Source of the DNA: Acidobacteriota bacterium
GTDB lineage: Bacteria > Acidobacteriota > Thermoanaerobaculia > Multivoradales > J023
Reading direction: 5' to 3'
Assembly: GCA_039194425.1 (NCBI GenBank)
Contig: JBCCVZ010000018.1
Coordinates: forward strand, 68,164-132,163
Length of the DNA stretch: 64,000 nucleotides
Shown: piece by piece, positions 1-64,000 of the stretch
Layout: each line of letters starts with the position of its first letter
Numbering within the stretch: position 1 is the stretch's first letter
The notes under the pieces: generated by a model
Databases searched by the model: none
Seen by the model: the letters and a program-made list of their open reading frames with translations, nothing else
What the model was told of the DNA's origin: nothing
Translations under genes and position numbers: made by a program

Positions 1-173
1 AAGCGATCGAGCAACTCGCAGAGACTGGCCGCGGAGACCTCAAGCGGCTTCGAGGTCGTAGCCCAGAAGACTACCGCCTGCGGGTCGGCGGGTGGCGTGT
101 CTTGCTCTCGAGGATCGAGCCGGATCGGATCCTCGTGATCCGTTCCGTGCTGTCGCGCGGCGACGCGTACTGA
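1..173 (+). CDS. RelE/ParE-family type II toxin, 3' fragment (5' end lies outside the window)
   Basis: Frame 3 from nt 3 translates to AIEQLAETGRGDLKRLRGRSPEDYRLRVGGWRVLLSRIEPDRILVIRSVLSRGDAY, ending at TGA 171-173. This is the characteristic ParE/RelE C-terminal core (YRLRVGdWRvl...I.V.RV.HR.DAY). It is absent from the ORF track because no start codon lies inside the window. Confidence 0.55.
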   Translation, partial: AIEQLAETGRGDLKRLRGRSPEDYRLRVGGWRVLLSRIEPDRILVIRSVLSRGDAY

Positions 174-177
174 CCTG

Positions 178-1515
178 CTACGAAAGCACGTGGAGCAACG
201 GAGCGCGCGCACTCGGTGCCGAGCTGTTGGCGACCTTCGGCGCGCGCCGCTCGACGGTGACTCCTCGCGCGTCCGCGTCGCGGACGACGACGCGCTCGAG
301 GCGGCCGGTGAGGTCGGCCGCGTCGTCGAGGTCGGCGAAGACGCGCACGTAGTTGTCGCTCAAGCCGCGCCAGCGGTCCCGGCGGCGGTCTTCCCACACC
401 ACCTCGAGCGTCGCTCCGACCTGGGCGCGGTGGAAGGCCTCTTCGCTGGCCGCGGCGACCGCCAGCATGGCGGCCATGCGTGCCTTCTTCTCCGGCGGTG
501 GCACCTGGTCGGGCAGCGTCGCGGCGTGGGTGCCCTCGCGCTGCGAATAGGCGAAGATGTGGGGATTGGCGAACGCCATGCGTTCGACGAAGGAAAGACT
601 CTCGGCGAACTCTTCCGTCGTCTCGCCGGGAAAGCCGACGATCACGTCGGTGGTCAACGCCAGGCCTGGAATCGCGGCGCGCAGCCGCTCCGCCAGCGCC
701 TCGTACTGCGGCGCCGAGTACGGCCGACGCATGCGCCGCAGCGTCGCCGTCGAGCCGCTCTGCAGTGACATGTGGATGTGACGGCACAGACGCGGATCGC
801 GCCACAAGGCGAGCAGGCGGTCGTCGAACTTCCACGGCGCGATCGAAGTCAGGCGCAGGCGCGGCACGTCGGTGTGCTCGAGCAGCGCGGCGACCAGATC
901 GTAGAGCCGGTGGCCGTCGTCGTCGTATTCGGAAATCTGCACCCCGGTGACGACGACCTCGGGATAGCCGCCGACGGCGAGTGCCTGCACCTCGGCGACC
1001 ACTTCGTCGACCGTGCGGCTACGCTGGCGCCCGCGCGTCGACGGGATGATGCAGAAGGCGCAGCGCATGTTGCAGCCGTCCTCCACCTTCACCAGAGCGC
1101 GGGCGTTGCCGTACTGGAGCGGCACGAAGCCGGGCGGGCCGTGCTCGCCCTCGGGCTGCTCCTCCGGAGATGCGTCTGGAAACCTCTCGTGCACCAGCTC
1201 GAGCAGGCGCTCCTTCGCGTCGTTCGGCACCACCAGGTCGACACCGGCGAGGCGCGCCGCCTCCTCCGGCGAGTCGGTGGCATAGCAGCCGGTGAGCACC
1301 GTCCGCACCGGGCGCTCGAGACGCCCTCCCCGACGCGCGATCTTGCGCGAGTCGCGCGCCGCGACATGAGTCACCGTGCACGAGTTGATGACGTGTAGGT
1401 CGGCGTCCTCGAGCCGCGGCGCCAGGCGATGGCCGGCGGCGACGAAGCGCCGGGACAGGGCGTCGACCTCGGCCTGATTCAGCTTGCAGCCGAGATTGGT
1501 GAAGAACACGTGCAT
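178..1515 (-). CDS. MiaB/MtaB-family tRNA methylthiotransferase (radical SAM)
   Basis: 445 aa. The N-terminal MTTase domain begins MHVFFTNLGCKLNQAEVD and contains a CTVT cysteine. The radical-SAM cluster motif is CNMRCAFC, followed by a TRAM-like C-terminus. GCKLNQAE resembles MtaB more than MiaB or RimO. Confidence 0.75.
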   Translation of the reverse strand: MHVFFTNLGCKLNQAEVDALSRRFVAAGHRLAPRLEDADLHVINSCTVTHVAARDSRKIARRGGRLERPVRTVLTGCYATDSPEEAARLAGVDLVVPNDAKERLLELVHERFPDASPEEQPEGEHGPPGFVPLQYGNARALVKVEDGCNMRCAFCIIPSTRGRQRSRTVDEVVAEVQALAVGGYPEVVVTGVQISEYDDDGHRLYDLVAALLEHTDVPRLRLTSIAPWKFDDRLLALWRDPRLCRHIHMSLQSGSTATLRRMRRPYSAPQYEALAERLRAAIPGLALTTDVIVGFPGETTEEFAESLSFVERMAFANPHIFAYSQREGTHAATLPDQVPPPEKKARMAAMLAVAAASEEAFHRAQVGATLEVVWEDRRRDRWRGLSDNYVRVFADLDDAADLTGRLERVVVRDADARGVTVERRAPKVANSSAPSARAPLLHVLS

Positions 1516-1539
1516 GGCGCGGTCGATTCTAGCCCTACC

Positions 1540-2313
1540 TCAGGCGCCATCCGGCACCGCCGCCGGCACCCGCCGCGGCATCGGCAGCAGGTCGACCTGG
1601 CCGACCTCGAACTCGAACGGGATCTCGGGACAGAGCCAGGCCGAGTGCGGACGCGTCCAGCATTCCGGATCGACCTGGGGGAAGAGGTGCTCGAGCAGGC
1701 CGTGCCGCGACACCTGGGCGTCGAGCGGCCAGACATCGACCGTCGGATGCGAGCGCTTGATCGCGCGGAGACGCCCCTCGAAGGTGACGTAGCCGCGCGG
1801 CCGACGACGGAAATAGTCGACCGTACGGCGCCAGTCGCCGAGGGTCGGTCCGTCGCCGTGCCGCGGCGAGGCGAGCTCGGCATCGACCGCCAGCGACACC
1901 TGCGGCGAGAGCGCGCCGCCGCGCAGCGACCAGTGCCAAGAGCCGACGTCCGGCTCGGCGGACGGTCGCGGGAACGAGAAGAGCCCGGCGCGAGCCGGCT
2001 GGCGGCCGAGGAAGCGCGAGATCGGCACCACCCACGGCGGCACCATCACCCGCCGGAAGAGCACCGACGAGACGCTTTCCTCGTCGAGCACGTAGAGGCG
2101 CAGACTCATCTGCGGGTACGACAGCGCCGGGAACGGCAGCGACGTCGGCCGGAGGCCGGTGAGCCGGAACAGCAGCGCCGACAGGAACACGACGTCGACG
2201 TCGCGCCAACGGTGCAGCTCATAGCGCAGGGGCGCCGGCGGCGACGGCAAGGCAGCCCGAGGAACGGCCCAGTTGAGGTAGAGGCAGTCCCGGGCCTCGG
2301 TACGCAGCTGCAT
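1540..2313 (-). CDS. conserved hypothetical protein (possibly DUF2071-like)
   Basis: 257-aa ORF with coding-like composition, lying between the methylthiotransferase and coaD on the same strand. I recognise no catalytic motifs. Confidence 0.4.
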   Translation of the reverse strand: MQLRTEARDCLYLNWAVPRAALPSPPAPLRYELHRWRDVDVVFLSALLFRLTGLRPTSLPFPALSYPQMSLRLYVLDEESVSSVLFRRVMVPPWVVPISRFLGRQPARAGLFSFPRPSAEPDVGSWHWSLRGGALSPQVSLAVDAELASPRHGDGPTLGDWRRTVDYFRRRPRGYVTFEGRLRAIKRSHPTVDVWPLDAQVSRHGLLEHLFPQVDPECWTRPHSAWLCPEIPFEFEVGQVDLLPMPRRVPAAVPDGA

Positions 2314-2336
2314 TAGCGGATTCTACGCCATGCCGA

Positions 2337-2840
2337 TCAAGCGTCGGCCGGCTCGGCGCCAGCGCTGCTCTGAGGCATGCGACGCAGAACCTCGGGCGGC
2401 ACGAGCTCCGAGCAGTCGCCGCCGAGGAGATGAACCTCCTTCACCAGACGGCTCGAGACATAGCTGTACTCTTCCTTCGGCGTCAGGAAGACGGTCTCGA
2501 TGTCGGACGACAGGCGGCGGTTCATCAGCGCCATCTGAAACTCGGACTCGAAGTCCGACACGGCGCGCAGGCCGCGCACGATGGTGCGCGCGCCGAGATC
2601 CGCCATGTAGTGCACAAGCAGACCGGAAAAGGTGTCGACCCGGCAGCCCTCGAGGTCGGCGACCACTTCGCGGATCAAGTCGACTCGCTCGTCGACCGTG
2701 AACAGCGGGTTCCTCTTCGCCGTGTTCACCAGGACCGCCACCACCACCTCGTCGAACAGAGGCCGGCAGCGCCGGATGATATCGAGGTGCCCGTTGTGCA
2801 GCGGATCGAACGAGCCGGGATAGACGCCGATGCGGTTCAT
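2337..2840 (-). CDS. coaD: phosphopantetheine adenylyltransferase
   Basis: The true start is the internal Met MNRIGVYPGSFDPLHNGHLDII (HxGH nucleotidyltransferase motif), at 2840 rather than the track start 2984. Its ATG overlaps the upstream gene's stop in an ATGA at 2837-2840. Confidence 0.9.
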   Translation of the reverse strand: MNRIGVYPGSFDPLHNGHLDIIRRCRPLFDEVVVAVLVNTAKRNPLFTVDERVDLIREVVADLEGCRVDTFSGLLVHYMADLGARTIVRGLRAVSDFESEFQMALMNRRLSSDIETVFLTPKEEYSYVSSRLVKEVHLLGGDCSELVPPEVLRRMPQSSAGAEPADA

Positions 2841-5272
2841 GGTGCTTCGAGCGTGAAGGTTAGCACGTTGAACGCGGCGTCCGTGGCACGCAGGATGGCG
2901 ACCGAGGCGTCGGACGGAACATCGAGCTCGAGGTTCTCGCGCCGGCTGTCGAGCAGGCCGTCGGCCGCCGGCACGCTGCGCCACGGGCCGGCGTCGACCG
3001 ACAGCTCGACCTCGCGGATCGGGCTGCGCTCGTCCTGGATGACGACGATCAGCCGCTCGCCCTCACGCTGATTGAGGCCGACACGCGGCGGTGTATGGTC
3101 GAGCAGCACCGGCTCGGAGAGCTGCACTGCCGTGCGCGCGTCGCCGAGCGGCTGGGACGCACCGTCGCTGGCCTGCAGGCGGAAACGGTAGAGGCCGTCG
3201 GGCAGGGCCGTGGAGTCGAACGAGAACCACGTCCTGTCGAGCCCGTCGACGACCGGCAGCCAGCGGACGCCGTCCACGGCGACGATGCCAGATGCCGCGA
3301 GCGGCGCGACCTCGAGCCGGTACTGAAGCGTGTCGCCGTTGGCGTCGTCGGCGTCCCAGCGCAACGTCCGCCAGCCCTTCTTGTAGAGCGTCTTGAGGCG
3401 CGCCTCGTCGGTCGTCTGTTCCTTGCGCAGCGTGTCGAAGATTCCATCGCGGTTGGGCGACCAGGGCTCGAACGTGGTCGAGCTCGGATTGAAGCTCTGC
3501 TCGACCAGGATCGCCCCCGGATCCAGCGCCTCGAACGAGGTGACCCGCGGCGGCAGATTGCGCTGGCGATAGGTGAGCTCGACCGCGTCGACCCGCGGAC
3601 CGGCGTCGCTGCCGCCACGCTCGAGGTGGAGGCGCCACTGCAGGTAGCGGCCGTTGGGCAACGCCGCCAGCGGCGCCTCGGCGGTGACCAGCCCGCCGGC
3701 CGCGTCGCCCGGCTGCAGGTCGAGCTGCACGTCCGTCCACGGCGTCCAGGTGGCGTCGGGCTCTGCACTGGTCCCAGAGCGCACCGCGGCGCGTACCGCG
3801 GCACCCCGCGGCAGCAGGCCACGCCAGCGCAACGCGCCGAAGCGGGCGACCTGCGCCGCGTCGAGGCGATCCGATGTGTAGGTTCCATCGGTCGACGGAC
3901 CGTCGTCGAGGCGATGCAGCGCCGCGCCGTTGGTGGTGACGATTCCGACCCCGTCGTCACCGCGCACCAGGCCGACGATCTGTCGGCCCTCGAGCTCGGC
4001 CTCGCGAAGCACCTGGCCCACCCCGCCCTGTCCGTCGGCGCCGATCAGCGGATCGTGCATCCAGCGATAGAGGCGTCCCTCCTGGCCGGTACCGATCCAC
4101 AGGGCGTCGTCGTGCCAGAGCAGCGAGTGGATCGTCTCGTCGGCGAAGCTGGCGACATCCTCCGGCATGCCGCCGTCGGGCGGCAGGCGCACGACCAGCG
4201 CGCGCGGTCCCTGGGCGCCGCCGGCGCGCGAACCGATGGTCGGATTCTGCGGCGCCGACGCGTCGGCCTCCGCCTCGCCGCCCTGCGCGCCGTTGTTCTG
4301 CGACAGGTCGACGAAGCTCGCCTCGGACGCCAGGGCGGCGGCGAAGATCTCACCCTGCGGCCCGACGGCGAAGGCAGCGATCTCGGGTTGCGCGGCATCG
4401 TAGAGCGTCGAGGCGGCGACCGTGCCGGAGCCGGACTCGAGATCGAGGCGCTGAACCAGGCCCTGCCCGGCAGTACCGACCAGCACGTCGCCATCAGGCA
4501 GCACCGCCAGCGCGCGCAGATGGGCGTCGTTCGACTCGAACAGCAGCTCGGCGTCGCGCTCTCCCTCGGGATCGACCCGCCAGAGCCGCGCCGGCAGGCC
4601 GGTCGCGACCAGCAGATCGCCGTCGGCGGTCTCGGCCAGGCCCCAAACGTAGGTCGCCTCGGGATCGAAGATCACCTCACCCGAGGCGTCTTCTGACCCT
4701 TCGGGGTCGAGCCGCACCACCGCGCCGTCGGGCGAACCGGCGGCGTAGAGGCCGCTCGCGGCGCCGAGCACGGCGTAGACCTCGGGCGCCTCAAGCGTCG
4801 CCAGCACCTCGACGACACCGTCGCCAGCGACGCGTACTACCTTGCCCGAGCTGCCGGTGCCGAGCAGCCAGCCTCCGCCGCGGCGCACCGGCACCGCGTC
4901 GGCGGCGAAGACGAAGGGCTCATCGATCCCGGCGACGTGCTCGATAGCGCGCGACAGCGTCAGGGCGCCGCGCGCGTCGATCGACACACGCTCGACGTCG
5001 CCGGCGAGCGCCGCCTCCCGCGAGTCGACAACGAAGGTGCGCGCCGGCGAGGCCTCGGCGGGCAGCGCCGCGAAGCCGACGGCTGTGGCGAGTGCGAGGA
5101 TGCAGCCCGTGATGAGTCGGGGTCGATGGACGCGAGAGTGGTGACGACGGAGGGAGGGCTGGGTCGCGGACGGTCTCGGCACGATGATCCTCGACAGAGA
5201 GTGAAGAAACGATGGGGACTCGGGCACGGGCGGCGCCACCGACGGCGAGCACGGTGGCCGATGCTCAGCCAT
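2837..5272 (-). CDS. large secreted hypothetical protein (about 800 aa, beta-rich)
   Basis: 811-aa ORF with an N-terminal hydrophobic segment LITGCILALATAVGFAALPAEA that looks like a signal peptide; the real start may lie downstream of 5272. It is translationally coupled to coaD. I recognise no catalytic motif. Confidence 0.55.
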   Translation of the reverse strand: MAEHRPPCSPSVAPPVPESPSFLHSLSRIIVPRPSATQPSLRRHHSRVHRPRLITGCILALATAVGFAALPAEASPARTFVVDSREAALAGDVERVSIDARGALTLSRAIEHVAGIDEPFVFAADAVPVRRGGGWLLGTGSSGKVVRVAGDGVVEVLATLEAPEVYAVLGAASGLYAAGSPDGAVVRLDPEGSEDASGEVIFDPEATYVWGLAETADGDLLVATGLPARLWRVDPEGERDAELLFESNDAHLRALAVLPDGDVLVGTAGQGLVQRLDLESGSGTVAASTLYDAAQPEIAAFAVGPQGEIFAAALASEASFVDLSQNNGAQGGEAEADASAPQNPTIGSRAGGAQGPRALVVRLPPDGGMPEDVASFADETIHSLLWHDDALWIGTGQEGRLYRWMHDPLIGADGQGGVGQVLREAELEGRQIVGLVRGDDGVGIVTTNGAALHRLDDGPSTDGTYTSDRLDAAQVARFGALRWRGLLPRGAAVRAAVRSGTSAEPDATWTPWTDVQLDLQPGDAAGGLVTAEAPLAALPNGRYLQWRLHLERGGSDAGPRVDAVELTYRQRNLPPRVTSFEALDPGAILVEQSFNPSSTTFEPWSPNRDGIFDTLRKEQTTDEARLKTLYKKGWRTLRWDADDANGDTLQYRLEVAPLAASGIVAVDGVRWLPVVDGLDRTWFSFDSTALPDGLYRFRLQASDGASQPLGDARTAVQLSEPVLLDHTPPRVGLNQREGERLIVVIQDERSPIREVELSVDAGPWRSVPAADGLLDSRRENLELDVPSDASVAILRATDAAFNVLTFTLEAP

Positions 5273-7316
5273 CCCGGCGGACTTCGAGATCGAGGCGCAG
5301 CATGCCCTCGAGCGGACGGTCGAGCTCCTCGACGCTCTCGCCGAGAATGCGCAGATTCAGCGGCGCGGCGGCGCCCGGACCGGCGGCGCCGGCGTAGACC
5401 GAGCGCAGCGAGCCGGGCAGGTCGGGCAGCACCTCGCCGCCAAGCGACAGTCCCTGGGCTCCGACCAGGCCGACGACCTCGAGCTGTCGCCGCGACGACA
5501 GCGCACGAAGAGCCTCGAGCGACTGATCAAAGGTGGTGAGCTCACGCTTCTCCACCGACTGGCGTACGCCGTCCATGCTCGCGCCGTCGCCGATCATCAG
5601 CCAGTAGCGCCCGTCCGGCACGTTGTCCGGAATCGCCACCTGCAGGCGCCGACGCTCGGTCGGGCCGCGGTAGGGGTCGATCTCGAGCACGACGTCGAGC
5701 GTGTCCCCCGGAGCCACGCGATCGCGCGCCGGAAAGGCCCTGGCGAGAGTCATCGTGCGCGGCTCCGCGACCTGGTGGAAGCGCACGTCGACCGCTTCGA
5801 TGGTCGCGTTGCCGAGCGGATTGAGATCGAGGAAGGCGCCGATCTGGAGCAGGAAGACCACCGCCTCGGTGGCCGCGTCCGAGCCGTCGAAGCTCTGGCG
5901 CAAGACCAGGTCGTCGCGCGCGGCGAGCTGGAAGCGTGCCTCGACATCGATGCCCTGGAAGCCGGTGACGTAGCTGCCGGACGTGAGCGCGCCGAGCGCG
6001 CTGACCGCGATCAGGCTCGGGCGGAAGATCGACGAGTCGGCGACCTCCATCGCGTACTCGCGCTCGGTGAGGCCGTCGAGACGCACCGACACCGGCACCA
6101 TCGCGGGCTCGACGCCGAGCACGCCGTGAGCACCAGCCTCGCGATCCTGGTCGAAGACACCGAGCAGCGGCCCGACGTTCGACAGCTTGAACGAGCTCGA
6201 GGCGCTCGGCACCACGGCAATGACCTGCGACGCGGCCATCGGCAGGCGCGTCGGTCCGAGCGAGTAGACCGGGTGGCCGAAGGCGACGATCGAGTCGTCG
6301 CTGCGGTCGGTGACCGTGCCGTGTGCCGCCAGCGTCAGGTCGCCGCGCACCAGCACCAGCGCCACCGCGTCGCCCGGCTCGAGCTCGCCGTCGGACTCGG
6401 TGATCCGAGACGCCGAACCGGCCTCCGCGACACTCCGCGCCGCGCGCACGGGCCCGGTGGGCGCAGGAGCGGGCGCCAGCGCCGCCAGCGGCGACGGCGC
6501 CGCGCGCAGGCCGGTGCCGAGCGTGTTCTGCAGCAGGTCGGCGGCCGGCGCGCCGAAGCCCGACGCTGTCCAGCCGAGGGGCGAGGCGCCGCCGCCGAGA
6601 GCCGCCGCCGGACGCAGCAGCTCGAGGTGCCGCGTCAGCAGCTCTGGATCGACCTCGTGCCGCAGGATCGTCGCCAGCCGCGGCGCCAGCTCGGGCGCAC
6701 CGCGCGGCGCCGAGGCCACGCCGGCGGCCGGCTCCAAGGCCGGCGGCTCGAAGCGCAGCAGGCCGCCACTGGCGTCGCCCAGGCGCCGCATCGGCTCGAT
6801 CGGTGTGATGCCGGCGATCGGGTCGAGGCCGAACGAGAAGCTGAACGACACCGCGCCGACCAGCTTGCCGTCGATGTACACCGGCGAGCCGCTCATGCCC
6901 GCGGCGACACCACTGTGCTCCAGGCCCTGGCCGGACAGGCGAGCGAGCACATAGCTCAGATCGGGCGTCGAGTTGCGCCAGACGCCGAGCACTTCGACCT
7001 CGAAGCGCTCCGGCTCCGAGCCCGCGAACACGGACAGGCCGTAGCCACGCTGCCCGGGCTCGAGGGCGAAGAGGTCGAACGCCTCGGCCGACGGCAGGGC
7101 CGTCGCATCCAGTGACGGTGTCTCCATCGCCGGCGTGTCCATCGCAGGCGTCTGCGTCTTGCTCGTCACCGCGGCATCGACATCCGCATCGGCGCCACCG
7201 CGAGTCTCGCTCGCGCTCGTCGACGGCGCGAGCAGCACGAGCCCGGTGAGCGCGACGGCGGCGGCCATGTCCAGGTGGATGAGCACGGCGGCCCGCATCG
7301 AGTCGAAGAGTTTCAT
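5265..7316 (-). CDS. secreted peptidase, S55 (SpoIVB-like) serine protease family
   Basis: 683 aa with the signal peptide MKLFDSMRAAVLIHLDMAAAVALTGLVLLAPSTSA. It carries the trypsin-fold serine motif GMSGSPVYIDGKLVGAVSFSF, the same GMSGSP pattern seen in SpoIVB / S55 peptidases. Confidence 0.6.
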   Translation of the reverse strand: MKLFDSMRAAVLIHLDMAAAVALTGLVLLAPSTSASETRGGADADVDAAVTSKTQTPAMDTPAMETPSLDATALPSAEAFDLFALEPGQRGYGLSVFAGSEPERFEVEVLGVWRNSTPDLSYVLARLSGQGLEHSGVAAGMSGSPVYIDGKLVGAVSFSFSFGLDPIAGITPIEPMRRLGDASGGLLRFEPPALEPAAGVASAPRGAPELAPRLATILRHEVDPELLTRHLELLRPAAALGGGASPLGWTASGFGAPAADLLQNTLGTGLRAAPSPLAALAPAPAPTGPVRAARSVAEAGSASRITESDGELEPGDAVALVLVRGDLTLAAHGTVTDRSDDSIVAFGHPVYSLGPTRLPMAASQVIAVVPSASSSFKLSNVGPLLGVFDQDREAGAHGVLGVEPAMVPVSVRLDGLTEREYAMEVADSSIFRPSLIAVSALGALTSGSYVTGFQGIDVEARFQLAARDDLVLRQSFDGSDAATEAVVFLLQIGAFLDLNPLGNATIEAVDVRFHQVAEPRTMTLARAFPARDRVAPGDTLDVVLEIDPYRGPTERRRLQVAIPDNVPDGRYWLMIGDGASMDGVRQSVEKRELTTFDQSLEALRALSSRRQLEVVGLVGAQGLSLGGEVLPDLPGSLRSVYAGAAGPGAAAPLNLRILGESVEELDRPLEGMLRLDLEVRRDG

Positions 7317-8047
7317 CGCTTGAGATCGGGCTCCGCGGTCGTGAGGATGTGCTCGGCCGTCACACGACCCGGTCGCAGGACGTCGAAGCCGCCACGCGCT
7401 GAATTCCAGGCGACCACCGTCGAAGGCTCGCGGTGGCCGCCGAGCGGTCCTTCCACCAGCGCGACGTTGGCCGATCCGAGCGGCGAACCGTCGCCTCCGA
7501 GCGAGGCGCCGACCAGAGACTCCGATTCGAGGCGAGCGAGAAGTTCTTCGACGGCGAGAGCATCGACGAGCGGAGGCTCGCCGGAGAGGTTGGCGCTCGT
7601 CGCCGTCAGGCCGAATCCTAGAGCGTGCAGCACCGCGCGCAGCGGCTCGTGGGCCGGAACGCGGACCGCAAGGGTCGTGCCGCCGGCCGCCGCGGGCGGT
7701 GACCCAAAGCCCGCGCGCAGCGGCGAGACTACAGTGAGCGGCGCCGGCCAGAGGCGCGCGGCGGCGGCCAGCTCCGGCGCGGCTGGATCGAGGCCGAGAG
7801 CGGCGACCTGCTCGAGATCAGCGACGACCAGCGGCAGCGGCTTGCCGCGCTCGCGTTCCTTCAGCCGGTAAATCCGCTCGACGCCCTCGGCGCTGTGCGG
7901 ATCGGCGGCGAGGCCGTAGCTCGAGCCGGTGGGAATGGCGACGACGCCGCCCCGGCGGAGCAGGCGCGCGAGCGGACGCGGATCGTCACCCAAGCGCCAG
8001 CGCGGCACGCGCCCCCCTGCGTCAGTCGGCAAGGCTCGCTCCGGCAC
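7313..8047 (-). CDS. tsaC: L-threonylcarbamoyladenylate synthase (TsaC/YrdC/Sua5 family)
   Basis: Core YrdC motifs are present: VVAIPTGSSYGLAADP, RIYRLKERERGKPLPLVVAD and LTATSANLSGEPP. The N-terminus overlaps the recN 3' end by about 26 bp, so the true start may be downstream of 8047. Confidence 0.8.
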   Translation of the reverse strand: MPERALPTDAGGRVPRWRLGDDPRPLARLLRRGGVVAIPTGSSYGLAADPHSAEGVERIYRLKERERGKPLPLVVADLEQVAALGLDPAAPELAAAARLWPAPLTVVSPLRAGFGSPPAAAGGTTLAVRVPAHEPLRAVLHALGFGLTATSANLSGEPPLVDALAVEELLARLESESLVGASLGGDGSPLGSANVALVEGPLGGHREPSTVVAWNSARGGFDVLRPGRVTAEHILTTAEPDLKR

Positions 8048-9782
8048 CGACGATCAGCGAGCGTGCATGCTCGCGCGACGTCTCGGTGAGCTCACTGCCG
8101 GCGATCATTCGCGCGACCTCGTCGATCCGTCCGTCGGCGTCGAGCGTCTCGACGGCGGTGCGGGTACGGCCGTCGTCGACCCGCTTGCGGACGCGAAAAT
8201 GCACGTCGGCGCAGCTCGCGACCTGCGGCAGGTGGGTGACCGCCAACACCTGGCCGCCCTCGGCCAGGCGCCGCAGCTTGGCGCCGAGTGTGGCGGCCTC
8301 GGCGCCGCTGATGCCGGCGTCGACCTCGTCGAACACCAGCGTGGCGCCGGCGCGCGCGGTCTCATCGCCGACCGCCGCGACGCCGCGGCTGGCGAGCTGC
8401 ACCGCCAGATAGAGGCGCGACAGCTCGCCGCCGGAGGCGACGCGCGCCAGCGGACGCGGCTCCTCGCCCGGGTTGGGAGCGAAGAGGTAGGTCACCTGGT
8501 CGAAGCCGAGCGGCCCGAACTCGACCGGCACGGCCTCGTCGTCGACCAGCCGATGCAGCGGGCTGTCGTCGCGCCGCCGCAAACCGAAGTCGACGCGGAA
8601 GAGCGCCTTGCCGAGCGCCAGCTCGCCGAGGTGCGAGCCAACCAGCTCCTCGAGCTGCTCGGCCCAGCCGCGCCGCGCCGCCGACAGCTCCTCGGCGACG
8701 GTGCGGTAGCTCTCGAGCGCGGCCGCGGCCTGGTCGCGGAGCGCCTCGGCACCACCTTCCGCGTCCTCGAGCTCGTCGAGCTCGGCGACCAGCGAGGCAT
8801 GCTGCTCCAGCACCTCGGCCGAGGTCGCGCCGTACTTGCGGAACAACCTCTCCAGAGTCGCCAGGCGCTCCTCCACCGCGTCGAGCCGGAGCGGGTCCGA
8901 CTCCACCTCGTCGAGACGCCGTTGAACGTCGGTCTCGAGCTCGCCGAGGCGAATCGCGACGTCGTCGAGCTCGCCGGCCCAGGTCGAAGCCTGTTCCTCC
9001 CAGGCCGAGACGTCGCGCAGCGCCTGACGCGCCGACACCACCCGCTCCGTCGCCGCCTCGTCGCCGAAGAGCGCGTCGACAGCCCGCGTCAGACCGTCGC
9101 GGATCGCCTCGGCGTGACGCAGCACCTCACGCTCGCGCCGCAGCTCGTCCTCCTCACCGGTCTCGAGGTCGGCGCGGTCGATCTCGCCGATCTGGAAGCG
9201 CAGCAGGTCGATGCGCTCAGCGCGGATGCGCTCGTCGCCGGTCAGCCGCTCGAGCTTGTCGGCGAGCGCCCGCCATCCGTCGTGCGCGGCGGCCACGCGG
9301 GCCAGCAGATCGCGCGCCGGCGCGCCGCCGCAGCGATCGAGCCAGGTGCGCTGCAGCTCGGGCTCGACCAGCCCGAGCTCTTCGCGCTGGCCGTGAATGC
9401 GCAGCAGCGACGGCGCGAGGTCGGCGAGTAGTTTGAGCGTCACCGGATGATCGTCGACGAAGACACGGTTGCGCCCACTGCGCTGGATCTCACGCCTCAC
9501 CACGACCTCGTCGCCCTGCGGCTCGAGGCCCGCCTCGTGCAAGACCGCACGCCAGCGAGCACCGTCGGGCGCGAAGACACCGGTCACCACCAGTGTGTCG
9601 GCACCGGTGCGGATCAGATCGCTCGAGGCGCGCACGCCGCCGAGCAGCGCCAGCGAATCGACCACGATCGATTTGCCGGCACCGGTCTCGCCGGAGAGCA
9701 CGTTGAAGCCGTCGCCGAAGGCGATCACGGCGTTCTCGACCACGGCGAGATTTCGAATGTGGAGGTCGATCAGCATGGGCAC
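8022..9782 (-). CDS. recN: DNA repair protein RecN
   Basis: 586 aa. The N-terminal Walker A is [17 protein letters not shown], followed by a long coiled-coil centre and the C-terminal SMC-like signature [13 protein letters not shown] with Walker [13 protein letters not shown]. Confidence 0.9.
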
Positions 9783-9837
9783 GCGGCAGGCGCCGCGACA
9801 CCGGAGCTTAGCAGACGCCGCGCGCCGCGCGGCCCGC

Positions 9838-10836
<999 letters not shown>

Positions 10837-11034
10837 CGTGGCCCGCGGCGTCTCCGCTCGCTCGTCACCTGAAAAGTGGGGGATCGCGCCCGCTGCGCGA
10901 GGGCCCTGAGTCTAGTGGTCGTCCCGGCAAATGTCCAAGCAGACGGAGAGGTCGTCCGCGCCACGGCGGGGTGGTCGAGAGCGCCTGCTCAGGGTCGCCC
11001 GTGGGCCGTCAACCAGTCGTCCCTCGACCGTCGA

Positions 11035-11895
11035 TCAGCCGTCGACCAGCTCTTCGGCTCGGCGACGCGCTTCCACCACGGCTTTGATCAGAGTCACCCG
11101 CAAGCCGCCCTCTTCCAGCTCGAGAATGCCGTCCATGGTGCAGCCGGCGGGCGTCGTCACTTCGTCCTTGAGCAGCGCCGGATGATCCCCCGTCTCGACC
11201 ACCATGTGGCCGGCGCCGAGGCACGCCTGCGCCGCCAGCTCGGTCGCCACCTTGCGCGGCAGGCCGACCTTCACCCCGCCTTCGGCCAGCGCCTCGATCA
11301 CCATGTAGATGAACGCCGGGCCACTCGCCGACAGGCCGGTGACGGCGTCGAAGTACTTCTCATCGAGCACGGTCGCCCGTCCGAGGCGCGCGAACAGCGC
11401 CTCGGCGGTCGCCAGGTGCTCGGCACGCGCCGCTCGACCTCCGCAGATCGCGGTCATGCCGTGACCGATGCGCGCCGGCGTGTTCGGCATCGCGCGCACC
11501 ACCGGCACTGTGGGCTGGGCCGTGAGGTCGGCCTCGATCCCGCGCGCCAGCGCCTGCTCGGTCTGCGTCGTGGTCAATCCGGCGATGATCGACACCAGAA
11601 CCTGGTCGGCCGTGAGCTCGGGCGCGATCTGCACCAACACCGCCGGCGCCACCTGCGGCTTCACGCACAGCAGAATCCACTCCGCCCCACGCACCGCGGC
11701 GCGGTTGTCGGTCGTTGTCGTGACGCCGTAGCGCTCGGCGACCAGCCGCAGCCGCGCCTCGTGCCGCGCCGTCGCCACCACATCCTCTGGCGCGACGATC
11801 CCAGCCGCGGTGAGCGCCCCGATGAGCGTCTCCCCCATCTTGCCGGCCCCGATCACCGCCAGTCTGCCGAGTTTCGGACTCTGGGTCTCGTCCAT
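11035..11895 (-). CDS. proC: pyrroline-5-carboxylate reductase
   Basis: Carries the Rossmann motif LAVIGAGKMGETL and the P5CR signature SASGPAFIYMVIEALAEGGVKVGLPR with a TTPAGCTMDGI C-terminus. Confidence 0.85.
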   Translation of the reverse strand: MDETQSPKLGRLAVIGAGKMGETLIGALTAAGIVAPEDVVATARHEARLRLVAERYGVTTTTDNRAAVRGAEWILLCVKPQVAPAVLVQIAPELTADQVLVSIIAGLTTTQTEQALARGIEADLTAQPTVPVVRAMPNTPARIGHGMTAICGGRAARAEHLATAEALFARLGRATVLDEKYFDAVTGLSASGPAFIYMVIEALAEGGVKVGLPRKVATELAAQACLGAGHMVVETGDHPALLKDEVTTPAGCTMDGILELEEGGLRVTLIKAVVEARRRAEELVDG

Positions 11896-11901
11896 CGTGT
11901 G

Positions 11902-12801
11902 TCACTCGCCGCGCAGCATGGCGCGCATCACGTGGCCGGCGAGCTTTGGGTTCTCGCGCAGGCGACGCACCGAGTAGTGGTACCAGTCGGTGCCGTAGGG
12001 AACGTAAACGCGCAGCGGGTGGCCTCCGGCGAGCAAAATGCGGCGCAGGGCCGGCTCGACGCCGAGGAGCATCTGGAACTCGTATTGGTCGCGCGGCACG
12101 TCGAGCTTGTCGACCAGCGCGACGGCGCCGCAGATCAGGTACTCGTCGTGCGTCGCGATGCCGACGTAGACGCCCTGGCGCAGCAGCTTCTCGAGCGCCG
12201 CCAGGAAGTTCAGCCGCACCACGTCGTAGCCCTGCCAGGCGACCTCGCGCGGCTCGATGTAGATGCCCTTGCACAGGCGCACGTTGGCGCCTTCGGCCGG
12301 CATTTCGGCGATGTCGCGCAGAGTGCGCCGCATGTAGGACTGGAACACCGGACCGACGTTGCCGTAGCGATCGTGCAGCCAGCGGAAGATGCGCAGCGTC
12401 GCGTCGATCGTCGTGTGGTCTTCCATGTCGAGGCGCACGAAAAGACCCTTTTCCTTTGCCGCCGCGACCACACCGTCGTACGTGTCGCGGCAAAAGGTCT
12501 CGTCGATCTCGAGCCCCATCTGCGTCGGCTTCACCGAGATGTTGCAGTCGAGGCCGTCGGCGACGATGCGTTCGAGGATCCGGTGGTACTCCGCCGCCGC
12601 CTTCTCCGCCGTGGCGCGCTCGGTGACCTCCTCGCCGAGCAGGTCGACGGTGGCGCTGGCACCGTCCTCGTTGAGCTCGCGGATCGCCTCGACGGCAGAG
12701 TCGAGAGTCTCGCCCGCGACGTAGCGGGCGGCCACCTTGCCGACCACGAATTTCGGAACCAGGGGCAGCCCGGTGACGACGGCGCGATCGAAGAGGGACA
12801 T
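11902..12801 (-). CDS. proline dehydrogenase (monofunctional PRODH)
   Basis: Internal start MSLFDRAVV at 12801. The PRODH TIM-barrel region includes VSVKPTQMGL, LDMEDHT and YVPYGTDWYHYSVRRLRENP. It lies 7 bp upstream of proC on the same strand. Confidence 0.8.
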   Translation of the reverse strand: MSLFDRAVVTGLPLVPKFVVGKVAARYVAGETLDSAVEAIRELNEDGASATVDLLGEEVTERATAEKAAAEYHRILERIVADGLDCNISVKPTQMGLEIDETFCRDTYDGVVAAAKEKGLFVRLDMEDHTTIDATLRIFRWLHDRYGNVGPVFQSYMRRTLRDIAEMPAEGANVRLCKGIYIEPREVAWQGYDVVRLNFLAALEKLLRQGVYVGIATHDEYLICGAVALVDKLDVPRDQYEFQMLLGVEPALRRILLAGGHPLRVYVPYGTDWYHYSVRRLRENPKLAGHVMRAMLRGE

Positions 12802-12821
12802 GCGGCGGTGGCTCTCCGCGA

Positions 12822-14186
12822 TCAGGCGCCGGCGGCGGCCGGTGTCGTGAGGGTCGACGCGTCGTCGGCGACGGGCTCGTCGCGCACCCAGCGCACCGAT
12901 TTCGAACACGGACAGCTGCCGGCCACGCGCCGCAGCTGCGGCATGCGGCGCGCCGCGTCGTCGGCCTCGAGCTCGCCATCGGCCACCTGGCGTAGCGTCT
13001 TGGCGTAGTCGAGGAAGTCGCGGTTGGCGAGGTACGACTCGGGCAGCGTACGGCGCAGGTGCGCCATGTACGCCTGATACGGATCGTCCTCGGTGTCGAA
13101 GCTCTCGCCAGCGACGCCGACCAGGCGGAACGCGGGCACGCCGCGGCGCCGGAAGTAGTCGGCATGCGGCATGGTCAGCAGGTCGTCGGCGTCGATGCCG
13201 CGCTTCTTGCCGCCGTCGCGCTTCAGCCGATCGACCAGATCGCGCGCCTCACCGATCGACAGCGACTCGTCCTTGGCGCGGACGTAGCGCATGTTCAGGT
13301 CGTTGACCAGCTTCGCCACCTCGTCGAAGTACTGCGACTGCGCCTCGGCGTTCTTCATCGGCTTCAGACCCATGCGCACGTTGGAGCCACCGCCACGCTC
13401 GTCGCCGAACATCTCGAGGCCGCGCGGAAGCCACTTGTTGATCGCCTTCTGCAGCATGTCCATGGTGACGTAGATCTCGCCCTGGGCGGCCTGGGTCACC
13501 CAGCGGCGCATCGGCACCACGCCGGTCGCCAGGTGGAAAGCTTCCTCGCGCAGCATCTGTGGCATCGACTCGGCCATCGGCTTGTAGGCCGAAATGCGCT
13601 GCATCGCCAGCTGGTACTTGCCGACGCGGTCGATCAAGGCACAGAAGACGACGTTGTCGACGAACGAGTCGAAGTCGATGTTGAAGGCACCGAGCACGTG
13701 CGACCCGGTCTGCATCGACAGGATCTCTTCGACCATGTCGGCGCTCGACTGCTGAGTCTGGCACGACCAATCATCGTCGACCAGCAGATGCAGCATCTGG
13801 TAGCCGTGACGCAGCTCTTCGGCCATCATGCGCAGCACCCAGACCTGCTCTTCCTCGTTCTGCGCGCGGGCGAGCGTCAGACGGTGCTGCTGGATCGAGC
13901 CGAACTCGGTCGACGCCTGGGCGCGAATCGCGCCGAGCAGGTAGTGCGCCTGGTCGTCGTCGAGCTCGGCCGGCATCGTCGCCTTCGCCTCACCCTGGCG
14001 GGCGCCGCATTCGATCTGGTCGCACACGCCCTTCTCGCGGTAGGCGCAGAGCTTGAACATCGGCTCCTTGGGAAAATGCTTCTCCCAGGCCTCGAGCAGA
14101 AAGCCGTAGTCGGGCAAGAACGTGTCGCGCCAGTCTTCAACGGCTTGGTGGTATTTCTTCGGCAGGTGAGTTTCGCGAACTGCCAT
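12822..14186 (-). CDS. ferritin-like di-iron oxygenase, benzoyl-CoA oxygenase component B (BoxB) family
   Basis: 454 aa. Candidate di-iron ligands E94 (STEFGS), E125/H128 (AEELRHG), D187 (ALIDR), E216/H219 (REEAFH) show E-30-ExxH-59-D-29-ExxH spacing. This matches the BoxB ligand spacing as I recall it (Glu120/Glu150/His153/Asp211/Glu240/His243), and the length fits BoxB at about 470 aa. Confidence 0.55.
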   Translation of the reverse strand: MAVRETHLPKKYHQAVEDWRDTFLPDYGFLLEAWEKHFPKEPMFKLCAYREKGVCDQIECGARQGEAKATMPAELDDDQAHYLLGAIRAQASTEFGSIQQHRLTLARAQNEEEQVWVLRMMAEELRHGYQMLHLLVDDDWSCQTQQSSADMVEEILSMQTGSHVLGAFNIDFDSFVDNVVFCALIDRVGKYQLAMQRISAYKPMAESMPQMLREEAFHLATGVVPMRRWVTQAAQGEIYVTMDMLQKAINKWLPRGLEMFGDERGGGSNVRMGLKPMKNAEAQSQYFDEVAKLVNDLNMRYVRAKDESLSIGEARDLVDRLKRDGGKKRGIDADDLLTMPHADYFRRRGVPAFRLVGVAGESFDTEDDPYQAYMAHLRRTLPESYLANRDFLDYAKTLRQVADGELEADDAARRMPQLRRVAGSCPCSKSVRWVRDEPVADDASTLTTPAAAGA

Positions 14187-14278
14187 GCGGGGTCTCCTTC
14201 AAGTCGATCGGCCCCAGGGAGCGCGAGAGGTCCGTCTTCGGGAAAGGGAGTTGGGGGAGGGAAAGAAGGGAGACGCGG

Positions 14279-14761
14279 TCAGAGGCTCAGAGCGTACGGG
14301 CGCAGCGTCGACGGCTCGAAGCCGAGCGAGCCGAAGAAGCTCGCGATGCCGGCCATGTCTTCATCGACCAGAGTGCGCACCGTCGTCGCCCCGGAGGCGC
14401 GGAAGTGGGCGAGGATCGCCTCGGCCAGACGACGGCCGACGGCGCGCCCGCGGAATTCGGGGTCGACGCCCAACACCTCGATCCAGCCGGTCGGCTCTTC
14501 GAGGCCGAACTCGCCAGAGCGAACCTCGCCGAGCATGAAACCGACCACCTGGCCATCGACAACCGCGACCTGGGCCGCCTCTGGGTCGCGCCGCAGGTAG
14601 TAGCCACAGCGTGTCTCCCAGATGTCGGGACGGTACTGACCGGTGATCTGCTCGTCGATCCGCACCACGTCACCGATGTCGACGGTGTCGAGCTGGCGAA
14701 TCGTCACGCCAGTCGGTTCTGCGGACGCATGGTCTTGGGACGATCGATTGTCGGAGCTCAT
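14279..14761 (-). CDS. GNAT-family N-acetyltransferase
   Basis: The acetyl-CoA binding region reads VVGFMLGE...IEVLGVDPEFRGRAVGRRLAEAI (Q/RxxGxG/A-like). The start is probably the internal Met MSSDN at 14761. Confidence 0.7.
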   Translation of the reverse strand: MSSDNRSSQDHASAEPTGVTIRQLDTVDIGDVVRIDEQITGQYRPDIWETRCGYYLRRDPEAAQVAVVDGQVVGFMLGEVRSGEFGLEEPTGWIEVLGVDPEFRGRAVGRRLAEAILAHFRASGATTVRTLVDEDMAGIASFFGSLGFEPSTLRPYALSL

Positions 14762-14870
14762 TGCACGATGATATCGCCGCGGCCCCGCCGAGGCCAGCAC
14801 CAACGGGCGGGCGAGGCCGCGGCCTCACCTACCTCTTCGCGTCGGCGGCGTCGACGGATTGGGCCCGCCC

Positions 14871-15860
14871 TCAGACCGCGATTCCGGACGGCGCCCGCTC
14901 GCTCTCGAGCCGTCCGCCGGCGCGCAGCTCGTGGCCGACGTGCTCGTGCGCATGGTACGACGAGCGCACCAACGGCCCCGACTCGCAGTGCGCGAAGCCG
15001 AGCTCCAGCGCGAAGCGCTTGAACTCCGCAAACTCCTCGGGCGTGACGAAGCGGTCGACCGGCAGGTGCTGCGCCGTCGGCTGGAGGTACTGGCCGAGGG
15101 TGACGACGTCGACCCCCGCCCCGCGGATGTCGCGCAGCGTCTCGTGCACCTCGTCGGGCGTCTCACTGAGACCGACCATGATGCCGGTCTTCACCCGTCC
15201 GGCGTACTCGCCCGCATCGCGTCGGCGCGACGCCTCGGCGAGCAGCTCCAGGCTGCGCTCGTAGCGGCTGCCGGGGCGCGCCTTGCGGTACATCCGCGGC
15301 ACCGTCTCCATGTTGTGACTGAAGATCTCGGGCCGCGCGCCGAGCACGATGTCGAGCGCGTCGGGCACGGCGCGGAAATCGGGCGTCAGCACTTCGACCG
15401 CGGTCTGCGGGCAGCGCGCATGCACCGCCTCGATCACCTCCGCCCAATGGCGCGCGCCGCCGTCGGGCAGGTCGTCGCGATCGACTGAGGTGATCACCGC
15501 GTGGCGCAGTCCCATCACCTCGACCGCCTCGGCGACATGTGCCGGCTCGTCGGGATCGGGCCCGGCGGGCGGACGCCCCGAGGTCACCGCGCAGAAGCCA
15601 CAGCGGCGGGTGCAGACGTCACCGAGGATCATCAGCGTCGCCGTGCCGTGCTCACCCCAGCACTCGTAGATGTTCGGGCAGCGCGCCTCGGCGCAGACGG
15701 TATTGAGATTCAGGCGTTCGACCAGGTCCTTGACCTGGCGATAGCGCTCCGGCGTGGCGATGCGGATGCGCAGCCAGTCCGGGCGCCGGGAACGGGAACG
15801 GGCCGCCGCGTCGCTGGTCGGCTTGTTGCGGTGGGCCCCGAGTTGGACGAGTTTGCTCAT
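14871..15860 (-). CDS. lipA: lipoyl synthase
   Basis: Two cysteine clusters are present: CEARCPNIYEC (auxiliary cluster) and CTRRCGFCAV (radical SAM CxxxCxxC). The C-terminal SSY motif is also there. Confidence 0.9.
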   Translation of the reverse strand: MSKLVQLGAHRNKPTSDAAARSRSRRPDWLRIRIATPERYRQVKDLVERLNLNTVCAEARCPNIYECWGEHGTATLMILGDVCTRRCGFCAVTSGRPPAGPDPDEPAHVAEAVEVMGLRHAVITSVDRDDLPDGGARHWAEVIEAVHARCPQTAVEVLTPDFRAVPDALDIVLGARPEIFSHNMETVPRMYRKARPGSRYERSLELLAEASRRRDAGEYAGRVKTGIMVGLSETPDEVHETLRDIRGAGVDVVTLGQYLQPTAQHLPVDRFVTPEEFAEFKRFALELGFAHCESGPLVRSSYHAHEHVGHELRAGGRLESERAPSGIAV

Positions 15861-15983
15861 GACCCGCCCAGTCTATCGAAGCCGCGCGGTCGACCGCAGA
15901 CGGCTCCACATTGCACGCCCCCACGCGGCATGGCAGCATGCGCCGATGGCACGCAGCACCGCAACGACCGAGAGATCCCGCGC

Positions 15984-16763
15984 ATGAACGACCGCACCTC
16001 GGAGCTCCTGGCGAGCAAGCAGAAGGCACACTACGAAGCGATCCACGACGACTACGAGGCGCACTACTACGACGCCACGTCGGCCGAGTATCGTCGTCGC
16101 TTCATCCACGATCCGCTCTTCGAGGGACTCGATCTCAACGGCAAGACGGTCGCCGACCTGGCCAGCGGCAGCGGTCTCAACTCGGTGCTGCTGCGCGAGC
16201 GTTTTCCGGGTGCCGAAGTCGTCGGCTTCGACATCTCGGAGCCCGCCTGCGAGGCCTACCGCCAGCGCACCGGCAGCACGTCGTACGAGCTCGACCTGAT
16301 GGCCGGAAGCGACCCGGGCGTGCGCGTCGACGCCGCGATGGTGATCGGCGGCCTGCACCACTGCGTCAGCAATCTCAAGGGCACCTTCCGCACCATCGCC
16401 AACCTGCTCGAGCCGGGCGGCCTGCTGCTGATGATGGAGCCGAACAAGAAGTACCTGCTCGAAGCGCCGCGCAACTTCTGGTACTCCCAGGATCCCTACT
16501 TCGAGGCCGACACCGAGGCGGCGCTGTCGCACGAAGAGATCGCCGGTCTCGCCGCCGGCTGGTTTCGGCCGCGCCGCGTGCGCCATCTCGGCGGCCCGGC
16601 CTACTTCCTCATCTTCAACAGCCTGATCTTCCGCGTGCCGATCGCGCTCAAGCCGGTGATCGCGCCGGCCCTCTTCCTCAGCGAGAGTCTCTGCAACCTG
16701 CTGCCGGGCCGCTTCCTCTTCCCCTACTTCATCGCCGTCTGGGAACGCACCGACGAGCCGTAG
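15984..16763 (+). CDS. class I SAM-dependent methyltransferase
   Basis: Internal ATG at 15984 (MNDRTSELL). SAM motif I is VADLASGSGLNSV and the post-I acidic residue is in VVGFDISE. The track's upstream extension is antisense to lipA. Confidence 0.7.
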   Translation: MNDRTSELLASKQKAHYEAIHDDYEAHYYDATSAEYRRRFIHDPLFEGLDLNGKTVADLASGSGLNSVLLRERFPGAEVVGFDISEPACEAYRQRTGSTSYELDLMAGSDPGVRVDAAMVIGGLHHCVSNLKGTFRTIANLLEPGGLLLMMEPNKKYLLEAPRNFWYSQDPYFEADTEAALSHEEIAGLAAGWFRPRRVRHLGGPAYFLIFNSLIFRVPIALKPVIAPALFLSESLCNLLPGRFLFPYFIAVWERTDEP

Positions 16764-16785
16764 GCGAGGGCGTCGCCGGCGCCGG

Positions 16786-19269
16786 CTACTCCCGCAGCGC
16801 CTCGGACGGATCGACGCGGGCGGCGCGAAGACCGGGAATCGCGCAGGCCAGGAACGCGGCGACCGCGAGCGTGAAGACGGCGGTCGAGAGCACCAGTGGA
16901 TCGAGCGCACCGACACCGTAGAGCTGGCCGGCGAGCGCGTTGCGCAGCGCCACGGCCCCGCCCAGGCCGATGCCGAGACCGAACAGCACGATGACGAAGC
17001 CCTCGCGCAGAATCAGCCGGAAGAGGCCGCGCGTGGTGGAGCCGAGCGCCATGCGGATGCCGAGCTCGCGGCTGCGGCGCGCCACTAGGTACGCCAGGAC
17101 TCCGTAGATGCCGATCGACGCCAGCAGGAGGGCCACTACGCCAAATCCGACGGCGAGAATCATCGGAGTGCGCCGTGACACCAGCGAACGATCGAGCCGC
17201 TGGCGCAGTGTCGCCTGATCGAAGACCGGCAGCTCCGGGTCGACCGCCGCGACCTCACGACGCACCGACTCGCCGAGGCTCAGCGGATCGAGCCCGGTCT
17301 CCACGGCGAACGCCAGGCTCCTGCGCGGGAACTGTGCGTACGGGAAGTAGACGACTCCGACCGCGTCGCCCTCGGTCTCGCTCAGCTGGCGCAGGCGCGT
17401 GTCGCCGACCACGCCCACCACCGTGATCCACTCGGGATCCGGCCCGGGGTCGAGCAGGTTCTCGGTGCTCTGTGGCCGGAACAGCCGACGCCCGAGCACC
17501 GACTGCGGCGATGTCACCGCCTCCTCGCCCCAGAACCGGCGCGCCAGGCGCGGGTCGACGAGGGCGACTCGCGTCGCCTCCCCAGTATCGGCGTCGGTGA
17601 ACGCGCGGCCGGCGAGTAGCTCGATGTCGAGCGCCTCGAGATAGCCCGCCGACGCCGAGACATGCGTCGGCGCAAAGAGCGACTCGCCAGGCGCCGGCTG
17701 CCAGCCCTCGGCGACGATCACGCTCGAGTCGAAGGCACCGCTCATCGGCGTGCCGTAGGCCAGGCCGGCGGCGTCGACCCCGGGCAGCGCGCGCAGTCGC
17801 TCGACCGTGCGCTGGGCGAAGTGCGCCAGGTCCTCGGCCTCCTCGTAGCGCGCCGGCGGCAGCGCCACGCTCGCCAGCAGCACGTCGTCGGCGTGGTAGC
17901 CAGGGTCGACCGCGACGAGGCGCTGGAAGCTGGCCAGCAGCAATCCGGCGCCGGCGATCAGCACGAAGGCGAAGGCGACCTGGGCCGCTACCAGCCCCTG
18001 GCGCAGGCGGCGCGCGCCGCGCGAGGCGGTGCCCGAGCGCCCCTCTTCGCGCAGCACCGCCGCCATGTTGGCGCGCAGCACCGAGAGCACCGGCACCACC
18101 GCCAACACCAGGCCAATTCCCGCGGCGAGCACGAAGGTCACCGCGATCACTCCGCCGTCGAGCGCGATCTCGGAGCCGCGCGGCATCTGGTCCATGCCCA
18201 GGCGACCGAGCGCGAGCAGGCCGAGCCGTCCGCAGACGATGCCGAGCACTCCGCCGAGCGCCGCCAGCGCCAGGCTCTCGATCGCCAGCTGGCGCACCAG
18301 GCCGGCGCCGCCGGCGCCGAGCGTGTAGCGAGTCACCAGATCCTTGAGCCGCACCGAGGTGCGTGCCAGCGACAGGTTGGTCAGGTTGACGACCGCGATC
18401 AGCAGGACCGCCAACACGCCTCCCCACAGCAGGTAGAGCGTCGAGTCGATGTCGCCCAGCACCACGTCGCGCAGCGGCCGAACGGCGGCGCCGAAGCCGA
18501 CATCCTCCATCATCTGCCGCATGCCACCGGCGTTCTCGTACTCCACGCGCACCTGCGCGTCGATCTGCTGCTGCGCCAGCTCGCGCGTCGCACCTGGCGC
18601 CAGGCGCGCGATCATCATCCAATTGTTCGAGTGCCGGCGATCGAAGGCGCGGTCCTCGGCGTCGAAAGCCACAGGCGTGTAAAGACGCACGTCCGGCTCG
18701 TAGAGCATGTGCCCGGGCGGCAAGATTCCGATCACCTCGTGCGGCACGTCGTCGACGCGCAGCATCGAGCCGATCGCGTCGGGAGCGCCGCCCAGCGTGT
18801 CGCGCCAGGCCTCGTGCGTGAGCACCACGACCCGGTTCGCTCCGACCTCACCGTCCTCGGCGCGGAAGGTGCGCCCCGTGGCCGCCTCGGTGCGCACCAT
18901 GTCGAAGTAGTCGACGGTGACGGTGTAGCGCTGCATCTGCTGCGCCCGACCGCCCTCCCCCACCGCCGCCGCGTCGGTGCGCGCCAGCGCCGCCACCCCG
19001 AGCGCGTCGATCTCCTGGCGCTCGTAGAAGTGCGGCACCGACGAGCCCGCGTACGGCACACCGGCGCCCGGATACTGGTTCGAGACCGTCACTAGCCGCT
19101 CGGACTCCGGCACCGGCAGCGGCTTCCAGAGCACCGAGTCGACCACCGCCAACATCGCCGCGTTGGCGCCCAGGGCGATGGCGAGGGTGAGAATGCAGGT
19201 GAGGCCGAAGCCGCGGTCGTGCGCGAGGCGGCGCAGCGCGAGGCGGAGGTCGCGGACGATGAAGAGCAT
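16786..19269 (-). CDS. ABC transporter permease, duplicated FtsX / MacB-periplasmic-domain type (ADOP-like)
   Basis: 827 aa with two repeats, each a MacB-like periplasmic domain plus an FtsX 4-TM bundle. There is no Walker A motif and no adjacent ATPase gene. Confidence 0.75.
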   Translation of the reverse strand: MLFIVRDLRLALRRLAHDRGFGLTCILTLAIALGANAAMLAVVDSVLWKPLPVPESERLVTVSNQYPGAGVPYAGSSVPHFYERQEIDALGVAALARTDAAAVGEGGRAQQMQRYTVTVDYFDMVRTEAATGRTFRAEDGEVGANRVVVLTHEAWRDTLGGAPDAIGSMLRVDDVPHEVIGILPPGHMLYEPDVRLYTPVAFDAEDRAFDRRHSNNWMMIARLAPGATRELAQQQIDAQVRVEYENAGGMRQMMEDVGFGAAVRPLRDVVLGDIDSTLYLLWGGVLAVLLIAVVNLTNLSLARTSVRLKDLVTRYTLGAGGAGLVRQLAIESLALAALGGVLGIVCGRLGLLALGRLGMDQMPRGSEIALDGGVIAVTFVLAAGIGLVLAVVPVLSVLRANMAAVLREEGRSGTASRGARRLRQGLVAAQVAFAFVLIAGAGLLLASFQRLVAVDPGYHADDVLLASVALPPARYEEAEDLAHFAQRTVERLRALPGVDAAGLAYGTPMSGAFDSSVIVAEGWQPAPGESLFAPTHVSASAGYLEALDIELLAGRAFTDADTGEATRVALVDPRLARRFWGEEAVTSPQSVLGRRLFRPQSTENLLDPGPDPEWITVVGVVGDTRLRQLSETEGDAVGVVYFPYAQFPRRSLAFAVETGLDPLSLGESVRREVAAVDPELPVFDQATLRQRLDRSLVSRRTPMILAVGFGVVALLLASIGIYGVLAYLVARRSRELGIRMALGSTTRGLFRLILREGFVIVLFGLGIGLGGAVALRNALAGQLYGVGALDPLVLSTAVFTLAVAAFLACAIPGLRAARVDPSEALRE

Positions 19270-19372
19270 CGTGAAGGTCTCCAGAGGATCGTCAGGGGCT
19301 GTCCCGTTGGAGAGGCCTACGGCCGACTCTCCGGCTTGTTACACCCCCGCTCCGCCGCCACGCCGTGCGGTT

Positions 19373-20209
19373 TCAGCTCGCCGGCCGGCCGGCGAGCACT
19401 CCGCCGTCGACCGGCAGGACGGCGCCGGTAATCCAGGCGGCGTCCTGGCCAGCCAAGAACACGACGGCGCGCGCCACATCCTCGGGCTGACCGTTGCGGC
19501 CGAGCGGATGCAGGCCGTGGAAGCTCGGCAGGACCTCGGCCGCCTGCTCGGGGGTCAGGAAGGTCTCGTAGACGGGGGTCTCGACCACCGCGGGCGCCAC
19601 CGTGTTGACTCGGATGCCGGCGTCGGCGAGCTCGATCGCGAGGTTGCGGGTCAGAGCGTGCACGCCCGCCTTCGCCGCCGAGTACGCGCTCGACGGCGTG
19701 TCGCCGATCGCTTCCTCGGCCCACATGCTGCCGACGTTGACGATCGCTCCGCCCCCGCGCGCCCGAAGCGCCGGCGCGGCGGCCTGGGACGCGAAGAACG
19801 TCCCCTTGAGAATGATGCCGAGATAGTGCTCGACGTCGTCCTCCCCGTGCTCGAGGAAAGGCGTCGGTTTGAAGACACCGGCGTTGTTCACCAGCACATC
19901 GAGGCCGCCAAAGCGGTCGACCGCGGTCGCCACCAGCGCCTCGGCGGTCTCCCTGCGCGCGATGTCGCCGGCGACGACGGCGACTCTCTCTCCGCTCGGA
20001 TCCAGAGCGCGAGCGGTCTCCTCGAGCACCTCCAGGCGCCGGCCGTTGAGCACGACGCGCGCGCCTCCGGCGAGGAAGAGCTCGGCCGCCGCACGGCCGA
20101 TGCCGGTGCCGCCGCCGGTGATCGCGACGACCTGGTCGTCGCTCGCTGCGTTGTTGGCCGAGGGGCTGGACAAGCCTTCGGAAGCCTGGGTGATTTGGGA
20201 TTCGGTCAT
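19373..20209 (-). CDS. SDR-family oxidoreductase
   Basis: Carries TGGGTGIGRAAA (TGxxxGxG), NNAG and a catalytic Y-x3-K in SSAYSAAKAG. Confidence 0.85.
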   Translation of the reverse strand: MTESQITQASEGLSSPSANNAASDDQVVAITGGGTGIGRAAAELFLAGGARVVLNGRRLEVLEETARALDPSGERVAVVAGDIARRETAEALVATAVDRFGGLDVLVNNAGVFKPTPFLEHGEDDVEHYLGIILKGTFFASQAAAPALRARGGGAIVNVGSMWAEEAIGDTPSSAYSAAKAGVHALTRNLAIELADAGIRVNTVAPAVVETPVYETFLTPEQAAEVLPSFHGLHPLGRNGQPEDVARAVVFLAGQDAAWITGAVLPVDGGVLAGRPAS

Positions 20210-20250
20210 GTCGGAACCTCCTGGTTTGTTCGGGTCTGGGTGTATCGCAG

Positions 20251-20272
20251 ATCTATCTACTGATCGATAGAT
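20251..20272. promoter_or_regulatory. palindromic operator candidate (ATCTATC-N8-GATAGAT) upstream of the SDR gene
   Basis: Perfect 7-bp inverted repeat in the 134-bp gap between tetR (stop 20344) and the SDR start (20209). It shares the core TCTATCTAC with the site upstream of tetR. Confidence 0.45.
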
Positions 20273-20343
20273 TCTCGGAGCGTGGAAAGCACCGAAGCTC
20301 AGTCAGGCTCCGTGCTCGGCTGAACGATTCGATCTCGGACGGT

Positions 20344-20934
20344 TCAGGCGGCGGACTGGACAAGCGCCAGCCAGGACTCCGCGGTGCGCCGCAGGCGCCC
20401 TGGATCGGAGAACGCCCGCGCCGCCAACATCGCGCCCTCGAGCGCGGTGAAGAACGCGCCCGCGGCCTCGGCCGGCGCGCCCTCGAACGCCAGCTCACCG
20501 CGCGCGCGGCCGTCCGCCAGCACGCGAGTGAGCCAGCGCTCGTTGTCTTCGAAGTAGCCGAGCACCTCGCGCTGGATCGACTCGGGCAGCGTGTTGTAGT
20601 CGGCCGCGAAGCTTCCGCAAAGGCAGAGGCGCCCCCCGTCCTCGAAGGTGCGGACGAAGATGTCGGCGAAGCGCCGGAGCGTCTCGATCGCCCCGAGCTC
20701 CTCGCGATCGAGAGCCGCCGTCGCCTCGGCCGTTTGCTCCCGATACCCGGCCATCAGCTCACGCCCGAGATCGGCCTTCGACGGAAAGTAGTAGTGAATC
20801 GTCGCAGTCTTGATGCCCAGTCGCTCGGCCAGGTGCCGGTAGCTGAAGGCGTGGTAGCCGACCGTCTGGCACAGCTCGGCACCGACATCGAGGAGCTTCT
20901 GGTGGGTCGCGTTTGGCGTTCTCGTGCTCGGCAT
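20344..20934 (-). CDS. TetR/AcrR-family transcriptional regulator
   Basis: The N-terminal HTH reads GYHAFSYRHLAERLGIKTATIHYYFPSKADL, the typical TetR signature. Confidence 0.85.
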   Translation of the reverse strand: MPSTRTPNATHQKLLDVGAELCQTVGYHAFSYRHLAERLGIKTATIHYYFPSKADLGRELMAGYREQTAEATAALDREELGAIETLRRFADIFVRTFEDGGRLCLCGSFAADYNTLPESIQREVLGYFEDNERWLTRVLADGRARGELAFEGAPAEAAGAFFTALEGAMLAARAFSDPGRLRRTAESWLALVQSAA

Positions 20935-20943
20935 GGATTGATT

Positions 20944-20963
20944 CTATCTACCCATAGATAGAG
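20944..20963. promoter_or_regulatory. palindromic operator candidate (TCTATCTA-N4-TAGATAGA) upstream of tetR (autoregulation site)
   Basis: Perfect 8-bp inverted repeat 10 bp upstream of the tetR start codon. It has the same half-site as the 20251-20272 site. Confidence 0.45.
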
Positions 20964-21006
20964 AAAGCAAGAGTAGCCACTCGATCGAGAAACAGGTGAC
21001 GACCTG

Positions 21007-21993
21007 TCAGCGCTGCTCGCGCGCGCGCTCGAGCACCGCGGCGGCGGCGCGCCACTGGCGATCGCCGAGCTCAGGCTCGACGGCCCGCAGGTCGGGGTCT
21101 TTGCGCACCCATTGGTGCAGGTAGATGCCGGTCTCGCCCTCGAGCTCCGGTGCCAGGGCGAGGTAGACCAGCGGGCCGACCGCCTTCGCCGGCGACTGAA
21201 AGATGAGCCGGAAGACGATCTTGAGCAGCGGGCGCATCCAGCGCGGGGCGTCGCGGGCAATGCGGGTGTTGACCGCGCCCGGGCACAGCACGTGGACCGC
21301 GATGCCCTCGGGTTCGAGCCGTCGCGACAGCTCGTAAGCCAGGGTGGTGAGGGCGAGCTTGTACATGCCGTAGCGCGCCAAGACTTCGCGCCGCCCGAAG
21401 CCCTGGTATTCGTCGAACGACTCGAACGGACGCTGCTGGGCGTTGCGGTGCGTCTCGCTCGACACGACGACGAGGCGCGGACCTCGGCCGGCGGATTCGG
21501 CCGATGGGCTCGGCGCGATCAAGCCGCGTCGGTGCAGTCCGTCGGCTAGCGCCTGCTGGGCGAGGAAGTTGACGACGAACATCTGCTCGAGGCCTTGCGG
21601 AGTGCGGCGGTCGCCCACCGGTACGATCGCGGCGTTGAACACGACGAGGTCGAAGCGCAGGCCACGGGCCTCGAGCGTGTCGAGCAGGGCGTCGACGAGA
21701 TCGAGATCGGCGAAGTCGACGGGCAGCATCTCGATCGAGTCGACGCCAGCCGCGGCGCGCAAGGCAGAGGTCACGTCCGGCGTCGCGGTGCGCGCAACGC
21801 CGACCACGTGCAGGCCACGGCGCGCGAGCTCGACGGCCGCCGCGAAGCCGACGCCCGAGCTGGCGCCAGTGACCAACGCGGTACCACCGTCGAGGCGCAT
21901 GGTGTCGCGCAGGTCGCCGATCGGCTCGGCGCGTCCGAAGAGGTTGCGAATGCCGCTGAGCATCGCCAGCGCCGAGTGTTCGTAGCGACTCAT
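21007..21993 (-). CDS. SDR-family oxidoreductase
   Basis: Start at the internal Met MSRYEHS (21993), which overlaps the upstream stop in an ATGA. Motifs are TGASSGVGFAAA and NAA. The track's 597-aa version is an artefactual N-terminal extension. Confidence 0.8.
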   Translation of the reverse strand: MSRYEHSALAMLSGIRNLFGRAEPIGDLRDTMRLDGGTALVTGASSGVGFAAAVELARRGLHVVGVARTATPDVTSALRAAAGVDSIEMLPVDFADLDLVDALLDTLEARGLRFDLVVFNAAIVPVGDRRTPQGLEQMFVVNFLAQQALADGLHRRGLIAPSPSAESAGRGPRLVVVSSETHRNAQQRPFESFDEYQGFGRREVLARYGMYKLALTTLAYELSRRLEPEGIAVHVLCPGAVNTRIARDAPRWMRPLLKIVFRLIFQSPAKAVGPLVYLALAPELEGETGIYLHQWVRKDPDLRAVEPELGDRQWRAAAAVLERAREQR

Positions 21994-23225
21994 CGTGTGG
22001 GGGCGAAGCCGAATCGTTCGCGGTATGCGCCGAAGCCCTGGGCCAGCGACGCGGCGTCGAGTCCGAAGTCGTCGAGGTGGTAGCGATGAATGCCGTAGCG
22101 ATGCTGCACCTGCACGCGGAGGGCCTGCTCCATCGCAGATCGCGCCGGTGTTTCGAGCGACAGACCTGCGAAGGCGTAGATCCGCTCGATCGTGGCCAGG
22201 GGATCGTCCAGGAGGTCGTCGTACGAGATGTCGAGCACCGGGGTCTCGTGGGCGGCGCGGAAGGCCAGGCCGCGCTCGACCATTCGGGCGACCTTGGCGC
22301 TCCACTGCGCGCCGACGCTGTGCGGATCGACCGCATCGCTGAAGATTCGGCGACCGTGCGTCACCATCGAGCAGAAGCTCGGCACCGTGGTCAACGGATC
22401 GCGGTGAGTCCAGACCACGCGCGCCTCGGGAATCACCGCATGCAGCGCCTCGAGAAACTCGAGGTGATGCGGCGTCTTGAGCACCCACCAGCGCCGCGGC
22501 TGCTGCTCCTGCAAGATCACCAGGAGCAGGCGCAGCGTCTCGTACGCCTCGCGGTGGTCTTGCGCTTCGAGCCAGCGCGAAAAGCTCGGCACATGCCACA
22601 TCGCTTCGGCGGTCGTGGAATGGAAGGTCGGATCGAGCAGCAAGACATCCTCTTCCGGCGCGCGATGCTCCACCGGGTGGATGGCGAAGAACTCGGGTGC
22701 CATCCAGCGCAGCGCGCGCTCGGCGCGACGGGCGCGCGCGATGCGGCCGGCGTCGTCGCGCGACCGGCGCGGATCCGGCACCGGCTCGACGGCCTGCCAC
22801 GAAAGCAGCGCTCCGGCGTCCGGGTCGGCGGCGAGCAGGCGCTGCAGCTTGGTGGTGCCGGTGCGCTGCATGCCCGTGATCACCACCACCGGCGCTGCCA
22901 GCGTGGCGGTGCGCAGCCGCGGATGGGCCTCTAGCGTCGCCTGGAGACGCAGCCGGGTGACCAGATGGCCGATCAACTGCTCGCGGACGATCCAGCGACC
23001 GAGCGGATGGAGCCGCGCCTCGGTTTCGAGCGCGTGACAGAGACGCTCGAGACCGTCGCGCCAGGCGCCGGCGCCGAAGTCGTCGAGGCGCGCGCGGCGA
23101 CGGGCGGCGCGCAACAACGCCGCGGGCTCCAGGCGTGGCCGGCCCCCGATCGCCGCGGCGGCGCGGGCCGCGGCACGCACCGCACGCAGGCTCATCGAGG
23201 GCGACATCGACGCGAGACCCGTCAT
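21990..23225 (-). CDS. sulfotransferase-family protein
   Basis: The PAPS 5'-phosphosulfate-binding loop is VVITGMQRTGTTKLQRLL, with a 3'-PB-like region WVLKTPHHLEF. The start MTGLAS (23225) overlaps the upstream stop in an ATGA. Confidence 0.7.
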   Translation of the reverse strand: MTGLASMSPSMSLRAVRAAARAAAAIGGRPRLEPAALLRAARRRARLDDFGAGAWRDGLERLCHALETEARLHPLGRWIVREQLIGHLVTRLRLQATLEAHPRLRTATLAAPVVVITGMQRTGTTKLQRLLAADPDAGALLSWQAVEPVPDPRRSRDDAGRIARARRAERALRWMAPEFFAIHPVEHRAPEEDVLLLDPTFHSTTAEAMWHVPSFSRWLEAQDHREAYETLRLLLVILQEQQPRRWWVLKTPHHLEFLEALHAVIPEARVVWTHRDPLTTVPSFCSMVTHGRRIFSDAVDPHSVGAQWSAKVARMVERGLAFRAAHETPVLDISYDDLLDDPLATIERIYAFAGLSLETPARSAMEQALRVQVQHRYGIHRYHLDDFGLDAASLAQGFGAYRERFGFAPTR

Positions 23226-24535
23226 GTTGGCAACTCCGCCAGCTCCGCGAACGGCAGCACGCGACAGCGCGGCGTCGGCGGGTCGTCGACGCGCGGGCGC
23301 TGCCAGCGCCAGCACATCGTGCCGCGGTCGTGGCCGGCGGTGTCGATCCAGTGGTCGCGCCCCGGATCGCGGTGGGCGACGATCACGCGCACCCCACCGC
23401 CGGGGCGATAGACCGCCGTGTGGCGGTTCACATGGATCTGGAAGTAGCGATAGTCGAGCGACTCCATCCACCAGTTGTTGAGCTGGAAGTTCCAGCTCTC
23501 GCACGGCGGCGGTTCGGCTTCGATCACCAGCGCCTCGTCGGGGCCGAGCTGCCAGTACGAGTGGTAATAGGCGATGTCGGGCACACCGCCGGCGGCGTCG
23601 CTACGTTCCTGGTCGAAGCGCGGTAGCCGGTTCGGATGCTCCGACTTGAATTCGTTCGCCCAGCGCGCGAAGAGCATCGACGTCGCGGCGACCAGACCCG
23701 CCGCCTTGCCGAGGCCGACGTCCAGAGCACGGGCGCTGAGGGGGGTCGGCGTCGCCGGACCGTCGAGCGCTTCGATCGTGAGGTCGGCCTCGGTCTCGGA
23801 GTCACGGTCGAGGAAGGTCTGGCGGACGATCAACAGGCTCGTGTCGGCGTGCATCTGCAGCCAGTTGCGCGCCTCCGCGGGACGCTCCGGAGCGAGGATG
23901 ATCTCGAACCGGCCGCCCGAGTCGAGCACCAGGTCGGCGACATCGAGGTAGCCGCTGGTCGCCAGGCCGCCTTCGTCGAAGTAGCCGCCGCGCTGCAGGC
24001 CAAAGCCGAGCGAGTGGACGCTGCCGCGGTGACCGTGGACCCGGTAGCGATAGCGGCCGTCGAGCTGCGCGTTGAGATAGGCGTTGTCCGGGTTGTCGGC
24101 GCCCATCTTCACGGTTTCGTGGACCATCCGACGCAGCGTCGGAAAGGCCGGGTCGTCGTGCTCGAGGAAGGCCTCGAGTCCAGCGCGGGTGAGGCGCGCG
24201 AGGTAGCGGTAGCCCTCCGCTTGGCTCAAGGTGTCGCGCGGCGCGTCGCCGTGCGCCAGCGCGGCGCCCGCGGCTTTCAGCGTGTCGCAGAACTCGTCCC
24301 ACGACTGCCCCGAGACGACGCGCCCGGCGTGGACGTCGTCCTCGCTGCGCCCGCGCAGGCCGAGCATGCGCAGGCGAAACGCCCGGTAGAGACCGAAGGC
24401 ACGAATCAGCAGTCTGCGGAGCATGGCGCCGGATGATACCTCTGCTTCTGCACATTCGGCCTGCGATGAGGCAGATCGGCGACGATCTGCGCGTGTCTGC
24501 TGATCCAGGGCCTCCAGCCTGCGGTCCCGGGTCAT
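23222..24535 (-). CDS. conserved hypothetical protein (DUF1214/DUF1254-like)
   Basis: 437-aa ORF and first gene of a 3-gene translationally coupled operon. Its conserved C-terminal region reads WNFQLNNWWMESLDYRYFQIH. The start may be the internal MLRRLL at about 24424. Confidence 0.45.
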   Translation of the reverse strand: MTRDRRLEALDQQTRADRRRSASSQAECAEAEVSSGAMLRRLLIRAFGLYRAFRLRMLGLRGRSEDDVHAGRVVSGQSWDEFCDTLKAAGAALAHGDAPRDTLSQAEGYRYLARLTRAGLEAFLEHDDPAFPTLRRMVHETVKMGADNPDNAYLNAQLDGRYRYRVHGHRGSVHSLGFGLQRGGYFDEGGLATSGYLDVADLVLDSGGRFEIILAPERPAEARNWLQMHADTSLLIVRQTFLDRDSETEADLTIEALDGPATPTPLSARALDVGLGKAAGLVAATSMLFARWANEFKSEHPNRLPRFDQERSDAAGGVPDIAYYHSYWQLGPDEALVIEAEPPPCESWNFQLNNWWMESLDYRYFQIHVNRHTAVYRPGGGVRVIVAHRDPGRDHWIDTAGHDRGTMCWRWQRPRVDDPPTPRCRVLPFAELAELPT

Positions 24536-24581
24536 GCACGTTCACTGCGCCGGTCTCGGCGCACTCACCAGGAGACACGAC

Positions 24582-25385
24582 ATGCCTTCGACACGTTCTC
24601 GCCTCGTTCCTCGGATTCTCCGGCTCACCGCCTTCTGCCTGCTCGTCGTCGCCGGCACCGGCAGCGCCTCGGCCACCGACTGCTGGCGCGTCACCGGCTG
24701 GACGGGTGCCAGCGGCGGCTTCGAGCGCGCGCTGCTGGCACCGACGAGTTGCACCACCGTGCCCGACGGCACCGGCTGGACACAGCCGATCGACTCGTTC
24801 GACGACTGGCTGCGCATCGACCTCTCGGACCCGCGCGTCACCGGCTGGGACTTCGCTCCGCTGCTGATCCAGCGCGGTACCGACGGCTTCGGAGTCCCGA
24901 TCGTCGAGACGACGCTCATCGTCTGCACCGGCTGTCCCAACATCACCACCCTCCTGCCCTATCCGCCGGAGCAGGGAGTTCCGGCCGCCGGCGCGCGGGT
25001 GAAGCTGCGCCATGCCTGGACCAACAACTGCATCCTGACCAGTAGCACCAACGGCCAGCGGGCGCGCAACTCCTCGTGCCGCTTCGACGACAAGATCTTC
25101 GTGCTCGACGACGCCGGCAGCGGCACCTTCCGGCTGCGCAACGAAGAGGACAACCAGTGCCTCTACACCACCAACACGAACGGCCAGCCGCTCTTCCAAT
25201 GGGGCTGCTGGAACGATCCCAACATGCGCTTCCGGCTGACCGCCGCGAGCGGCGGCTACCGTCTTCGGAATGAGACCTTCGGACAGTGTGCGTACGGCTC
25301 GAGCTCGAACTTCGGCCTGGTGCACACCTGGGGCTGCTGGAATGATCCCAACATGGTCTACCGTGTCGACATCGTGAACTACTGA
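24582..25385 (+). CDS. secreted ricin-B-type (beta-trefoil) lectin domain protein
   Basis: Signal peptide MPSTRSRLVPRILRLTAFCLLVVAGTGSASA. The C-terminus has repeated QxW lectin repeats (QCLYTTNTNGQPLFQWGCWNDPNMRFRL and QCAYGSSSNFGLVHTWGCWNDPNMVYRV). Confidence 0.65.
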   Translation: MPSTRSRLVPRILRLTAFCLLVVAGTGSASATDCWRVTGWTGASGGFERALLAPTSCTTVPDGTGWTQPIDSFDDWLRIDLSDPRVTGWDFAPLLIQRGTDGFGVPIVETTLIVCTGCPNITTLLPYPPEQGVPAAGARVKLRHAWTNNCILTSSTNGQRARNSSCRFDDKIFVLDDAGSGTFRLRNEEDNQCLYTTNTNGQPLFQWGCWNDPNMRFRLTAASGGYRLRNETFGQCAYGSSSNFGLVHTWGCWNDPNMVYRVDIVNY

Positions 25386-25476
25386 TCGACGATTTGACAG
25401 GGCCACCCTCACGGACTGGCCGTGATGGGTGGCCTTCCTTTATGTCGACCGCCACAATCTGCTATGTTGTCCCGCC

Positions 25477-26661
25477 ATGACCCCTGCGCTGGAATCCCGC
25501 GACGCGTCGAGGGCCCTGAAGTGGTTGGGCTGGACGACGTTCACGATCTTGATCTTCCTCCTCGTCTGGATCCTCGACACGCTCGTCCCCATCATGCGCC
25601 GAGGGCTCGGCGACGATCCAGTGCGGCCGAGCGAAAAGCTCTCCGGGATGATCGCCATCAGCGTTCTCGCCCTCATCTTTCTCGTCGCCGTGATCAAGCT
25701 CGCGCCGATGCTGGTACGCCTCCATTCGCTGACGAGACCCGTCGGACGAGGCAAGGGAGATCATTCCTCGCCCCCGGACTCGCCCTGGCGGGAGCTCCGA
25801 CTGCCGCGGCTCACAGCGCCATCGTCTCTCCCTTCGCTGCGCCGGATTCCGGACTCTGCTCTGAGCGCCGGCGAGTACAGCGAATGGCCGACGATCGACG
25901 AAGCCTGGGAGAGAGGTACCCTCGAGTCGTTCTCGGTACCAACGGCATCCGAGATCGCCCTCCTCGTCCTGGCAGAGGCCGAGGTCACCGAGGAAGCGAC
26001 CGACGAGCTCGGCTCGTTTCCCCTGCTGGGCCTCGAGACGCGCGTGTGCGATGCGGACGACCGTTGGTGGTCGACGTGCACTCTCTGGTCGACCGTGGCT
26101 CTCCAGCAGGGCTTCCTGGAGGCATTGGCGGCCTCTTCCGACGCAGCGTCCGAAGCGGCAGCCTCCGAGTCGGGCGTCGTCCTATGGGACGACGCGCCGA
26201 AAACTTGGCGCCGCGCGTTTCTCTCGCATCTGTTTCTCTCGGACCTGGAGCTTACTGTCGATGTCGACCAGAGCCTCGACCTTCAGCTCGACGCAGAGCG
26301 ATGGATTGTCGAACCGGGCCGGCAGCCTCTCGTCTTCGAGATCACCTGGCTCGACGACTCGGGCGACTTCGTGGTGCGAGCGCGAGGGGTGACGCTCGAG
26401 CGTGGAAGCGGTGGCACCGTTCGCAACGTCACACTCTGCTTCAGGATGCCGCGGGAGCAGTTCTCGCCGCTCCATGCGCCTGGCGAGCACGTCTCCCTGA
26501 GACCCACTGACGACCCCGACGACTCGCTCGCCCGAACGCGCTGCGACACCGCACCGCTGCTCTTCCAGCCGGCCCACCCTCCGACGCAGCTGGAAGTCTC
26601 GCTGCGCCCGGATGGGCTCGGATTCTGGTTCGCGCTGGCCACGGCGCCCCGCACCGACTGA
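25477..26661 (+). CDS. hypothetical membrane-anchored protein (2 N-terminal TM helices, acidic soluble domain)
   Basis: The TM segments are WLGWTTFTILIFLLVWILDTLVPI and MIAISVLALIFLVAVIKLAPMLV. The gene starts 44 bp downstream of the lectin gene. I recognise no family. Confidence 0.45.
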   Translation: MTPALESRDASRALKWLGWTTFTILIFLLVWILDTLVPIMRRGLGDDPVRPSEKLSGMIAISVLALIFLVAVIKLAPMLVRLHSLTRPVGRGKGDHSSPPDSPWRELRLPRLTAPSSLPSLRRIPDSALSAGEYSEWPTIDEAWERGTLESFSVPTASEIALLVLAEAEVTEEATDELGSFPLLGLETRVCDADDRWWSTCTLWSTVALQQGFLEALAASSDAASEAAASESGVVLWDDAPKTWRRAFLSHLFLSDLELTVDVDQSLDLQLDAERWIVEPGRQPLVFEITWLDDSGDFVVRARGVTLERGSGGTVRNVTLCFRMPREQFSPLHAPGEHVSLRPTDDPDDSLARTRCDTAPLLFQPAHPPTQLEVSLRPDGLGFWFALATAPRTD

Positions 26662-26744
26662 GCCCGGCGAGGGGTCGTCGGCGCACCAGCCCCGCGAGTC
26701 ACTCGACCCGACGTCGGCGCCGGGCCGAGCATCAGCACTGGGAC

Positions 26745-29700
26745 TCAGGGGTACTGCCCTCCGGGACCGTGCGGGCTGCCGCCGGCGCCGTAGGGATCGT
26801 GCGCTCCCGGCCCGTACGGCTCGCCCCATTCGGCGGCGGCGGCGCCGCCGAGACCGGGCGGCGGCCAGTCGGCTAGGTCCTCACACGTCGGATTGAAGTC
26901 GCTGCACGGGCACGGATCGGACAGGCTGTCGACCCCGTCACCGTCGTGATCGCCCGCCTGGGTCGCCGAGTCCGGAACCAGGTCGCGCAGACAGCCGCAG
27001 ATGGAGGCCCAGTCCTCCTCGCAAGCCTCGCTGAAGTCATCGCCGTCGACGTCACGATCGCAGCCGTCGGGCTCGCCGTCGATGTCGAAATCGTCGCCGT
27101 TGTCGCCGAAGACGCAGATGTCGACTTCGTTGTCGATTCCGTCGCCGTCGATGTCCGGGTCGCACGGATCGAGTGTGCCGTCACTGTCGAAGTCGCCCGA
27201 GGCGTCGAAGGGGCAGTGGCTGGGGTCGTCGCATGCGTCACCGATCATGTCGAGGTCGGCGTCGAGTTGGTCAGGGTTCGGCACGACAGTACAGTTGTCG
27301 AAGGCGTCGAGAATGCCGTCACCATCGCGGTCGCTGCGATTCAGCCTATTGTGCGACTTGATGCAAGAGCCGTTGTCGCGGTGGCCGATGAAGTCGCCGT
27401 GGATCACTTGTCGCGCCGACGGCCAGTTACTCGTCGTCTGTGGGTCGACGGCGGGACGGTGGCGCACGACGAAGTGCAGGTGACTGGTGAAGGAGTTGCC
27501 GCTGTCGTCGATGTGGCCGATGACTCGGCCCTGCTCGACCCAGGTGCCGCGCGACGGACAGCGGCGGTTTTTTCGCAGGTGGAGATAGCGCAGCCAGTAG
27601 TCGGCCTCGGTTTCGGCCAGGAAGGTCCCCTTCGAAGCAGTGCCGGTGGGCGTCGTCTGCGCCAGACGAGCGATCGACAGCGGCTCGGCTGCGTCCCAGA
27701 CGGCCACCTCGACCCGATTGGGATCGTCGCTGTTGCCATCGTCAAACGAGCAGTCGGAATCGATCACCAGACCCTCGCGTGCCGCCAGCACAGGGTCGTC
27801 GAAGGCCGGCGTCCAGACCGGCTGGCCGATCGCCGTGCTGGCGATCGCCTGGATCACTTCCAGGAGCATGCCACCAGGCGGCGTGATGCACACTCCCCAA
27901 ACGCAGAACAGGGTGTAGCCTTGGGTGAAATCGATCGCGAAGTGGTCTTCGTTGGTGTGCGTGCCGAGGCCGTAGAGGTAGCCCGGGACGCTGTTGCCAC
28001 AGCGATCGTTGACCGGCAACACCAGATCCATCAAGAAATCGAGGCCCATCGCACCGTTCTGCACCGCGGTCAAGTCGTCCGAAAGCCCGCCGGCGCGCAT
28101 GTGGGACCCCGCAGCCCAAGGCGCCTCGACATGGAGGCGCGCGGCGGCGCCTCCTGGAGGTGTCGTGGGGTTCGGAGTCGACGGAGGCCCCTCGCAAACC
28201 GGCGCGCCGGTCGTCGGGTCCTCCGAGCAGGGATCCCAGCCACCACCATCGGCGGCATCGTCCTGGAGCATCATCAGCACCCCGCCGACACCTTTCCATT
28301 GCCAGCCGAGCGGAGTTCGTTCGGCGGTGAGCGCCACCGAGCGGGTCGGTCCGGCGCCGGCCTCGGGCGCGATTCCGCTGAGAACGACACTCTGACGCGG
28401 CCCGTAGGCAGCCTTCACTTCGAAGCCGAGGTCGGGCGAGAGCGCAAGGACGTCGGCGAAGAAGGGCCGAAGCGTCGACCAGCGAGTTCGGCTGTGCTCG
28501 CCGCCACTGACGACGAAATCGAGACCGGAGGGCGGTACCAACGCCTCGAGTCGAACCATGTCGCGGCCGACGACGGCCGCCTCGAGCTCGGCCAGCAGCG
28601 CCGCCGCGTCGGGCCGCATCCAGTCGCGTGGCGACGCGAGCAGGTCGAGCCACTCTTGGGCCCGCTCGACCTGCCACAGTGTCGGGCACACCTGCCGCCG
28701 GTCTTTGCATGTCTCTTGCGACTCGACGACTTGCTCGAAAACGGCGGTCGCTTGCACCGTGTCGCCGAGCTCGAGTGCGCTCTCGCCGAGCTGGATCTGA
28801 ACCGTCGGCCGATGGAAGCCGGGAAACTCGGTCGTCAGCTGGCGCAGCGCATCATGCACGGCCGGCCACTTCCCGACCCGACGCTGCAGACCGGCGAGAT
28901 CGTAGAGTCCGCGGGCACGGTAGGCCTCGCCGAAGAAGCTGGTGCGCGGTGACGCCTGGTCCATGAGCTCGCCGAGCAGCTGAACCGCGCCCGCGTGGTC
29001 GCCGGCATAGAGCCGATCGTCGACCGCCCAGTAGCGCAGAATGTGACCGAGCGGACGCAGCGACTCGACGTCTGCGGCGAGAGCCACCTGCTGCTCGGCC
29101 TCATGGAAAAGGCCGCGGTCACGGTAGTGATAGAGCAAGGACGACGTCGCCTTGAAGGCGGTGTCGGCGTTGCCGCTGTGGATCGCGGTCCAGTAGGCGG
29201 CGATCGCGTCGTCGCCGCGGTCGAGAACGCGCAGAGAGTCGTCGGCCGCGCTGAGGAATGCGAGCGCAGGCTCGACGTCGGCCACGATGAGGTCGACAGC
29301 TCCAGCCAGATCGGTCGGTAGCTCACTCGCCGGAGTGGCGACCACGGTGCCGCGCAGCACGTAGGAGCCGACGGGTAGGCCGAGAGCGAGCGCATCGATC
29401 TCGACCGCCGCGGCGACGTCTTGATCACCGGGTGCCAGCGCCGCTGGCGGCGACGCGAGCTCGGCCACCAGCTCGTCATCCGCATCGAAAACGCCGACCA
29501 GCAGACGAGCCTGCCAGGCGAGATGCTCGGGCACTCCGCGCATCTCGCTGGTGACCTCGTAGCGCGTCCGCGCCTCGGTCGCGCCGGCGAAGGTGAGGAC
29601 GACTCGATCCTCGTAGAAGACCCGAGGAGGTCCCACGAACGGTTTGCTGGCTGACGCGACCGGCGTCGCCGAGCAGGTCGCGGGCGATGATTCAGTGCCG

Positions 29701-30074
29701 TCTGCCGCGACCGCGCGCACTCGCCACGAGTTGCGCAGGTCCAGCGGTGCCTGGTCGTCGAAAAAGGTCGCCTCGGTCGTTTCCGAAGTCAAGAGACCGC
29801 CGGCGCCGTCGCCACGCTGAATCGTGTACTTGTCGACCCAGCGTGAGCCGCTCCAGCGCAGCGCCACGCCGCCGACGCTCGAGCGGCACTCGAGGTCGGC
29901 AGGCGCCGACGGCGGCGGAGATCCGGTAGCCGACGAAGCGGCCGCGACGGGGACAGCGAAGCCGAGCGAGACAAGGATCGGAACGAGGCGCGCCGCGAAG
30001 CACCGCGCGATGCGACAGCCGCGGCGCCCGCTCTCGCGGGTCGTCGAGAGGATGAACATGGTGAGCTCCTTCAT
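26745..30074 (-). CDS. giant secreted multidomain protein: FN3-like N-terminus, TPR-like region, M23 (LytM) peptidase, thrombospondin-type-3-like Asp-rich Ca-binding repeats
   Basis: Start MKELTMFIL (30074) or MFIL (30059) with a signal peptide. The M23 motif is GHIDDSGNSFTSHLHFVV (HxH). The C-terminal D-rich repeats read DPDQLDADLDMIGDACDD, DSDGTLDPCDPDIDGDGIDNEVD and DIDGEPDGCDRDVDGDDF. Confidence 0.65.
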   Translation of the reverse strand: MKELTMFILSTTRESGRRGCRIARCFAARLVPILVSLGFAVPVAAASSATGSPPPSAPADLECRSSVGGVALRWSGSRWVDKYTIQRGDGAGGLLTSETTEATFFDDQAPLDLRNSWRVRAVAADGTESSPATCSATPVASASKPFVGPPRVFYEDRVVLTFAGATEARTRYEVTSEMRGVPEHLAWQARLLVGVFDADDELVAELASPPAALAPGDQDVAAAVEIDALALGLPVGSYVLRGTVVATPASELPTDLAGAVDLIVADVEPALAFLSAADDSLRVLDRGDDAIAAYWTAIHSGNADTAFKATSSLLYHYRDRGLFHEAEQQVALAADVESLRPLGHILRYWAVDDRLYAGDHAGAVQLLGELMDQASPRTSFFGEAYRARGLYDLAGLQRRVGKWPAVHDALRQLTTEFPGFHRPTVQIQLGESALELGDTVQATAVFEQVVESQETCKDRRQVCPTLWQVERAQEWLDLLASPRDWMRPDAAALLAELEAAVVGRDMVRLEALVPPSGLDFVVSGGEHSRTRWSTLRPFFADVLALSPDLGFEVKAAYGPRQSVVLSGIAPEAGAGPTRSVALTAERTPLGWQWKGVGGVLMMLQDDAADGGGWDPCSEDPTTGAPVCEGPPSTPNPTTPPGGAAARLHVEAPWAAGSHMRAGGLSDDLTAVQNGAMGLDFLMDLVLPVNDRCGNSVPGYLYGLGTHTNEDHFAIDFTQGYTLFCVWGVCITPPGGMLLEVIQAIASTAIGQPVWTPAFDDPVLAAREGLVIDSDCSFDDGNSDDPNRVEVAVWDAAEPLSIARLAQTTPTGTASKGTFLAETEADYWLRYLHLRKNRRCPSRGTWVEQGRVIGHIDDSGNSFTSHLHFVVRHRPAVDPQTTSNWPSARQVIHGDFIGHRDNGSCIKSHNRLNRSDRDGDGILDAFDNCTVVPNPDQLDADLDMIGDACDDPSHCPFDASGDFDSDGTLDPCDPDIDGDGIDNEVDICVFGDNGDDFDIDGEPDGCDRDVDGDDFSEACEEDWASICGCLRDLVPDSATQAGDHDGDGVDSLSDPCPCSDFNPTCEDLADWPPPGLGGAAAAEWGEPYGPGAHDPYGAGGSPHGPGGQYP

Positions 30075-30238
30075 TGATGAACTGCAGGTTGTGGAGAGCG
30101 ACCGAGCGCACGCCTGCACACCGGCGCTGCCGGTGCACAGGCGTGTGGCCAAGCCTTGCCTGGAGCTACGAAGGAACTCGGTGCGACGCGCCACCGGTTC
30201 CGACCCAGCGCCGCTCTCCACAAAAGCTCACTGTGCGC

Positions 30239-31342
30239 TCACTGCACGCGTGTGACTCCCGAACCGTCGATCCGCACCTCGTAGACCAGGGCGGTCGGAG
30301 GCGGCGCCGGGATCGAGCCGCTGCAGGTGTCGCGGATCAGCTGCGCGGTGGTGTCGAGCCACGCCTGCGGGTTGCCGTTGCAGCGCTTCGGGCCGAGGAC
30401 GTGGATCGTGCCGTTGATGCGAGTCACGGCGTAGACCGGATCCTTGGTACCGTGCAGATTCTGCTCGAGCAAGGTGGCGAAGTTGCCGTTGGCGTAGCGC
30501 CAGATTCGCATCGTCGTGCGCGTCGTCACGCCGAGCGCGTTGAGCTTCGCGACCACCCAGTCGATCTCGCCACCGTTCAGGTAGTTGGTGAGATACCGCG
30601 ACTTGATCGTCGACGACATGTAGCCGTGGGTGAGATTCTCCGTCACACGGAACGGCCAGCCCCATTCTTTGATGTCGGCGTTGTGCGGCTTCTGAGGCAT
30701 CAGCCCGAGAGCATGCTTCAGGAAGAAGTCCTGCCCCAGAGAGGCATCGTGCGCGCCGCTGTTGGGCAGCGTGCGGACGCTCGGCGTGAGGATGCGGTCA
30801 CCGGTCGAGAACAGGCTCAGGAAGCCGACGTGCGCCTGCATCAGAGGACGCAGCGGTCCGCGCACCGACGCGTCGGTGATGTCTTCGTAGACCAGTCCCA
30901 TCGTCGGCAGCGGCCACCAGTAGAGCCAGCTCGTCAGCTCCTTGCCCCACAGGCCGTAGTCCGCATCGAGCTGATTCACCGAGTAGCCAGCGAGGCGCGA
31001 CTTGGCGACCGCGTCGCCGTTGTCGAGGGCGTTCGCCGCCCACTTCATCTGCGGCTTGTTCCACGAGCCGTTGAAGTCCTTCGAGATTTGCGACACGTTG
31101 ACAAAGTGCTGCGGGTACTCGTCCTTGATCTGTCGCAGACAGCTGACGCCGTAGCGATCGTAGCCATCGAGCGCGACGCCGAGCACTTTGGCTTCCTCAT
31201 CGTTCGAGGGTGTCGGGCACGGAGGGATGATGGCGGCACTGGCCGACATTGCGAGGCCTGTCGCGAACACTGCAGCGAGCAGGGCGGGGAGCTGAGCGGT
31301 CAAGGCCGGCGATCGGCCAATCTGAGGGGAGCGTCCAAGCAT
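30239..31342 (-). CDS. secreted hypothetical protein
   Basis: 367 aa with signal peptide ALTAQLPALLAAVFATGLAMSASA. It sits 165 bp upstream of the giant M23 gene on the same strand. I recognise no family. Confidence 0.5.
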   Translation of the reverse strand: MLGRSPQIGRSPALTAQLPALLAAVFATGLAMSASAAIIPPCPTPSNDEEAKVLGVALDGYDRYGVSCLRQIKDEYPQHFVNVSQISKDFNGSWNKPQMKWAANALDNGDAVAKSRLAGYSVNQLDADYGLWGKELTSWLYWWPLPTMGLVYEDITDASVRGPLRPLMQAHVGFLSLFSTGDRILTPSVRTLPNSGAHDASLGQDFFLKHALGLMPQKPHNADIKEWGWPFRVTENLTHGYMSSTIKSRYLTNYLNGGEIDWVVAKLNALGVTTRTTMRIWRYANGNFATLLEQNLHGTKDPVYAVTRINGTIHVLGPKRCNGNPQAWLDTTAQLIRDTCSGSIPAPPPTALVYEVRIDGSGVTRVQ

Positions 31343-31482
31343 GAGGTCTCCTTGGGTGTGGAGGCCGCCGCGAGCCGAAGGTCGCGACGGCCTGCTGTTT
31401 TTCCATCACCCTTAGAAACGTCGATTCCCCGCCGACGGATTCATCACGGGACCAGTGGTCGATCCGCCTGTCCGAGAGGCCT

Positions 31483-33900
31483 TTAGAGCGAGATCGTCCG
31501 CAGGCGCAGTGCGTTGGCGATTACCGACACCGAGCTGAGGCTCATCGCCGCCGCGGCGATCATCGGGCTCAGCAGCAAGCCGAAGACCGGGTAGAGCACG
31601 CCCGCGGCCAGAGGCACACCGAGCGCGTTGTAGGCGAAGGCGAAGACGAGGTTCTGGCGCACGTTCGCCATCGTCGCGCGGCTCAGCCGGCGCGCCCGCA
31701 CGATGGCACGCAGGTCGCCGCGCACCAAGGTGACGTCGGCCGATTCCATCGCGACATCGGTGCCGGTGCCCATCGCCAGACCGACGTCGGCCCGCGCCAG
31801 CGCCGGCGCATCGTTGATGCCGTCGCCGGCCATCGCCACCACTGCGCCCCCGGCCTGGAGACGCGCGACGACCTCGGCCTTGTCCTCCGGCCGGACCTCG
31901 GCGACCACTTCGCTCACAACACGATTCCCGAGGCGCGCGGCGACCGCCTCGGCCGTACCGCGGCTGTCGCCCGTGAGCATCAGCAGGCGCAGGCCCTCGG
32001 CGCGCAGCGCGGCGAGCGCCTCGGGCGTCGTCTCTTTGATCGGGTCGGCGACCCCGAGCAGACCGGCGAAGCGGCCGTCGACCGCGGCGAAGATCACCGT
32101 CTGCGCGTCGGCGCGCAGCGTCTCGGCCTGGGCCGCCACATCGCTGTCCGTGGAGTCGTCGAGCGCGACGCCCAGCTCGTCGAGCAGCGCGCGGTTCCCC
32201 AGGGCCACATCGAACGACCGGTCCCGCGGCCCGCCATCGGAGCCGTTGCCGATCCGGACTCGACCGCGTACGCCGCGCCCGGTGAGCGACTCGAACTCGT
32301 CGACCTCACCGAGACTCCGGCCGACAGCACCGAGGCCGCGCTCTGTCGCCGCGTCGACCAGCGCCTCGGCCAGCGGATGCTCGCTCGCGCGCTCGAGCGT
32401 CGCCGTCAGGAGCAGCAACTCGCCTTCCGTGTGTCCACTCGCGGGCTCGATCGTCACCAGGCGCGGCCGACCCTCGGTGAGCGTGCCGGTCTTGTCGAAG
32501 ATCAACGTGTCGACGGCGCGCAATCGTTCGATCGCCTCCGCGTTCTTGAACAGCACGCCGGCGCCGGCACCGCGCCCGGTGGCGACCATGATCGACATCG
32601 GTGTCGCCAAGCCGAGCGCACAAGGGCAGGCGATGATCAGCACCGACACGGCGGTGACCAGCGCATAGGCCATCGCCGGCTCGGGACCGACCAGGCTCCA
32701 GACGACGAAGGCGACGACCGCGGTCGCGAGCACCACCGGCACGAAGACGGCGGCGACGCGATCGGCCAGCCGCTGAATCGGCGCGCGGCTGCGCTGAGCC
32801 TCAGCGACCATGGCGACGATACGCTCGAGCATCGTCTCCGACCCGACATGCTCGGCGCGCAGCACCAGCGCACCCGTGCCGTTGACCGTGGCGCCGATCA
32901 CCGCGTCACCGGCCACCTTCCGCACCGGCATCGACTCGCCGGTGACCATCGACTCGTCGACGGTGCTGGAGCCCTCGAGCACTGTTCCGTCGACCGGCAC
33001 CTTCTCGCCCGGGCGCACGCGCAGACGATCGCCGACCTGCACCTGATCGAGCGGCACGTCGTGCTCGTCGCCGGCCTCGTCGAGGCGACGCGCCGTGGCC
33101 GGCGCCAGGTCGAGCAGCGCCCGCAGAGCGGCACCGGTGCGGCTGCGCGCACGCAGCTCGAGCACCTGACCCAGCAGCACCAGCGTAACGATCACCGCCG
33201 CGGCCTCGAAGTAAACGCCGACCTCTCCTCCGTCGCCGCGAAACGCCGGCGGGAAAACCTGCGGCACGAGCGCGGCGACGACGCTGTAGCCGTACGACAC
33301 GGCGACGCCAAGCCCGATCAGGGTGAACATGTTGAGCGCTCGATTCACGATCGACTGCCAGGCGCGGACGTAGAACGGCCAGGCCGACCACAGGCACACC
33401 GGCGTCGCCAGCGCCAGCTCGACCAGCACACGCCGGCGAGGCGATAGCAGGTCGGCGAAGAGCCCGCCCAGGAGCATGGGTCCCATCGCCAACACCAGGA
33501 CCGGCAACGACAGCGCCGCGGCGAAGACGAAGCGCCGCGTCATGTCGCGCAGCTCGGGGTTGTCGTCGTCGACGGCGACCGTGCGCGGCTCGAGCGCCAT
33601 GCCGCAGAGCGGGCACGCCGCGGGCCCGTCGCGCACGATCTCGGGATGCATCGGGCAGGTGTACTCGACCTTGGTCGACGCCACCGGCGCCATCGACTCC
33701 AGCGCCATCCCGCACTGTGGGCAGTCGCCGGGGGCATCTCGGTGCACATCGGGATGCATCGGGCAGGTGTAGCCGGCTCCGTCGCCGGCAGTCCCGACGG
33801 CGGACTCGGCGACGGACTGCCTGGCGGCGGAGTGCCCGGCGGCCGAATGTCCGCAGCAGCCACCACCGTCGGCGCGAGCGGGCTCGTGCGTCGAGGTCAT
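31483..33900 (-). CDS. copA: copper-translocating P1B-type ATPase
   Basis: Two N-terminal YTCPMHP...CPxCGM metal-binding modules are followed by the CPC motif [13 protein letters not shown], the phosphorylation site DKTGTLT, MLTGD, and [10 protein letters not shown]. Confidence 0.9.
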
Positions 33901-34349
33901 TGAGCGTCCTCCGCCGTCCGTGACGTCCGGTCGGCTCGCGGCTCGAGCGCCTCGAGGATCGGGCAGCCACTCATCGCCGCGTCGGCATGCTCGCTGCGCT
34001 CCTCGCAGGCCGACACCAGCCGCGCCAACACGCCCCGCATCTGCTCGAGGTCGGCGATCCGCCGCTCGATGTCGTCGATCTTGGCCGACGCGGCGGCGCG
34101 TACCCGGTCGCGGTTCTCGGTCGGCCGCGCCCGCAGCGCCAGCAACTCGCCGATCTCGTCCAGCGTGAATCCCAGCTCCTTGGCGCGCCGGATGAAGCGC
34201 AGGCGATCGGCCGCCTCGGGTTCGTACTGTCGGTAACCCGACGGCCGTCGAGGCGGCTCCGCGAGCAGGCCGCGGCGCTCGTAGAAACGAATGGTTTCGA
34301 CGCCGACGTCGGCGGCACGCGCCAGCTGTCCGATGGTCAGAGTGTCCAT
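33897..34349 (-). CDS. cueR: MerR-family metal-responsive regulator (CueR/HmrR-like)
   Basis: The HTH is [29 protein letters not shown], followed by a dimerisation helix and the C-terminal metal-binding SGCPILEAL. Its stop overlaps the copA start in an ATGA. Confidence 0.8.
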
Positions 34350-34380
34350 AGGCTGTCTCCCGGCTCGTTCGTCCGAGGGA

Positions 34381-34413
34381 AGCCTACACTCCGTACTCGA
34401 CTACAGAGTCAAG
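34381..34413 (-). promoter_or_regulatory. MerR-type promoter candidate for cueR-copA (TTGACT-20bp-TAGGCT with internal imperfect dyad CTCTGTA-N6-TACGGAG)
   Basis: Read on the minus strand. The long spacer with an operator dyad between -35 and -10 is the hallmark of MerR-regulated promoters. It sits 32 bp upstream of the cueR ATG. Confidence 0.3.
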
Positions 34414-34414
34414 C

Positions 34415-34999
34415 TCACGAGCCGATCGAGGCGAGATCGCCGAGCATGTCGTAGGCGTCGCGGATCAGATCTGCCAGGGACTCTTGGCTCTCTGGCGCCT
34501 GCCAGCGCTCGAGCGCGATCTCGAGGCCGAGGACAGCGGCGCCGGCGAGCAGCGGGGCCGCGCTCCGGTCCTTCGCGGGCAAGACGTCGGCGATGGCCTC
34601 GGCGAGATCGTGTCTGGCCTTGAGATCGTCTTCGACGGCGGCGCCGTGCAACGACTCGGTGCCGAAGATGAGGCGCAGGCGGGCGAGTTGGAAGTCTCGC
34701 TCGGCCTCGAAGCGTACGGCCAGAGTCTCGAGCAGAGCGTCGCGGATCGCCTCGTGCGGCGGTTGACGCCCGAGCCGCGCCGCCAGCGCCGCGTCGACCG
34801 CGTCCGCATGCTCGTCCCACAAGACGAGATACTCCTTGGTGCCGAAGTGTCGAAAGATCGTCGACGCGGCCATGCCAGAGTCGCGGGCGATCTCTTCGAC
34901 GGTCACCTGGTCGAATCCGCGATGCTCGAAGAGGCGCAGCGCGACGCGTTGTGCCTCGCGCATGGCTCGGATGCGGTTGCGTTGGCGCAGAGACTCCAT
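34415..34999 (-). CDS. TetR/AcrR-family transcriptional regulator
   Basis: The HTH is GFDQVTVEEIARDSGMAASTIFRHFGTKEYL. It is divergent from the DUF418 gene. Confidence 0.8.
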   Translation of the reverse strand: MESLRQRNRIRAMREAQRVALRLFEHRGFDQVTVEEIARDSGMAASTIFRHFGTKEYLVLWDEHADAVDAALAARLGRQPPHEAIRDALLETLAVRFEAERDFQLARLRLIFGTESLHGAAVEDDLKARHDLAEAIADVLPAKDRSAAPLLAGAAVLGLEIALERWQAPESQESLADLIRDAYDMLGDLASIGS

Positions 35000-35040
35000 G
35001 GCGCGAGCGTATCAAGTCACTCCGACAACCCAAATGGCCC

Positions 35041-35061
35041 TCGCTCTATTTTTAGGAGCGA
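35041..35061. promoter_or_regulatory. inverted repeat TCGCTC-N9-GAGCGA in the TetR/DUF418 divergent intergenic region
   Basis: Short dyad between the divergent starts. This is a weak operator candidate. Confidence 0.2.
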
Positions 35062-35097
35062 CTTGCAATTTGAGATCGAGCCGTGTACCTTCGATCC

Positions 35098-36369
35098 ATG
35101 GACACGACCGCACCGAGCACAACCGCACCGAGCACAACCGCACCGAGCAAGACCGCACCGAGCACAACCACCCAGCGCATCACGAGCCTCGACACCATCC
35201 GCGGTGTCGCCGTCCTCGGCATCTTGACCATGAATGTCGTGTCGTACGGCCTCGGGACGTCGGCCTACTTCAATCTCGACGCCTCGAGCCCCCAGAGCCT
35301 GCTCGATTGGACGGTCGGGGTCGCCGGCGAGATCTTCTTCGACCAGAAGTTCATGGCCCTGTTCTCGATGCTCTTCGGCACCGGCATCGTGATCTTCGCC
35401 GACCGCGCGGAGCACAAGGGACGGCATGCCGTCGGCCTCAGCCTGCGCCGCAACGCCCTCCTGCTCGGTTTCGGCCTGTGTCACGGCGCCTTCTGGGACG
35501 GCGACGTCCTCTTCATCTACGCGGTCTGCGCGCCGGCGGTGCTCGCCCTGCGCCGCCTGCCGACAGGCCTGCTCGTCGCTCTCGGCGTCGGCGTGATGCT
35601 GCTCTCGCCGCTCGGCGCGCTCGCGGCCCAGGCGGCCATCGCTCCGGAGCTCGCGGCCGATCCGTCGACCGGGCTCGGCGTCTACTGGGGGCACGACGGC
35701 CCGATGCTCGACGCCGCCGGACTGTGGCTGATCTCGGACTTCTTTCTCCGCGCCTTCGGCATGATGCTGCTCGGCATCGCCGCCCTGCGCAGTGGACTGC
35801 TCACCGGTGCGCTCGACGACTCTCGATTGCGGCGTTCCGCCGGCTGGAGCCTCGGCCTCGGCCTGCCGCTCGCCGCGCTCGGCGTCGCCGTGCTCGCGGC
35901 GCGAGACTTCGCGCCCGACATCGCGCTCGTCGCTTCGATTCCGAACACCCTGGCGACGATCCCGCTGGCCGTCGCCTACGCCAGCCTGATCATCCTGTGG
36001 ACGAAACGCACGACTCGTCGCGCGCTCGTGGCGAAGATCGACGCGGTCGGCCGCATGGCGCTCACCAACTACCTCGCACAAACCGCTCTCGGACTCCTCG
36101 TGCTGCGCGGCCTCTTCGCGCCGGGCGACCTCGGTCGCACCGCTCTGCTGGTGTTCGCGGTCGGTGTCTGGGTGCTCCAGCTCTGGTGGTCGGAGCGATG
36201 GCTGCGCTCGTTCGCCTACGGCCCACTCGAATGGCTGTGGCGCTGGGCCACCTACGGTCGGAGACCTCGGCTGCGACGCACGGAGCCCTCTGAGACAGCA
36301 CCGCAGCGAGCGGCAGCGGACTCACCCCTCAGCCTGGCGGCGAGTGATCGAGGGCGCGGCACAGACTGA
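35098..36369 (+). CDS. DUF418-family (YeiB-like) polytopic membrane protein
   Basis: About 10 TM helices. Conserved DUF418 elements include SLDTIRGVAVLGIL, MALTNYLAQT and YGPLEWLWRW. The N-terminus has a TAPST repeat. The track start (35083) is a GTG; the ATG is at 35098. Confidence 0.65.
   Translation: MDTTAPSTTAPSTTAPSKTAPSTTTQRITSLDTIRGVAVLGILTMNVVSYGLGTSAYFNLDASSPQSLLDWTVGVAGEIFFDQKFMALFSMLFGTGIVIFADRAEHKGRHAVGLSLRRNALLLGFGLCHGAFWDGDVLFIYAVCAPAVLALRRLPTGLLVALGVGVMLLSPLGALAAQAAIAPELAADPSTGLGVYWGHDGPMLDAAGLWLISDFFLRAFGMMLLGIAALRSGLLTGALDDSRLRRSAGWSLGLGLPLAALGVAVLAARDFAPDIALVASIPNTLATIPLAVAYASLIILWTKRTTRRALVAKIDAVGRMALTNYLAQTALGLLVLRGLFAPGDLGRTALLVFAVGVWVLQLWWSERWLRSFAYGPLEWLWRWATYGRRPRLRRTEPSETAPQRAAADSPLSLAASDRGRGTD
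35107..35166 (+). repeat. 4 x 15-bp perfect/near-perfect tandem repeat (ACCGCACCGAGCACA) encoding (TAPST)n at the 5' end of the DUF418 gene
   Basis: Directly visible: accgcaccgagcaca x2, accgcaccgagcaag, accgcaccgagcaca. Confidence 0.85.
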
Positions 36370-36496
36370 TCCACTGGCCGAGGTGACAGGCGCCGGAATC
36401 AGGATACGCAGTTTCCATCGATTTATTTGCATGCATCGATACAATCGCCGTAAGATTGGTCACGTTCCCTGCAACGTTCACCAACTGGAGATCATC

Positions 36497-37345
36497 ATGC
36501 ACCCCAAGGATCACCTCGGTCGCCTCTTCGGCCTTCTCATCGTGCTCTCGATGTTCGCCGTCCAGCCAGCCTTCGCAGCCGCCGAGACGTGCTTCGAAAT
36601 CTCCGACCGTGCGTTCACGGTCCGCGAATGCCTCGAGCTCGACTCTCCGTCGTCGATCGCCCCGGCGACGGCGCCGATCGCTTCGCCCGTGCTCGCAGCT
36701 GCCGCGCACGAACTGTCGTGGAATCCAGAGCTCCTGTCCCAAGTGAGCCAGCGAGCCGAAGCCTCCGGTGTCTACACGCGAACTGCCTTCCTGGACGGCG
36801 AGGCGATGGAGCTGCGCACCGACCGCTTCAGGGCCTTTCGCGAGGGCTCAGCCGACCATGTGCGCTTCGGCATCGATCTCGAAGGCCAAGAGACGGCGAG
36901 CCTACTGATCGAGACCGTCGAGGACGGGGCCCGGCGCGCTGGCGGCTCGGGAGCACTCGTCGTGGAGTCCGGAGACGGTCGGTCGGTGACTCTCCCGATC
37001 GTCGACGGTGACGTCGTCCCGTCAGCCCGTGGATCCCTCGGAGGGACCAAGAGCAGCTTCTACATGGGCTGCTACATCGACACGCCGGCGTTCGACACCT
37101 ACCAAGCAGACGCCTGCTTCCACCTCGGAACGACGCCTTCGATCGCGGCGTTCAAGGTCTTCTTGCCCTACACGCCGCAGTACGTGGTGTGGAGTCAGCC
37201 CTCCTCCAGCTGCAGCAGCGTCTTCTGCAGCGCGCCGATCTCGCCGGGTCAGACGGTTTACGGCTATGCCTACTGGGTGATCAACAACATCCCGACGGGC
37301 CCAGTTTCAGCGACCGCGCGCTACATCTTCGAGCCGGGCTTCTGA
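36497..37345 (+). CDS. secreted hypothetical protein
   Basis: An ATG at 36497 is preceded by GGAG. The signal peptide is MHPKDHLGRLFGLLIVLSMFAVQPAFAAA. An AT-rich promoter-like region (about 36400-36450, includes TACAAT) lies upstream. Confidence 0.5.
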   Translation: MHPKDHLGRLFGLLIVLSMFAVQPAFAAAETCFEISDRAFTVRECLELDSPSSIAPATAPIASPVLAAAAHELSWNPELLSQVSQRAEASGVYTRTAFLDGEAMELRTDRFRAFREGSADHVRFGIDLEGQETASLLIETVEDGARRAGGSGALVVESGDGRSVTLPIVDGDVVPSARGSLGGTKSSFYMGCYIDTPAFDTYQADACFHLGTTPSIAAFKVFLPYTPQYVVWSQPSSSCSSVFCSAPISPGQTVYGYAYWVINNIPTGPVSATARYIFEPGF

Positions 37346-37374
37346 GCCGTCTCGCGTCGACCGCACGAGGGAGC

Positions 37375-39012
37375 TCAACGCGTCTCTTGAGCCAGATGTC
37401 GGTGGACCGCCGACACGACGACAGAGCCCTCACCGACCGCCGAGGCAACGCGCTTCACCGAGCCCGAGCGGATGTCGCCGACAGCGAAGATGCCGGGGTG
37501 CGACGTGGCGTACTGACCGAGACCCGGGGCGAGATCGGGGCCGGTGCGCACGAAGCCGTGGTCGTCGAGAGCGACGAGGCCGTCGAGCCACGCGGTGTTC
37601 GGCGCCGCGCCGATCATGATGAAGAGAGCCCGGGTCTCGATCTCCTCCTCGCTGACCTTGCCATCGGCCGCGGTCCGGCGCAAAGTGATTCCCTCGAGCC
37701 GGTCCGTGCCGTGCAGCCGACTGACCTCGGTGTGCGTGTGCAGCTCGATCCGCGGGTCACGCTCGATGCGCTCCGACAGGTAGGCCGACATGGTGTCGGC
37801 GAGCCCCGCGCCACGCACCACGACCAGGGTGCAGCGCGCATGCCGCGACAAGAACATCGCCGCCTGACCGGCCGAGTTGCCGCCGCCGACGATCACCGCG
37901 TTCGTCCCGCGGCAGAAGCGTGCTTCGAGCTCCGTCGCCGCGTAGTAGACGCCCTTGCTCTCGAGCTCGGCAAGCCGCTCGAGCGGCAGGCGGCGGTACT
38001 GCACGCCGTTGGCCAGGACGACGGTGCGTCCGCGCACACAGCGCTCGTCGTCGAGCACCACGTGGAACAGGCCGTCCTTCGTCTTCAGCCGCGTGGCCCG
38101 TCGCGGCGCCGTGATGCGTGCGCCGAACTTCACCGCCTGCACCTCGCCGCGGTGCGCCAGCTCAGCGCCCGAGACGCCCCTCGGGAACCCAAGATAGTTC
38201 TCGATCCGCGACGACGTCCCGGCCTGGCCGCCGATCGCGGTGTCTTCGATCGCCAACACGGCGAGCCCCTCGGACGCGGCATAGACCGCCACCGCCAGGC
38301 CCGCGGGACCGGCGCCGACCACCAGCACGTCGAAGACTTGATCGGTGTCGGCCACCAGGTCGAGGCCGAGCGCCGCCGCCAGCTGGCGAGGAGACGGCGC
38401 CGCCAGAACCTCGAGCCGACCGACGACGGCCGCCGGGCCGGCAGCTGGCAGCGTCAGCTCGCCGAGCGAGGCCACGCCCTCGTCGTCGGCGCGATCGATC
38501 CAGCGGTGCGGGATGCGACTGCGCGAGGCGAACTCGCGCAGCCGTAGTGCGCGTGGATCGTCGTCGCCGCCAATCAGAATCAGGCCGCCCTCGTTCCACT
38601 CCATCAGCAGGCGGCGGCGGGCGACGAAGGCCGAGACGATGACATCGCCGACCTCTGGGACAGTCGCCACCAGCTCGCGCAGCGTCGCCTGCGAGACCCG
38701 CAGCACCTCGCTGTCACTGGCGGCGATGCCGGCGAGAAACGTGCCCTGCCCCATCAGCATGCCCAGCTCGCCGACGAACTGGCCGGCCTCGATGCGCACG
38801 ATCACCCGATCGTCACCGCGATCGACGATGTTCAGCGCGCCGCGCTCGATGAAGTAGAAGTCGTATCCCGGCTGGCCGACGTCCCACAGGACCTCGCCCG
38901 CGCCGACCGTGCGCCGCGTGCCGTTCTCCTCGAGAATCTCGAGGACCTCCACATCGAGCGTCGGCCACGCGACGCGCTCGAGGTCGGTCCGCGGTGTCGA
39001 TGTGCGTGTCAT
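37375..39012 (-). CDS. cyclic-nucleotide-binding domain fused to thioredoxin-reductase-like FAD/NAD(P) oxidoreductase
   Basis: The N-terminal cNMP-binding motif is FYFIERGALNIV...FVGELGML. The C-terminal part has two Rossmann motifs, VLVVGAGPAGLAVAVYAA and AVIVGGGNSAGQAAMFL, with the ending GIFAVGDIRSG. Confidence 0.75.
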   Translation of the reverse strand: MTRTSTPRTDLERVAWPTLDVEVLEILEENGTRRTVGAGEVLWDVGQPGYDFYFIERGALNIVDRGDDRVIVRIEAGQFVGELGMLMGQGTFLAGIAASDSEVLRVSQATLRELVATVPEVGDVIVSAFVARRRLLMEWNEGGLILIGGDDDPRALRLREFASRSRIPHRWIDRADDEGVASLGELTLPAAGPAAVVGRLEVLAAPSPRQLAAALGLDLVADTDQVFDVLVVGAGPAGLAVAVYAASEGLAVLAIEDTAIGGQAGTSSRIENYLGFPRGVSGAELAHRGEVQAVKFGARITAPRRATRLKTKDGLFHVVLDDERCVRGRTVVLANGVQYRRLPLERLAELESKGVYYAATELEARFCRGTNAVIVGGGNSAGQAAMFLSRHARCTLVVVRGAGLADTMSAYLSERIERDPRIELHTHTEVSRLHGTDRLEGITLRRTAADGKVSEEEIETRALFIMIGAAPNTAWLDGLVALDDHGFVRTGPDLAPGLGQYATSHPGIFAVGDIRSGSVKRVASAVGEGSVVVSAVHRHLAQETR

Positions 39013-39119
39013 GTGCCGAGTATGCCAGGTCGCACCGACGACCCGGTCGTGAGCGTCACCGCAATCGAAGCGCCCATGTCTCGTCCAGAGAACGCACCGC
39101 GCTCTGATATCGTTCAGCG

Positions 39120-39350
39120 ATGCCGAATCCGTTGAAGCGTGAGATTTCCGTAGCGCTCGATGAAGACCTGATCGCCGAGCTTGAGCGAGGGCCAGGAAGC
39201 CTCTCGAAGCAGGTCAATGAGGCAGTCCGCGAGACCCTCCGACACCAGCGACGCCAGCGGCTACTCGTCGAGTTCTTGGATGATCTTGATCGGCGCCATG
39301 GCCCCGTCGCCGAAGAACGCGTCCAGGCCTTCACCAGGCTCCTCGAATGA
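39120..39350 (+). CDS. type II antitoxin (RHH/VapB-like)
   Basis: 76 aa, translationally coupled (ATGA at 39347-39350) to a PIN-domain gene. The locus has lower GC than its surroundings. Confidence 0.5.
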   Translation: MPNPLKREISVALDEDLIAELERGPGSLSKQVNEAVRETLRHQRRQRLLVEFLDDLDRRHGPVAEERVQAFTRLLE

Positions 39351-39760
39351 CCTCTTGTGTCGTCTTGGATTCCGAGGCGATGTCGGCGCTCTCGGGGCCT
39401 AAAGGAACGCGCAATACCGAGGTGCGAGCTGCGCTTCGGGCAGCAAGTCGGCTCCGCCGAGAAGTGTTGGTGCCAGCGGTCGTGCTCGCCGAACTCTACC
39501 GAGGGCGGGGACACAATCAGCTGGTCGATGCATGCCTCTCTCGTGAGACCGGGATCGCTGCGACTCCGACCGATCGCAAGTTGGCGCGTATCGTCGGCGC
39601 CGTCTTGACAGCTGCAGGGGCCGGTTCGGAAATGCTAGCGGATGCGCACGTCGTCGCGGCAGCAGTCGAGTCCGGCGGTGGCCTGATCCTGACAGGAGAT
39701 CCGAGCGACATGGAGCAGCTGGCGGCACCGTTCCGGTCCGTCTTGGTCGCCAAAATCTGA
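39347..39760 (+). CDS. PIN-domain toxin (VapC-like)
   Basis: 137 aa with the acidic PIN residues in VVLDSEAM, ...LAELYRG..., AHVVAAAVESGG and ILTGDPSDM. Confidence 0.6.
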   Translation: MTSCVVLDSEAMSALSGPKGTRNTEVRAALRAASRLRREVLVPAVVLAELYRGRGHNQLVDACLSRETGIAATPTDRKLARIVGAVLTAAGAGSEMLADAHVVAAAVESGGGLILTGDPSDMEQLAAPFRSVLVAKI

Positions 39761-39893
39761 CTCGCTCACGAAACGATGCCCAGTTCGCGAGCGAGGCGCA
39801 TCCACCAGGATTCGAAGCGAAGGCCCGGACACGGACTGGGCAGCTCGCTGCGCGGCCAACGACCGGACGGCGACGGCGCCCTGACCGTCGGAG

Positions 39894-40895
39894 CTACGAG
39901 GCGTCGGCGGTGACGGCGACCGGCGCCGGTGTCTCCTCCTCGTCGAGGAAACCGTACTGGCGCATCCAGTCGTCGTTGACGAACTTGGTCAGGTAGTTGC
40001 GGATCGAGTCCGGCAGTAGGGCGAGCGCCCTCTTGGTCTCGGGGAAGACCTCGAGCGCCTCGAGCAGACCCCACACCGCCGAACCGGAGCTGCCACCGAC
40101 CAGCAGGCCTTCGTCGCGAATCAGCCGCCGGGCCATGGCGAAGGAGTCGTGGTCGTTGCAGTAGATCCAGTGATCGACCAGGTCGCGGTCGAGCACCTCG
40201 GGGATGAAGTCGTAGCCGATGCCTTCGACCTGGTACGTCTTGATCTCATCGCGGCCGCCGAGCACCGAGCCCTCGGGGTCGATGCCGACGATCTTGATGT
40301 TCGGATTCTTCTCTTTCAGGTAGCGCGCGGTGCCGGTGATCGTTCCACCGGTGCCGGCGGTGATCACCACGAGGTCGAGATCGTCGCCGAAGTCGTCCCA
40401 GATCTCCGGGCCGGTCGAGTGATAGTGCGCGTCCGGATTGTCGGAGTTGTCGTACTGATTGGGGATCGTGGCGTGCGGAATCTCTTGCTCGAGCCGCAGC
40501 GCGACGCCGAACAGGCTTTCCGGGTCGTCGTGTTCGGCCTCGGTCGGCGTACGGATGATCTGGGCACCGAGCGCCTCCATCACCACCTGCTTCTCCTGCG
40601 ACATCTTCTCGGGCATGGTGATGATCAGGCGATAGCCCTTGACCGCCGACACCATCGCCAGTCCGGTCCCGGTGTTGCCGCTGGTCGGCTCGATCAGCGT
40701 CGTCGTGCCCGGCTCGATGACGCCTTCTTGTTCGAGTCCGGCGACCATGCGGCGGGCGATACGGTCCTTGATCGAGCCGCCCGGATTCAGGTACTCGCAT
40801 TTGACGAAGAGCTCGGCCGGCTGCTCGGCACCGATGCGGTTCAGGCGCACCACCGGGGTGCCGCCGATGCAGTCGAGAATGTTGTCGTAGATCAT
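39894..40895 (-). CDS. PLP-dependent cysteine synthase / cystathionine beta-synthase family enzyme
   Basis: The Lys-PLP region is YLNPGGSIKDRIA. Other motifs are TSGNTGTGLAMV, GTGGTITG, and a CBS-like NQYDNSDNPDAHYHSTGPEIW. At 333 aa there are no CBS regulatory domains. Confidence 0.85.
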   Translation of the reverse strand: MIYDNILDCIGGTPVVRLNRIGAEQPAELFVKCEYLNPGGSIKDRIARRMVAGLEQEGVIEPGTTTLIEPTSGNTGTGLAMVSAVKGYRLIITMPEKMSQEKQVVMEALGAQIIRTPTEAEHDDPESLFGVALRLEQEIPHATIPNQYDNSDNPDAHYHSTGPEIWDDFGDDLDLVVITAGTGGTITGTARYLKEKNPNIKIVGIDPEGSVLGGRDEIKTYQVEGIGYDFIPEVLDRDLVDHWIYCNDHDSFAMARRLIRDEGLLVGGSSGSAVWGLLEALEVFPETKRALALLPDSIRNYLTKFVNDDWMRQYGFLDEEETPAPVAVTADAS

Positions 40896-40896
40896 G

Positions 40897-40949
40897 GTCT
40901 CTCCAGCGCTGGTTTCTCCAGCAGGGGCTCTCCAGCAGGGATCTCTCCC
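40897..40949 (-). promoter_or_regulatory. three direct repeats of CTGCTGGAGA(G/A) in the 5' leader of the cysteine-synthase gene
   Basis: On the minus strand the repeats read CCTGCTGGAGAGCC, CCTGCTGGAGAAACC and AGCGCTGGAGAGACC-ATG. The last copy supplies the Shine-Dalgarno sequence. Confidence 0.4.
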
Positions 40950-40964
40950 ACAGAAGGATCTGTC

Positions 40965-43811
40965 TCAGCGCTTCTGCCGCTGTGCGACGGCCGCCATGGC
41001 GCGTTTCGCGGTCGAGCGGACGACCGGGCTGGCCGAGGGATTCTGGGCGATCTTGTCGAGAATCTGGCGCCCCTGGCGGCTGCGCGTCATGTTGCCGATG
41101 TATTTGTTGGCGAATTCTTGCGTGCACTTCGGGTGATTCAGCGCCGCCACCAACGCCTGCTGGCGCGTGAAGAGCTCGGGACGGCGCAAGATCGTCTGCA
41201 AGACGGCCGAGTTGATCTCGCGCAGGCGCAGCACGCGCTCGACGTGCATCAGGCCGATGTGGCGTAGCGTCTCGCTGGCGACCCGCGGATCGGGGTGGGT
41301 GACGAACCAGTAGATGTAGCGCGCCGCGCCGGCGAGGCGCCGCTGAATGGTCAGTGGCAGGCTCTTGATGCCGGCGGGCGGCTTCGACGGCCCCTTGTCG
41401 CCCGACTCGCGGCGCGCCGCCTCGAGCGTCCGGCGCAGGCGCTCGAAGTAGTCGACCTTCAGGCCCTTCGACTGGGCGCGCGCCAGGAAGCGGCGCAAGA
41501 TGTCGTCGAAACGCTCAAAGTAGCCGGTCTCGACCAGGAAGCTGAAGCCGAGGAGCAGCATGATCAGCTTGGTGACGGCGTCGAACTCTTCGCGCGTGCG
41601 GAAGCCTTCGACCGCCTGCTCGATACGCGAGCGGGTGCAGTCGAAGAAGATCTTGCGCGCGTCCTCGCCTTCCTTGCGGCTCATGCGCTCGCCGATGGCG
41701 TAGATGCTGGTGATCGGAATCGACGGATGCGACACGACCTGCCACATCGCCTGCGGGCTGAGCTGCAGCGCCGCGTGATTGCGCACTTCCTGCTCGCCGT
41801 GCCCGAGCACCAGGCAGCGCCAGACGATCTGGAAGTCTTGCTCCGAAGGCCTGAGCCCGCTGCCTTCGAAGCGCTCGGCGAGCGCCGCCGCATCGGGCCG
41901 CTCGGTCGACGCCAGCAGCTCGCGCACGATGTGGAAGCGGCGATGCTCCACCGGCGGCGCCAGCAACACGTCGACAAAGCTGGTGTCGTCGGCACGCTTG
42001 TGGCCGCGGATCGAGAACAGGTCGTCGAGCAAGACGAGGTCGGCGGCCTCCCAGAGCTTCTTCAGCAGCTTGGCGTGGCGCTCCTCGCCGGGGTTGGTCT
42101 GGAGATACGCCAGGACGGCCTTCTTGTGATTGAGCAGCACTTCCGTGAGCGCGGTCTCGATGTCGAGCTCGTCGGCGCGCAGCAGCTGATCGATGGCGCG
42201 CAACACTTCGTCGTCGATTTCGGCGGTCGGCGCCGACGGCTCCTCGGCCCCGCGCGCCAGGCTGAGACAGCGATGCTCGAGCTTCTCGAGGATGACCACG
42301 GAGCGCGAGCGACGACGCGACGCGGCGCGCGCCATCGCCTCGAGACGACGCGAAACGACGAGCGGCGCCTTGGCGTCGGCCACCTGCTCACGCAGCCGCA
42401 GCCACACCGACCCCTCTTCCTTGCGCATCCTGGCGGCCGCCTCGGCGAGCTGGGCGAAGAAGCCCTGCGACCAGTTGTAGTCGATCGAGGCGTAGCTCTG
42501 GCAGAACGAGTTGAGCACCGAGTACATCTCGTCGACGGAGCCCGACAGCGCGTCGGCGGCCTGGATGTCGAGGCCCGACGCGGGGCCCTGGAGAAGGGCC
42601 AGCGCGAGCGAGGTCTGGCGCTGCATCCGCGCGACGGCGTCGTCGAGATCCGACAGGTCGCCGTCGGCGCGCGACGACGGCAGCTTGCACGAGTAGACGG
42701 GCTCGCGCTCCCAGCGCCCCTTGAAGCTGAAATGCGGCCGCAGACGCTCGTCGATGCGCTCGAGCAGGCGCCGCGTGATGGTCAGCTCGCCGGCGTCGGT
42801 ATTGCGCTTCTGCAGGTCGACGACGAAGCGCAGGTCGCTGGCCTGGATCTCCTCGATCGGCAGCTGGAAGACGATCACGGCGTCGTGCGCCGAGGCCCGC
42901 AGGTCGATGTCGCGGCCGAGCGGGTTCTGCTCCGGGTCGAGATTGAAGACCGGCAGGTTGTGCAGCACCTTGAGGCCGGTCATGATCGCGTGGTCGTAGC
43001 TGCGCCGGGCCCAGAACATCACCAGGCCGCCCTGGGAGCCCCACGCGAAGACTTCTCCACCGTAAGTCGCCGCGGTCGATTTCACCAGCTCGAGAAATCC
43101 GGCGGCTAGGCGTTGCAGCAACGCCGAGTCGTCGCCGAGCTCTTCGAGCAGCTTGTCCCAGCGCGCGATCTCAATCGACAGGAACGAGACCTCGTACGCC
43201 TTGCCGGGCTCCATCTTCTTCTCGAAGCGGGTCTGGCCCACCAGCGTCGGGCGCGGCTTGGCCTCGGCCGGTGCCGTCGGCGCCGCGGCGTCGCCCTGCA
43301 GCAGCTGGCGCAGCTCTGCGCCGAGCGTTGCCTCGAGCGACGCAGCGGTATCGAACTCGTGGTAGGCGAAGCGATTCTTCTCCGGCGAATCGAAGCGCCG
43401 ATGAAAGTGGCCGACCCGATCGAAGGCGCGGCTGTCGATCGCGGCCAGGCTCGTCGGCAAGCGCATGCAGCGCAGGAAGACGCAGCGCGGGCGGCGCAGA
43501 GTCTTCCAGTAGTTGTACGCGATCTCGAGATCACGCTCGGTGCACAGGCTCTCGCCTTTGGCGTCCGGCGCGTCGAAGCCCAGCCAGGACAGAGCGACGA
43601 AGAAGTCCTCCGGCTGCACCGGCAGATTGCGGAACGCGACGGTCTCGGGCAGGCTGGTGACCGGCGCCGCGGCCTGGTGCCAGTCGACGATCTCGATCGC
43701 CTCCGCGACACCGCTTCGCACGGATTCGTTGAGCGCAGCGACCACATTCGCCACCGCCTCGCGTTCGGCGGCGAGATCACTCGGAGCTGCCAGGTACAGT
43801 CGCATGGGCAT
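40965..43811 (-). CDS. large multidomain protein: N-terminal DUF4062-like domain, degenerate class-III nucleotide-cyclase-like core, C-terminal alpha-helical (HEAT/ARM-like) repeats
   Basis: Start taken at MPMRLYLAAPSDLAAEREAV (43811). The track's 1180-aa version extends into the divergent CRTAC1 gene. DUF4062 hallmarks are LYLAAPSDLAAEREAV..AL then DFFVALSWLGF...ESLCTERDLEIAY. The cyclase-like segment FLSIEIARW...YGGEVFAWGSQGGLVMFW lacks both metal-binding Asp residues. There is no P-loop. Confidence 0.5.
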   Translation of the reverse strand: MPMRLYLAAPSDLAAEREAVANVVAALNESVRSGVAEAIEIVDWHQAAAPVTSLPETVAFRNLPVQPEDFFVALSWLGFDAPDAKGESLCTERDLEIAYNYWKTLRRPRCVFLRCMRLPTSLAAIDSRAFDRVGHFHRRFDSPEKNRFAYHEFDTAASLEATLGAELRQLLQGDAAAPTAPAEAKPRPTLVGQTRFEKKMEPGKAYEVSFLSIEIARWDKLLEELGDDSALLQRLAAGFLELVKSTAATYGGEVFAWGSQGGLVMFWARRSYDHAIMTGLKVLHNLPVFNLDPEQNPLGRDIDLRASAHDAVIVFQLPIEEIQASDLRFVVDLQKRNTDAGELTITRRLLERIDERLRPHFSFKGRWEREPVYSCKLPSSRADGDLSDLDDAVARMQRQTSLALALLQGPASGLDIQAADALSGSVDEMYSVLNSFCQSYASIDYNWSQGFFAQLAEAAARMRKEEGSVWLRLREQVADAKAPLVVSRRLEAMARAASRRRSRSVVILEKLEHRCLSLARGAEEPSAPTAEIDDEVLRAIDQLLRADELDIETALTEVLLNHKKAVLAYLQTNPGEERHAKLLKKLWEAADLVLLDDLFSIRGHKRADDTSFVDVLLAPPVEHRRFHIVRELLASTERPDAAALAERFEGSGLRPSEQDFQIVWRCLVLGHGEQEVRNHAALQLSPQAMWQVVSHPSIPITSIYAIGERMSRKEGEDARKIFFDCTRSRIEQAVEGFRTREEFDAVTKLIMLLLGFSFLVETGYFERFDDILRRFLARAQSKGLKVDYFERLRRTLEAARRESGDKGPSKPPAGIKSLPLTIQRRLAGAARYIYWFVTHPDPRVASETLRHIGLMHVERVLRLREINSAVLQTILRRPELFTRQQALVAALNHPKCTQEFANKYIGNMTRSRQGRQILDKIAQNPSASPVVRSTAKRAMAAVAQRQKR

Positions 43812-43952
43812 CCTTCGGAGCGGATCGGACGTCGAGAGAAAACGTCGGTGCGAGAGTTCGAGCGAGGGGCTGGCGGGAACGTCCCGCGCGCTGACCGGGA
43901 GTGGCAGATCGTAGCATGCTGCCGGATCCATCGTCTCGGCTACAATCGCGCC

Positions 43953-45788
43953 ATGCGCGCCACGCACTTCGCCCCCAGATCCTTCCTTCGTTCGTCGCTC
44001 ACGACCCTTTCGAGCCCGCACCGAACGGTCGCTTTCTGCCTGTCCATGGGATCTCTGCTCGGCCTCGGCGGAGCTCCGACGAGCCTCGCCGAGCAGACCG
44101 CTCCGTGGTTGCCCGACGTGGCGGCGGAGGTCGGTCTCCGCGTCGACCACGCCAACGGCGCCGACGGCCGGCTGCGCTTCCCGGAGATGATGTCGACCGG
44201 CGCCGCGCTCTTCGACGCCGACGGCGACGGCGACCTCGACGTCTTCCTCACCCAGGGAGACGGTCCCGACCGTCTCTTCCTCAATCGCCTCGAGCGCGGC
44301 TCGCTGCGCTTCGAGGAGGCACCGCGCGCCGGATTCGCCAGCCTCGGCGACGGCGCGGCGGGTGAGGCCATGGGCGTTGCCGCGGGCGATCTCGACGGCG
44401 ACGGAGACGTCGACCTCTTCGTCGCCAACCTCGAGACCGACCACCTGTGGCGCAATCGCGGAGACGGCACCTTTGACGAGGTCGGTGCTCGCTCCGGCGT
44501 CGCGCACGACGGATGGAGCATCGGCGCCACCGTCTTCGACGCCGACCGCGACGGCGCTCTTGATCTCTTCGTCATCGACTACGTCGTCTACGACGCGTCG
44601 ATCGAGTGCTACGACGACTCGAGCCGGCGCAACTACTGCGGCCCCGATGCCTACCCGCCGGCGCCCAACCGCCTGCTGCGCGGACGCGGCGACGGCACCT
44701 TCGAAGACACCTCCGCCGCCGCCGGTCTGGCGACGCCCCCGGGACCGAGCCTGGGGGTCGTCGCCGAGGACCTCGACGACGACGGCCGGCTCGACCTCTA
44801 CGTCGCCAACGACGGGCGCGCCAACCGCCTGTGGCTGGCCGGCGACGACGGCACCTTTCGCGACGAGGCGCTGCTCGCCGGCGCCGCGGTGAATCTAGCC
44901 GGTGCCGCCGAGGCGGGCATGGGTATCGCCGTCGGCGACGTCGACGCGAACGGCACGTTCGACCTGCTGGTCACGCATCTCGACGGCGAAACGCACACTC
45001 TCTACGCGGGCGCCGGCGGTGGCCTGTTCGAAGATCGCACCGTCGCCTGGGGGCTGGCCGCAGCGTCGATGCCGTGGACCTCGTTCGGCACCGGCTTCTT
45101 CGATCTCGAGAACGACGGCGACCTCGATCTCTTCGTCGCCAGCGGCGCGGTCAAGCTGCCGACCCGACTGGCCGACGGCGCCGCGCCGAGCCTCGGCCAG
45201 CCGAATCAGCTCTACCGCAACGACGGCCGTCGCTTCGCCGAAGTCTCCGAGCGGGCGGGAGCGAGCTTCGCGCAGCGCGAGACCTCGCGCGCCGCCGCCT
45301 TCGGCGACGTCGACAACGACGGCGACGTCGACATTCTGCTGGCCAACAATGGCGGACCGATCCGTCTGCTGCGCAACGACGCCGCCAACGGCTCGCGCTG
45401 GATCGGTCTGCGCGTCGTCGAACCGGCGCCGCGGGGCGGCGACGGCGCGGTGCGCGACGCTCTCGGCGCGCGGGTCGAGGTGGCGCTCGACCAGGCCGGC
45501 ACCCGCACGGTGCTGCGCCGCGTCGCCACCGACGGCAGCTACGCCGCCGCCAGCGACCCACGCGTCCTCGTCGGCCTCGGGGACCGCGCGGGATCGACCA
45601 GCGGCGCGATCCGCGTCCGCTGGCCCGACGGCAGCTGGGAGCGCTTCCCGCCGGCACCGGCCGGACGCTACACGACCCTGCGCCGGGGTGCCGGCAGCGC
45701 CGCAACCGACGGCTCCGAAGCGCCCGAGGCGGACGCGGAGCCACGAGGTGAGGCACAAAGCCAGCGCGGCGACGGGGAGCAGCGATGA
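43953..45788 (+). CDS. CRTAC1-family protein (FG-GAP/VCBS repeats + ASPIC/UnbV C-terminal domain)
   Basis: ATG at 43953 (MRATHFAP) with a signal peptide. The repeated FG-GAP motifs are FDADGDGDLDVF, AAGDLDGDGDVDLFVAN, VFDADRDGALDLFV, AEDLDDDGRLDLYVAN and FGDVDNDGDVDILLAN. The C-terminal UnbV_ASPIC-like region is GARVEVALDQAGTRTVLRRVATDGSYAAASDPRVLVGLG...IRVRWPDGSWERF. Confidence 0.8.
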   Translation: MRATHFAPRSFLRSSLTTLSSPHRTVAFCLSMGSLLGLGGAPTSLAEQTAPWLPDVAAEVGLRVDHANGADGRLRFPEMMSTGAALFDADGDGDLDVFLTQGDGPDRLFLNRLERGSLRFEEAPRAGFASLGDGAAGEAMGVAAGDLDGDGDVDLFVANLETDHLWRNRGDGTFDEVGARSGVAHDGWSIGATVFDADRDGALDLFVIDYVVYDASIECYDDSSRRNYCGPDAYPPAPNRLLRGRGDGTFEDTSAAAGLATPPGPSLGVVAEDLDDDGRLDLYVANDGRANRLWLAGDDGTFRDEALLAGAAVNLAGAAEAGMGIAVGDVDANGTFDLLVTHLDGETHTLYAGAGGGLFEDRTVAWGLAAASMPWTSFGTGFFDLENDGDLDLFVASGAVKLPTRLADGAAPSLGQPNQLYRNDGRRFAEVSERAGASFAQRETSRAAAFGDVDNDGDVDILLANNGGPIRLLRNDAANGSRWIGLRVVEPAPRGGDGAVRDALGARVEVALDQAGTRTVLRRVATDGSYAAASDPRVLVGLGDRAGSTSGAIRVRWPDGSWERFPPAPAGRYTTLRRGAGSAATDGSEAPEADAEPRGEAQSQRGDGEQR

Positions 45789-47152
45789 AGCACCTCTGGC
45801 TGCTCGCGGCGCTCGTCTGGGGCTGCGTTTCGCTCGCGGCAGGCGCCCAGGAAATGCAGTCCCCGCCGCCCGGTCGACAGCCGCAGCTCGAGCCGGTGCC
45901 GCGCCCGAGCCTCGAGGCAGTCGAGCCACTGGTCGCCGAAGGCCTCGAGGCCGACCATGCGGCGGTCGATGCCCTCCTTGCGCAGGCCCGCGAGCCCGAG
46001 GGCATCGACGGCCTCGAGCTCGCCGACGCCTTCGTCGAGCTCGCGCTGTCGTACCATGCCCATGCCTTCTACGAGTCTGCGCTCGCCGGCTATCGCAATG
46101 CCGCGCGCCTGCTGCCCGACGACCCGCGCTGGCCTCATGCGATCGGCGTCGCCGAGGCGACGCGAAGCAACCTGGAGGCCGCCACCACCGCCTTTGAGAA
46201 CGCGCTGAGGCTCGATCCGTCGTCGCCGGCGACTCGCTTGCACCTGGCCGACGCGCACCTCGCCGCCGGGCGGCTCGACGACGCCGACGCGCTGGCCCGC
46301 TCGGTGCTCGACGAGCTTCCCGACCAGCCGGCGGCGCTCGACCTGGTCGGCCGCATCGCGCTCGAGCGACGCGAGTTCCAGACCGCCGCCGACGCCTTCG
46401 AGGCCGCGCTCGTGAAGCTGCCGGACGCCAACCGCCTGCACTACCCGCTCGCTCTCGCCTACCGTGGCCTCGGCGACCTCGACGCGGCCCGTCGACACCT
46501 CGAGCTGCGCGGAGGCGTCGGGGTGCGTCCTCCGGATCCGCTCCTCGCCGCGATCGAAGAGCGTGAGAGCGGTGTCCGGGCGATGATCCTGCGCGGCCGA
46601 CGCGCCTTCCGCTACGCGCGCTACGCCGACGCCGCCGCGGCCTTCGCCCGAGCCGTCGACGCCGATCCGACGCATCTCGCGGCACGGGTGAACCTCGGCG
46701 CGTCCCTGATCCAGGCCGGCGATCTCGACGCGGGAGAGGCCGCGCTGCGTGCGGCGCTCGAGCTCGATCCCGACAACGGCGAGACCTGGCACAACCTGGG
46801 CCGAGTCGCCCTGATGCGCGGCAAGCCGACGCGCGCCGCCAATGCTCTACGCCGCGCCGTCGCGCTCGATGGTGACGACTTCGAGAGCCGGCGCCAGCTC
46901 GCCGTCGCGCTGCAGCATCTCGGCGACAAGGCGGGCGCCGCCACGCAGCTCCAGGCCGTCGTTGGCGGCGCACCCCACGACGAGAACGCCCACCTGGCTC
47001 TGGCTCAGCTGCTCCTCGACCTGGGTCGCAACGGCGCCGCCCTTACCGCTCTGCGGCAGGCGGCCGCTGATCTGCCCAACTCGGAGCGCATCGCGGCCGC
47101 CCTCTCGGGCCTCGAGGCCGCGCTCGCCGAGTCCTCGACCGATCCTCAGTGA
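45785..47152 (+). CDS. TPR-repeat protein (secreted)
   Basis: Signal peptide MKHLWLLAALVWGCVSLAAGA, then multiple TPR-like A/L/R-rich repeats. Its start overlaps the CRTAC1 stop in an ATGA, so the two form a pair. Confidence 0.8.
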   Translation: MKHLWLLAALVWGCVSLAAGAQEMQSPPPGRQPQLEPVPRPSLEAVEPLVAEGLEADHAAVDALLAQAREPEGIDGLELADAFVELALSYHAHAFYESALAGYRNAARLLPDDPRWPHAIGVAEATRSNLEAATTAFENALRLDPSSPATRLHLADAHLAAGRLDDADALARSVLDELPDQPAALDLVGRIALERREFQTAADAFEAALVKLPDANRLHYPLALAYRGLGDLDAARRHLELRGGVGVRPPDPLLAAIEERESGVRAMILRGRRAFRYARYADAAAAFARAVDADPTHLAARVNLGASLIQAGDLDAGEAALRAALELDPDNGETWHNLGRVALMRGKPTRAANALRRAVALDGDDFESRRQLAVALQHLGDKAGAATQLQAVVGGAPHDENAHLALAQLLLDLGRNGAALTALRQAAADLPNSERIAAALSGLEAALAESSTDPQ

Positions 47153-47342
47153 GACGAATCGGCTATACTCATTCTCAAGGTCTTTTGTTGAGGTTTTCGT
47201 CTCTCTGACACGTCGTTTTGCCGACCGGCCGTCGGCCCGCTCCCAGCCTGGCACTGCGAGGTCCGCCGTGGACCTCTTGCCGTTCGACTGTCCGACCGCG
47301 GACTGGTCGAACGTTCTCTGCCCGACCGACCAGGAGCGAACC

Positions 47343-48995
47343 ATGGACCGCCGTCTGCTCTGCCTCCTCACCCTTCTCGCCTGCCTGCCCGCGCTCGCCG
47401 CGACGCCGCCCCAGATCACGCCCGCCGCCGACATGACCCGGGTCGACTGGACGATCTCCGAGCGACACGCCGGCGCCACCCTGACCGTCGCGGCGCCCGA
47501 CGGCCGCGTGTTCAGCCAGGTCGCGGCACCGGGCGAGACACTCGCATTCGTGCCCGCCGCGCTCGATTCGCAGCTGCCGGACGGGCGCTACGACTGGCAG
47601 GTCGTCCTCGCCCCGGTGCTCGATGCCGACCAGCAGCGAGACCTCGCCGCCGCGCGCCATCAGCCGGGCCGAGTCCACGCCGTCCAGACCCGAGCGGTGA
47701 GCGGCACCTTCGTGCTCGCTGGCGGCCTCGTCGTCTGGGACGCCGACGCGCTCGAGCCGACCGCGGGCAGCCCCGTTCCCGGCCCGCGGCCCAAGGACGG
47801 AGCGCCGGCGGCCAAGCAGTTCATTCCCGAAGATCTGATCGTCGAAGGCAGCACCTGCATCGGCGTCGACTGTGTCGACGGTGAGACCTTCGGCTTCGAC
47901 ACGCTGCGCCTCGACGAGTCGAATCTCCGTCTGCACTTCGACGACACCAGCACCACAGGCTTCTTTCCGCGCAATGATTGGCGCATCGTCGCCAACGACA
48001 CCGCCAACGGCGGCGGCGAGTTCTGGGCGCTCGAAGACGCCACCGCCAGCGACCAGCCGCTGCGCGTCACCGCCGGCGCCGGCCCCAACGCGCTCTACGT
48101 CGACGCCGCGGGCGATGTCGGCCTCGGCACGGCCACGCCGGTGCTCGAGCTGCACATCGCCGACGGCGACACACCCGGCCTGCGCCTCGAGCAGGACACC
48201 TCGGCCGGCCTCACCGCTCAGAGCTGGGACCTCGCCGGCGACGAGACGAGCCTCTTCGTGCGCGACGTGACCAACGCCTCGTCGCGCCCGCTGCAGATCG
48301 AGGCCGCTGCCGAGGACGACTCAGTCATCGTCGCGAGCGGTCGAGTCGGCCTGTTCACCGACAGCCCCACGGCGGCGCTGCATGTGCGGCGGAGCGACGA
48401 GACCGCGAAGATCCTGGTCGAGGAAACAAACGGTACGGCATCGGCGTCCGCTCGCACTCTGCTCCAGCTCACCAACAACGGCAAGCTCGGCCTCCGAATG
48501 GCCGACACCAACTCCGGCAATACCTGGAAGCTGGAGAACGATCCCAATGCCTTCCTCATCACGCTCGACGGGAGCGGCGCCACCGAATTCGGTCTCACGA
48601 ACTCGGGCAGTGTAGTCATCACCGGCACACTGACCGAGGGTTCCGATATCGCCCGCAAGGACAGTTTCCAGCCGATCGATCCGGGCCAGATCCTCTCCCA
48701 GGTCACGGCCCTACCACTCTCGACCTGGAGCTACATCGACGACCCGTCGGGCGCTCGCCACATCGGACCGATGGCGCAGGACTTCTTCGCGGCGTTCGGC
48801 CTCGGCGGCACCGCCACGGGAATCCAGCCGCGCAATCTGAGCGCGGTGGCGCTCGCGGCGATCCAGGGACTGCACGCCGAGCTCGAGGCCAAGGAGCGAC
48901 GGATCGAAGAGCTCGAGGCCGGGCACAGCCAGCTGGAGGAGCTCGAGCGACGGCTGAGGCAGCTGGAAGCTCACAAGATCACGCCGCAGGACTAG
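47343..48995 (+). CDS. secreted fibre-like protein with C-terminal intramolecular-chaperone (peptidase S74 / endosialidase-chaperone-like) autoproteolytic domain, paralog A
   Basis: Signal peptide MDRRLLCLLTLLACLPALAA. The conserved core FGFDTLRLDESNLRLHFDDTS...NDWRIVAN is shared with paralogs B and C. The C-terminus GTLTEGSDIARKDSFQPIDPGQILSQVTALPLSTWSYIDD...HIGPMAQDFFAAFGLGG...LSAVALAAIQGLHAELEAKERRIEELE carries an S-D-x3-K putative cleavage dyad and a coiled coil. Confidence 0.7.
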   Translation: MDRRLLCLLTLLACLPALAATPPQITPAADMTRVDWTISERHAGATLTVAAPDGRVFSQVAAPGETLAFVPAALDSQLPDGRYDWQVVLAPVLDADQQRDLAAARHQPGRVHAVQTRAVSGTFVLAGGLVVWDADALEPTAGSPVPGPRPKDGAPAAKQFIPEDLIVEGSTCIGVDCVDGETFGFDTLRLDESNLRLHFDDTSTTGFFPRNDWRIVANDTANGGGEFWALEDATASDQPLRVTAGAGPNALYVDAAGDVGLGTATPVLELHIADGDTPGLRLEQDTSAGLTAQSWDLAGDETSLFVRDVTNASSRPLQIEAAAEDDSVIVASGRVGLFTDSPTAALHVRRSDETAKILVEETNGTASASARTLLQLTNNGKLGLRMADTNSGNTWKLENDPNAFLITLDGSGATEFGLTNSGSVVITGTLTEGSDIARKDSFQPIDPGQILSQVTALPLSTWSYIDDPSGARHIGPMAQDFFAAFGLGGTATGIQPRNLSAVALAAIQGLHAELEAKERRIEELEAGHSQLEELERRLRQLEAHKITPQD

Positions 48996-49562
48996 CCAAA
49001 GACGGTGAGCCATTCTGCCTCCTGAGCCCGCTGACTCAGTGAATCAGATAACGAGTCAAGGGCTAAAGCTCTATTTCCACGGAGATCGAGTCTAGAAGCG
49101 AGAAAAACCAGAGATCTTCTCTCGACTTGGCCTTCTTCGGACTCCCAAGGCCACCGCGGCTTCTCGACAGGAACCGTATGGGCTTGACGCGGCGACGATC
49201 TCCGCCTATGATCTGAGGGTCTCTTCCCTTCCTCTTGTCCCATCAGCCAGTTGATACGCAACCAACGGACTCCTTCCGCTCGGTGCTGGTGCATCTCGAC
49301 ACTCTCGAGACACTGGCGATCTCGCAAGATCCCTGAACCGTACGCCTGGAGATCCGACGCTTTCAACGCCGACTGCTGCGACAGACCGCCGTCGGCCCGA
49401 ACCGGACCGAACTGCTTGATCTCTTCTCCGGCCCACTTCCCGGCCGGGATCCTTCAGAGGGGTACCCAACTCGTCCGCCGGCGCCGTGCCCCGGACGAAC
49501 TGAGTACCGTGGGGCCTCCCACCCCACTCACCCATCTCTCCATCACTGGAGGTCAGTCACCA

Positions 49563-51254
49563 ATGCGTTCCTACCTCACCAGCAAGCCCGCGATTCTCAT
49601 CGCTCTTCTCGCCCTCGTCCTCTCCGGCAGCTCCTTCGCCGCCACCCAGCCGAGCCTCGACATGCTCGGTGGCAGCAGCCAGCTCGTGTGGTACGTCAAC
49701 GGCCCGGCCGACGGCGCGACCCTCGTCATCTCAGTGCCCGACGGCCGCATGCTCGAGGCCGTCGCCGGCCCCGGCGAGCCGCTCTCGTTCTCGCCGTTCG
49801 ATCTCGACGCCGCCCTGCCCGACGGTGTCTACACCTGGGAAATCGTCGTCACGCCGAAGCTGAGCTCGCAGGAGCGCCAGCTGGCCGAGGCCGAGCGCGC
49901 CGCGGGCCTCAGCCCGGCAGTGCAGCTCGACCCCGCCTCGGGCGCGTTCTCGATCCTCGGCGGTTCTATCGTCTGGGACGACGCCACCATCGTCGAGGGT
50001 GACTCCGACGGCGGCTCGTCAGTCGGTGGCAAGGTCGCCGCCGGCGCCGAGGGCCTCGAGGGTCTGCCCACCAAGCAGTTCATCAGCAGCGACCTCACGG
50101 TCCACTTCAGCGCTTGCATCGGCGGTGACTGCGCGACGTCCGAGAGCTACGGTAGCGACACGCTCCGCCTGAAGGAAAACAACCTGCGCATCCACTTCGA
50201 CGACACCAGCAACTCGGCGTCGTTCCCGAACAACGACTGGCGCATCACCGCTAACAGCTCGGACAACGGCGCCGCCAGCTTCCTTTCGATTCAGGACGCC
50301 ACCGCGGGTACCACGCCCTTCTACGTCGGCGCCGGCGCCGGCAACAACGCTCTCTACGTCGAGAACAACACGGGCGACATCGGCGTCGGCACCGCGGCGC
50401 CGGTGGTCGAGGTCCATGTCGCCGACGGCGACACGCCGACGATGCGCCTTGAGCAGAACGGCTCCTCCGGCTTCGCGACGCAGACCTGGGACCTCGCCGG
50501 CAACGAGACGAACTTCTTCGTCCGCAACGTGACCAACGGCTCGCGCCTGCCGTTCCGCATTTTCCCGACCTCTGAAGACGACGCGGTGGTTCTCCGCAAC
50601 AGCGGCGTCGGCATCTTCACCGACAACCCGTCGGCCTCGCTGCACATTCGTCGCACTGACGAAACGGCGAAGATCTTTGTCGAAGAAGCGAACGGCACGG
50701 CCAGCGCCAACGCTCGGACCCTGATGCAGCTCACCAACAACGGCAAGCTCGACTTCCGACTGTCCGACACCAACTCGGGCAACACCTGGAAGTTCGAGAA
50801 CGATCCGAACGCCTTCCTCATTTCGCTCGACGGCAGCGGCGCGACAGAGTTCGGCCTCACCAACGCAGGCAGCCTCGTGATCACTGGCACGCTCACCGAA
50901 GGGTCCGACGTCAACACGAAGGAGAACTTCGAAGCGATCGAGCCGGCGCAGATTCTCGCCGAGGTCCTCGAGCTGCCGATCACCACCTGGAGCTACATCA
51001 ACGACGAGCCGACCGTGCGCCACATCGGTCCGATGGCCCAGGACTTCCACGCCGCCTTCGGCTTCGGCGGCACGGAGACCGGCATTCAGCCGCGCAACCT
51101 CAGCGCCGTCGCACTGGCCGCGATCCAGGGCCTTGACGCCGACGTCAAGGCGACGCTGACCGCGGAGCTTGAGAAGAAGCAGCAGAAGATCGACGAGCTC
51201 GAGTCTCGTCTGGCTGCTCTCGAGGCGCTGATCCAGGCGCAGGCCGCTCAGTAA
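49563..51254 (+). CDS. secreted fibre-like protein with C-terminal S74-like chaperone domain, paralog B
   Basis: ATG at 49563 preceded by GGAGG, with signal peptide MRSYLTSKPAILIALLALVLSGSSFAA. It shares the core of paralogs A and C. The C-terminus GTLTEGSDVNTKENFEAIEP...HIGPMAQDFHAAFGFGGTETGIQPRNLSAVALAAIQGL is followed by a coiled coil. Confidence 0.7.
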   Translation: MRSYLTSKPAILIALLALVLSGSSFAATQPSLDMLGGSSQLVWYVNGPADGATLVISVPDGRMLEAVAGPGEPLSFSPFDLDAALPDGVYTWEIVVTPKLSSQERQLAEAERAAGLSPAVQLDPASGAFSILGGSIVWDDATIVEGDSDGGSSVGGKVAAGAEGLEGLPTKQFISSDLTVHFSACIGGDCATSESYGSDTLRLKENNLRIHFDDTSNSASFPNNDWRITANSSDNGAASFLSIQDATAGTTPFYVGAGAGNNALYVENNTGDIGVGTAAPVVEVHVADGDTPTMRLEQNGSSGFATQTWDLAGNETNFFVRNVTNGSRLPFRIFPTSEDDAVVLRNSGVGIFTDNPSASLHIRRTDETAKIFVEEANGTASANARTLMQLTNNGKLDFRLSDTNSGNTWKFENDPNAFLISLDGSGATEFGLTNAGSLVITGTLTEGSDVNTKENFEAIEPAQILAEVLELPITTWSYINDEPTVRHIGPMAQDFHAAFGFGGTETGIQPRNLSAVALAAIQGLDADVKATLTAELEKKQQKIDELESRLAALEALIQAQAAQ

Positions 51255-51265
51255 GTAAGTCTCCC

Positions 51266-51310
51266 GAGGTGGCCGGGCGACCGGCCACCTCACCCCTCGC
51301 TTATTTTTTG
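51266..51310 (+). terminator. rho-independent terminator after paralog B
   Basis: An 11-bp perfect stem GAGGTGGCCGG-gcga-CCGGCCACCTC is followed by ...CGCTTATTTTTTGG. Confidence 0.6.
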
Positions 51311-51504
51311 GCCTTTTATATCGAAAAATTGAAACGTCAGTATGAGTTAGGCGAAATCCCTGAAAGATCGCGGGCTCAAGTCATCTTGCCGCCCGTTCTT
51401 CACCGAATTCCCTGGCGATCGATCGGTCGTGAGACCATGCAATGAAGCCACCGTTCAACTGATCGAAGATCCATCGTTCGAACCACTACCTCAGGAGGAA
51501 CTCG

Positions 51505-53166
51505 ATGCGTGTTACCCGTTGGCCCCTCTGGCTTGCTCTCGCTCTCAGCCTGGCACTTCTCGTCCCCGGATTCGCCGCGGCGGAAGACGTCGTCAAACTC
51601 GACGCGAACGGCAGAACCATCTACTGGATCCCGCTCGTCGAGCATGTGCAGCAGAATCTGACCCTCACCGGTCCCGCCGGGTTCTGCGACGAGCGCACCT
51701 ACGACGCCTACGAAACGCCGAAGCTCGACACCTCGGAGCTCCGTGACGGCGCCTACAAGTGGCGGTTGGTCTTGGCGCCCGAGATCTCGCGCGAAGTGAA
51801 AGAGATGATCGAGCATGCCCGCGCCAAGGACATCAAGAATCTCGACGACCTCCTGCTCGCCGACGGCCTGGTCAAGGAGCAGATCGCTTCGGGAGTCTTC
51901 CATATTCGGAATGGTGAGGTGATCCTTCCCGATCCGAACACCACGGAAGATCGCCTGGTCGACGCACCCGACAAGCTCGACATCGTTGATCAGCTGGCCA
52001 ACGTGCCGATGAAGCAAGTGATCTCGGGCGATCTCACCGTGTACAACAGCATCTGCGTCGGCTTCGACTGCCTGGCCAACGAGAGCTTCGGCTCGGACAC
52101 CTTCCGCCTCAAGGAGAACAATCTCCGCATCCACTTCCAGGACACCAGCACGGCGGCCTCGTTCCCGACCACCGACTGGCGCCTGGTCGCCAACTCGAAC
52201 CTGAACGGCGGCGCCTCGAAGTTCTCGATCGACGACGCGTCGGCCGGGCGCTCGGTGTTCACCGTCGAGGCCAACGCGCCGTCGAACGCGCTCTACGTCG
52301 ACGACGGCGGCCGAGTCGGCGTCGGCACCAGCACGCCGGTGACCGAGATCCACACCACCAACGGCGACAGCCCGACGCTGCGCCTCGAGCAAAACGGCAG
52401 CGCCGGCTTCGCGCCGCAGACCTGGGACGTCGCCGGCAACGAGACGAACTTCTTCATCCGCGACGCCACCAACGGCTCGGCGCTGCCTTTCCGTATCCGT
52501 CCCGGCGCCGACTCGAACGCGCTCTTCATTGACACCGACAACGACATCGGCATGGGCACGGCGTCCCCGGACGCCAGCCTCGAGGTCGAGCGCACCGACG
52601 CGCAAATCCTGGTCAACGATCAGAACGGGTCGGCGAGCGGCGGCGCGACGCCGCGTACGCTGCTCCGGCTGAGCAACCTCGGCAAGCTCGACTTCCGCCT
52701 CGAGGACCGCAACAGCGGCAACGAGTGGAAGTTCGAGAACGATCCGGGCGGCTTCTTCATCTCGCTCGACGGCAGCGGCGCGACCGAGTTCGCGCTCGCC
52801 AACAACGGCAACCTGACGATCGACGGCACGCTCACCGAGAACTCCGACGTGACGCGCAAGGAAGGCTTCCAGCCGGTCGACCCGAGCCAGATTCTGGCCG
52901 AAGTGGTCGAGCTGCCGATCACCACCTGGGCCTACATCGACGACCCGACGGTCCGCCACATCGGTCCGATGGCCCAGGACTTCCACACCATGTTCGGCTT
53001 CGGTGGCACCGACAAGGGCATCCAGACCCGCAACCTCAGCTCGGTCGCCCTCGCTGCCATCCAGGGCCTGAACGAGGAGCTCGAGGCCAAGGACCAGCGC
53101 ATCGACGAGCTCGAGCAGCGCCTGGCGGCCCTCGAGGCCCTGCTGCTGCAGGCGGCGGCCGACTGA
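51505..53166 (+). CDS. secreted fibre-like protein with C-terminal S74-like chaperone domain, paralog C
   Basis: RBS AGGAGG, signal peptide MRVTRWPLWLALALSLALLVPGFAAA. It shares the core of paralogs A and B. The C-terminus GTLTENSDVTRKEGFQPVDP...HIGPMAQDFHTMFGFGG...LSSVALAAIQGLNEELEAKDQRIDELE is conserved. Confidence 0.7.
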   Translation: MRVTRWPLWLALALSLALLVPGFAAAEDVVKLDANGRTIYWIPLVEHVQQNLTLTGPAGFCDERTYDAYETPKLDTSELRDGAYKWRLVLAPEISREVKEMIEHARAKDIKNLDDLLLADGLVKEQIASGVFHIRNGEVILPDPNTTEDRLVDAPDKLDIVDQLANVPMKQVISGDLTVYNSICVGFDCLANESFGSDTFRLKENNLRIHFQDTSTAASFPTTDWRLVANSNLNGGASKFSIDDASAGRSVFTVEANAPSNALYVDDGGRVGVGTSTPVTEIHTTNGDSPTLRLEQNGSAGFAPQTWDVAGNETNFFIRDATNGSALPFRIRPGADSNALFIDTDNDIGMGTASPDASLEVERTDAQILVNDQNGSASGGATPRTLLRLSNLGKLDFRLEDRNSGNEWKFENDPGGFFISLDGSGATEFALANNGNLTIDGTLTENSDVTRKEGFQPVDPSQILAEVVELPITTWAYIDDPTVRHIGPMAQDFHTMFGFGGTDKGIQTRNLSSVALAAIQGLNEELEAKDQRIDELEQRLAALEALLLQAAAD

Positions 53167-53198
53167 TCGTCGCCCGCACCGACTGAACGTTCGAGGAG

Positions 53199-53230
53199 CC
53201 CGGTCGCCGATGGCGGTGACCGGGCTTTTT
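53199..53230 (+). terminator. rho-independent terminator candidate after paralog C
   Basis: Stem CCCGGTCGCC-gatg-GCGGTGACCGGG (imperfect) followed by CTTTTT. Confidence 0.5.
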
Positions 53231-53286
53231 CGTGCCTGCTAAGCTGCGATGACTTGGAGTCGTCCTTCGTCGATGCACCCGATTCG

Positions 53287-55374
53287 ATGCGCCCGCCCCG
53301 CCCTCTGAGCTCCTGCACGTCGCCGCCGCTCGTCGTCGGTTGCCTGGTCGTGCTCCTGGCCTGCGGCTGTGGCGGCGACGACGAAGCCGCGAACGGGCGC
53401 GAGAACCAGGCCGCCGGCGCCGAGGCCCCGCGGGCCGCTCCACCGACCGCTCCACCGACCGGTCAGCCCGCGACGCCGACCGTGCGTACCACCTCGCCCG
53501 CGGTGATCGACCTGGGACGACGCCTGCGGCTGCGCGGCGTGCCGGACGACCCGACGGTCTCGATCGAGGTGTGGCGCATCGACGAGGACGAGCGCGCCGT
53601 CCTCTTCGAGCACCCGCCGCGGCAGCTGCGCTTCGGACCGTTCACCGGCCGCGGATGCAGCCTGCGCTTCGGCCTGACGATCCGGCCGGAGCACTGGCAG
53701 CAGACGGACGGTGTCGGCTTTCGCGTGGTTCTGGAAGCCGCGGTGCCCGAGCCGACCGGGCTCGAGACGACCCAACCCTCCGGCGCCGAGGAGCACCTGG
53801 TCTTCGAGGAAGCGCTGGTGCCGAGCGCCTACGACGAACCGCGCTGGTTCGATCGAGAAGTTCAGCTGCCACCGCTCGATCAGACGACGGTGCGGCTCGA
53901 GACGACTGTCGGTGCGGCCGGCGATCCGTCGTACGACCATGCCGCGTGGAGCAGCCCGCACCTGGTGTGCGACGCGGTGCCGATCGAGCGCACGGTGGAT
54001 CCTCGGCCGTCGATCCTTCTCGTGTCGATCGACACGCTGCGCCGTGACCACCTCGGCGTCTACGGCTACGCGCGCGACACGAGCCCGGCGATCGACCGCC
54101 TGGCGACGCACAGCGTGGTCTTCGACCGCGCCCTGAGCAATGCCCCCTTCACCCTGCCGACCCACGCGACGATGCTCACCGGCCTCGACGCGGCGACCCA
54201 TCGCGCCGGCTTCGAGCATCCGGAAGCACCACTCGCCGACGTCACCAGTCTCGCCGAGCGGCTGCGCGCCGCCGGCTATCGCACCGTCGCCTTGAGCGCC
54301 GGCGGCTTGATGAGCCGGCGCTACGGCCTCGACCGCGGATTTGACGAATGGCACGAGCTGCAGCGCGCCAACCTGCGCTCGACCCTACCGACCGTGCTCG
54401 ACGCCCTGCTCCATCCGGCCGACGGCGCGGCGTGCGGCCCGGTCTTCATCCTGGTCCACACCTACGACGTCCACGGCCCGTACCAGCAGCCCGTCGGCCA
54501 CCGGACGTTCCGCACGCCAGCGGGACTCGGCGGGGCGGGACACGACGGCCCGAGCCCAAGAGATCGTGCGACCGACGAAGAGACCTGGCAACGCGTGCAG
54601 GCAATGCGCTACCACCGCTACCTGCTGCTCGATCGCTTCGCCGGGCTCACCGACGTGATCGACGCCTACGACTCCGGGATCCACTTCGTCGACAGCCAGC
54701 TCGAGCTCCTCGAGCGCTTCCTCGAGCGCGCCGACTTGGCCGACACGACGGTGCGCATCGTCACCTCGGACCACGGCGAAAGTCTCTTTGACCGCGGCCG
54801 CTACCTGGGCCACAGCTACAGCTTCGACGACGCCGAGCTGCGCATCCCGCTGATCGTCCACGTCCCGGGCCAACTGCCGGCACGCCGCGACGAGCCGGTC
54901 GGCCTGCTCGATTTGGCGCCGACGATCCTCCGCCTGGCCGAGCTCGAGGTGCCGGCGACGCTCCCGGGGATCGACCTGCTGGCGCCCCCCGCCGAGCGCG
55001 CCGGCGAACGTCAGCTCGCGGGCGGCTCGCCGCACCTCGGCTCGCTCTTCGTGCGCGACGCGTCGTGGCTGGTGGCGACGCCGACGCGCGACGGCTGGCG
55101 CGGTGAGGCGCGCAAGCTCTTCGGTGCGACCAGCCAACAGTTCGACCACGTCTGGCGCATCGCCCCCGTGAGCACCGACGGCTCACTCGCGCATGCTCCG
55201 CGCGCCGAGCGTTCCTCCGTCGGCGAAGAAGTCCCGCGCGCCGTGCGGGATCTGGTGCGCCAGCTGCATCCCCGCGAGACGCCCGGCGCCCTGACGGTGG
55301 ACGGCCCCGCCGACGGAATCGAACGCGATCCGGAGGCCGAAGCGGACCTGCGCGCGCTAGGCTATCTCCAATGA
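53287..55374 (+). CDS. sulfatase-like (alkaline-phosphatase superfamily) lipoprotein, Thr-nucleophile variant, with about 230-aa N-terminal extension
   Basis: The track start 53254 is a TTG. The ATG is at 53287 (MRPPRP...) and is followed by a lipobox VVLLACGCGG. The sulfatase N-terminal motif is ILLVSIDTLRRDHLGVYGY. The signature region reads FTLPTHATMLTG, i.e. T-x-P-x-H in place of C-x-P-x-R. Confidence 0.7.
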   Translation: MRPPRPLSSCTSPPLVVGCLVVLLACGCGGDDEAANGRENQAAGAEAPRAAPPTAPPTGQPATPTVRTTSPAVIDLGRRLRLRGVPDDPTVSIEVWRIDEDERAVLFEHPPRQLRFGPFTGRGCSLRFGLTIRPEHWQQTDGVGFRVVLEAAVPEPTGLETTQPSGAEEHLVFEEALVPSAYDEPRWFDREVQLPPLDQTTVRLETTVGAAGDPSYDHAAWSSPHLVCDAVPIERTVDPRPSILLVSIDTLRRDHLGVYGYARDTSPAIDRLATHSVVFDRALSNAPFTLPTHATMLTGLDAATHRAGFEHPEAPLADVTSLAERLRAAGYRTVALSAGGLMSRRYGLDRGFDEWHELQRANLRSTLPTVLDALLHPADGAACGPVFILVHTYDVHGPYQQPVGHRTFRTPAGLGGAGHDGPSPRDRATDEETWQRVQAMRYHRYLLLDRFAGLTDVIDAYDSGIHFVDSQLELLERFLERADLADTTVRIVTSDHGESLFDRGRYLGHSYSFDDAELRIPLIVHVPGQLPARRDEPVGLLDLAPTILRLAELEVPATLPGIDLLAPPAERAGERQLAGGSPHLGSLFVRDASWLVATPTRDGWRGEARKLFGATSQQFDHVWRIAPVSTDGSLAHAPRAERSSVGEEVPRAVRDLVRQLHPRETPGALTVDGPADGIERDPEAEADLRALGYLQ

Positions 55375-56822
55375 ACAAGCTCACGTCCTTCTTTGCGCCG
55401 GCCGGCGCCCTCGTCCTCACGGCGCTCGGCCTCGGCCTGCTCACCACGGGCTGCGGCGGCTCACCCGACCGCCCCAACGTGCTCCTGATCTCGGTCGACA
55501 CGCTGCGCGCCGATCGGCTCGGCACCTACGGCTATGACCGCGGTACCAGCCCAGCCATCGACGCTCTCGGCGCCGAGGCCGCGGTCTTCGACCGTGCGAT
55601 CAGCCAGTCGCCGTGGACCACTCCGTCGCACATGTCGCTCTTCACCTCGCTGCATCCGTCGAGCCACGGCGTGAACCAGGGCTGGTTCGAGTTCCTCGCC
55701 TTCAGCCGCGGCGAGGCCGAGTACCGCGTGCTGCCGGAAGACGTGCCGACGCTGCCGCAGCTGCTCTCCGACGCCGGCTACCGCACGCGCGCGCTCACCG
55801 GCGGCGGCACCGTCGGCGCGCAGCTCGGATTCGGCCGCGGCTTCGAGGAGTATCGCCAGGACGCGCGCAAGCTGCGTCCCGAGCATTGGAGCCAGCTCGT
55901 CGACTGGCTGGAGGAGGACGACGAGCGCCCCTTCTTCCTCTTCTTCCACACCTTCGAGGTGCATGCGCCCTACACCCATGTCGACGACGCACGCGGTGTG
56001 ATCGGCGACGAAGCGGCCGATCGCCTCGAGCACTTCTACGCCGAGAACCCGGAGCTGAGCGAGAACGAGGCGCGCAAGGACCTCGAGCGCGCTGGTCTCT
56101 TCCGCGTCGAGGTCACCTCGCGTCTCTACGACGGCGGTATCCGCTTCACCGACCGCTTTCTCGGCGACTTTTTCGACCAGCTCCGGCAGCGGGACCTGTG
56201 GGACGACACGATCGTGATCTTCCTCAGCGATCACGGCGAAGAGTTCGCGGACCATCGCCCGAACAAGATCTACAACGTGCACTGCGACGCGCTGTGGGAC
56301 GTGTTCATCCACGTGCCGCTGATCCTGCGCGTCCCCGGGCGGTACGACGACGGCCGCCGGATCGACGGCCAGGTGAGCCTGGTCGATGTCGCCCCGACCT
56401 TGCTCGAGCTACTCGACCTGCCGATCCCGCCGACCATGCGCGGCGACAGCCTGGTGTCACGCCTCGACGGCGCACCGGCCGAGGCGCGCAGACCGGTGTT
56501 CAGCGAATCGCCCTGCCTCGGCCCGGAGTGGAAGGCGCTCCGCACCGAGAGCTACAAGTACATCGTCGGTTTCGAGGCGCCGCGGGGCGAACGCACCGGC
56601 ATTCCGGGCCCGCCGCTGCACGAAATGCTCTACGACCTCGAGACCGACCCGCGCGAGCAGGTCGACCTCTCGACTAGCGACATCGAGCTCCGCGACCGCA
56701 TGCGCCGTCGGCTTGTCCGCTTCTTTACCGAGGAGGCGACGCCGGTCGGCGAGGACGCGGCCTCGATCGAGATGGACGAAGAGCTCGAAGAGCAGCTGCG
56801 CTCGCTCGGCTACATCGACTGA
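55371..56822 (+). CDS. sulfatase-like (alkaline-phosphatase superfamily) lipoprotein, Thr-nucleophile variant
   Basis: Its start overlaps the upstream stop (ATGA), and the lipobox is LLTTGCGG. The sulfatase N-terminal motif is VLLISVDTLRADRLGTYGYDRGTSPAID. The signature is SPWTTPSHMSLFTS (TTPSH versus the canonical CTPSR). A metal-binding pair appears in SDHGEEF. Confidence 0.75.
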   Translation: MNKLTSFFAPAGALVLTALGLGLLTTGCGGSPDRPNVLLISVDTLRADRLGTYGYDRGTSPAIDALGAEAAVFDRAISQSPWTTPSHMSLFTSLHPSSHGVNQGWFEFLAFSRGEAEYRVLPEDVPTLPQLLSDAGYRTRALTGGGTVGAQLGFGRGFEEYRQDARKLRPEHWSQLVDWLEEDDERPFFLFFHTFEVHAPYTHVDDARGVIGDEAADRLEHFYAENPELSENEARKDLERAGLFRVEVTSRLYDGGIRFTDRFLGDFFDQLRQRDLWDDTIVIFLSDHGEEFADHRPNKIYNVHCDALWDVFIHVPLILRVPGRYDDGRRIDGQVSLVDVAPTLLELLDLPIPPTMRGDSLVSRLDGAPAEARRPVFSESPCLGPEWKALRTESYKYIVGFEAPRGERTGIPGPPLHEMLYDLETDPREQVDLSTSDIELRDRMRRRLVRFFTEEATPVGEDAASIEMDEELEEQLRSLGYID

Positions 56823-59287
56823 GGCCGGCGCCGGAGAAGCGCGAGGCCGAGCAGAACGAGCACGGTGAGGCCGGCGATCGCCAGCCCGGCGTTCCGACCA
56901 CGCGGCGTGTAAGCCAGCTCGACACGGTGATAGCCAGCGGGCACGACCACACCGCGCAGCACCTCGTCGACGCGGCCGAGATGCGCCGGCTCGCCGTCGA
57001 CCGTCACCCGCCAGCCGGGATGCCAGGTGTCGGCGATCACCAGCACCGCCGGCCGCGCGGCCCGCGTCTCGATCACGAGGCGCTCGGCGCGATCGACCAC
57101 CAGGCGCGCCGAGCCCGGTGTCTGTGGCCGACGCCGCGGCTCGAGATCGACTCCGGCAGTGCGCGCCGCGGCGAGCAGCACGCGGTCGGTGGTCGTCGCC
57201 TGACGCCGATTGTCGAGCGCCCAATCCGACGGTAGACCGGGGGCCTCGATCAAGGAGGCGAGGAACACGCGCTCTCCCGGCGCCGTCGGCGACTCGTAGA
57301 CGGTGACTCCCTGGGCGCCGAAGGCGGCGCGCCAGCCGTGACGCTCGAAGAACGTGCGGTAGGCCTCCATCTGGTGCTGCACCACAGCGAACCGACCACC
57401 GAGCAGCGCCAGCGCGTCGAGGTCGAAGCGATGGTCTTCCACCACCGACTCGACGCGCGTCACCCGGATCGCCAGAAAATGCTCGGTCTTGCCGAACCGG
57501 CGATCGAAGAACGCCCGGTACCAGCCGAGGTTGACCCCGTCGAGGCTGTCGATCTGCGGGATGCCGAACGCCGAGCCCCAGTTCGGATAGATGCCCCGCC
57601 CACCGACGTTGAGCACGCGTTCGCCCGGTCGCAGCGCCTCGGCAACGTGTGCGACGTACGGGATCGACGCCGGATCGAGCGCGGAGCGCTGGGGGCGCAG
57701 CGTGTTCATCGCGGCGAGGAGCTCGCCGACCGCGAGCAGCGCGAGCAGCAGCGCGACGCCCGATCGCCATCGAGGGCGCCAGCGCAGCACGACCACCGCC
57801 GCCAGAGCGCAGGCGGCGAACACCAACAGCCAGCGCAGCCCCGCCGCCAACATCACGTCGCGCGGCCAGCCCAAGCGCCCGTAGAGAAAGGCGAACCACA
57901 GGCCGACGATGGCGAAGAACGCCAGCGTGGGGATCCGGCGCACTGTGTTCGCCGAGATGCGATCGATGCCGAAAGCCAAGAGCACTACCGAGGGCAGCGC
58001 GATCAGCAAGCTCCAGTATTGGTGGCTGATCTTCCCGAAGACCGGCGCATGCTCGGTCAGGGTCAGCGGGAAGAGACCGAAGACGCGGGCCAGGCCACAG
58101 ACTGCGAGCAGCGCCGCCGCCCACACCACCGGCTGCTGGCGAAGCTCGCCGTCCGCTGCGCCGCGAGACGATCCACGACGCCCTGCACCCGCGCCACCGA
58201 GCGCCTGCAGCGCGAGGAACGTGGCGAGCACACCGAGATGGAAGATCCGGGTGCCTTCGATCATCGTCAAAGGCAGCACCTGGTAGTCGACCTCGACGCT
58301 GGCGCGGAAGCCGCCGTAGGAGCGCCAGAAGTGCTCCGGTGCGAGCAGCGACAGGGCCGCCACCGGCGATGCGACCTCGAAGGTGCGGGCGTCGTAGTCG
58401 CCCCAGGCAGCCAGCGGTACGCTGGCCAGAATCGGCAGCCAGAGCGGCAGCAGCAGCAGGAACGCAACAAGAATCGGCAGGACTTGTCGCACCGCACGGT
58501 ACCCGACCGCGACCGCCGAGGGCCGATCTCGCCAGGTCACCAGGCACAACGAATGGACCGCGAGGAGCGCCAGGATCGTCGTCGGCAAAAAGGTCTCGAG
58601 TAGCATCGCCACTGCCGCGGCCGTGCCCAGCGCGAAGCGAACCGCCGTCGGTCGCTCGGCGTGGCGCAGCAGAGCGAAGAGCAGAATGGGCGCCAGCAGG
58701 TACGCGTGCACCATCTGCGCGCCGAGCATGCTGGTGTGGAAGCCGGTGAGGAGGAAGGCGAAGCAGGCGGCGAGCGACGCCATCAGGCTGCGCCGCCAGT
58801 GCTCGCGCAGCGTGCGGAAGAGACAGTAGACCGCGATCCAGAAGACCAGCAGGAGCACGGCGTGCAGGGCTCCCGTGCCGGCGCCGAGCAGCGCCGTCGC
58901 CACCGTGATCACCGACAGCTGCGCCGACGCCAGACGCTCCGGACCATGCGTGCCGGCGGCCGACCAGGGATTCCAGTCGATCCCCTCGCCCGTCGTCCAC
59001 GCGCGATGCAAAAACCGCTGCGCCGGCTCGAGCTGCCAGGCGGCGGCCCCGAGGTCGCGGTAGCCATGCCACACCTTGCGCTCCGCCGGCTCGGGCAGCC
59101 AGGCGCTGGCCTCCGGCCGCGGCTCGAAGATCTGGAGCACGCGCGAATTGCGAATCGACGCGCCGCCGAACACCAGGTCAGGGAAGACCGCGACAACCAC
59201 CAGCGCGGCAGCCAGCCACGAGACCAGCCATCTCTCACGCCACCAGACGCTTCGCCGGCGCCGCGCCCGGCCGGTCGCCGTGGTCAC
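56810..59287 (-). CDS. YfhO-like / GT-C-like polytopic membrane protein (putative polymer glycosyl- or phospho-transferase)
   Basis: About 825 aa if started at the GTG (59287) that overlaps the upstream FAD-oxidoreductase stop in a GTGA. It has at least 12 predicted TM helices in the N-terminal two-thirds, a large extracytoplasmic domain, and a single C-terminal TM (LAIAGLTVLVLLGLALLRR) typical of the YfhO family. The competing frame 56457-59072 is RG-rich low complexity. Confidence 0.5.
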   Translation of the reverse strand: MTTATGRARRRRSVWWRERWLVSWLAAALVVVAVFPDLVFGGASIRNSRVLQIFEPRPEASAWLPEPAERKVWHGYRDLGAAAWQLEPAQRFLHRAWTTGEGIDWNPWSAAGTHGPERLASAQLSVITVATALLGAGTGALHAVLLLVFWIAVYCLFRTLREHWRRSLMASLAACFAFLLTGFHTSMLGAQMVHAYLLAPILLFALLRHAERPTAVRFALGTAAAVAMLLETFLPTTILALLAVHSLCLVTWRDRPSAVAVGYRAVRQVLPILVAFLLLLPLWLPILASVPLAAWGDYDARTFEVASPVAALSLLAPEHFWRSYGGFRASVEVDYQVLPLTMIEGTRIFHLGVLATFLALQALGGAGAGRRGSSRGAADGELRQQPVVWAAALLAVCGLARVFGLFPLTLTEHAPVFGKISHQYWSLLIALPSVVLLAFGIDRISANTVRRIPTLAFFAIVGLWFAFLYGRLGWPRDVMLAAGLRWLLVFAACALAAVVVLRWRPRWRSGVALLLALLAVGELLAAMNTLRPQRSALDPASIPYVAHVAEALRPGERVLNVGGRGIYPNWGSAFGIPQIDSLDGVNLGWYRAFFDRRFGKTEHFLAIRVTRVESVVEDHRFDLDALALLGGRFAVVQHQMEAYRTFFERHGWRAAFGAQGVTVYESPTAPGERVFLASLIEAPGLPSDWALDNRRQATTTDRVLLAAARTAGVDLEPRRRPQTPGSARLVVDRAERLVIETRAARPAVLVIADTWHPGWRVTVDGEPAHLGRVDEVLRGVVVPAGYHRVELAYTPRGRNAGLAIAGLTVLVLLGLALLRRRPQSM

Positions 59288-60615
59288 GGCGTGGCCTCGC
59301 TCCGTGTCTCCGCCGCGAGCACCCGCTCGACGGCGGCGTGTGCGAGGTCGATGGTGCCACTGATCGTGCGGTCGGACGGGTAGAGCTGGCTCGACTCGAC
59401 CAGGTAGAGACCGCGGAACGGCGTCTCGTGGCCCGGCACGCGCTCGGCAAAGCCGGCCGGGCACACGACCTGCGCGAACGGATCGCGCGACACCGCCGCG
59501 GAGAGCACGTCGTCGTCGGCGAGCGCCGGCTGGATCAGGCGCAGCGCCTCGACGCATTCGGCGATCAAGGAGTCGTCGTCGCGCCGGTAGCGAGGATCCT
59601 CGCGCGGCAAGTAGTAGGGCACGTAGACGATGCTCGAGCCGTCGGGCGTGATCTCGGGATTCAGGTTGGTGTACTCGATCACCCCGTTGAACGAGATCCG
59701 CGGGTCGTCGACATTCGTCCAGAAGTTCTCGCTGATCGGCCGGCGCAGGCGCAGCACGACGCACACCACGGCGAGGAACTCGTGGGTCGCCAGCTCGTCG
59801 AGCCAGGGATCGTCGACATGCTCCAGGAGGCGATGGAACACCGGCAGCGGCACGGCCGAGAGCATGTGGTCGAACCGGCGCGGCGACGAGTCACCGGCGA
59901 GCGACACTCCGACGGCGCGCCGGTCCTCGATCAGAATCCGCTCGGCCGGCGTTTCGCGGTGGACGGTGACGTCGAGCGCGCCGAGCCGCGCTTCGAGCGC
60001 ATCGACCAAGGTCTGCGTGCCGCCGACCAGGTGGCCGAGTCGTTCCTTGTGGAAGAGCGTCTTGCGCGAGCGGGCGACGCGGTGGATGCGATGCCAGACC
60101 CAGGCGGCCGAGATCTGGTCGTGGACGCCGGGAAACTTGCGGCTGAGCAGCGGGTACCACGTGGCGCGGTAGGCGCTCTCGCCCATCATCGAGATCAGCC
60201 ACGGCTCCGCGCGCCGCGCGTCGAGAGGCCGCCAATCTTCGATCCACGAGGCATAGAGAGCCGACAGCCCGTAGCGGATGCGGCCGAGCAGCGAGGTGCC
60301 GCCGAATCGCAGCAGATCGAGGCTGCTCGAGAACGGATAGAGCCGACCGTGAAAGTAGTAGCCCATGCGCGTCGTGCGCCAGCGCAAGGACTCGCTCAGG
60401 TCGAGCTCTTCGAGCAGATCGAAATAGCCTTGGTCGACGCCACACAGAAAATGGTAGTAGCGCTCGATGGTGACGTCGTCGAGCTCGAACGAACGCGCCA
60501 GCCCACCAAGCTCCGGCGCCGCCTCGAACAGGTGCACGGAGAGCCCGGAGCGCGCCAGACGAAGTGCGGCGGCCAGGCCCGCCGGGCCCGCGCCGAGAAT
60601 GCCGATGGATGCCAT
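59284..60615 (-). CDS. FAD-dependent oxidoreductase (amine-oxidase / PPOX / UDP-galactopyranose-mutase-like Rossmann fold)
   Basis: Start at the internal Met MASIGILGAGPAGLAAALRLARSGLSVHLFEAAPELGGLARSF (GxGxxG + EA...GG dinucleotide motif). Its stop is coupled to the YfhO-like start. Confidence 0.7.
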   Translation of the reverse strand: MASIGILGAGPAGLAAALRLARSGLSVHLFEAAPELGGLARSFELDDVTIERYYHFLCGVDQGYFDLLEELDLSESLRWRTTRMGYYFHGRLYPFSSSLDLLRFGGTSLLGRIRYGLSALYASWIEDWRPLDARRAEPWLISMMGESAYRATWYPLLSRKFPGVHDQISAAWVWHRIHRVARSRKTLFHKERLGHLVGGTQTLVDALEARLGALDVTVHRETPAERILIEDRRAVGVSLAGDSSPRRFDHMLSAVPLPVFHRLLEHVDDPWLDELATHEFLAVVCVVLRLRRPISENFWTNVDDPRISFNGVIEYTNLNPEITPDGSSIVYVPYYLPREDPRYRRDDDSLIAECVEALRLIQPALADDDVLSAAVSRDPFAQVVCPAGFAERVPGHETPFRGLYLVESSQLYPSDRTISGTIDLAHAAVERVLAAETRSEATP

Positions 60616-60695
60616 GGATAGGTTGCGGAACGGTGTGTCGCGTCGCGGCAAGATATCGCACCCCTCTCACATTCCCAAGCCGATATGCTCGACGC

Positions 60696-61700
60696 ATGAG
60701 CACGCCGACGCCCCCAGGATCCGGCACCGAGGCCCCGGCGGTCACCGTCTTCATCCCGACCTGGAACGGCGGCCACGAGCTGCACGAAACGCTCGAGGCG
60801 GTGCGTGCGCAAGAGCTCGATCGACCGTTCGAGATCTTCGTCATCGACTCGAGCTCGAACGACGGGAGCTGGCAGCTGCTCGACCGACTCGACGTGCGCC
60901 GCCAGCGGATCGCGCAGCGCGACTTCGATCACGGCGCGACGCGCAACCAGGCGATCCGCGAGGCGCGCGGCGAGATCGTCGCGCTGCTGTCGCAAGACGC
61001 CACGCCGGCCGACGCGCACTGGCTGCAGCCTCTGGTCGACGCCTTCGACGATCCGCGGGTCGCCGGCGCCTACAGCCGGCAGCTGCCGCGCGCCGACGCC
61101 AGCCCGCTGATCAAGAGCCGGCTCGAGGCCTGGGCGGCGTCGCGCACTGAGCGCGCCGAGCAGCACATCGCTTCGGCCGAAGCGCTGGAGGCCCTGCCGC
61201 CGCTCGAGCGCATGCAGCGCTCGATCTTCGACAACGTCTCCTCCGCCGTCCGCCGTAGCGTCGCGCTCGAGCTACCGTTCGAGCGTCGGCGCTTCGGCGA
61301 AGACATCGCCTGGGGGCGCCGCGCCATTCTCGCCGGCCACACCCTGGTCTTCGAGCCGCGCTCGCGCGTCGTCCACTCGCACAATCGCTCGAGCCTCTAC
61401 GCGCTGCGCCGCACCTATCTCGACCATCAGAACTTGCACGGCCTGTTCGACATCCGCACCGTGCCCGACGGCGCGACGCTCCGCCACAGCGTCCGCTGGG
61501 AGCTGCGCACCGGCCTCGACGCGGTGCGCGAGGATCCGCGCCTCGGACCCGTCGGCCGGCTCGCCTGGTCGGCGCGCGCGTTGCCCCACGCAGTCGCCGC
61601 CAGCCTCGGGCAGTACCTTGGCGGCCGATCGGCCGACGCGCTCGCGCGCCGCGCGCGCGCAGCGCGCTGGATCGACGCCTGGATGGCGCGCGGCGTGTAG
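60696..61700 (+). CDS. family-2 glycosyltransferase
   Basis: ATG at 60696 (MSTPTPP). GT-A motifs are VTVFIPTWNGGHELHETLEAVRAQ, the DxD-like FVIDSSSNDGS, and LSQDATP. It is divergent from the FAD oxidoreductase. Confidence 0.8.
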   Translation: MSTPTPPGSGTEAPAVTVFIPTWNGGHELHETLEAVRAQELDRPFEIFVIDSSSNDGSWQLLDRLDVRRQRIAQRDFDHGATRNQAIREARGEIVALLSQDATPADAHWLQPLVDAFDDPRVAGAYSRQLPRADASPLIKSRLEAWAASRTERAEQHIASAEALEALPPLERMQRSIFDNVSSAVRRSVALELPFERRRFGEDIAWGRRAILAGHTLVFEPRSRVVHSHNRSSLYALRRTYLDHQNLHGLFDIRTVPDGATLRHSVRWELRTGLDAVREDPRLGPVGRLAWSARALPHAVAASLGQYLGGRSADALARRARAARWIDAWMARGV

Positions 61701-61710
61701 CGGGTCCTGA

Positions 61711-63849
61711 CTAGTCCGCCGCGGCGGCGAGCTCCTCGAGCAGCCGACCGTGGCGTTTGCTGAACAGCCACCGATTGTAGAGCGCGGTCCAGTCGTTGCG
61801 CCGCCAACCCCAGCCGTCGTTGCGCGTTTGGCCCTCGAGGTGCACCATGTCGACCTCGGCACACAGCAAGGTGCCGTGCCCCGCAGCGCGCGCGCGCAGG
61901 CAGAGGTCGTAGTCCTCGAAGTCGCCGACGGCGTAGCGGCGAGCGTAGCCACCGAGCTCCTCATAGAGCGCACGATCGATCATCAGGCAGGCGGCCGAGG
62001 CGGCGATCACCTCGCCGCTCTGCCGAGCACCCGCCCACGACGGCGGCAGGCCCTTCATCGGTTCGATCGCCTGCCACAGGTCGAACGCTCCGCCGTCGCG
62101 CCGGAAGCGAGCCCCGCGGCTCTGGATCGAGCCGTCTTCGTAGAGCAGACGCGGCGCGGTCAGGCCACCGTGCTCCCGGTGCGCGGCGACCAGCCGCGGC
62201 AACCAGCCCGCCTCCAGGGGCACCACGTCGTCGTGCAGGAAGAGCAGCAGCTCTCCACGCGCCGTCTGAGCCGCGGCATGTGACGACGCCGCGATGCCGG
62301 CGCCCTGCGGTAGGGAAACAATGCGCAGCGCCGGCGTGTAGTAGAGCCGGCTCAGGTCGTCGAGAAGCGTCTCGAGCTCGCGCGCCTGCCGCGGCTCGTC
62401 GATGGCGAAGACGATCTCGGTCTCGTCGAGCGCTCGATCATCCGAGAGCACCGCCAGAAAGGGCTCGACCATCTCGAACGTCCCCAGAGGCACGATCAGG
62501 CTCACCTCGGGATCGCTCGATCCGTCGACTCCGATGTCGTGGACCCGAGGCTCTCCGCAGGCCGCGACACAGCGCGTGGCGAGTGCCTCGAGCGCCGGCG
62601 CGAGAATCGTCTCGACCAGCTCGAGCGGCCTCTCCGCCTCGGCCGGCAGCGAGAAGAGCAGGAAGTGACGCGCCAAGAACGGATCGTGCACGGCGGGCCC
62701 AGGAGCCGCGAGCAACGGCTGTCGGCGATCGCGGAAGTGCAGCTCGAAGCGCGGCTGCCGCGCCGCGGCCGCGCCTGTGCCGGTGGCGAACGGCAACAGG
62801 GCGATGAAGCCGAAGTCGACACTCTCGGCCAGCTCACCGAAGTGCTGGCGGTAGACCTCGCGCACGTCGGGCCGCGACAGCATGCGCCAATGATCGCGGA
62901 TCTCGATCGACTCGCCGACCGCGGGCACCAGCTCGAACGACTCGACCTGGTGATCGAAGTCGACGCACCAGCCCTGGAGAAAGACCCACGAGTCATCGAG
63001 CACGAGGAAGCGATCGAGGCACAGGCCGAAGGGCAGCGCCGGATCGCCGATGTAGGCGGGCAGCGGCCGGCGCCACGATGGATCCGGGCTCGGTGCGAGC
63101 TCCGACCGCGGCGCTGCCGGTGCGGCCTTTGTCCGACCGAGCGCGGAGCCGGCGCTCACCGGCTCGGGCGCGGGCTCGGAACTTCGAACGCCGAGCGGCA
63201 GCGCCTCCGCCGCGGACGTGGCCACTACAGACCCGTCGCGCGCATCCGCTCCTGCCGTGCCCTCCGGCTCGGGGTCGAGGGAGATCTCCCGGTGCGCCGC
63301 GAGACGATGCGCAGCGGCAAGGGCGCGCTCGGCGATCGGATCGCCCTCCGCCGCCGGCTCGGCCACTTGCTCGACGACGAACCGGCACAGGTCGCTGAAC
63401 GCCTCGACCGAGGTGCATCCGGCCAGGTACTCGAGGTGCTCGACGACATCGGGCGCGATGCCGGCACCGCCGCGGCGGGTCCAGCGGTACCAGGTGCTCT
63501 CCGGGCGCACCCAAAGTTCCAGATCGTGCGGCGCCGACTCGTCCGTGTCGGACGGGCCGATGGGCACGACGAGCACCTGCGCGGCAGCTCCGGCAAAGCC
63601 GACCAGGTCGAAGCGCGACCAATAAACGCGCGCCGCCGACGCTTCGCCGCTCCGTTCGCCGGCGGTCCAGCGAACCGCCAGCTCGTCACCGGGACTGGTG
63701 GTCAACCAGCCCGACACCCAAATCATCGAGCGCGACAACCAAGTACAGATCTCGACCGCCCCCTCGGGCGCCGAGGCCGACCGCCACAGAGGAACTCCGC
63801 CCGACGACAGGCGATAGCGATAGCGGGCGGGCAGCAGAAGTCCGAGCAT
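61711..63849 (-). CDS. large glycosyltransferase: about 400-aa N-terminal domain of unknown function + C-terminal GT2 (GT-A) domain
   Basis: The start at Met MLGLLLP (63849) overlaps the stop of an upstream gene (TGATG). The C-terminal region has SLIVPLGTFEMVEPFLAVL, LFLHDDVVP (DxD) and a CLMIDRALYEELGGY-type acceptor loop. Confidence 0.7.
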   Translation of the reverse strand: MLGLLLPARYRYRLSSGGVPLWRSASAPEGAVEICTWLSRSMIWVSGWLTTSPGDELAVRWTAGERSGEASAARVYWSRFDLVGFAGAAAQVLVVPIGPSDTDESAPHDLELWVRPESTWYRWTRRGGAGIAPDVVEHLEYLAGCTSVEAFSDLCRFVVEQVAEPAAEGDPIAERALAAAHRLAAHREISLDPEPEGTAGADARDGSVVATSAAEALPLGVRSSEPAPEPVSAGSALGRTKAAPAAPRSELAPSPDPSWRRPLPAYIGDPALPFGLCLDRFLVLDDSWVFLQGWCVDFDHQVESFELVPAVGESIEIRDHWRMLSRPDVREVYRQHFGELAESVDFGFIALLPFATGTGAAAARQPRFELHFRDRRQPLLAAPGPAVHDPFLARHFLLFSLPAEAERPLELVETILAPALEALATRCVAACGEPRVHDIGVDGSSDPEVSLIVPLGTFEMVEPFLAVLSDDRALDETEIVFAIDEPRQARELETLLDDLSRLYYTPALRIVSLPQGAGIAASSHAAAQTARGELLLFLHDDVVPLEAGWLPRLVAAHREHGGLTAPRLLYEDGSIQSRGARFRRDGGAFDLWQAIEPMKGLPPSWAGARQSGEVIAASAACLMIDRALYEELGGYARRYAVGDFEDYDLCLRARAAGHGTLLCAEVDMVHLEGQTRNDGWGWRRNDWTALYNRWLFSKRHGRLLEELAAAAD

Positions 63850-64000
63850 CACGCCACCTTGCGCCGCGCCGCCAGCTCTCGGTAGAGCTCGGCGTGGAAG
63901 TCGACCGTCTCGGCCATGGTGTAGACCGGGCGGATGCCGTCGCGCAGCCGGCGCCACAGCTCCGGCGAACCGGCCGCGGTGCGCATGGTGGCGGCCAGGC
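63849..64000 (-). CDS. 3' end of an upstream gene running off the window (C-terminal about 50 aa)
   Basis: The minus-strand frame reads ...LAATMRTAAGSPELWRRLRDGIRPVYTMAETVDFHAELYRELAARRKVA-stop, and the stop overlaps the start of the GT2 gene. The family is not identifiable from the fragment. Confidence 0.35.
   Translation of the reverse strand, partial: LAATMRTAAGSPELWRRLRDGIRPVYTMAETVDFHAELYRELAARRKVA

Follow-up and report, generated by a model that had tools for sequence, protein, structure and literature searches.

A BoxB-like di-iron protein of Thermoanaerobaculia with a constant GNAT partner and lineage-restricted proline-gene neighbors

Ferritin-fold di-iron oxygenases of the BoxB/PaaA class include BoxB, the benzoyl-CoA 2,3-epoxidase (component B) of Azoarcus evansii (PDB 3PER, 3PM5, and 3Q1G), and PaaA, the catalytic subunit of phenylacetyl-CoA 1,2-epoxidase (PDB 3PVR and 4IIT). 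The iron ligands of BoxB are E120, E150, H153, D211, E240, and H243, and in a DFT study its Gln116 hydrogen-bonds benzoyl-CoA (PMC5489048). PaaA requires PaaB, PaaC, and PaaE (PMC4498308). A further relative of known structure, SSO1313 from Sulfolobus solfataricus (PDB 4MUD, 235 aa), is named 'ring oxidation complex / phenylacetic acid degradation related protein' in its PDB record, with no further functional annotation. We analyzed a 64-kb stretch of DNA from an uncultured member of the Acidobacteria (the window), which encodes a 454-aa protein that, judged by profile and fold comparison, is a full-length BoxB homolog from an uncharacterized subfamily of this class. Our literature searches returned no paper on this BoxB-like subfamily and no characterized member.

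The gene for this protein lies in a cluster on the minus strand, with the following layout.

14279..14761, minus strand: GNAT-family N-acyltransferase, 160 aa (Pfam Acetyltransf_1 and a separate gene call)
14187..14278, minus strand: spacer of 92 nt between the GNAT and di-iron genes, rich in pyrimidines (direct reading)
12822..14186, minus strand: BoxB-like ferritin-fold di-iron protein, 454 aa, a presumed acyl-CoA oxygenase (Pfam, profile, and fold)
12802..12821, minus strand: spacer of 20 nt between the di-iron and proline dehydrogenase genes (direct reading)
11902..12801, minus strand: monofunctional proline dehydrogenase (PRODH), 299 aa (Pfam Pro_dh and structure homologs)
11035..11895, minus strand: pyrroline-5-carboxylate reductase ProC, 286 aa (TIGR00112)

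The di-iron, PRODH, and proC genes are present as described in an earlier sequence-only reading of this DNA. That reading gave their spacers as 20 and 7 nt; the first value holds, and the second spacer is 6 nt (11896-11901) when read directly. PRODH starts at ATG 12801, giving 299 aa, and the same start was chosen in a separate gene call on an identical contig; the mechanical ORF extends back to a GTG at 12909. Likewise, the GNAT starts at ATG 14761 and is 160 aa long in the separate gene call as well, with a mechanical ORF extending to a TTG at 14803. A Shine-Dalgarno sequence, GAAGGAG, precedes ATG 14186 of the di-iron gene within the 92-nt spacer. We found no terminator-like site in this spacer (14187..14278) or elsewhere inside the cluster, and PRODH and proC are probably co-transcribed downstream of the di-iron gene in this genome. 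The surrounding block (lipA, EamA, recN, Sua5-like, and FHA-GGDEF genes) represents conserved housekeeping synteny.

The 454-aa protein matches Pfam PF05138 (PaaA_PaaC) over residues 91-300 with 41.6 bits (gathering threshold 28.5, E 1.1e-10). Its best curated model is the BoxB equivalog TIGR03225, where it scores 51.1 bits against a cut-off of 499.1 and covers only model positions 85-259 of 471; the PaaA model TIGR02156 gives 37.1 bits against a cut-off of 280. The first of these scores argues strongly against a true BoxB orthologue. We compared the family profile with BoxB and PaaA. BoxB is the best match (E 2.6e-53, 184.7 bits, profile positions 14-382 aligned to BoxB residues 22-432), and PaaA is far weaker (E 8e-11). 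BoxB is also the best full-length match among solved structures, at 17-19% sequence identity. The AF2 model of the protein (pLDDT 88.6, pTM 0.86) returned BoxB as the top Foldseek match (E 4.5e-11, TM 0.59-0.61 over ∼480 aligned columns), followed by SSO1313 and PaaA. Profile alignment and Foldseek both recover the full-length BoxB architecture, a ferritin core with N- and C-terminal regions. The description of the protein as BoxB-like is thus borne out by curated models, solved structures, and fold, and by Gln, Thr, and Ser shell positions common to both proteins. Public records call its relatives 'phenylacetic acid catabolic protein' or '1,2-phenylacetyl-CoA epoxidase catalytic subunit'.

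Alignment with BoxB and with family members places the ligands and other conserved residues in five motifs.

13896..13919, minus strand: Q90-A-S-T93-E94-F-G-S97, with ligand E94 and the BoxB-type shell Gln, Thr, and Ser
13806..13820, minus strand: E123-E124-L-R-H127, with E124 in the place of the bridging Glu and H127 in that of a His ligand (BoxB E150 and H153); invariant
13608..13634, minus strand: I185-D186-R-V-G-K-Y-Q-L, with ligand D186, aligned to T210-D211-R-D-G-K-F-Q-L of BoxB
13533..13550, minus strand: R-E214-E215-A-F-H218, with ligands E215 and H218 (BoxB E240 and H243); invariant, codons read directly
12888..12914, minus strand: C-terminal tail C425-P-C427-S-K-S-V-R-W433, for which disorder is predicted

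E94, E124, H127, D186, E215, and H218 align to the six ligands of BoxB and are invariant in 163/163 full-length relatives, so the ligand pattern is not a matter of chance. The E-ExxH-D-ExxH pattern had been said to reproduce BoxB residue for residue. The pattern itself does, but the spacing is 30/3/59/29/3 compared with 30/3/58/29/3 in BoxB, one loop residue being extra, and five of the six ligand positions had been numbered one off (the true positions include E124-x-x-H127 and E215-x-x-H218). Q90, T93, E94, and S97 are invariant in the 163 sequences and align to BoxB Q116, T119, E120, and S123; the same four positions are H, S, E, and G in PaaA and R, F, E, and M in SSO1313. D186, G189, K190, and Q192 are invariant in the family alignment of the same size. 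The BoxB shell residues Gln116, Thr119, Ser123, Phe193, and Phe206 are thereby matched by Q90, T93, S97, F168 (invariant in 163/163), and F181 (Phe in 158 sequences, Tyr in 5). BoxB F203 and T210 are replaced by Asn178 and Ile185, so the pocket differs from that of BoxB. As far as the alignment can tell, the shell fits a related thioester substrate, not necessarily benzoyl-CoA. In the C-terminal tail, Cys427-Ser428 is found in 155/163 family members and Trp433 in 157/163 (Cys425 was left out of the count). In alignment A1, each of the 14 long-form rows carries the tail as CPCS-K/R-S/A-V-R-W, whereas short and distant forms lack it; residues 420-454 have pLDDT values <50 in the AF2 model.

The constant partner of the oxygenase is the upstream GNAT, which the sequence-only reading had overlooked, and not the proline genes. 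The GNAT gene is found directly upstream of the di-iron gene in 142/142 loci, at a median distance of 31 nt. This linkage, a single gain on the tree, is kept down to ∼53% identity of the ferritin-like protein, while every other neighbor changes. In some loci the two genes overlap, and the ATGA overlap was read directly in L147; such start/stop overlaps indicate translational coupling of GNAT and oxygenase. The GNAT scores 51.8 bits with Pfam Acetyltransf_1 (PF00583; threshold 20.7) and reaches no specific NCBIfam equivalog. Among solved structures, Ard1, YpeA, and RimI come nearest to it, all of them weak matches (E ∼1e-5). This weak resemblance to protein N-terminal acetyltransferases gives no pointer to an aryl-CoA acyltransferase.

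Distant relatives of the di-iron protein (30-40% identity) adjoin crotonases and TetR regulators. Crotonases lie beside homologs in L081, L082, L083, L089, and L134/L120; the one in L083 is a 492-aa double crotonase separated by 2 nt. In L134, whose oxygenase is 62% identical, the gene order is crotonase, GNAT, oxygenase, and two genes of the benzoate-CoA-ligase family, which reach 723.5 and 575 bits with TIGR02262 (cut-off 375). These contexts point to aryl- or acyl-CoA chemistry. Our preferred reading, to which we assign a probability of about 0.5, is a GNAT-coupled BoxB-like oxygenase whose substrate is an aryl- or acyl-CoA, the proline genes being lineage-specific neighbors. The di-iron protein thus probably modifies an aromatic acyl-CoA and not a compound derived from proline. 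Two irons would most likely be bound by E94, E124 (bridging), H127, D186, E215, and H218. The center would activate O2 and then epoxidize or hydroxylate an aromatic or cyclic acyl-CoA thioester in its acyl moiety, and the thioester may be held by the BoxB-type shell of Gln90, Thr93, Ser97, and Phe168/Phe181. By analogy with BoxC and PaaZ, which relieve inhibition by the product in the Box and Paa pathways, the GNAT, as an enzyme that itself uses acyl-CoA, might consume or off-load the acyl-CoA substrate or product of the oxygenase. The electron donor would not be encoded nearby. Homology, ligands, fold, and gene linkage are what the analysis shows directly, while the CoA-thioester substrate, the oxygenase chemistry, the part played by the GNAT, and co-transcription are inferred from them.

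The sequence-only reading had instead suggested a novel imino-acid or pyrroline-modifying pathway, or a BoxB paralogue turned to a substrate that is not aromatic. In that case the oxygenase, PRODH, and ProC would together modify proline, P5C, or another imino acid, or the paralogue would act on a substrate derived from proline. The three genes do share one strand and are separated by short spacers free of terminator-like sites. PRODH lies directly downstream of the oxygenase gene in 114/134 loci, and in 114/121 (94%) within the clade of at least 62% identity; the gap in relatives has a median of 46 nt (range 3-256). In the basal P0123 lineage (∼50% identical), PRODH adjoins the oxygenase gene across a 4-nt gap without any GNAT. 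The great stability of this adjacency in the crown clade, together with its presence in a basal lineage devoid of GNAT, counts against our preferred reading and may reflect a real functional tie to PRODH. We nevertheless regard an imino-acid pathway as unlikely. PRODH adjacency drops to 0/13 loci in the sister clade, where the GNAT is kept, and requires about four gains or losses on the tree compared with one for the GNAT. Relatives at 30-40% identity, with their crotonases and TetR regulators, are never found beside PRODH. proC follows PRODH in only 12/100 related loci, so that the earlier claim of linkage to proline genes stands for PRODH among close relatives and fails for proC, and the three-gene operon is not a conserved unit. 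The neighboring genes belong to the housekeeping block.

The proline enzymes themselves look canonical. PRODH scores 106 bits with Pfam Pro_dh (PF01619; threshold 27) and matches the Thermus thermophilus (2ekg, E 4.4e-55) and Deinococcus radiodurans (4h6q, E 2.8e-54) structures; on the NCBIfam 'ProDh_Thermus' equivalog it reaches 231 bits against a cut-off of 500. Aligned to 2EKG and 4H6Q, it keeps the Lys of 'VKPTQMG', the Arg-Arg of 'YSVRRLRENP', and the Asp motif. The conserved Lys/Arg-Arg carboxylate site marks it as a free-proline enzyme. ProC scores 271.8 bits on TIGR00112 (cut-off 196.75) and contains P5CR_dimer and F420_oxidored domains. Both proteins are ordinary enzymes of proline metabolism, PRODH being a lineage-restricted and proC an occasional neighbor. 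This canonical proline site and the aryl/acyl-CoA contexts of the relatives speak against the proposed imino-acid or pyrroline-modifying pathway.

It is likewise unlikely that the linkage has no functional meaning, the di-iron enzyme standing alone and the GNAT, PRODH, and proC genes being inherited as its neighbors in a conserved chromosomal block. The sampled loci come almost all from one class, Thermoanaerobaculia, and share the same lipA ... recN ... Sua5-like backbone, and the genes are for the most part separated by tens of bases instead of overlapping. Against this account stand the persistence of the GNAT while all other neighbors change and the translational coupling indicated by the ATGA overlaps.

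An ordinary benzoyl-CoA 2,3-epoxidase (true BoxB) or PaaA with its partner genes elsewhere in the genome would agree with BoxB as the best curated match, with the names of relatives in public records, and with the relative flanked by benzoate-CoA-ligase-family genes. We consider it very improbable, given the low TIGR03225 and TIGR02156 scores, the low identity to BoxB, the replaced pocket residues, and the possession of its own invariant GNAT partner and CPC tail (the tail missing in short and distant forms). In addition, boxA and boxC were not found within the 64 kb. Searches of the window by tblastn with crotonase and benzoate-CoA-ligase-family queries gave no match, and the ferredoxin motif CxxCxxCxxxCP is absent from every frame. 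Pfam scans of 27 window ORFs (a few, e.g. 61711-63957 and 33897-34999, were left out), combined with Pfam calls already available for the identical contig, revealed no ECH, AMP-binding, Aldedh, or BoxA-like reductase domain. None of paaB, paaC, paaD, and paaE occurs among the scanned ORFs, where the sole PaaC signal is a weak 21-bit match on the 454-aa protein itself; a P5C dehydrogenase gene was not found in the scanned parts either. The earlier view of the oxygenase as an orphan is supported by these searches, which found no boxA, boxC, or benzoate-CoA ligase gene in the window. Across 100 related loci, neither boxA, boxC, nor a benzoate-CoA ligase recurs, L134/L120 being the exception, and there is no conserved reductase. 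Since reductase, CoA ligase, and crotonase are missing from the window and from most Thermoanaerobaculia loci, the CoA-thioester substrate of our preferred reading is suggested by homology and by a minority of relatives.

The lack of a BoxA- or PaaE-like reductase or ferredoxin motif in the window and of a conserved reductase in related loci, with a flavoenzyme gene, PRODH, as the commonest downstream neighbor and proC 6 nt behind it here, would also suit a PRODH that passes flavin electrons from proline to the di-iron center in place of BoxA while ProC, where present, recycles P5C to proline with NAD(P)H, but this is the least probable account, as the GNAT-oxygenase pair occurs with no PRODH next to it in at least 19 loci, distant relatives never adjoin PRODH, proC linkage is limited to 12% of loci, and no PRODH is known to us to reduce a di-iron protein. 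If true, a catalytic proline/P5C cycle would replace BoxA/PaaE by working as an NAD(P)H:oxygenase reductase, a new way to power a bacterial multicomponent-type oxygenase, feeding GNAT-coupled aryl-CoA modification.

Compared with known systems, the downstream PRODH matches the monofunctional Thermus and Deinococcus enzymes (PDB 2EKG/2G37 and 4H6Q) over nearly its whole length; it differs in staying below the 'ProDh_Thermus' cut-off and in having no P5C dehydrogenase gene nearby in the scanned window. SSO1313 is the best single-sequence PDB match of the 454-aa protein (E 1.3e-14), and its four-helix core superposes with a TM score of 0.82 normalized to the target (r.m.s.d. is 3.3 Å) and all six ligand positions matched. 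It consists of the core only, however, without BoxB-type N- and C-terminal regions, and R, F, and M replace Gln90, Thr93, and Ser97. PaaA shares Pfam PF05138, the ferritin-fold core, and the E/ExxH/D/ExxH ligands, but it too has no BoxB-type terminal regions and differs at the Gln/Thr/Ser shell positions. Unlike BoxB, the 454-aa protein has a GNAT as its invariant partner, carries a conserved C-terminal CPCS-K/R-S/A-VRW tail, and comes with neither boxA nor boxC. With BoxB it shares an identical six-ligand set at the same spacing but for one loop residue, the N-terminal extension, the C-terminal 'LP...F.R..G' region, and a size of ∼450-480 aa, consistent with a single-subunit enzyme.

We re-read the ORFs and spacers of the cluster from the sequence, and they bear out the order proposed in the sequence-only reading, a BoxB-like oxygenase gene followed by genes for proline dehydrogenase (PRODH) and P5C reductase (proC). 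The genes are listed here, with recN and the Sua5/YrdC-like gene named by conserved position and by reading of their translations.

14871-15860, minus strand: lipA
14279-14761, minus strand: GNAT acyltransferase
12822-14186, minus strand: 454-aa ferritin-like protein (the oxygenase)
11902-12801, minus strand: proline dehydrogenase, 299 aa
11035-11895, minus strand: proC
9838-10836, minus strand: FHA-GGDEF protein, diguanylate cyclase
8022-9782, minus strand: recN
7313-8047, minus strand: Sua5/YrdC-like gene

Spacers are 92 nt between GNAT and oxygenase, 20 nt between oxygenase and PRODH, and 6 nt between PRODH and proC. A sequence scan finds no terminator-like site within the GNAT-to-proC stretch, and the sole promoter-like site of the scanned stretch (10937-10909) lies downstream of proC, just before the FHA-GGDEF gene. 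PRODH may be co-transcribed with the oxygenase. The FHA-GGDEF gene (9838-10836, minus strand) recurs downstream of the cluster in related loci. Owing to its GC content of 70%, the stretch holding the cluster shows numerous spurious long ORFs in both directions. A mechanical call extends the PRODH ORF (11902-12909, minus strand) to a GTG at 12909, overlapping the oxygenase gene by 88 nt; homology and an independent gene call back the ATG at 12801 as the start.

A protein named in an NCBI record for an Acidobacteriota MAG is 100% identical to the oxygenase. The oxygenase clears the Pfam PaaA_PaaC threshold (41.6 versus 28.5 bits). Its top curated NCBIfam model is that of BoxB, component B of benzoyl-CoA 2,3-epoxidase (51 bits versus a cut-off of 499), and the model for PaaA, a phenylacetyl-CoA epoxidase subunit, scores 37 versus 280 bits. 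A true BoxB or PaaA orthologue is rejected, as both curated cut-offs are missed and the partner genes are absent. To our knowledge, BoxB and PaaA are the only characterised di-iron enzymes of this class that attack aromatic CoA thioesters under oxygen. Among solved relatives, a single-sequence search ranks SSO1313 (PDB ID 4MUD) first (E = 1.3e-14), followed by BoxB (1.7e-8) and PaaA (3e-4). A family profile built from 22 members matches BoxB with an E-value of 2.6e-53 (184.7 bits; profile positions 14-382, BoxB residues 22-432), in an alignment that takes in the N-terminal 'W' helix and the C-terminal LP...F.R..G motif; the values for 4MUD and PaaA are 2.7e-30 and about 1e-10. The AlphaFold2 model is of high confidence (pLDDT 88.6, pTM 0.86) and disordered only in its last 35 residues, and its top eleven PDB matches are all BoxB chains (E about 1e-10, TM 0.59-0.61, ~480 aligned columns), with 4MUD and PaaA ranking behind them.

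HMMER alignments place E94, E124, H127, D186, E215 and H218 at the positions of the BoxB ligands Glu120, Glu150 (bridging), His153, Asp211, Glu240 and His243 (PMC5489048). Five of the six residue numbers given in the sequence-only reading were one too high, and the ligand spacing is 30/3/59/29/3 compared with 30/3/58/29/3 in BoxB. In BoxB, a DFT study assigns Gln116 a hydrogen bond with benzoyl-CoA, and a second shell of Thr119, Ser123, Phe193, Phe203 (Phe206 in the model list) and Thr210 orients the benzoyl group (PMC5489048). At the shell positions the oxygenase has Q90, T93, S97, F168 and F181, whereas BoxB F203 and T210 are replaced by N178 and I185. Across 163 full-length relatives from the loci, the ligands and Q90, T93, S97 and F168 never vary; at position 181, 158 of them carry Phe and 5 carry Tyr. 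The Gln/Thr/Ser positions are occupied by H, S and G in PaaA and by R, F and M in SSO1313, so that BoxB is the only one of the solved structures compared that shares these residues with the oxygenase. The C-terminal segment predicted to be disordered carries a CPCS-K/R-S/A-VRW motif (residues 425-433, 12888-12914), whose Cys427-Ser428 pair occurs in 155/163 family members and which is absent from shorter, distant forms. This tail could serve in thiol redox chemistry, metal delivery or as a docking peptide.

A large protein database holds 2613 homologues at E ≤ 0.001. The best 120 of these 2613 are all at least 67% identical to the window's oxygenase; the named ones among them are Acidobacteriota, mostly Thermoanaerobaculia, and go by 'phenylacetic acid catabolic protein' or 'phenylacetyl-CoA epoxidase catalytic subunit'. 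Among 1.84 billion sequences searched as 50%-identity representatives, 416 match at E ≤ 0.001, more distant relatives included and many of them fragments, and 55 at ≤ 1e-30. Most titles of the best 80 genome loci name MAGs of Thermoanaerobaculia or of unclassified Acidobacteriota; Holophagales, 'Candidatus Multivoradales' or plain 'bacterium' appear in a few. Beside BoxB and PaaA the group forms a third branch, which is compact and strongly conserved.

We compared gene context in 160 loci (80 genome, 80 metagenome), using heuristic ORF calls. A GNAT gene lies directly upstream of the oxygenase in 142/142 loci with enough upstream sequence (median gap 31 nt), and PRODH directly downstream in 114/134, counts inflated by shared ancestry because the loci come mainly from one bacterial class. 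Several loci show a 4-nt ATGA overlap between GNAT and oxygenase, which we read directly in one of them (L147). PRODH follows in 114/121 loci whose oxygenase is ≥62% identical to that of the window, compared with 0/13 in a sister clade (56-61% identical). Where PRODH is absent, the downstream genes are mutually unrelated (PMT glycosyltransferase, DUF5916, histidine kinase, Calx-beta, AMP ligase). On a quick neighbour-joining tree, Fitch parsimony accounts for adjacency to GNAT with one change and for adjacency to PRODH with four. A lineage 53% identical (P0122) has the order GNAT, oxygenase, glycogen phosphorylase, and a basal one (P0123, ~50% identical) has redoxin, oxygenase and PRODH with a 4-nt gap and without GNAT. 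The P0123 PRODH is 64% identical to that of the window, so its linkage may be inherited synteny and not independent recruitment. A metagenome scan seeded on P0123 returned main-clade and sister-clade matches and no close relatives of P0123 itself. At locus L087 (7308-10473), from the ~50%-identical basal lineage, a thioredoxin-fold Redoxin/AhpC-TSA gene replaces the upstream GNAT, and the oxygenase is followed by PRODH after 4 nt. More speculatively, the CPCS tail and the redoxin gene beside P0123 hint at thiol or metal handling. A 735-aa record (P0147) that joins fragments of GNAT, oxygenase and PRODH was rejected as a natural fusion; with its garbled, frameshift-ridden stretches it seems to represent the three-gene locus in a frameshifted assembly.

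The proline genes had suggested an oxygenase acting in imino-acid or pyrroline modification. The window's PRODH looks like an ordinary proline dehydrogenase by alignment: it aligns end to end with the enzymes from T. thermophilus (4.4e-55) and D. radiodurans (2.8e-54), with the Lys, Asp and C-terminal Arg-Arg motifs conserved. The proC product passes its equivalog cut-off, and no aldehyde (P5C) dehydrogenase was found in the scanned ORFs of the window. Since proC follows PRODH in only 12/100 loci, we reject it as part of the conserved unit; it is incidental. PRODH is dispensable for the GNAT-oxygenase module across the family and could have a physiological tie to it in the crown clade. We consider it very improbable that PRODH, with or without ProC, feeds electrons to the oxygenase through a proline cycle. 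Our literature searches returned nothing relevant on Thermoanaerobaculia PRODH, the oxygenase family or orphan BoxB-like proteins.

Distant relatives (30-41% identity) never lie beside PRODH, lie beside GNAT in one loose exception only, and have crotonase-family genes or TetR regulators as neighbors. These include the following loci.

L081: TetR, oxygenase and, further along, two crotonases and an alcohol dehydrogenase
L082: crotonase transcribed divergently
L083: double crotonase (492 aa) 2 nt upstream, FAD enzyme downstream
L089: crotonase and AMP-ligase fragment
L090, L173-L175: TetR directly upstream

L090 and L173-L175 encode 378-aa short forms (~30% identity) with a 'DTEFASVEQQ' motif close to that of BoxB. 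No Box or Paa partners lie beside them, and they look like another orphan branch; one cluster member alone (P0292) has records on at least 24 contigs. Within the GNAT-linked family, the clearest aryl-CoA context found is at L134 (62% identical; Ga0214473_10005588, JGI metagenome, 1841-9772), a one-strand cluster ordered unknown gene, crotonase, GNAT, oxygenase, two benzoate-CoA-ligase-family genes (723.5 and 575 bits on TIGR02262, cut-off 375) and NadB-like flavoprotein, the left part of which is shared by L120. Crotonase-family enzymes include BoxC and PaaF/PaaG, and BoxB needs BoxC to escape product inhibition (PMC4498308). These crotonase and ligase contexts, with the BoxB-type Gln/Thr/Ser/Phe shell, point to an aryl- or acyl-CoA substrate.

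Clustering of neighboring ORFs, with Pfam searches of the recurrent ones, revealed no conserved reductase, ferredoxin, ligase or crotonase in the Thermoanaerobaculia loci. Recurrent neighbors are housekeeping genes (EamA transporter, S9 peptidase, NadB, NadC, Crp) and a CxxCxxCC protein. Acyl-CoA ligase-like genes near three loci (L002, L130, L160) were set aside as generic and inconsistent (acyl-CoA synthetase, NRPS adenylation domain, acetate-CoA ligase). In the window, tblastn finds no crotonase or benzoate-CoA-ligase-family gene, the CxxCxxCxxxCP motif is absent in every frame, and Pfam scans of the larger ORFs find no BoxA- or PaaE-type reductase. The flavoprotein nearest to the cluster, 24 kb away, is a thioredoxin-reductase-like cyclic-nucleotide-binding/pyridine-nucleotide-disulphide oxidoreductase fusion (37375-39012, minus strand).

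Rfam and tRNA scans of the window found no RNA elements. Away from the cluster, three tandem genes (46842-53166, plus strand; 717, 667 and 553 aa), each ending in a Peptidase_S74 'chaperone of endosialidase' domain, lie in the window's lowest-GC part (0.63-0.66) with strong negative GC skew and look like tail-fibre or adhesin paralogues. Six long ORFs with coding-like GC3, the largest 1180 aa in length (40965-44507, 2837-5272, 23222-24535, 25429-26661, 30239-31342 and 45668-46792), match no Pfam family at E ≤ 1e-5.

Taken together, the comparative evidence supports a functional unit formed by the GNAT and the BoxB-like di-iron oxygenase, which would act on an acyl-CoA that is most likely aromatic or cyclic. 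The database label 'phenylacetic acid catabolic protein' is probably wrong for this family and would lead to overestimates of aromatic degradation by Acidobacteria of soils and sediments. Identifying the family's substrate would establish a new route of aryl- or acyl-CoA oxygenation in a lineage that is abundant and largely uncultured, and would show how a BoxB-type oxygenase runs without a dedicated reductase gene. Compared with BoxB, the oxygenase retains the metal site and the substrate-anchoring residues, but the reductase and ring-opening partners are exchanged for a translationally coupled GNAT acyltransferase.

Follow-up and report, generated by a model that had tools for sequence, protein, structure and literature searches.

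What might a protein do that, judged from its sequence, combines a nucleotide-cyclase domain with a TIR-like NADase domain in front of it and a large helical domain behind it, and in which both sets of known catalytic residues are substituted? Such a protein is encoded at 40965..43811 on the minus strand of the window analysed here, a 64-kb stretch of DNA from an Acidobacteriota bacterium. An initial annotation proposed a protein of ~950 aa acting as a 'signalling scaffold or nucleotide-binding sensor', and this is still the most plausible of the readings weighed below. From the ATG at 43811 to the stop codon at 40965 the ORF encodes 948 aa, in keeping with the proposed length. The second ATG, at 43805, is the probable true start and would give 946 aa; it is preferred because AAGGA lies 5 nt upstream, because the NCBI model of the protein (P0001, from an Acidobacteriota MAG and 100% identical to the window protein) is 946 aa long, and because homologues begin with MRLFLA. 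In the mechanical listing the ORF reaches upstream to 44507, an extension that is the antisense of a ~70% GC region. All of the motifs first quoted for this protein (LYLAAPSDLAAEREAV, DFFVALSWLGF, CTERDLEIAY, FLSIEI and GSQGG) were found in it. At least 79 homologues, the majority of full length, were recovered from Acidobacteriota/Thermoanaerobaculia MAGs at E≤1e-134 and 44–64% identity, and an alignment of 44 sequences contained ~130 invariant columns. The ORF is a genuine gene that is kept under selection. A decaying pseudogene was ruled out by ORFs that are intact at full length and by these invariant columns.

The AlphaFold2 model of the protein (mean pLDDT 86.5) consists of an alpha/beta region (residues 1–172), a disordered linker (174–192), a second alpha/beta region (195–378) and an all-alpha remainder (385–948). 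The linker is Ala/Pro-rich (residues 173–194; 43230..43295, minus strand), has a pLDDT below 50 at residues 174–192 and shows 22% mean pairwise identity in the family. Within the clade to which the window protein belongs (the window clade), the cyclase-like domain is the most conserved part, at 62–68% identity (62% pairwise). Pairwise identity is 61% in the C-terminal region and 45% in the N-terminal domain; of the folded domains, the latter is conserved least in this clade and best in a set of active-looking relatives. These relatives are full-length proteins at ~30–35% identity that retain the catalytic Glu of the NADase domain and Asp/Asp/Asn in the cyclase domain, positions at which the window protein has D94, E214, Q260 and R328. 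In all, relatives at E≤1e-10 number roughly 1,300. All three domain calls of the initial annotation survive, with the corrections described below. It had missed the substitution of the NADase catalytic Glu, the active-looking relatives, and the swapping of modules with immune effector domains. The P-loop that it reported as missing is indeed absent, as the protein has no Walker A, no GxGxxG and no NACHT, NB-ARC or AAA Pfam match. A STAND NTPase identity was ruled out by the lack of an [AG]xxxxGK[ST] motif in the window protein. A Pfam scan of the full protein gave no match at E≤10, an NCBIfam scan gave noise only (E=0.075), as did PDB sequence searches with N-domain and full-length profiles, and no transmembrane segment was found in the protein.

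The N-terminal domain (residues 1–172; 43296..43811, minus strand) had been assigned to DUF4062. This assignment held through relatives, with homology across the whole domain, but not as a direct match, since Pfam PF13271 (DUF4062) hit neither the window protein (E≤10) nor any of 44 close homologues (E≤1). The N-domain relatives were found by an exhaustive HMMER search; a word-indexed profile search gave three fragments and no DUF4062 proteins. The profile of the window family matched the N-termini of NACHT, NB-ARC and TIR proteins over profile positions 1–190 (E ~1e-30 to 1e-35). Pfam DUF4062 is carried by 14 of the 23 N-domain relatives matched by the profile and falls on the same residues in 7 of 10 of those relatives, these being the seven with hit coordinates listed, and the alignment of the family's N-domain to DUF4062-bearing STAND proteins is co-linear. 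In addition, P0226, a full-length relative with 34% identity over its whole length (BLASTP E=3e-176), passes the DUF4062 gathering score at residues 11–113 (25.8 bits, cut-off 24.7). By transitive homology only, then, the N-terminus is a divergent DUF4062/NIR domain. The assignment rests on sequence and not on fold because the Foldseek matches of the isolated domain are weak and generic. Modelled alone (pLDDT 93.3), the domain has the order beta1-alphaA-beta2-alphaB-beta3-alphaC-beta4-alphaD-beta5-alphaE, and its matches in the PDB (E≥4e-4, TM ~0.4) include MilB/BlsM CMP N-glycosidases, TIR-STING and generic flavodoxin-like folds.

The recognition of DUF4062/NIR domains as TIR-like NADases, in human TEP1 as well as in bacterial defence, dates only from 2026, and DUF4062 proteins are proven NADase defence effectors whose essential catalytic Glu stands in an 'E-Y' pair (E87, E98, E103, E108 and E1008) (bioRxiv 10.64898/2026.06.25.731849, 10.64898/2026.09.04.749371, 10.64898/2026.05.01.722283). 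The N-terminal ~170 aa of the window protein are homologous to these effectors (Avs2, Swarozyc, Evangelion, Vulcan, Vesta and human TEP1) over the whole domain. Common to the effectors and the window family are a beta1 'FxAxP.D..ER', a 'D.F.G..W..F' and a '[ST]-E-x-x-F-x-L-A-Y' helix, as well as the N-terminal placement of the domain in a large multidomain protein. Unlike the effectors, the window protein has Asp, and most of its clade Asn, for the catalytic Glu, and its partner domain is a cyclase fold rather than a STAND NTPase or a short AUX region. The catalytic-Glu position, assigned by sequence alignment and published motifs, is D94 (nt 43530–43532) and is followed by L95 instead of an aromatic residue. 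This segment reads CTERDLE in the window protein and SGTEEEF in the relatives, where the E-F pair is invariant; the Glu-aromatic pair ('E-Y/F') is thus lost in the window protein. Of the 44 clade members, 23 have Asn at position 94, 15 have Asp, 5 have Glu and 1 has Ala.

These residues bear on whether the protein is a working single-protein abortive-infection system, in which the C-terminal module would sense phage, the cyclase-like domain would only dimerise or regulate, and the NIR-like domain would hydrolyse NAD+ with Asp94 in place of Glu. The record of DUF4062 proteins in defence, the acid kept at position 94 in the window protein and in 20 of the 44 clade members (Asp or Glu), the end-to-end homology with the active-looking relatives, and a match of the N-domain to the PADLOC defence candidate PDC-S60 (E=1.6e-6) are all consistent with such a system. 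We nevertheless consider it quite unlikely. The protein is still fully conserved where position 94 is Asn or Ala, Leu replaces the aromatic residue of the 'E-Y' pair in the window protein, defence was lost in published DUF4062 Glu-to-Gln or Glu-to-Ala mutants, and the domain that would carry the activity is the folded domain that this clade conserves least. Residual or altered catalysis may persist, given the acidic D94 and E214 kept in the window protein and Glu94 in five clade members.

The central domain (residues 195–378; 42678..43229, minus strand) had been read as a class III cyclase (CHD) fold in which both metal-binding Asp are substituted, and profile and alignment evidence bore this out. 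The domain has the CHD, PycC-like fold: a central-domain profile of the relatives matched PDB cyclases (E=4e-10) in an alignment that pairs the Asp, Asp and Asn columns, and the relatives matched PADLOC PycC (E=5e-8). The window protein itself gave no match to PADLOC PycC. The window protein does not fit a GGDEF diguanylate cyclase, which would have GGDEF as its best fold match together with a GG[DE]EF motif. FLSVDIvgHS, WxGDGG and INfVxHLE of the relatives correspond to FLSIEIARWD, WGSQGG and DLRFVVDLQ in the window protein, where Asp1 is E214 (nt 43170–43172), Asp2 is Q260 (nt 43032–43034), Lys is A256, Asn is R328 and Arg/His is D332. Compared with class III cyclases and Pycsar PycC, the window protein lacks both metal-binding Asp, the Lys that binds substrate, and the Asn and Arg of the transition state. 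Among the 44 clade members, the Asp1 position is Glu in 38, the Asp2 position is Gly, Asn, Lys, Gln, Ser or others and never Asp, and the Asn position is mostly Asp; each of the five positions that are canonical in class III enzymes is either lost or variable in the clade. The active-looking relatives keep the Asn and have Ser or another residue at the Lys position and His at the Arg position. Non-catalytic cyclase-like domains have precedents in a P. aeruginosa regulator, where the domain binds ATP (PDB 6yii), and in the C2 domain of mammalian adenylyl cyclase (1ab8), in contexts (STAND/LuxR and a C1/C2 pseudo-heterodimer, respectively) unlike that of the window protein.

The cyclase-like domain might still be an enzyme, with an altered chemistry that relies on newly invariant residues (E207, E253, D273, H274, K281, H284, D292, N296, H309 and D310) in place of the canonical Asp pair; Y206 is likewise invariant in the clade. 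The standing of the domain as the most conserved one would fit such an enzyme, and so would its many polar residues that are invariant here but vary in the active-looking relatives. Set against this is the state of the five canonical positions, and we know of no catalytically active class III cyclase fold that lacks the Asp pair; we regard altered chemistry as very unlikely.

Downstream of the cyclase-like domain, the AlphaFold2 model has four long helices (385–406, 416–439, 449–477 and 484–519) in a coiled-coil or helical-bundle-like region (residues 379–540; 42192..42677, minus strand), to which designed antiparallel coiled coils gave weak matches. The rest of the protein (residues 541–948; 40968..42191, minus strand) is modelled as an all-alpha module. 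The solenoid originally proposed for the C-terminal end of the protein was correct as to its all-alpha character, with ~26 helices, but no HEAT/ARM Pfam model or solved structure matched specifically, and the module had no Pfam match, no specific PDB match and no recognisable ligand-binding fold. The C-terminal module is independently mobile, and elsewhere it is fused to caspase and Ser/Thr kinase domains.

The cyclase and helical module is also fused to SIR2 (SIR2_2), TIR (TIR_2) and Metallophos domains; P0101 is a SIR2 fusion and P0107 a TIR fusion. By analogy, this pattern of module swapping is like that of immune sensors. STAND/NLR-like sensors (Avs, bNACHT) share the three-part layout, with an exchangeable effector (DUF4062, SIR2, TIR, Metallophos, caspase) at the N-terminus, a switch domain in the centre and a large helical sensor at the C-terminus; in contrast to them, the window protein has no P-loop NTPase and carries a cyclase-fold domain in the central position. 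One active-looking relative, P0086, adjoins BrnT/BrnA and MNT-type toxin–antitoxin genes, and this neighbourhood, together with the domain swapping, suggests an immune role for the active-looking relatives. Most of them lie on short contigs, and the neighbourhoods of P0092 and P0109 were uninformative. We found no description of this domain architecture in the literature, the three 2026 DUF4062 preprints cited above mention no cyclase, PADLOC 2.0 has no model of the full-length architecture, and Pfam does not cover the window protein.

Directly downstream of the window gene (39894..40895, minus strand) lies a gene for a cystathionine-beta-synthase-like/cysteine synthase PLP enzyme (PALP), separated by a 69-nt gap in which no terminator-like site was found; the scanned stretch 39500..44400 had no match to a sigma-70-like promoter or an intrinsic terminator, and the 64-kb window contains no Rfam element. 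Among 24 loci examined, 16 have a PALP gene immediately after the homologue, with gaps of 35–120 nt, and the upstream neighbours vary by clade (threonine synthase in one, an FG-GAP/TPR pair in another). The window gene and the PALP gene are probably co-transcribed. The linkage is absent from the clade at ≤46% identity (L003, L018, L023 and L024) and from L009. All 18 of the GTDB loci were named Acidobacteriota or Thermoanaerobaculia MAGs or unclassified MAGs, and none was assigned to another phylum; on the basis of these loci and the conserved PALP neighbour, the gene of the window clade is probably inherited vertically. Defence genes are usually patchy and mobile, and the fixed position beside housekeeping amino-acid genes across clades further argues against an abortive-infection system.

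The same neighbourhood raises the alternative of a role in sulfur and amino-acid metabolism, which the protein would regulate or scaffold jointly with the co-transcribed PLP enzyme, for example by sensing a nucleotide or metabolite and controlling the enzyme. The CBS-like PALP gene keeps its place in the 16 loci despite differing upstream neighbours, and this, with the 69-nt gap lacking a terminator-like site in the window, favours such a regulator. The linkage is nonetheless missing from the loci named above, the two proteins were not found fused, and gene order can persist in related genomes without a functional link, so that the PALP adjacency could reflect conserved order alone. We know of no precedent for a PLP-enzyme regulator of this kind, and consider this alternative unlikely. 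In the search for a Rosetta-stone fusion with PALP, the longer variants P0019, P0076, P0069 and P0027 carried no extra Pfam domain. Two genes downstream of the window gene is a gene for a cNMP-binding oxidoreductase (TrxR; 37375..39012). A functional Pycsar-like pairing with this gene was ruled out, as it is conserved beside no homologue; the conserved, separate gene for an effector with a cNMP-binding domain that Pycsar has is missing here.

The explanation that we favour, with about an even chance of being correct, is that the window protein belongs to an undescribed effector–cyclase–sensor family, has been inherited vertically, is catalytically degenerate and acts non-catalytically. In this family an N-terminal effector is followed by a class III (PycC-like) cyclase, a helical bundle and an all-alpha module at the C-terminus. 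The active-looking relatives probably work much as NLR and Avs sensors do: a trigger would be sensed by the C-terminal helical module, the cyclase domain would drive switching or assembly of the protein and/or produce a cyclic nucleotide, and the N-terminal effector, a DUF4062/NIR NADase or, in the swapped versions, SIR2, TIR or Metallophos, would then act. The window protein itself presumably neither depletes NAD+ nor makes cNMP; both activities would have been lost, since the canonical catalytic residues of the two domains are not conserved in the clade. Class III cyclases of the known kind are obligate dimers. The window protein may be a dimeric scaffold or ligand sensor, whose remodelled and highly conserved cyclase-like pocket and C-terminal module would bind a nucleotide, a metabolite or a partner protein. 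It would probably be expressed together with the downstream cysteine-synthase-like gene, to which it may be functionally linked.

Within nucleotide-based immunity, Pycsar-type class III cyclases form an arm of their own, and at this locus DUF4062/NIR and a class III cyclase fold are joined in one polypeptide. A broader reading, which we put forward tentatively, is that the wider family is a new class of single-chain immune sensor in which a cyclase replaces the STAND NTPase, and that the window clade is a domesticated, core, syntenic double pseudoenzyme with a housekeeping or regulatory role. The effectors of this class would be NIR, SIR2, TIR and Metallophos domains, with caspase and kinase domains joined only to the C-terminal module. 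If this is true, the cyclase would be a central switch or signal generator, and the window clade would be a rare documented domestication of an immune protein. The active-looking relatives are candidates for a new defence architecture with a cyclase fold in place of the NLR nucleotide switch. The window clade offers a natural experiment on the loss of both catalytic centres under persisting strong selection, and it may exemplify both the re-use of an immune protein in cell physiology and the evolution of a two-domain pseudoenzyme.

The target gene runs on the minus strand from its stop codon at 40965 to an ATG at 43811, an ORF of 948 aa. The mechanical ORF reaches further upstream, to 44507, an extension to be read with the window's ~70% GC in mind, at which long spurious ORFs are expected. 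Two codons from ATG 43811 is an in-frame ATG at 43805, which is the likelier start: AAGGA lies 5 nt upstream, with better Shine-Dalgarno spacing than for 43811, and this start agrees with the homologues, whose N-termini read MRLFLA, and with the NCBI MAG protein P0001, which at 946 aa is identical to the window protein. A search of 5.8 billion proteins returned 79 homologues at E≤1e-134, most of them 935–1010 aa long with 44–64% identity across 98–100% of the query, and those with an organism name came from Acidobacteriota, Thermoanaerobaculia or Holophagales MAGs, or from unclassified 'bacterium' MAGs. The gene is real, and an alignment of 44 sequences from its clade of close acidobacterial homologues (A1) holds ~130 invariant columns. 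Some close homologues are annotated far above 950 aa (P0019, 1498 aa; P0076, 1195 aa; P0069, 1080 aa; P0027, 1032 aa); no additional Pfam domain was found in them, and their length probably reflects ORFs called too long in high-GC DNA, not fusion.

At E≤10 the window protein has no Pfam match, and at E≤1 none of the 44 homologues matches DUF4062 or any cyclase family; NCBIfam returned noise only, and the single PADLOC match was to the defence candidate PDC-S60 (E=1.6e-6), restricted to residues 3–172. We found no transmembrane segment in the protein and no Walker A motif, in keeping with the initial annotation, which had seen no P-loop. An AlphaFold2 model built with A1 (mean pLDDT 86.5) predicts an alpha/beta domain at residues 1–172, a disordered linker at 174–192, a second alpha/beta domain at 195–378, four long helices at 385–519 and then an all-alpha region up to residue 948. 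The top 50 Foldseek matches of the central domain in the PDB were all class III adenylyl/guanylyl cyclases (E 7e-6, target-normalised TM 0.7–0.8), bearing out the fold proposed earlier for this region. Relatives carry the cyclase motifs FLSVDIvgHS, WxGDGG and INfVxHLE. A profile of the relatives' central domains (A6) matches the solved class III cyclases 3mr7 (E=4.3e-10), Ma1120 (4e-9) and CyaB (2e-8), with the relatives' two Asp and Asn aligned to canonical metal-binding and transition-state residues, and three relatives match PADLOC PycC (E down to 5e-8). In the window protein the first canonical Asp is E214 (Glu in 38 of the 44 clade members), the second is Q260 (G, N, K, Q, S and others across the 44, never D), the Lys is A256 (S in 28, R in 11), the Asn is R328 (mostly D in the clade) and the Arg/His is D332 (variable). 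The initial annotation was right that both aspartates are substituted and wrong in register, since the first corresponds to E214, not S212, and the second to the Q of GSQGG.

Run exhaustively against 1.84 billion representatives in HMMER, the A1 profile picked up 4,661 proteins at E≤1e-3, of which 1,314 reach E≤1e-10 and 138 reach E≤1e-30. The matches comprise full-length relatives with identity down to ~22–35% (class a), proteins matching only profile positions 1–190 (class b), proteins matching from ~position 195 to the end with a different N-terminus (class c), and proteins matching only from ~position 450–540 to the end (class d). Class (b) consists of STAND proteins (NACHT, NB-ARC, AAA_16, nSTAND), often with TPR, FGE-sulfatase or TIR; Pfam DUF4062 is present in 14 of 23, and seven of the ten with individually listed coordinates have a DUF4062 match, all seven on A1-matching residues. 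A joint alignment with these proteins is co-linear across the entire 175-aa N-domain. Over their entire lengths, the window protein and the full-length relative P0226 align at 34% identity (E=3e-176), and residues 11–113 of P0226 exceed the Pfam DUF4062 gathering score; several full-length relatives like it are labelled 'class 3 adenylate cyclase' by JGI. These matches show, by transitive sequence homology and without a direct match, that the N-domain is a divergent DUF4062 domain, which is how the claim of a DUF4062 N-terminus stands. By sequence comparison we assign the window protein as a full-length member of an undescribed DUF4062(NIR)/class III cyclase/helical-module family. No description of this architecture was found in the literature, and three 2026 preprints on DUF4062 (bioRxiv 10.64898/2026.06.25.731849, 10.64898/2026.09.04.749371, 10.64898/2026.05.01.722283) make no mention of a cyclase.

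Modelled separately (pLDDT 93.3), the N-domain gave weak Foldseek matches only, with the CMP N-glycosidases MilB and BlsM and TIR-STING among generic flavodoxin-like folds; structural matches of DUF4062 to a CMP hydrolase and TIR domains have likewise been published (bioRxiv 10.64898/2026.09.04.749371). According to the three preprints, DUF4062 is a TIR-like NADase of anti-phage defence in Swarozyc, Evangelion, Avs2, Vulcan and Vesta, and in human TEP1 too, with an essential catalytic Glu (TEP1 E1008, PsAvs2 E108, Vulcan E98, Vesta E103, and Eva01 E87 within an 'E-Y' pair). In STAND-linked and full-length relatives this motif is SGTEEEF, the final Glu being invariant; in the window protein it is CTERDLE, giving D94-L95, and position 94 across A1 is N in 23, D in 15, E in 5 and A in 1. 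A still active NADase defence protein using Asp94 as catalytic residue would fit the domain's kinship and the acidic side chain, to be weighed with the prevalence of Asn at this position, and we consider it quite unlikely.

The canonical catalytic residues of both enzyme domains are no longer conserved in the window's clade. Mean pairwise identity there is highest in the cyclase-like domain (62%) and C-terminal module (61%), with the N-domain at 45%; in distant, active-looking relatives that keep the canonical residues, the N-domain is the most conserved (37% vs 33% and 29%). The cyclase-like domain has its own clade-specific invariant polar residues (E207, D273, H274, K281, H284, D292, N296, H309, D310), and this pattern speaks against decay and for a function that is either retained or new. 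Altered chemistry within a remodelled cyclase pocket might draw on these residues, in a domain whose canonical ones are gone, and seems very unlikely. Purifying selection on the clade is strong and the gene's place on the chromosome is fixed, which, with catalytic residues unconserved, favours a non-catalytic role.

Directly downstream of the target is a cystathionine-beta-synthase-like/cysteine synthase PLP enzyme (PALP, 39894..40895), separated by 69 nt in which no terminator-like site was found. PALP lies directly downstream of the homologue in 16 of 24 loci, all 16 from clades at ≥50% identity; the clade at ~50% has threonine synthase upstream of the homologue, and the clade at ≤46% has no PALP, threonine synthase or FG-GAP/TPR neighbours. 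A regulator tied to this cysteine-synthase-like enzyme would suit the close spacing, to be set beside the PALP-less clade, and is unlikely. Divergent from the target on the (+) strand are a CRTAC1-like FG-GAP/ASPIC protein (~44160..45788) and a TPR protein (45785..47152), a pair found beside the homologue, on its upstream side, only in the ~62%-identity clade (loci L006, L007, L013, L016). In GTDB representative genomes, each of the 18 loci belongs to a named Acidobacteriota or Thermoanaerobaculia MAG or to an unclassified MAG. Two genes downstream (37375..39012, minus strand), a 545-aa protein fuses a cyclic-nucleotide-binding domain (34–116) to a thioredoxin-reductase-like FAD/NAD(P) oxidoreductase (227–529); this tempting partner for a cyclase-like protein is conserved beside no homologue across the 24 loci. 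Elsewhere in the window, adjacent ~700-aa proteins at 46842..48995 (+) and 49251..51254 (+) have as sole Pfam match a C-terminal Peptidase_S74, a domain that serves endosialidase and tail-fibre proteins as intramolecular chaperone; the two are probably paralogues, secreted or fibre-like. The 805-aa product of 31483..33900 (minus strand), a P-type heavy-metal ATPase carrying two HMBD motifs at its N-terminus, appears ordinary, and no Rfam family reached its gathering score in 1..64000.

In class (c), DUF4062 is replaced by SIR2_2 (P0101), Metallophos (P0109, P0123) or TIR_2 (P0107), and class (d) partners are a caspase domain with HEAT repeats (P0147) and a Ser/Thr kinase domain (P0163, P0205). 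PADLOC finds in these N-termini resemblance to ThsA/Dsr2-type SIR2, defence caspase and PD-T4-6-type kinases. At the locus of homologue P0073 (L003–L005, 12855..15468), which belongs to the most divergent clade, a Metallophos phosphoesterase gene follows the homologue after 4 nt, and after it come an AAA_15/AAA_21 ATPase and DUF4276 pair. Its presence there and its N-terminal fusion to the cyclase and helical module suggest that Metallophos is functionally linked to the family. Among active-looking relatives, P0086 adjoins BrnT/BrnA and MNT-type toxin-antitoxin genes and P0091 (Thermoanaerobaculia) has a PIN toxin and a MalT-like regulator in its vicinity, most other contigs being too short to judge. 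A constant body on which NADase, phosphoesterase and protease heads can be swapped is the signature of NLR-like immune sensors, except that here a cyclase fold stands where the central P-loop NTPase would. We put at about an even chance that the window protein descends from an immune-type protein, has been domesticated and now works without catalysis, as a dimeric scaffold or as a sensor of a ligand.

Follow-up and report, generated by a model that had tools for sequence, protein, structure and literature searches.

Three adjacent plus-strand genes of an uncultured Acidobacteriota bacterium (A, B and C) probably, at roughly 75%, belong to the bacterial chromosome and encode Sec-exported homotrimeric fibers of the kind represented by the S74-class mosaic adhesive trimer (MAT) fibers of Bdellovibrio bacteriovorus, e.g., Bd3182, which were first described in 2024 (Caulton 2024, PMC10769870). 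They belong to a large, uncharacterized family that the same partner genes often adjoin. To our knowledge, work on secreted non-phage fibers with a self-cleaving chaperone of the phage type has been confined to the predator Bdellovibrio. What is new here is a large family with a conserved 170-aa core, its arrays, its linkage to ASPIC and TPR genes and, in Rhodobacterales, its adjacency to type II secretion system (T2SS) genes and its split N-domain.

We analyzed the locus within a 64-kb stretch of DNA (the window; Table 1). A reading made from the letters alone (the sequence-only reading) had proposed three ORFs in a row, each with a signal peptide and its own ribosome-binding site, and terminators for B and C. 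The ORFs are indeed present at the claimed coordinates and strand, all three chains begin with a hydrophobic leader with a terminal A-x-A, and AGGAG, GGAGG or AGGAGG lies 5' of each start codon. Sequence reading and folding placed a hairpin with a T run after both B and C and none after A, while a consensus promoter/terminator scan returned zero plus-strand terminators and thus missed both. An Rfam scan covered all 64 kb, with the 567-nt spacer between A and B, and gave no RNA element. A, B and C appear in our homolog listing as P0002, P0001 and P0003, respectively (A and P0002 are identical), and such proteins already carry the NCBI name "tail fiber domain-containing protein".

Table 1. Coordinates of the fiber genes, their domains, the terminator-like elements and the candidate partner genes, numbered from the start of the window.
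Feature	Position	Strand	Details	Basis
Candidate partner: exported CRTAC1-like beta-propeller, FG-GAP_3 x5 + UnbV_ASPIC	43953..45788	+	start codon inferred	Pfam
Candidate partner: exported TPR protein	45785..47152	+	start overlaps ASPIC stop by 4 nt (ATGA)	Pfam
Fiber paralog A	47343..48995	+	550 aa; signal peptide ~residues 1-19, Ig-like N-domain, linker, two-module fiber core, S74/ICA from Ser434	ORF, alignment, Pfam
A: S74 intramolecular chaperone + coiled coil	48642..48992	+	predicted cut between G433 and S434 (SDIARK), giving a 117-aa, 12.8-kDa fragment	
Fiber paralog B	49563..51254	+	563 aa; the paralog modeled with AF2	ORF, Pfam
B: N-terminal Ig/FN3-like beta-sandwich	49644..49982	+	residues 28-140; then disordered Gly/Ser/Ala-rich linker, residues 141-174	
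B: conserved family core	50085..50597	+	residues 175-345; highest conservation	alignment
B: S74/ICA + coiled coil	50904..51251	+	predicted cut between G447 and S448 (SDVNTK), giving a 116-aa, 12.5-kDa fragment	
Terminator-like hairpin 3' of B	51266..51309	+	11-bp GC-rich stem, T6 run ~12 nt downstream	sequence; fold dG -27.9 kcal/mol, z -5.2
Fiber paralog C	51505..53166	+	553 aa; N-domain most divergent of the three	ORF, Pfam, alignment
C: S74/ICA + coiled coil	52843..53163	+	predicted cut between N446 and S447 (SDVTRK), giving a 107-aa, 11.7-kDa fragment	
Intrinsic terminator 3' of C	53197..53230	+	GC-rich stem, TTTTT directly after	sequence; fold dG -36.3 kcal/mol, z -3.3

At the C-terminus, where a self-cleaving chaperone module had been claimed, Pfam agreed: all three paralogs match Peptidase_S74 (PF13884) at 33.9 (A), 39.4 (B) and 32.5 (C) bits, with E-values of 4e-8 to 7e-10, and thus exceed the gathering score of 22 bits. 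Precomputed annotations assign the same family to nearly all 120 homologs among the matches listed. In A the match spans residues 434-485, and profile position 1 is the Ser of SDIARK, SDVNTK and SDVTRK in A, B and C, the dyad residues being Ser434/448/447 and Lys439/453/452. Of the claimed SDxxxK motif, the Ser and Lys are kept in all 50 aligned homologs, and position 2 varies among D, S and N; this invariance amid varying neighbors points to selection on catalysis. Conservation extends to GPMAQDF in the alignment, and the C-terminus of B, as modeled by AF2, superposes on the ICA domain of MyRF (PDB 7dc3), pointing to an ICA fold. Both the profile match and the conservation of the dyad, on which the sequence-only reading had staked its case, were thus found when tested. 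In Bd3182, self-cleavage occurs at the Ser of SDxxxK and is abolished by S782A (Caulton 2024, PMC10769870).

Upstream of this module, the paralog alignment contains the shared core motifs that had been quoted. In B the core includes the invariant C185 and C190, the RLKENNLRIxFDDTS...NDW motif and the first copy of a loop motif, G-x-V/I-G-x-G-T-x-x-P-x-x-x-L/V-H-V, of which every paralog has two (in B, at residues 272-287 and 347-362). The N-domain is the most variable part, with 19-35% identity between paralogs and only ~20% for C against A and B. Pfam holds no model for the core, the N-domain or an alternative C-terminal module described below, and NCBIfam returned no family match for A, B or C. 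The AF2 monomer of B reached a mean pLDDT of 76.8, with values above 90 in the N-domain (30-138) and the C-terminus and moderate ones (50-80) across the fiber part, at a pTM of 0.39. Searching with the family profile matched the fiber repeats of Bdellovibrio Bd2133 (8ond) at E 3.6e-11, 8ojn and 8oml at E 1e-4 to 5e-4, and MyRF at E 1e-4. The capping-loop motif of the fiber repeats, by which the MAT superfamily is recognized, is present in A, B and C.

Among known proteins, the nearest relatives of A-C are the Bdellovibrio MAT fibers, which are secreted, trimeric and S74-processed. Like A-C, they are chromosomal rather than phage-encoded, carry a signal peptide and end in an S74 domain with SDxxxK. 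The two groups share, in a beta-rich fiber, a recurring V-G-x-G/N-T-x-x-P-x-x-x-L loop motif (with a direct profile match to Bd2133), and both comprise many paralogs per genome as well as variants with another C-terminal module in place of S74. They differ in size, with ~550 aa for the present proteins against ~1,000 aa for MATs, and in the N-domain, which in the present family is variable, Ig/FN3-like, separable as a gene and has clear PDB homologs, whereas that of MATs (~130 aa, beta-rich) is invariant and reportedly without a PDB homolog. The core, the tight tandem arrays, the ASPIC/TPR linkage and the Rhodobacterales T2SS cluster also set the present family apart, and its host here is no known predator, unlike Bdellovibrio. 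K1F endosialidase and the T5 L-shaped tail fiber pb1, phage proteins with this chaperone (CIMCD, Peptidase_S74), share with A-C the Pfam family, the Ser/Lys dyad where the domain starts, a G-x-x-A-Q-D/E motif, helical coiled-coil trimerization (predicted in A-C) and the C-terminal position on a beta-rich fiber; Foldseek gave the predicted model a weak match to the T5 tail tip (7zn2). In contrast to A-C, the phage proteins lack a signal peptide, attach N-terminally to the virion and lie in phage genomes. The eukaryotic MyRF is a membrane-bound transcription factor whose cleavage frees a DNA-binding domain, an unrelated role.

To define the extent of the family we performed a core-only phmmer search, which recovered 1,276 clusters at E<=1e-30 (more than 1,200, with clusters defined at 50% identity). 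Environmental bacteria commonly carry this architecture, among them Acidobacteriota, marine Rhodobacterales and several Gamma- and Betaproteobacteria, and signal-peptide-like N-termini were found in 96 of 107 long homologs and in most short ones. Tandem arrays hold 2-8 mosaic paralogs, eight copies being the maximum. In Rhodobacterales a gene of its own (137 aa) encodes the Ig-like N-terminal domain, which in Acidobacteriota is fused to the fiber. Our literature search found no paper on Acidobacteria S74 proteins, and the supplementary tables of Caulton 2024 do not mention Acidobacteria.

Amino-acid identity is 57% between A and B and 48% between A and C. Two claims on the history of the paralogs fell. 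The long identical DNA stretches reported for B and C shrink to a longest exact match of 33 nt (25 nt for A-B, 19 nt for A-C), and the repeat families among the paralogs reach just 66-81% DNA identity; the evidence for a possible exchange between copies is their segmental mosaic, as read from the sequences, and not long DNA identity. Nor did the array arise by recent local tandem duplication, which is ruled out for the central core because the best core match of each paralog lies in another genome.

FG-GAP/ASPIC and TPR genes, such as the two upstream of A, are probable partners of the fibers. An ASPIC homolog lies within 3.5 kb of the fibers in 20 of the 50 loci with full flanks, a TPR/Sel1 gene adjoins them in 17 of the 50, and overall an ASPIC propeller and a TPR gene are found near the fibers in ~40% of loci. 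Fiber-linked ASPICs form their own subgroup and come as soluble, TPR-fused or membrane-anchored variants (the last via an ArsP_1-type domain); in one locus (L086) an ASPIC-TPR fusion stands directly upstream of four fibers. None of the 28 metagenome relatives for which 5 kb or more of sequence followed downstream had a fiber nearby, and since the ASPIC family is also very large, part of the adjacency could be chance. We found no paper on an ASPIC-fiber link. In Rhodobacterales, the cassette is head-to-head with gspG-L and in an operon with a prepilin peptidase, suggesting the folded trimer as dedicated T2SS cargo, as pullulanase is of the pul genes. The window of the Acidobacteriota locus contains no T2SS genes.

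The view of A-C as host-encoded, secreted, self-processing trimeric fibers fits the signal peptides, the invariant cysteines, the non-phage context and the MAT repeat match; the domain identities, the conserved dyad, the export signals, the non-phage setting and the recurring neighbors are shown by the analysis, and trimer formation, cleavage, location, ligand and adhesion are what we infer. In the proposed course, the signal peptide would carry each chain across the inner membrane, and the S74/ICA domain (~110 aa), with its long coiled-coil helix, would gather three chains. The gathered trimer would then nucleate folding of the upstream intertwined beta-rich fiber, consisting of two related ~170-aa modules, each with a G-x-V-G-x-G-T-x-x-P loop. 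The Ser/Lys dyad would cut the chain immediately N-terminal to the Ser and free a 12-13-kDa fragment, leaving a stable mature trimer of ~42 kDa per chain with Ig-like N-domains on flexible linkers. This may serve as a surface or extracellular binding fiber, probably acting with the co-encoded FG-GAP/ASPIC propeller and TPR protein.

Because S74 is typical of phage fibers and is also reported in eCIS fibers (PMC12923769), A-C could instead be tail fibers or tailspikes that are assembled in the cytoplasm onto a particle (prophage, tailocin, eCIS or gene-transfer agent) whose genes lie elsewhere. Weak PHROG tail-fiber matches (phrog_1980, E about 1e-9) and a slight GC dip to 0.63 at 50-52 kb point the same way. 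However, the signal peptides of all three proteins and nearly all homologs fit poorly with cytoplasmic virion assembly, the conserved neighbors are exported bacterial proteins, and the GC3 of the fiber genes (0.86-0.90) equals that of the surrounding host genes. As had been claimed, the window contains no phage genes, integrase or terminase, and no phage or eCIS structural genes appeared among the scanned neighbors. A search of 2.9 million viral contigs yielded 37 matching loci, all confined to the last third of the protein, from query residue 346 on, and mostly to S74; the core and N-domain were absent from these contigs. A, B and C are thus bacterial, non-prophage genes: their export signals, a window free of phage genes and a core that none of the searched viral contigs carries rule out a prophage or eCIS origin, and service on a particle encoded elsewhere is very improbable.

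It is somewhat less improbable, though still unlikely, that S74 acts as an uncleaved trimerization or folding tag, or that the products are periplasmic structural proteins rather than surface fibers. The nearby genes encode no route of export across the outer membrane, and two members of one array (L084) carry in place of S74 another helical C-terminal module, without the dyad, which shows that the fold does not require cleavage; against this stand the invariant dyad amid varying flanking residues and the fact that the S74 proteins tried to date all cleave (Caulton 2024, PMC10769870). Two sulfatase genes (Pfam) directly 3' of the fiber genes on the same strand, sulfatases near the fibers of four further loci (L035, L051, L065 and L070) and the presence of endosialidases among phage S74 proteins raise the idea of secreted, tailspike-depolymerase-like enzymes that degrade sulfated polysaccharides together with the sulfatases. 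We regard this as improbable: Pfam, NCBIfam and PDB profile searches found no catalytic domain, and the mature fiber part is small (~270 aa, two repeat modules). Sulfatase partnership itself is weak, as sulfatases occur near fibers in only ~5 of 84 loci, versus 20-31 for ASPIC/TPR, and a strong terminator separates C from them.

Taken as self-processing secreted fibers, A-C represent a distinct architecture that is related to MATs, common in environmental bacteria and accompanied by conserved partner genes. Tentatively, and with more doubt than confidence, we propose that the family is part of an undescribed, widespread extracytoplasmic system, in which an S74-matured trimeric fiber, a separable Ig-like adaptor, a dedicated integrin-like FG-GAP/ASPIC propeller and a TPR/Sel1 protein would act together, with T2SS cargo in Rhodobacterales and arrays of 2-8 mosaic paralogs offering alternative specificities. 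Several of the hosts have been brought into culture, among them Jannaschia seohaensis DSM 25227, Mameliella alba, Ruegeria marina, Acidovorax facilis DSM 649 and Dokdonella immobilis, so these ideas are directly testable. A genuine partnership would give one subgroup of the bacterial ASPIC/CRTAC1-like propellers, a large and enigmatic family, its first role, and would point to type II secretion as an export route for folded trimeric fibers.

Three exported fibre paralogues, A, B and C, lie in a row on the forward strand, positioned and sized as the sequence-only reading had proposed, and each ends in a Peptidase_S74 domain (PF13884), an intramolecular chaperone (ICA) with a Ser/Lys dyad (S-D-x3-K). 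The expectation that every gene has its own leader and ribosome-binding site was borne out: each has a hydrophobic leader with an A-x-A end and an AGGAG-type site, and the GC3 of the three genes (0.86-0.90) is typical of their surroundings. The motifs quoted as shared are present, and amino acid identity between the proteins is 57% (A-B) and 48% (A-C). Terminators were likewise recovered for B and C as a GC-rich hairpin followed by a T run, with none 3' of A; sequence folding gave dG -27.9 kcal/mol, z -5.2 for B and dG -36.3, z -3.3 for C. The A-B spacer (window 48996-49562) is unusually long at 567 nt, carries a sigma-70-like site at 49184-49212 (10/12 matches), had no match in Rfam and holds only short opposite-strand ORFs, which are probably spurious. 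An AT-rich stretch in the B-C spacer (TTATTTTTTGGCCTTTTATATCGAAAAATTGAAAC..., window 51290-51400), in a genome otherwise of ~70% GC, may act on C as a promoter or regulatory region. A database search placed their counterparts P0001-P0003 on a single 187-kb contig of an Acidobacteriota MAG; P0001 has exactly the sequence of B, and the other two agree with A and C in length. Since NCBI already gives all three the generic name 'tail fiber domain-containing protein' with PF13884 precomputed, the S74 assignment is not new.

Positions of the fibre genes and their two upstream neighbours in the window, and layout of protein B by residue
Feature	Position	Strand	Description
ASPIC gene	43953-45788	+	exported FG-GAP_3 x5 + UnbV_ASPIC propeller
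TPR gene	45785-47152	+	TPR protein
Fibre gene A	47343-48995	+	550 aa ORF
Fibre gene B	49563-51254	+	563 aa ORF
Fibre gene C	51505-53166	+	553 aa ORF
B, N-terminus			signal peptide
B, linker	residues 141-174		disordered, Gly/Ser/Ala
B, conserved core	residues 175-345		two invariant Cys; signature RLKENNLRIxFDDTS...NDW
B, second module	residues 346-447		related to first, ~29% identical
B, C-terminus	residues 448-563		S74 domain and long coiled-coil helix

PF13884 matched all three C termini, where a self-cleaving chaperone had been suspected, with 33.9, 39.4 and 32.5 bits for A, B and C, each above the gathering score of 22, and position 1 of the profile aligns with the Ser in SDIARK (A), SDVNTK (B) and SDVTRK (C). 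An alignment of 50 homologues (40-57% identity) revealed that Ser448 and Lys453 (B numbering) are invariant, that the residue after the dyad Ser is D, S or N, and that GPMAQDF is nearly invariant. Both points on which the sequence-only reading had staked itself, an S74 profile match and conservation of SDxxxK in relatives, were checked and found. Judged from the sequences, this is a true S74 module on which selection acts. A cut before the dyad Ser would release fragments computed at 12.8 (A), 12.5 (B) and 11.7 kDa (C).

To the N-terminal side of S74, the core query from B matches twice in most family members, and a 'G-x-V/I-G-x-G-T-x-x-P-x-x-x-L-H-V' loop is present in each of the two modules. 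A profile of the family matched repeats of the mosaic adhesive trimer (MAT) fibres of Bdellovibrio in the PDB (Bd2133, 8ond, E 3.6e-11; also 8ojn, 8oml and 8on4), as well as MyRF (E 1e-4). MATs are trimeric beta-helix fibres bearing a signal peptide; 13 of the 21 carry S74 with SDxxxK at the C-terminus, Bd3182 self-cleaves and its S782A mutation abolishes cleavage, and the MAT loop motif is also found in MyRF (Caulton et al. 2024, PMC10769870). The closest known kind to our family is the S74-class MATs, published in 2024, and this kind of system was already known. In contrast to MATs, the family is short in architecture, has an Ig-like N-domain that can be its own gene and a conserved core not covered by any Pfam model, occurs in tandem mosaic arrays, and is linked to ASPIC and TPR genes, plus a type II secretion system (T2SS) in Rhodobacterales. 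In one array (L084; 2068-3684 and 9886-11481), two of the five members keep the fibre core and replace S74 with another helical C-terminal module lacking the Ser/Lys dyad (...VPDYVFEDDY.LMGLDEL..FVATEKHLPNIP..., also written VPDYVFEDDY...HLPNIP...LLEK.EELTLYT), for which there is no Pfam model; these members parallel the 'NS74' MATs.

Searching the 171-aa core with phmmer against 1.84 billion cluster representatives yielded 3,179 proteins at E<=1e-3, of which 1,276 reach E<=1e-30; most are 300-650 aa long. At least 592 matches were found with one genome per GTDB species. Hosts among the matches listed include Acidobacteriota (Thermoanaerobaculia, Vicinamibacteria, Holophagales), Gamma- and Betaproteobacteria (Dokdonella, Wenzhouxiangella, Shewanella maritima, Acidovorax), Rhodobacterales, Rhodothermota, Planctomycetota and others. 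At least two fibre copies stand in tandem in 29 of 83 loci, with 8 copies in Thalassococcus and at least 6-7 in L001 and Primorskyibacter (L076). We also observed giant predicted proteins of 1,701-4,928 aa with several fibre cores each (P0121-P0124), which may be tandem arrays that gene calling has merged, or genuine mosaics of giant size. The three that were scanned (P0121-P0123) contain S74 as well, accompanied by Peptidase_M10, dockerin, PKD or Calx-beta, and P0122 and P0123 have two to three separate S74 domains.

Within the window, the array displays a mosaic history. The long identical DNA stretches that had been reported between B and C were not recovered: the longest exact match is only 33 nt (25 nt for A-B, 19 nt for A-C), and the repeat families of the three genes share 66-81% DNA identity. 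This was the one detail to fall away from an otherwise confirmed observation, and the interpretation of the genes as self-processing trimeric fibres outside a phage was supported overall. Identity among the copies varies by region, with 19-35% in the N-domain, 11-14% in the linker, 49-62% in the core, 55-81% in the second module and 62-73% in S74. In region-by-region searches against the full set of fibre ORFs gathered from the loci, A, B and C were mutually best matches in the second module and S74 (59-82%), whereas the best match of each core lay in another genome, above the 49-62% between copies: C at 81% to L024, and A and B at 63-68% to L085 and L086. Over the arrays as a whole, the best match lay within the same locus for only 14 of 91 cores. 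Since core best matches fall in other genomes and not among the copies, the array is old. Apparently either the 3' halves were made alike inside this genome or the 5' halves were exchanged, so the proposed exchange between copies survives in this region-wise pattern, and long identical tracts as its route do not.

An assignment of these fibres to a phage or phage-like particle was weighed against their surroundings. Pfam scans of called genes throughout the window identified metabolic, regulatory and envelope functions and no capsid, terminase, integrase, sheath or baseplate, in line with the absence of phage genes noted before. Among 2.9 million viral contigs, scanned with a set of patterns of which WD[VIL]AGNE represented the core, 37 loci matched, all in the C-terminal third only (query residues >=346, mostly 407/448-555), and none of them carried the core or N-domain. 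Signal-peptide-like N-termini, found in 96 of 107 long homologues and most short ones, do not fit cytoplasmic assembly on a particle.

The ASPIC and TPR genes precede the fibres on the same strand with a 4-nt mutual overlap, an adjacency that the sequence-only reading had not mentioned. The pair also flanks fibre arrays at L001 (at least 7 fibres), L002, L014, L021, L028, L029, L033, L060 and L079, and at L086 a single fusion protein of 1,134 aa takes its place, immediately upstream of 4 fibres. In neighbours drawn from several lineages, Pfam confirmed ASPIC at L023, L036, L055, L056, L059, L060 (two copies) and L068, and FG-GAP repeats only at L033. Fifty loci had at least 4 kb of sequence to either side of the fibres; in 20 of them an ASPIC homologue lies no more than 3.5 kb from a fibre core and in 22 no more than 10 kb, and 17 have a TPR/Sel1 homologue, all within 3.5 kb. 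Part of the ASPIC adjacency could be chance. A reverse control started from the window ASPIC and took its 80 best relatives in metagenomes (34-47% identity): no fibre lay nearby in any of the 28 with at least 5 kb downstream, so the ASPIC family is much larger than its fibre-linked set; a TPR match turned up in only 9. Fibre-linked ASPICs are 50-54% identical to the window ASPIC, closer than any of the 80, and for 9 of 11 the nearest neighbour is another fibre-linked ASPIC, although they are outnumbered 116 to 11. This clustering points to a dedicated subgroup.

Ten Rhodobacterales loci (L085, 863-12386; L013, L026, L046, L048, L053, L059, L063, L075, L080) share a common gene order across at least five genera (Tateyamaria, Jannaschia, Ruegeria, Antarctobacter, Mameliella) plus a Paracoccaceae MAG. 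One strand carries gspG-H-I-J-K-L, with a weak GspL assignment, and the divergent strand a prepilin peptidase, two Sel1 genes, a 137-aa ORF, the short fibre(s) and an ArsP_1 + FG-GAP + ASPIC protein. The short fibre (~400 aa) runs from signal peptide directly into the core, without an N-domain. The Ig-like N-domain of the long fibres is homologous to the secreted 137-aa protein (L085 7532-7945 and homologues; hhalign probability 98.9%, E 2.2e-17), which makes the domain a separable module and its two forms a case of gene fission or fusion. A single copy of the 137-aa gene stands ahead of the 8 fibre genes in Thalassococcus (L025, L027). The L085 contig also has Rep3 and ParAB and may be a plasmid. 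By analogy with pulA, which adjoins the pul secretion genes, this layout suggests that the fibre may be a type II secretion substrate; the 64-kb window itself contains no T2SS genes.

Other window genes were also inspected. Downstream of the fibres, 53287-63849 is a cell-envelope or glycan neighbourhood with two sulfatases whose genes overlap by 4 nt (55371-55374) and are translationally coupled, a YfhO-like membrane protein (56810-59260, reverse strand), an amine oxidase and two GT2 glycosyltransferases. Divergent from the ASPIC gene, a reverse-strand ORF of ~950-990 aa (40965-43931) had no match in Pfam or PHROG; translation probably begins later than the first ATG. Further upstream lie a 1,158-aa protein (26745-30221, reverse strand) with a C-terminal M23 peptidase as sole Pfam match and a 283-aa ricin-B lectin protein (24534-25385, forward strand). 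ORFs 23222-24535, 25429-26661 and 30239-31342 gave no significant Pfam match, the first showing sub-threshold matches only.

The analysis shows what the domains are, that the dyad is conserved, that export signals are present, that the setting is not that of a phage and that the neighbours recur. Most likely, the A, B and C chains would be exported by Sec, the ICA domain and coiled coil would nucleate trimerisation, and the two-module fibre would then fold. Ser/Lys autoproteolysis before Ser434, Ser448 and Ser447 (A, B and C) would leave a stable mature trimer whose flexible linkers bear the Ig-like N-domains. We infer that this trimer would be located on the surface or outside the cell and bind a ligand there, as a fibre working alongside the ASPIC propeller and TPR protein.
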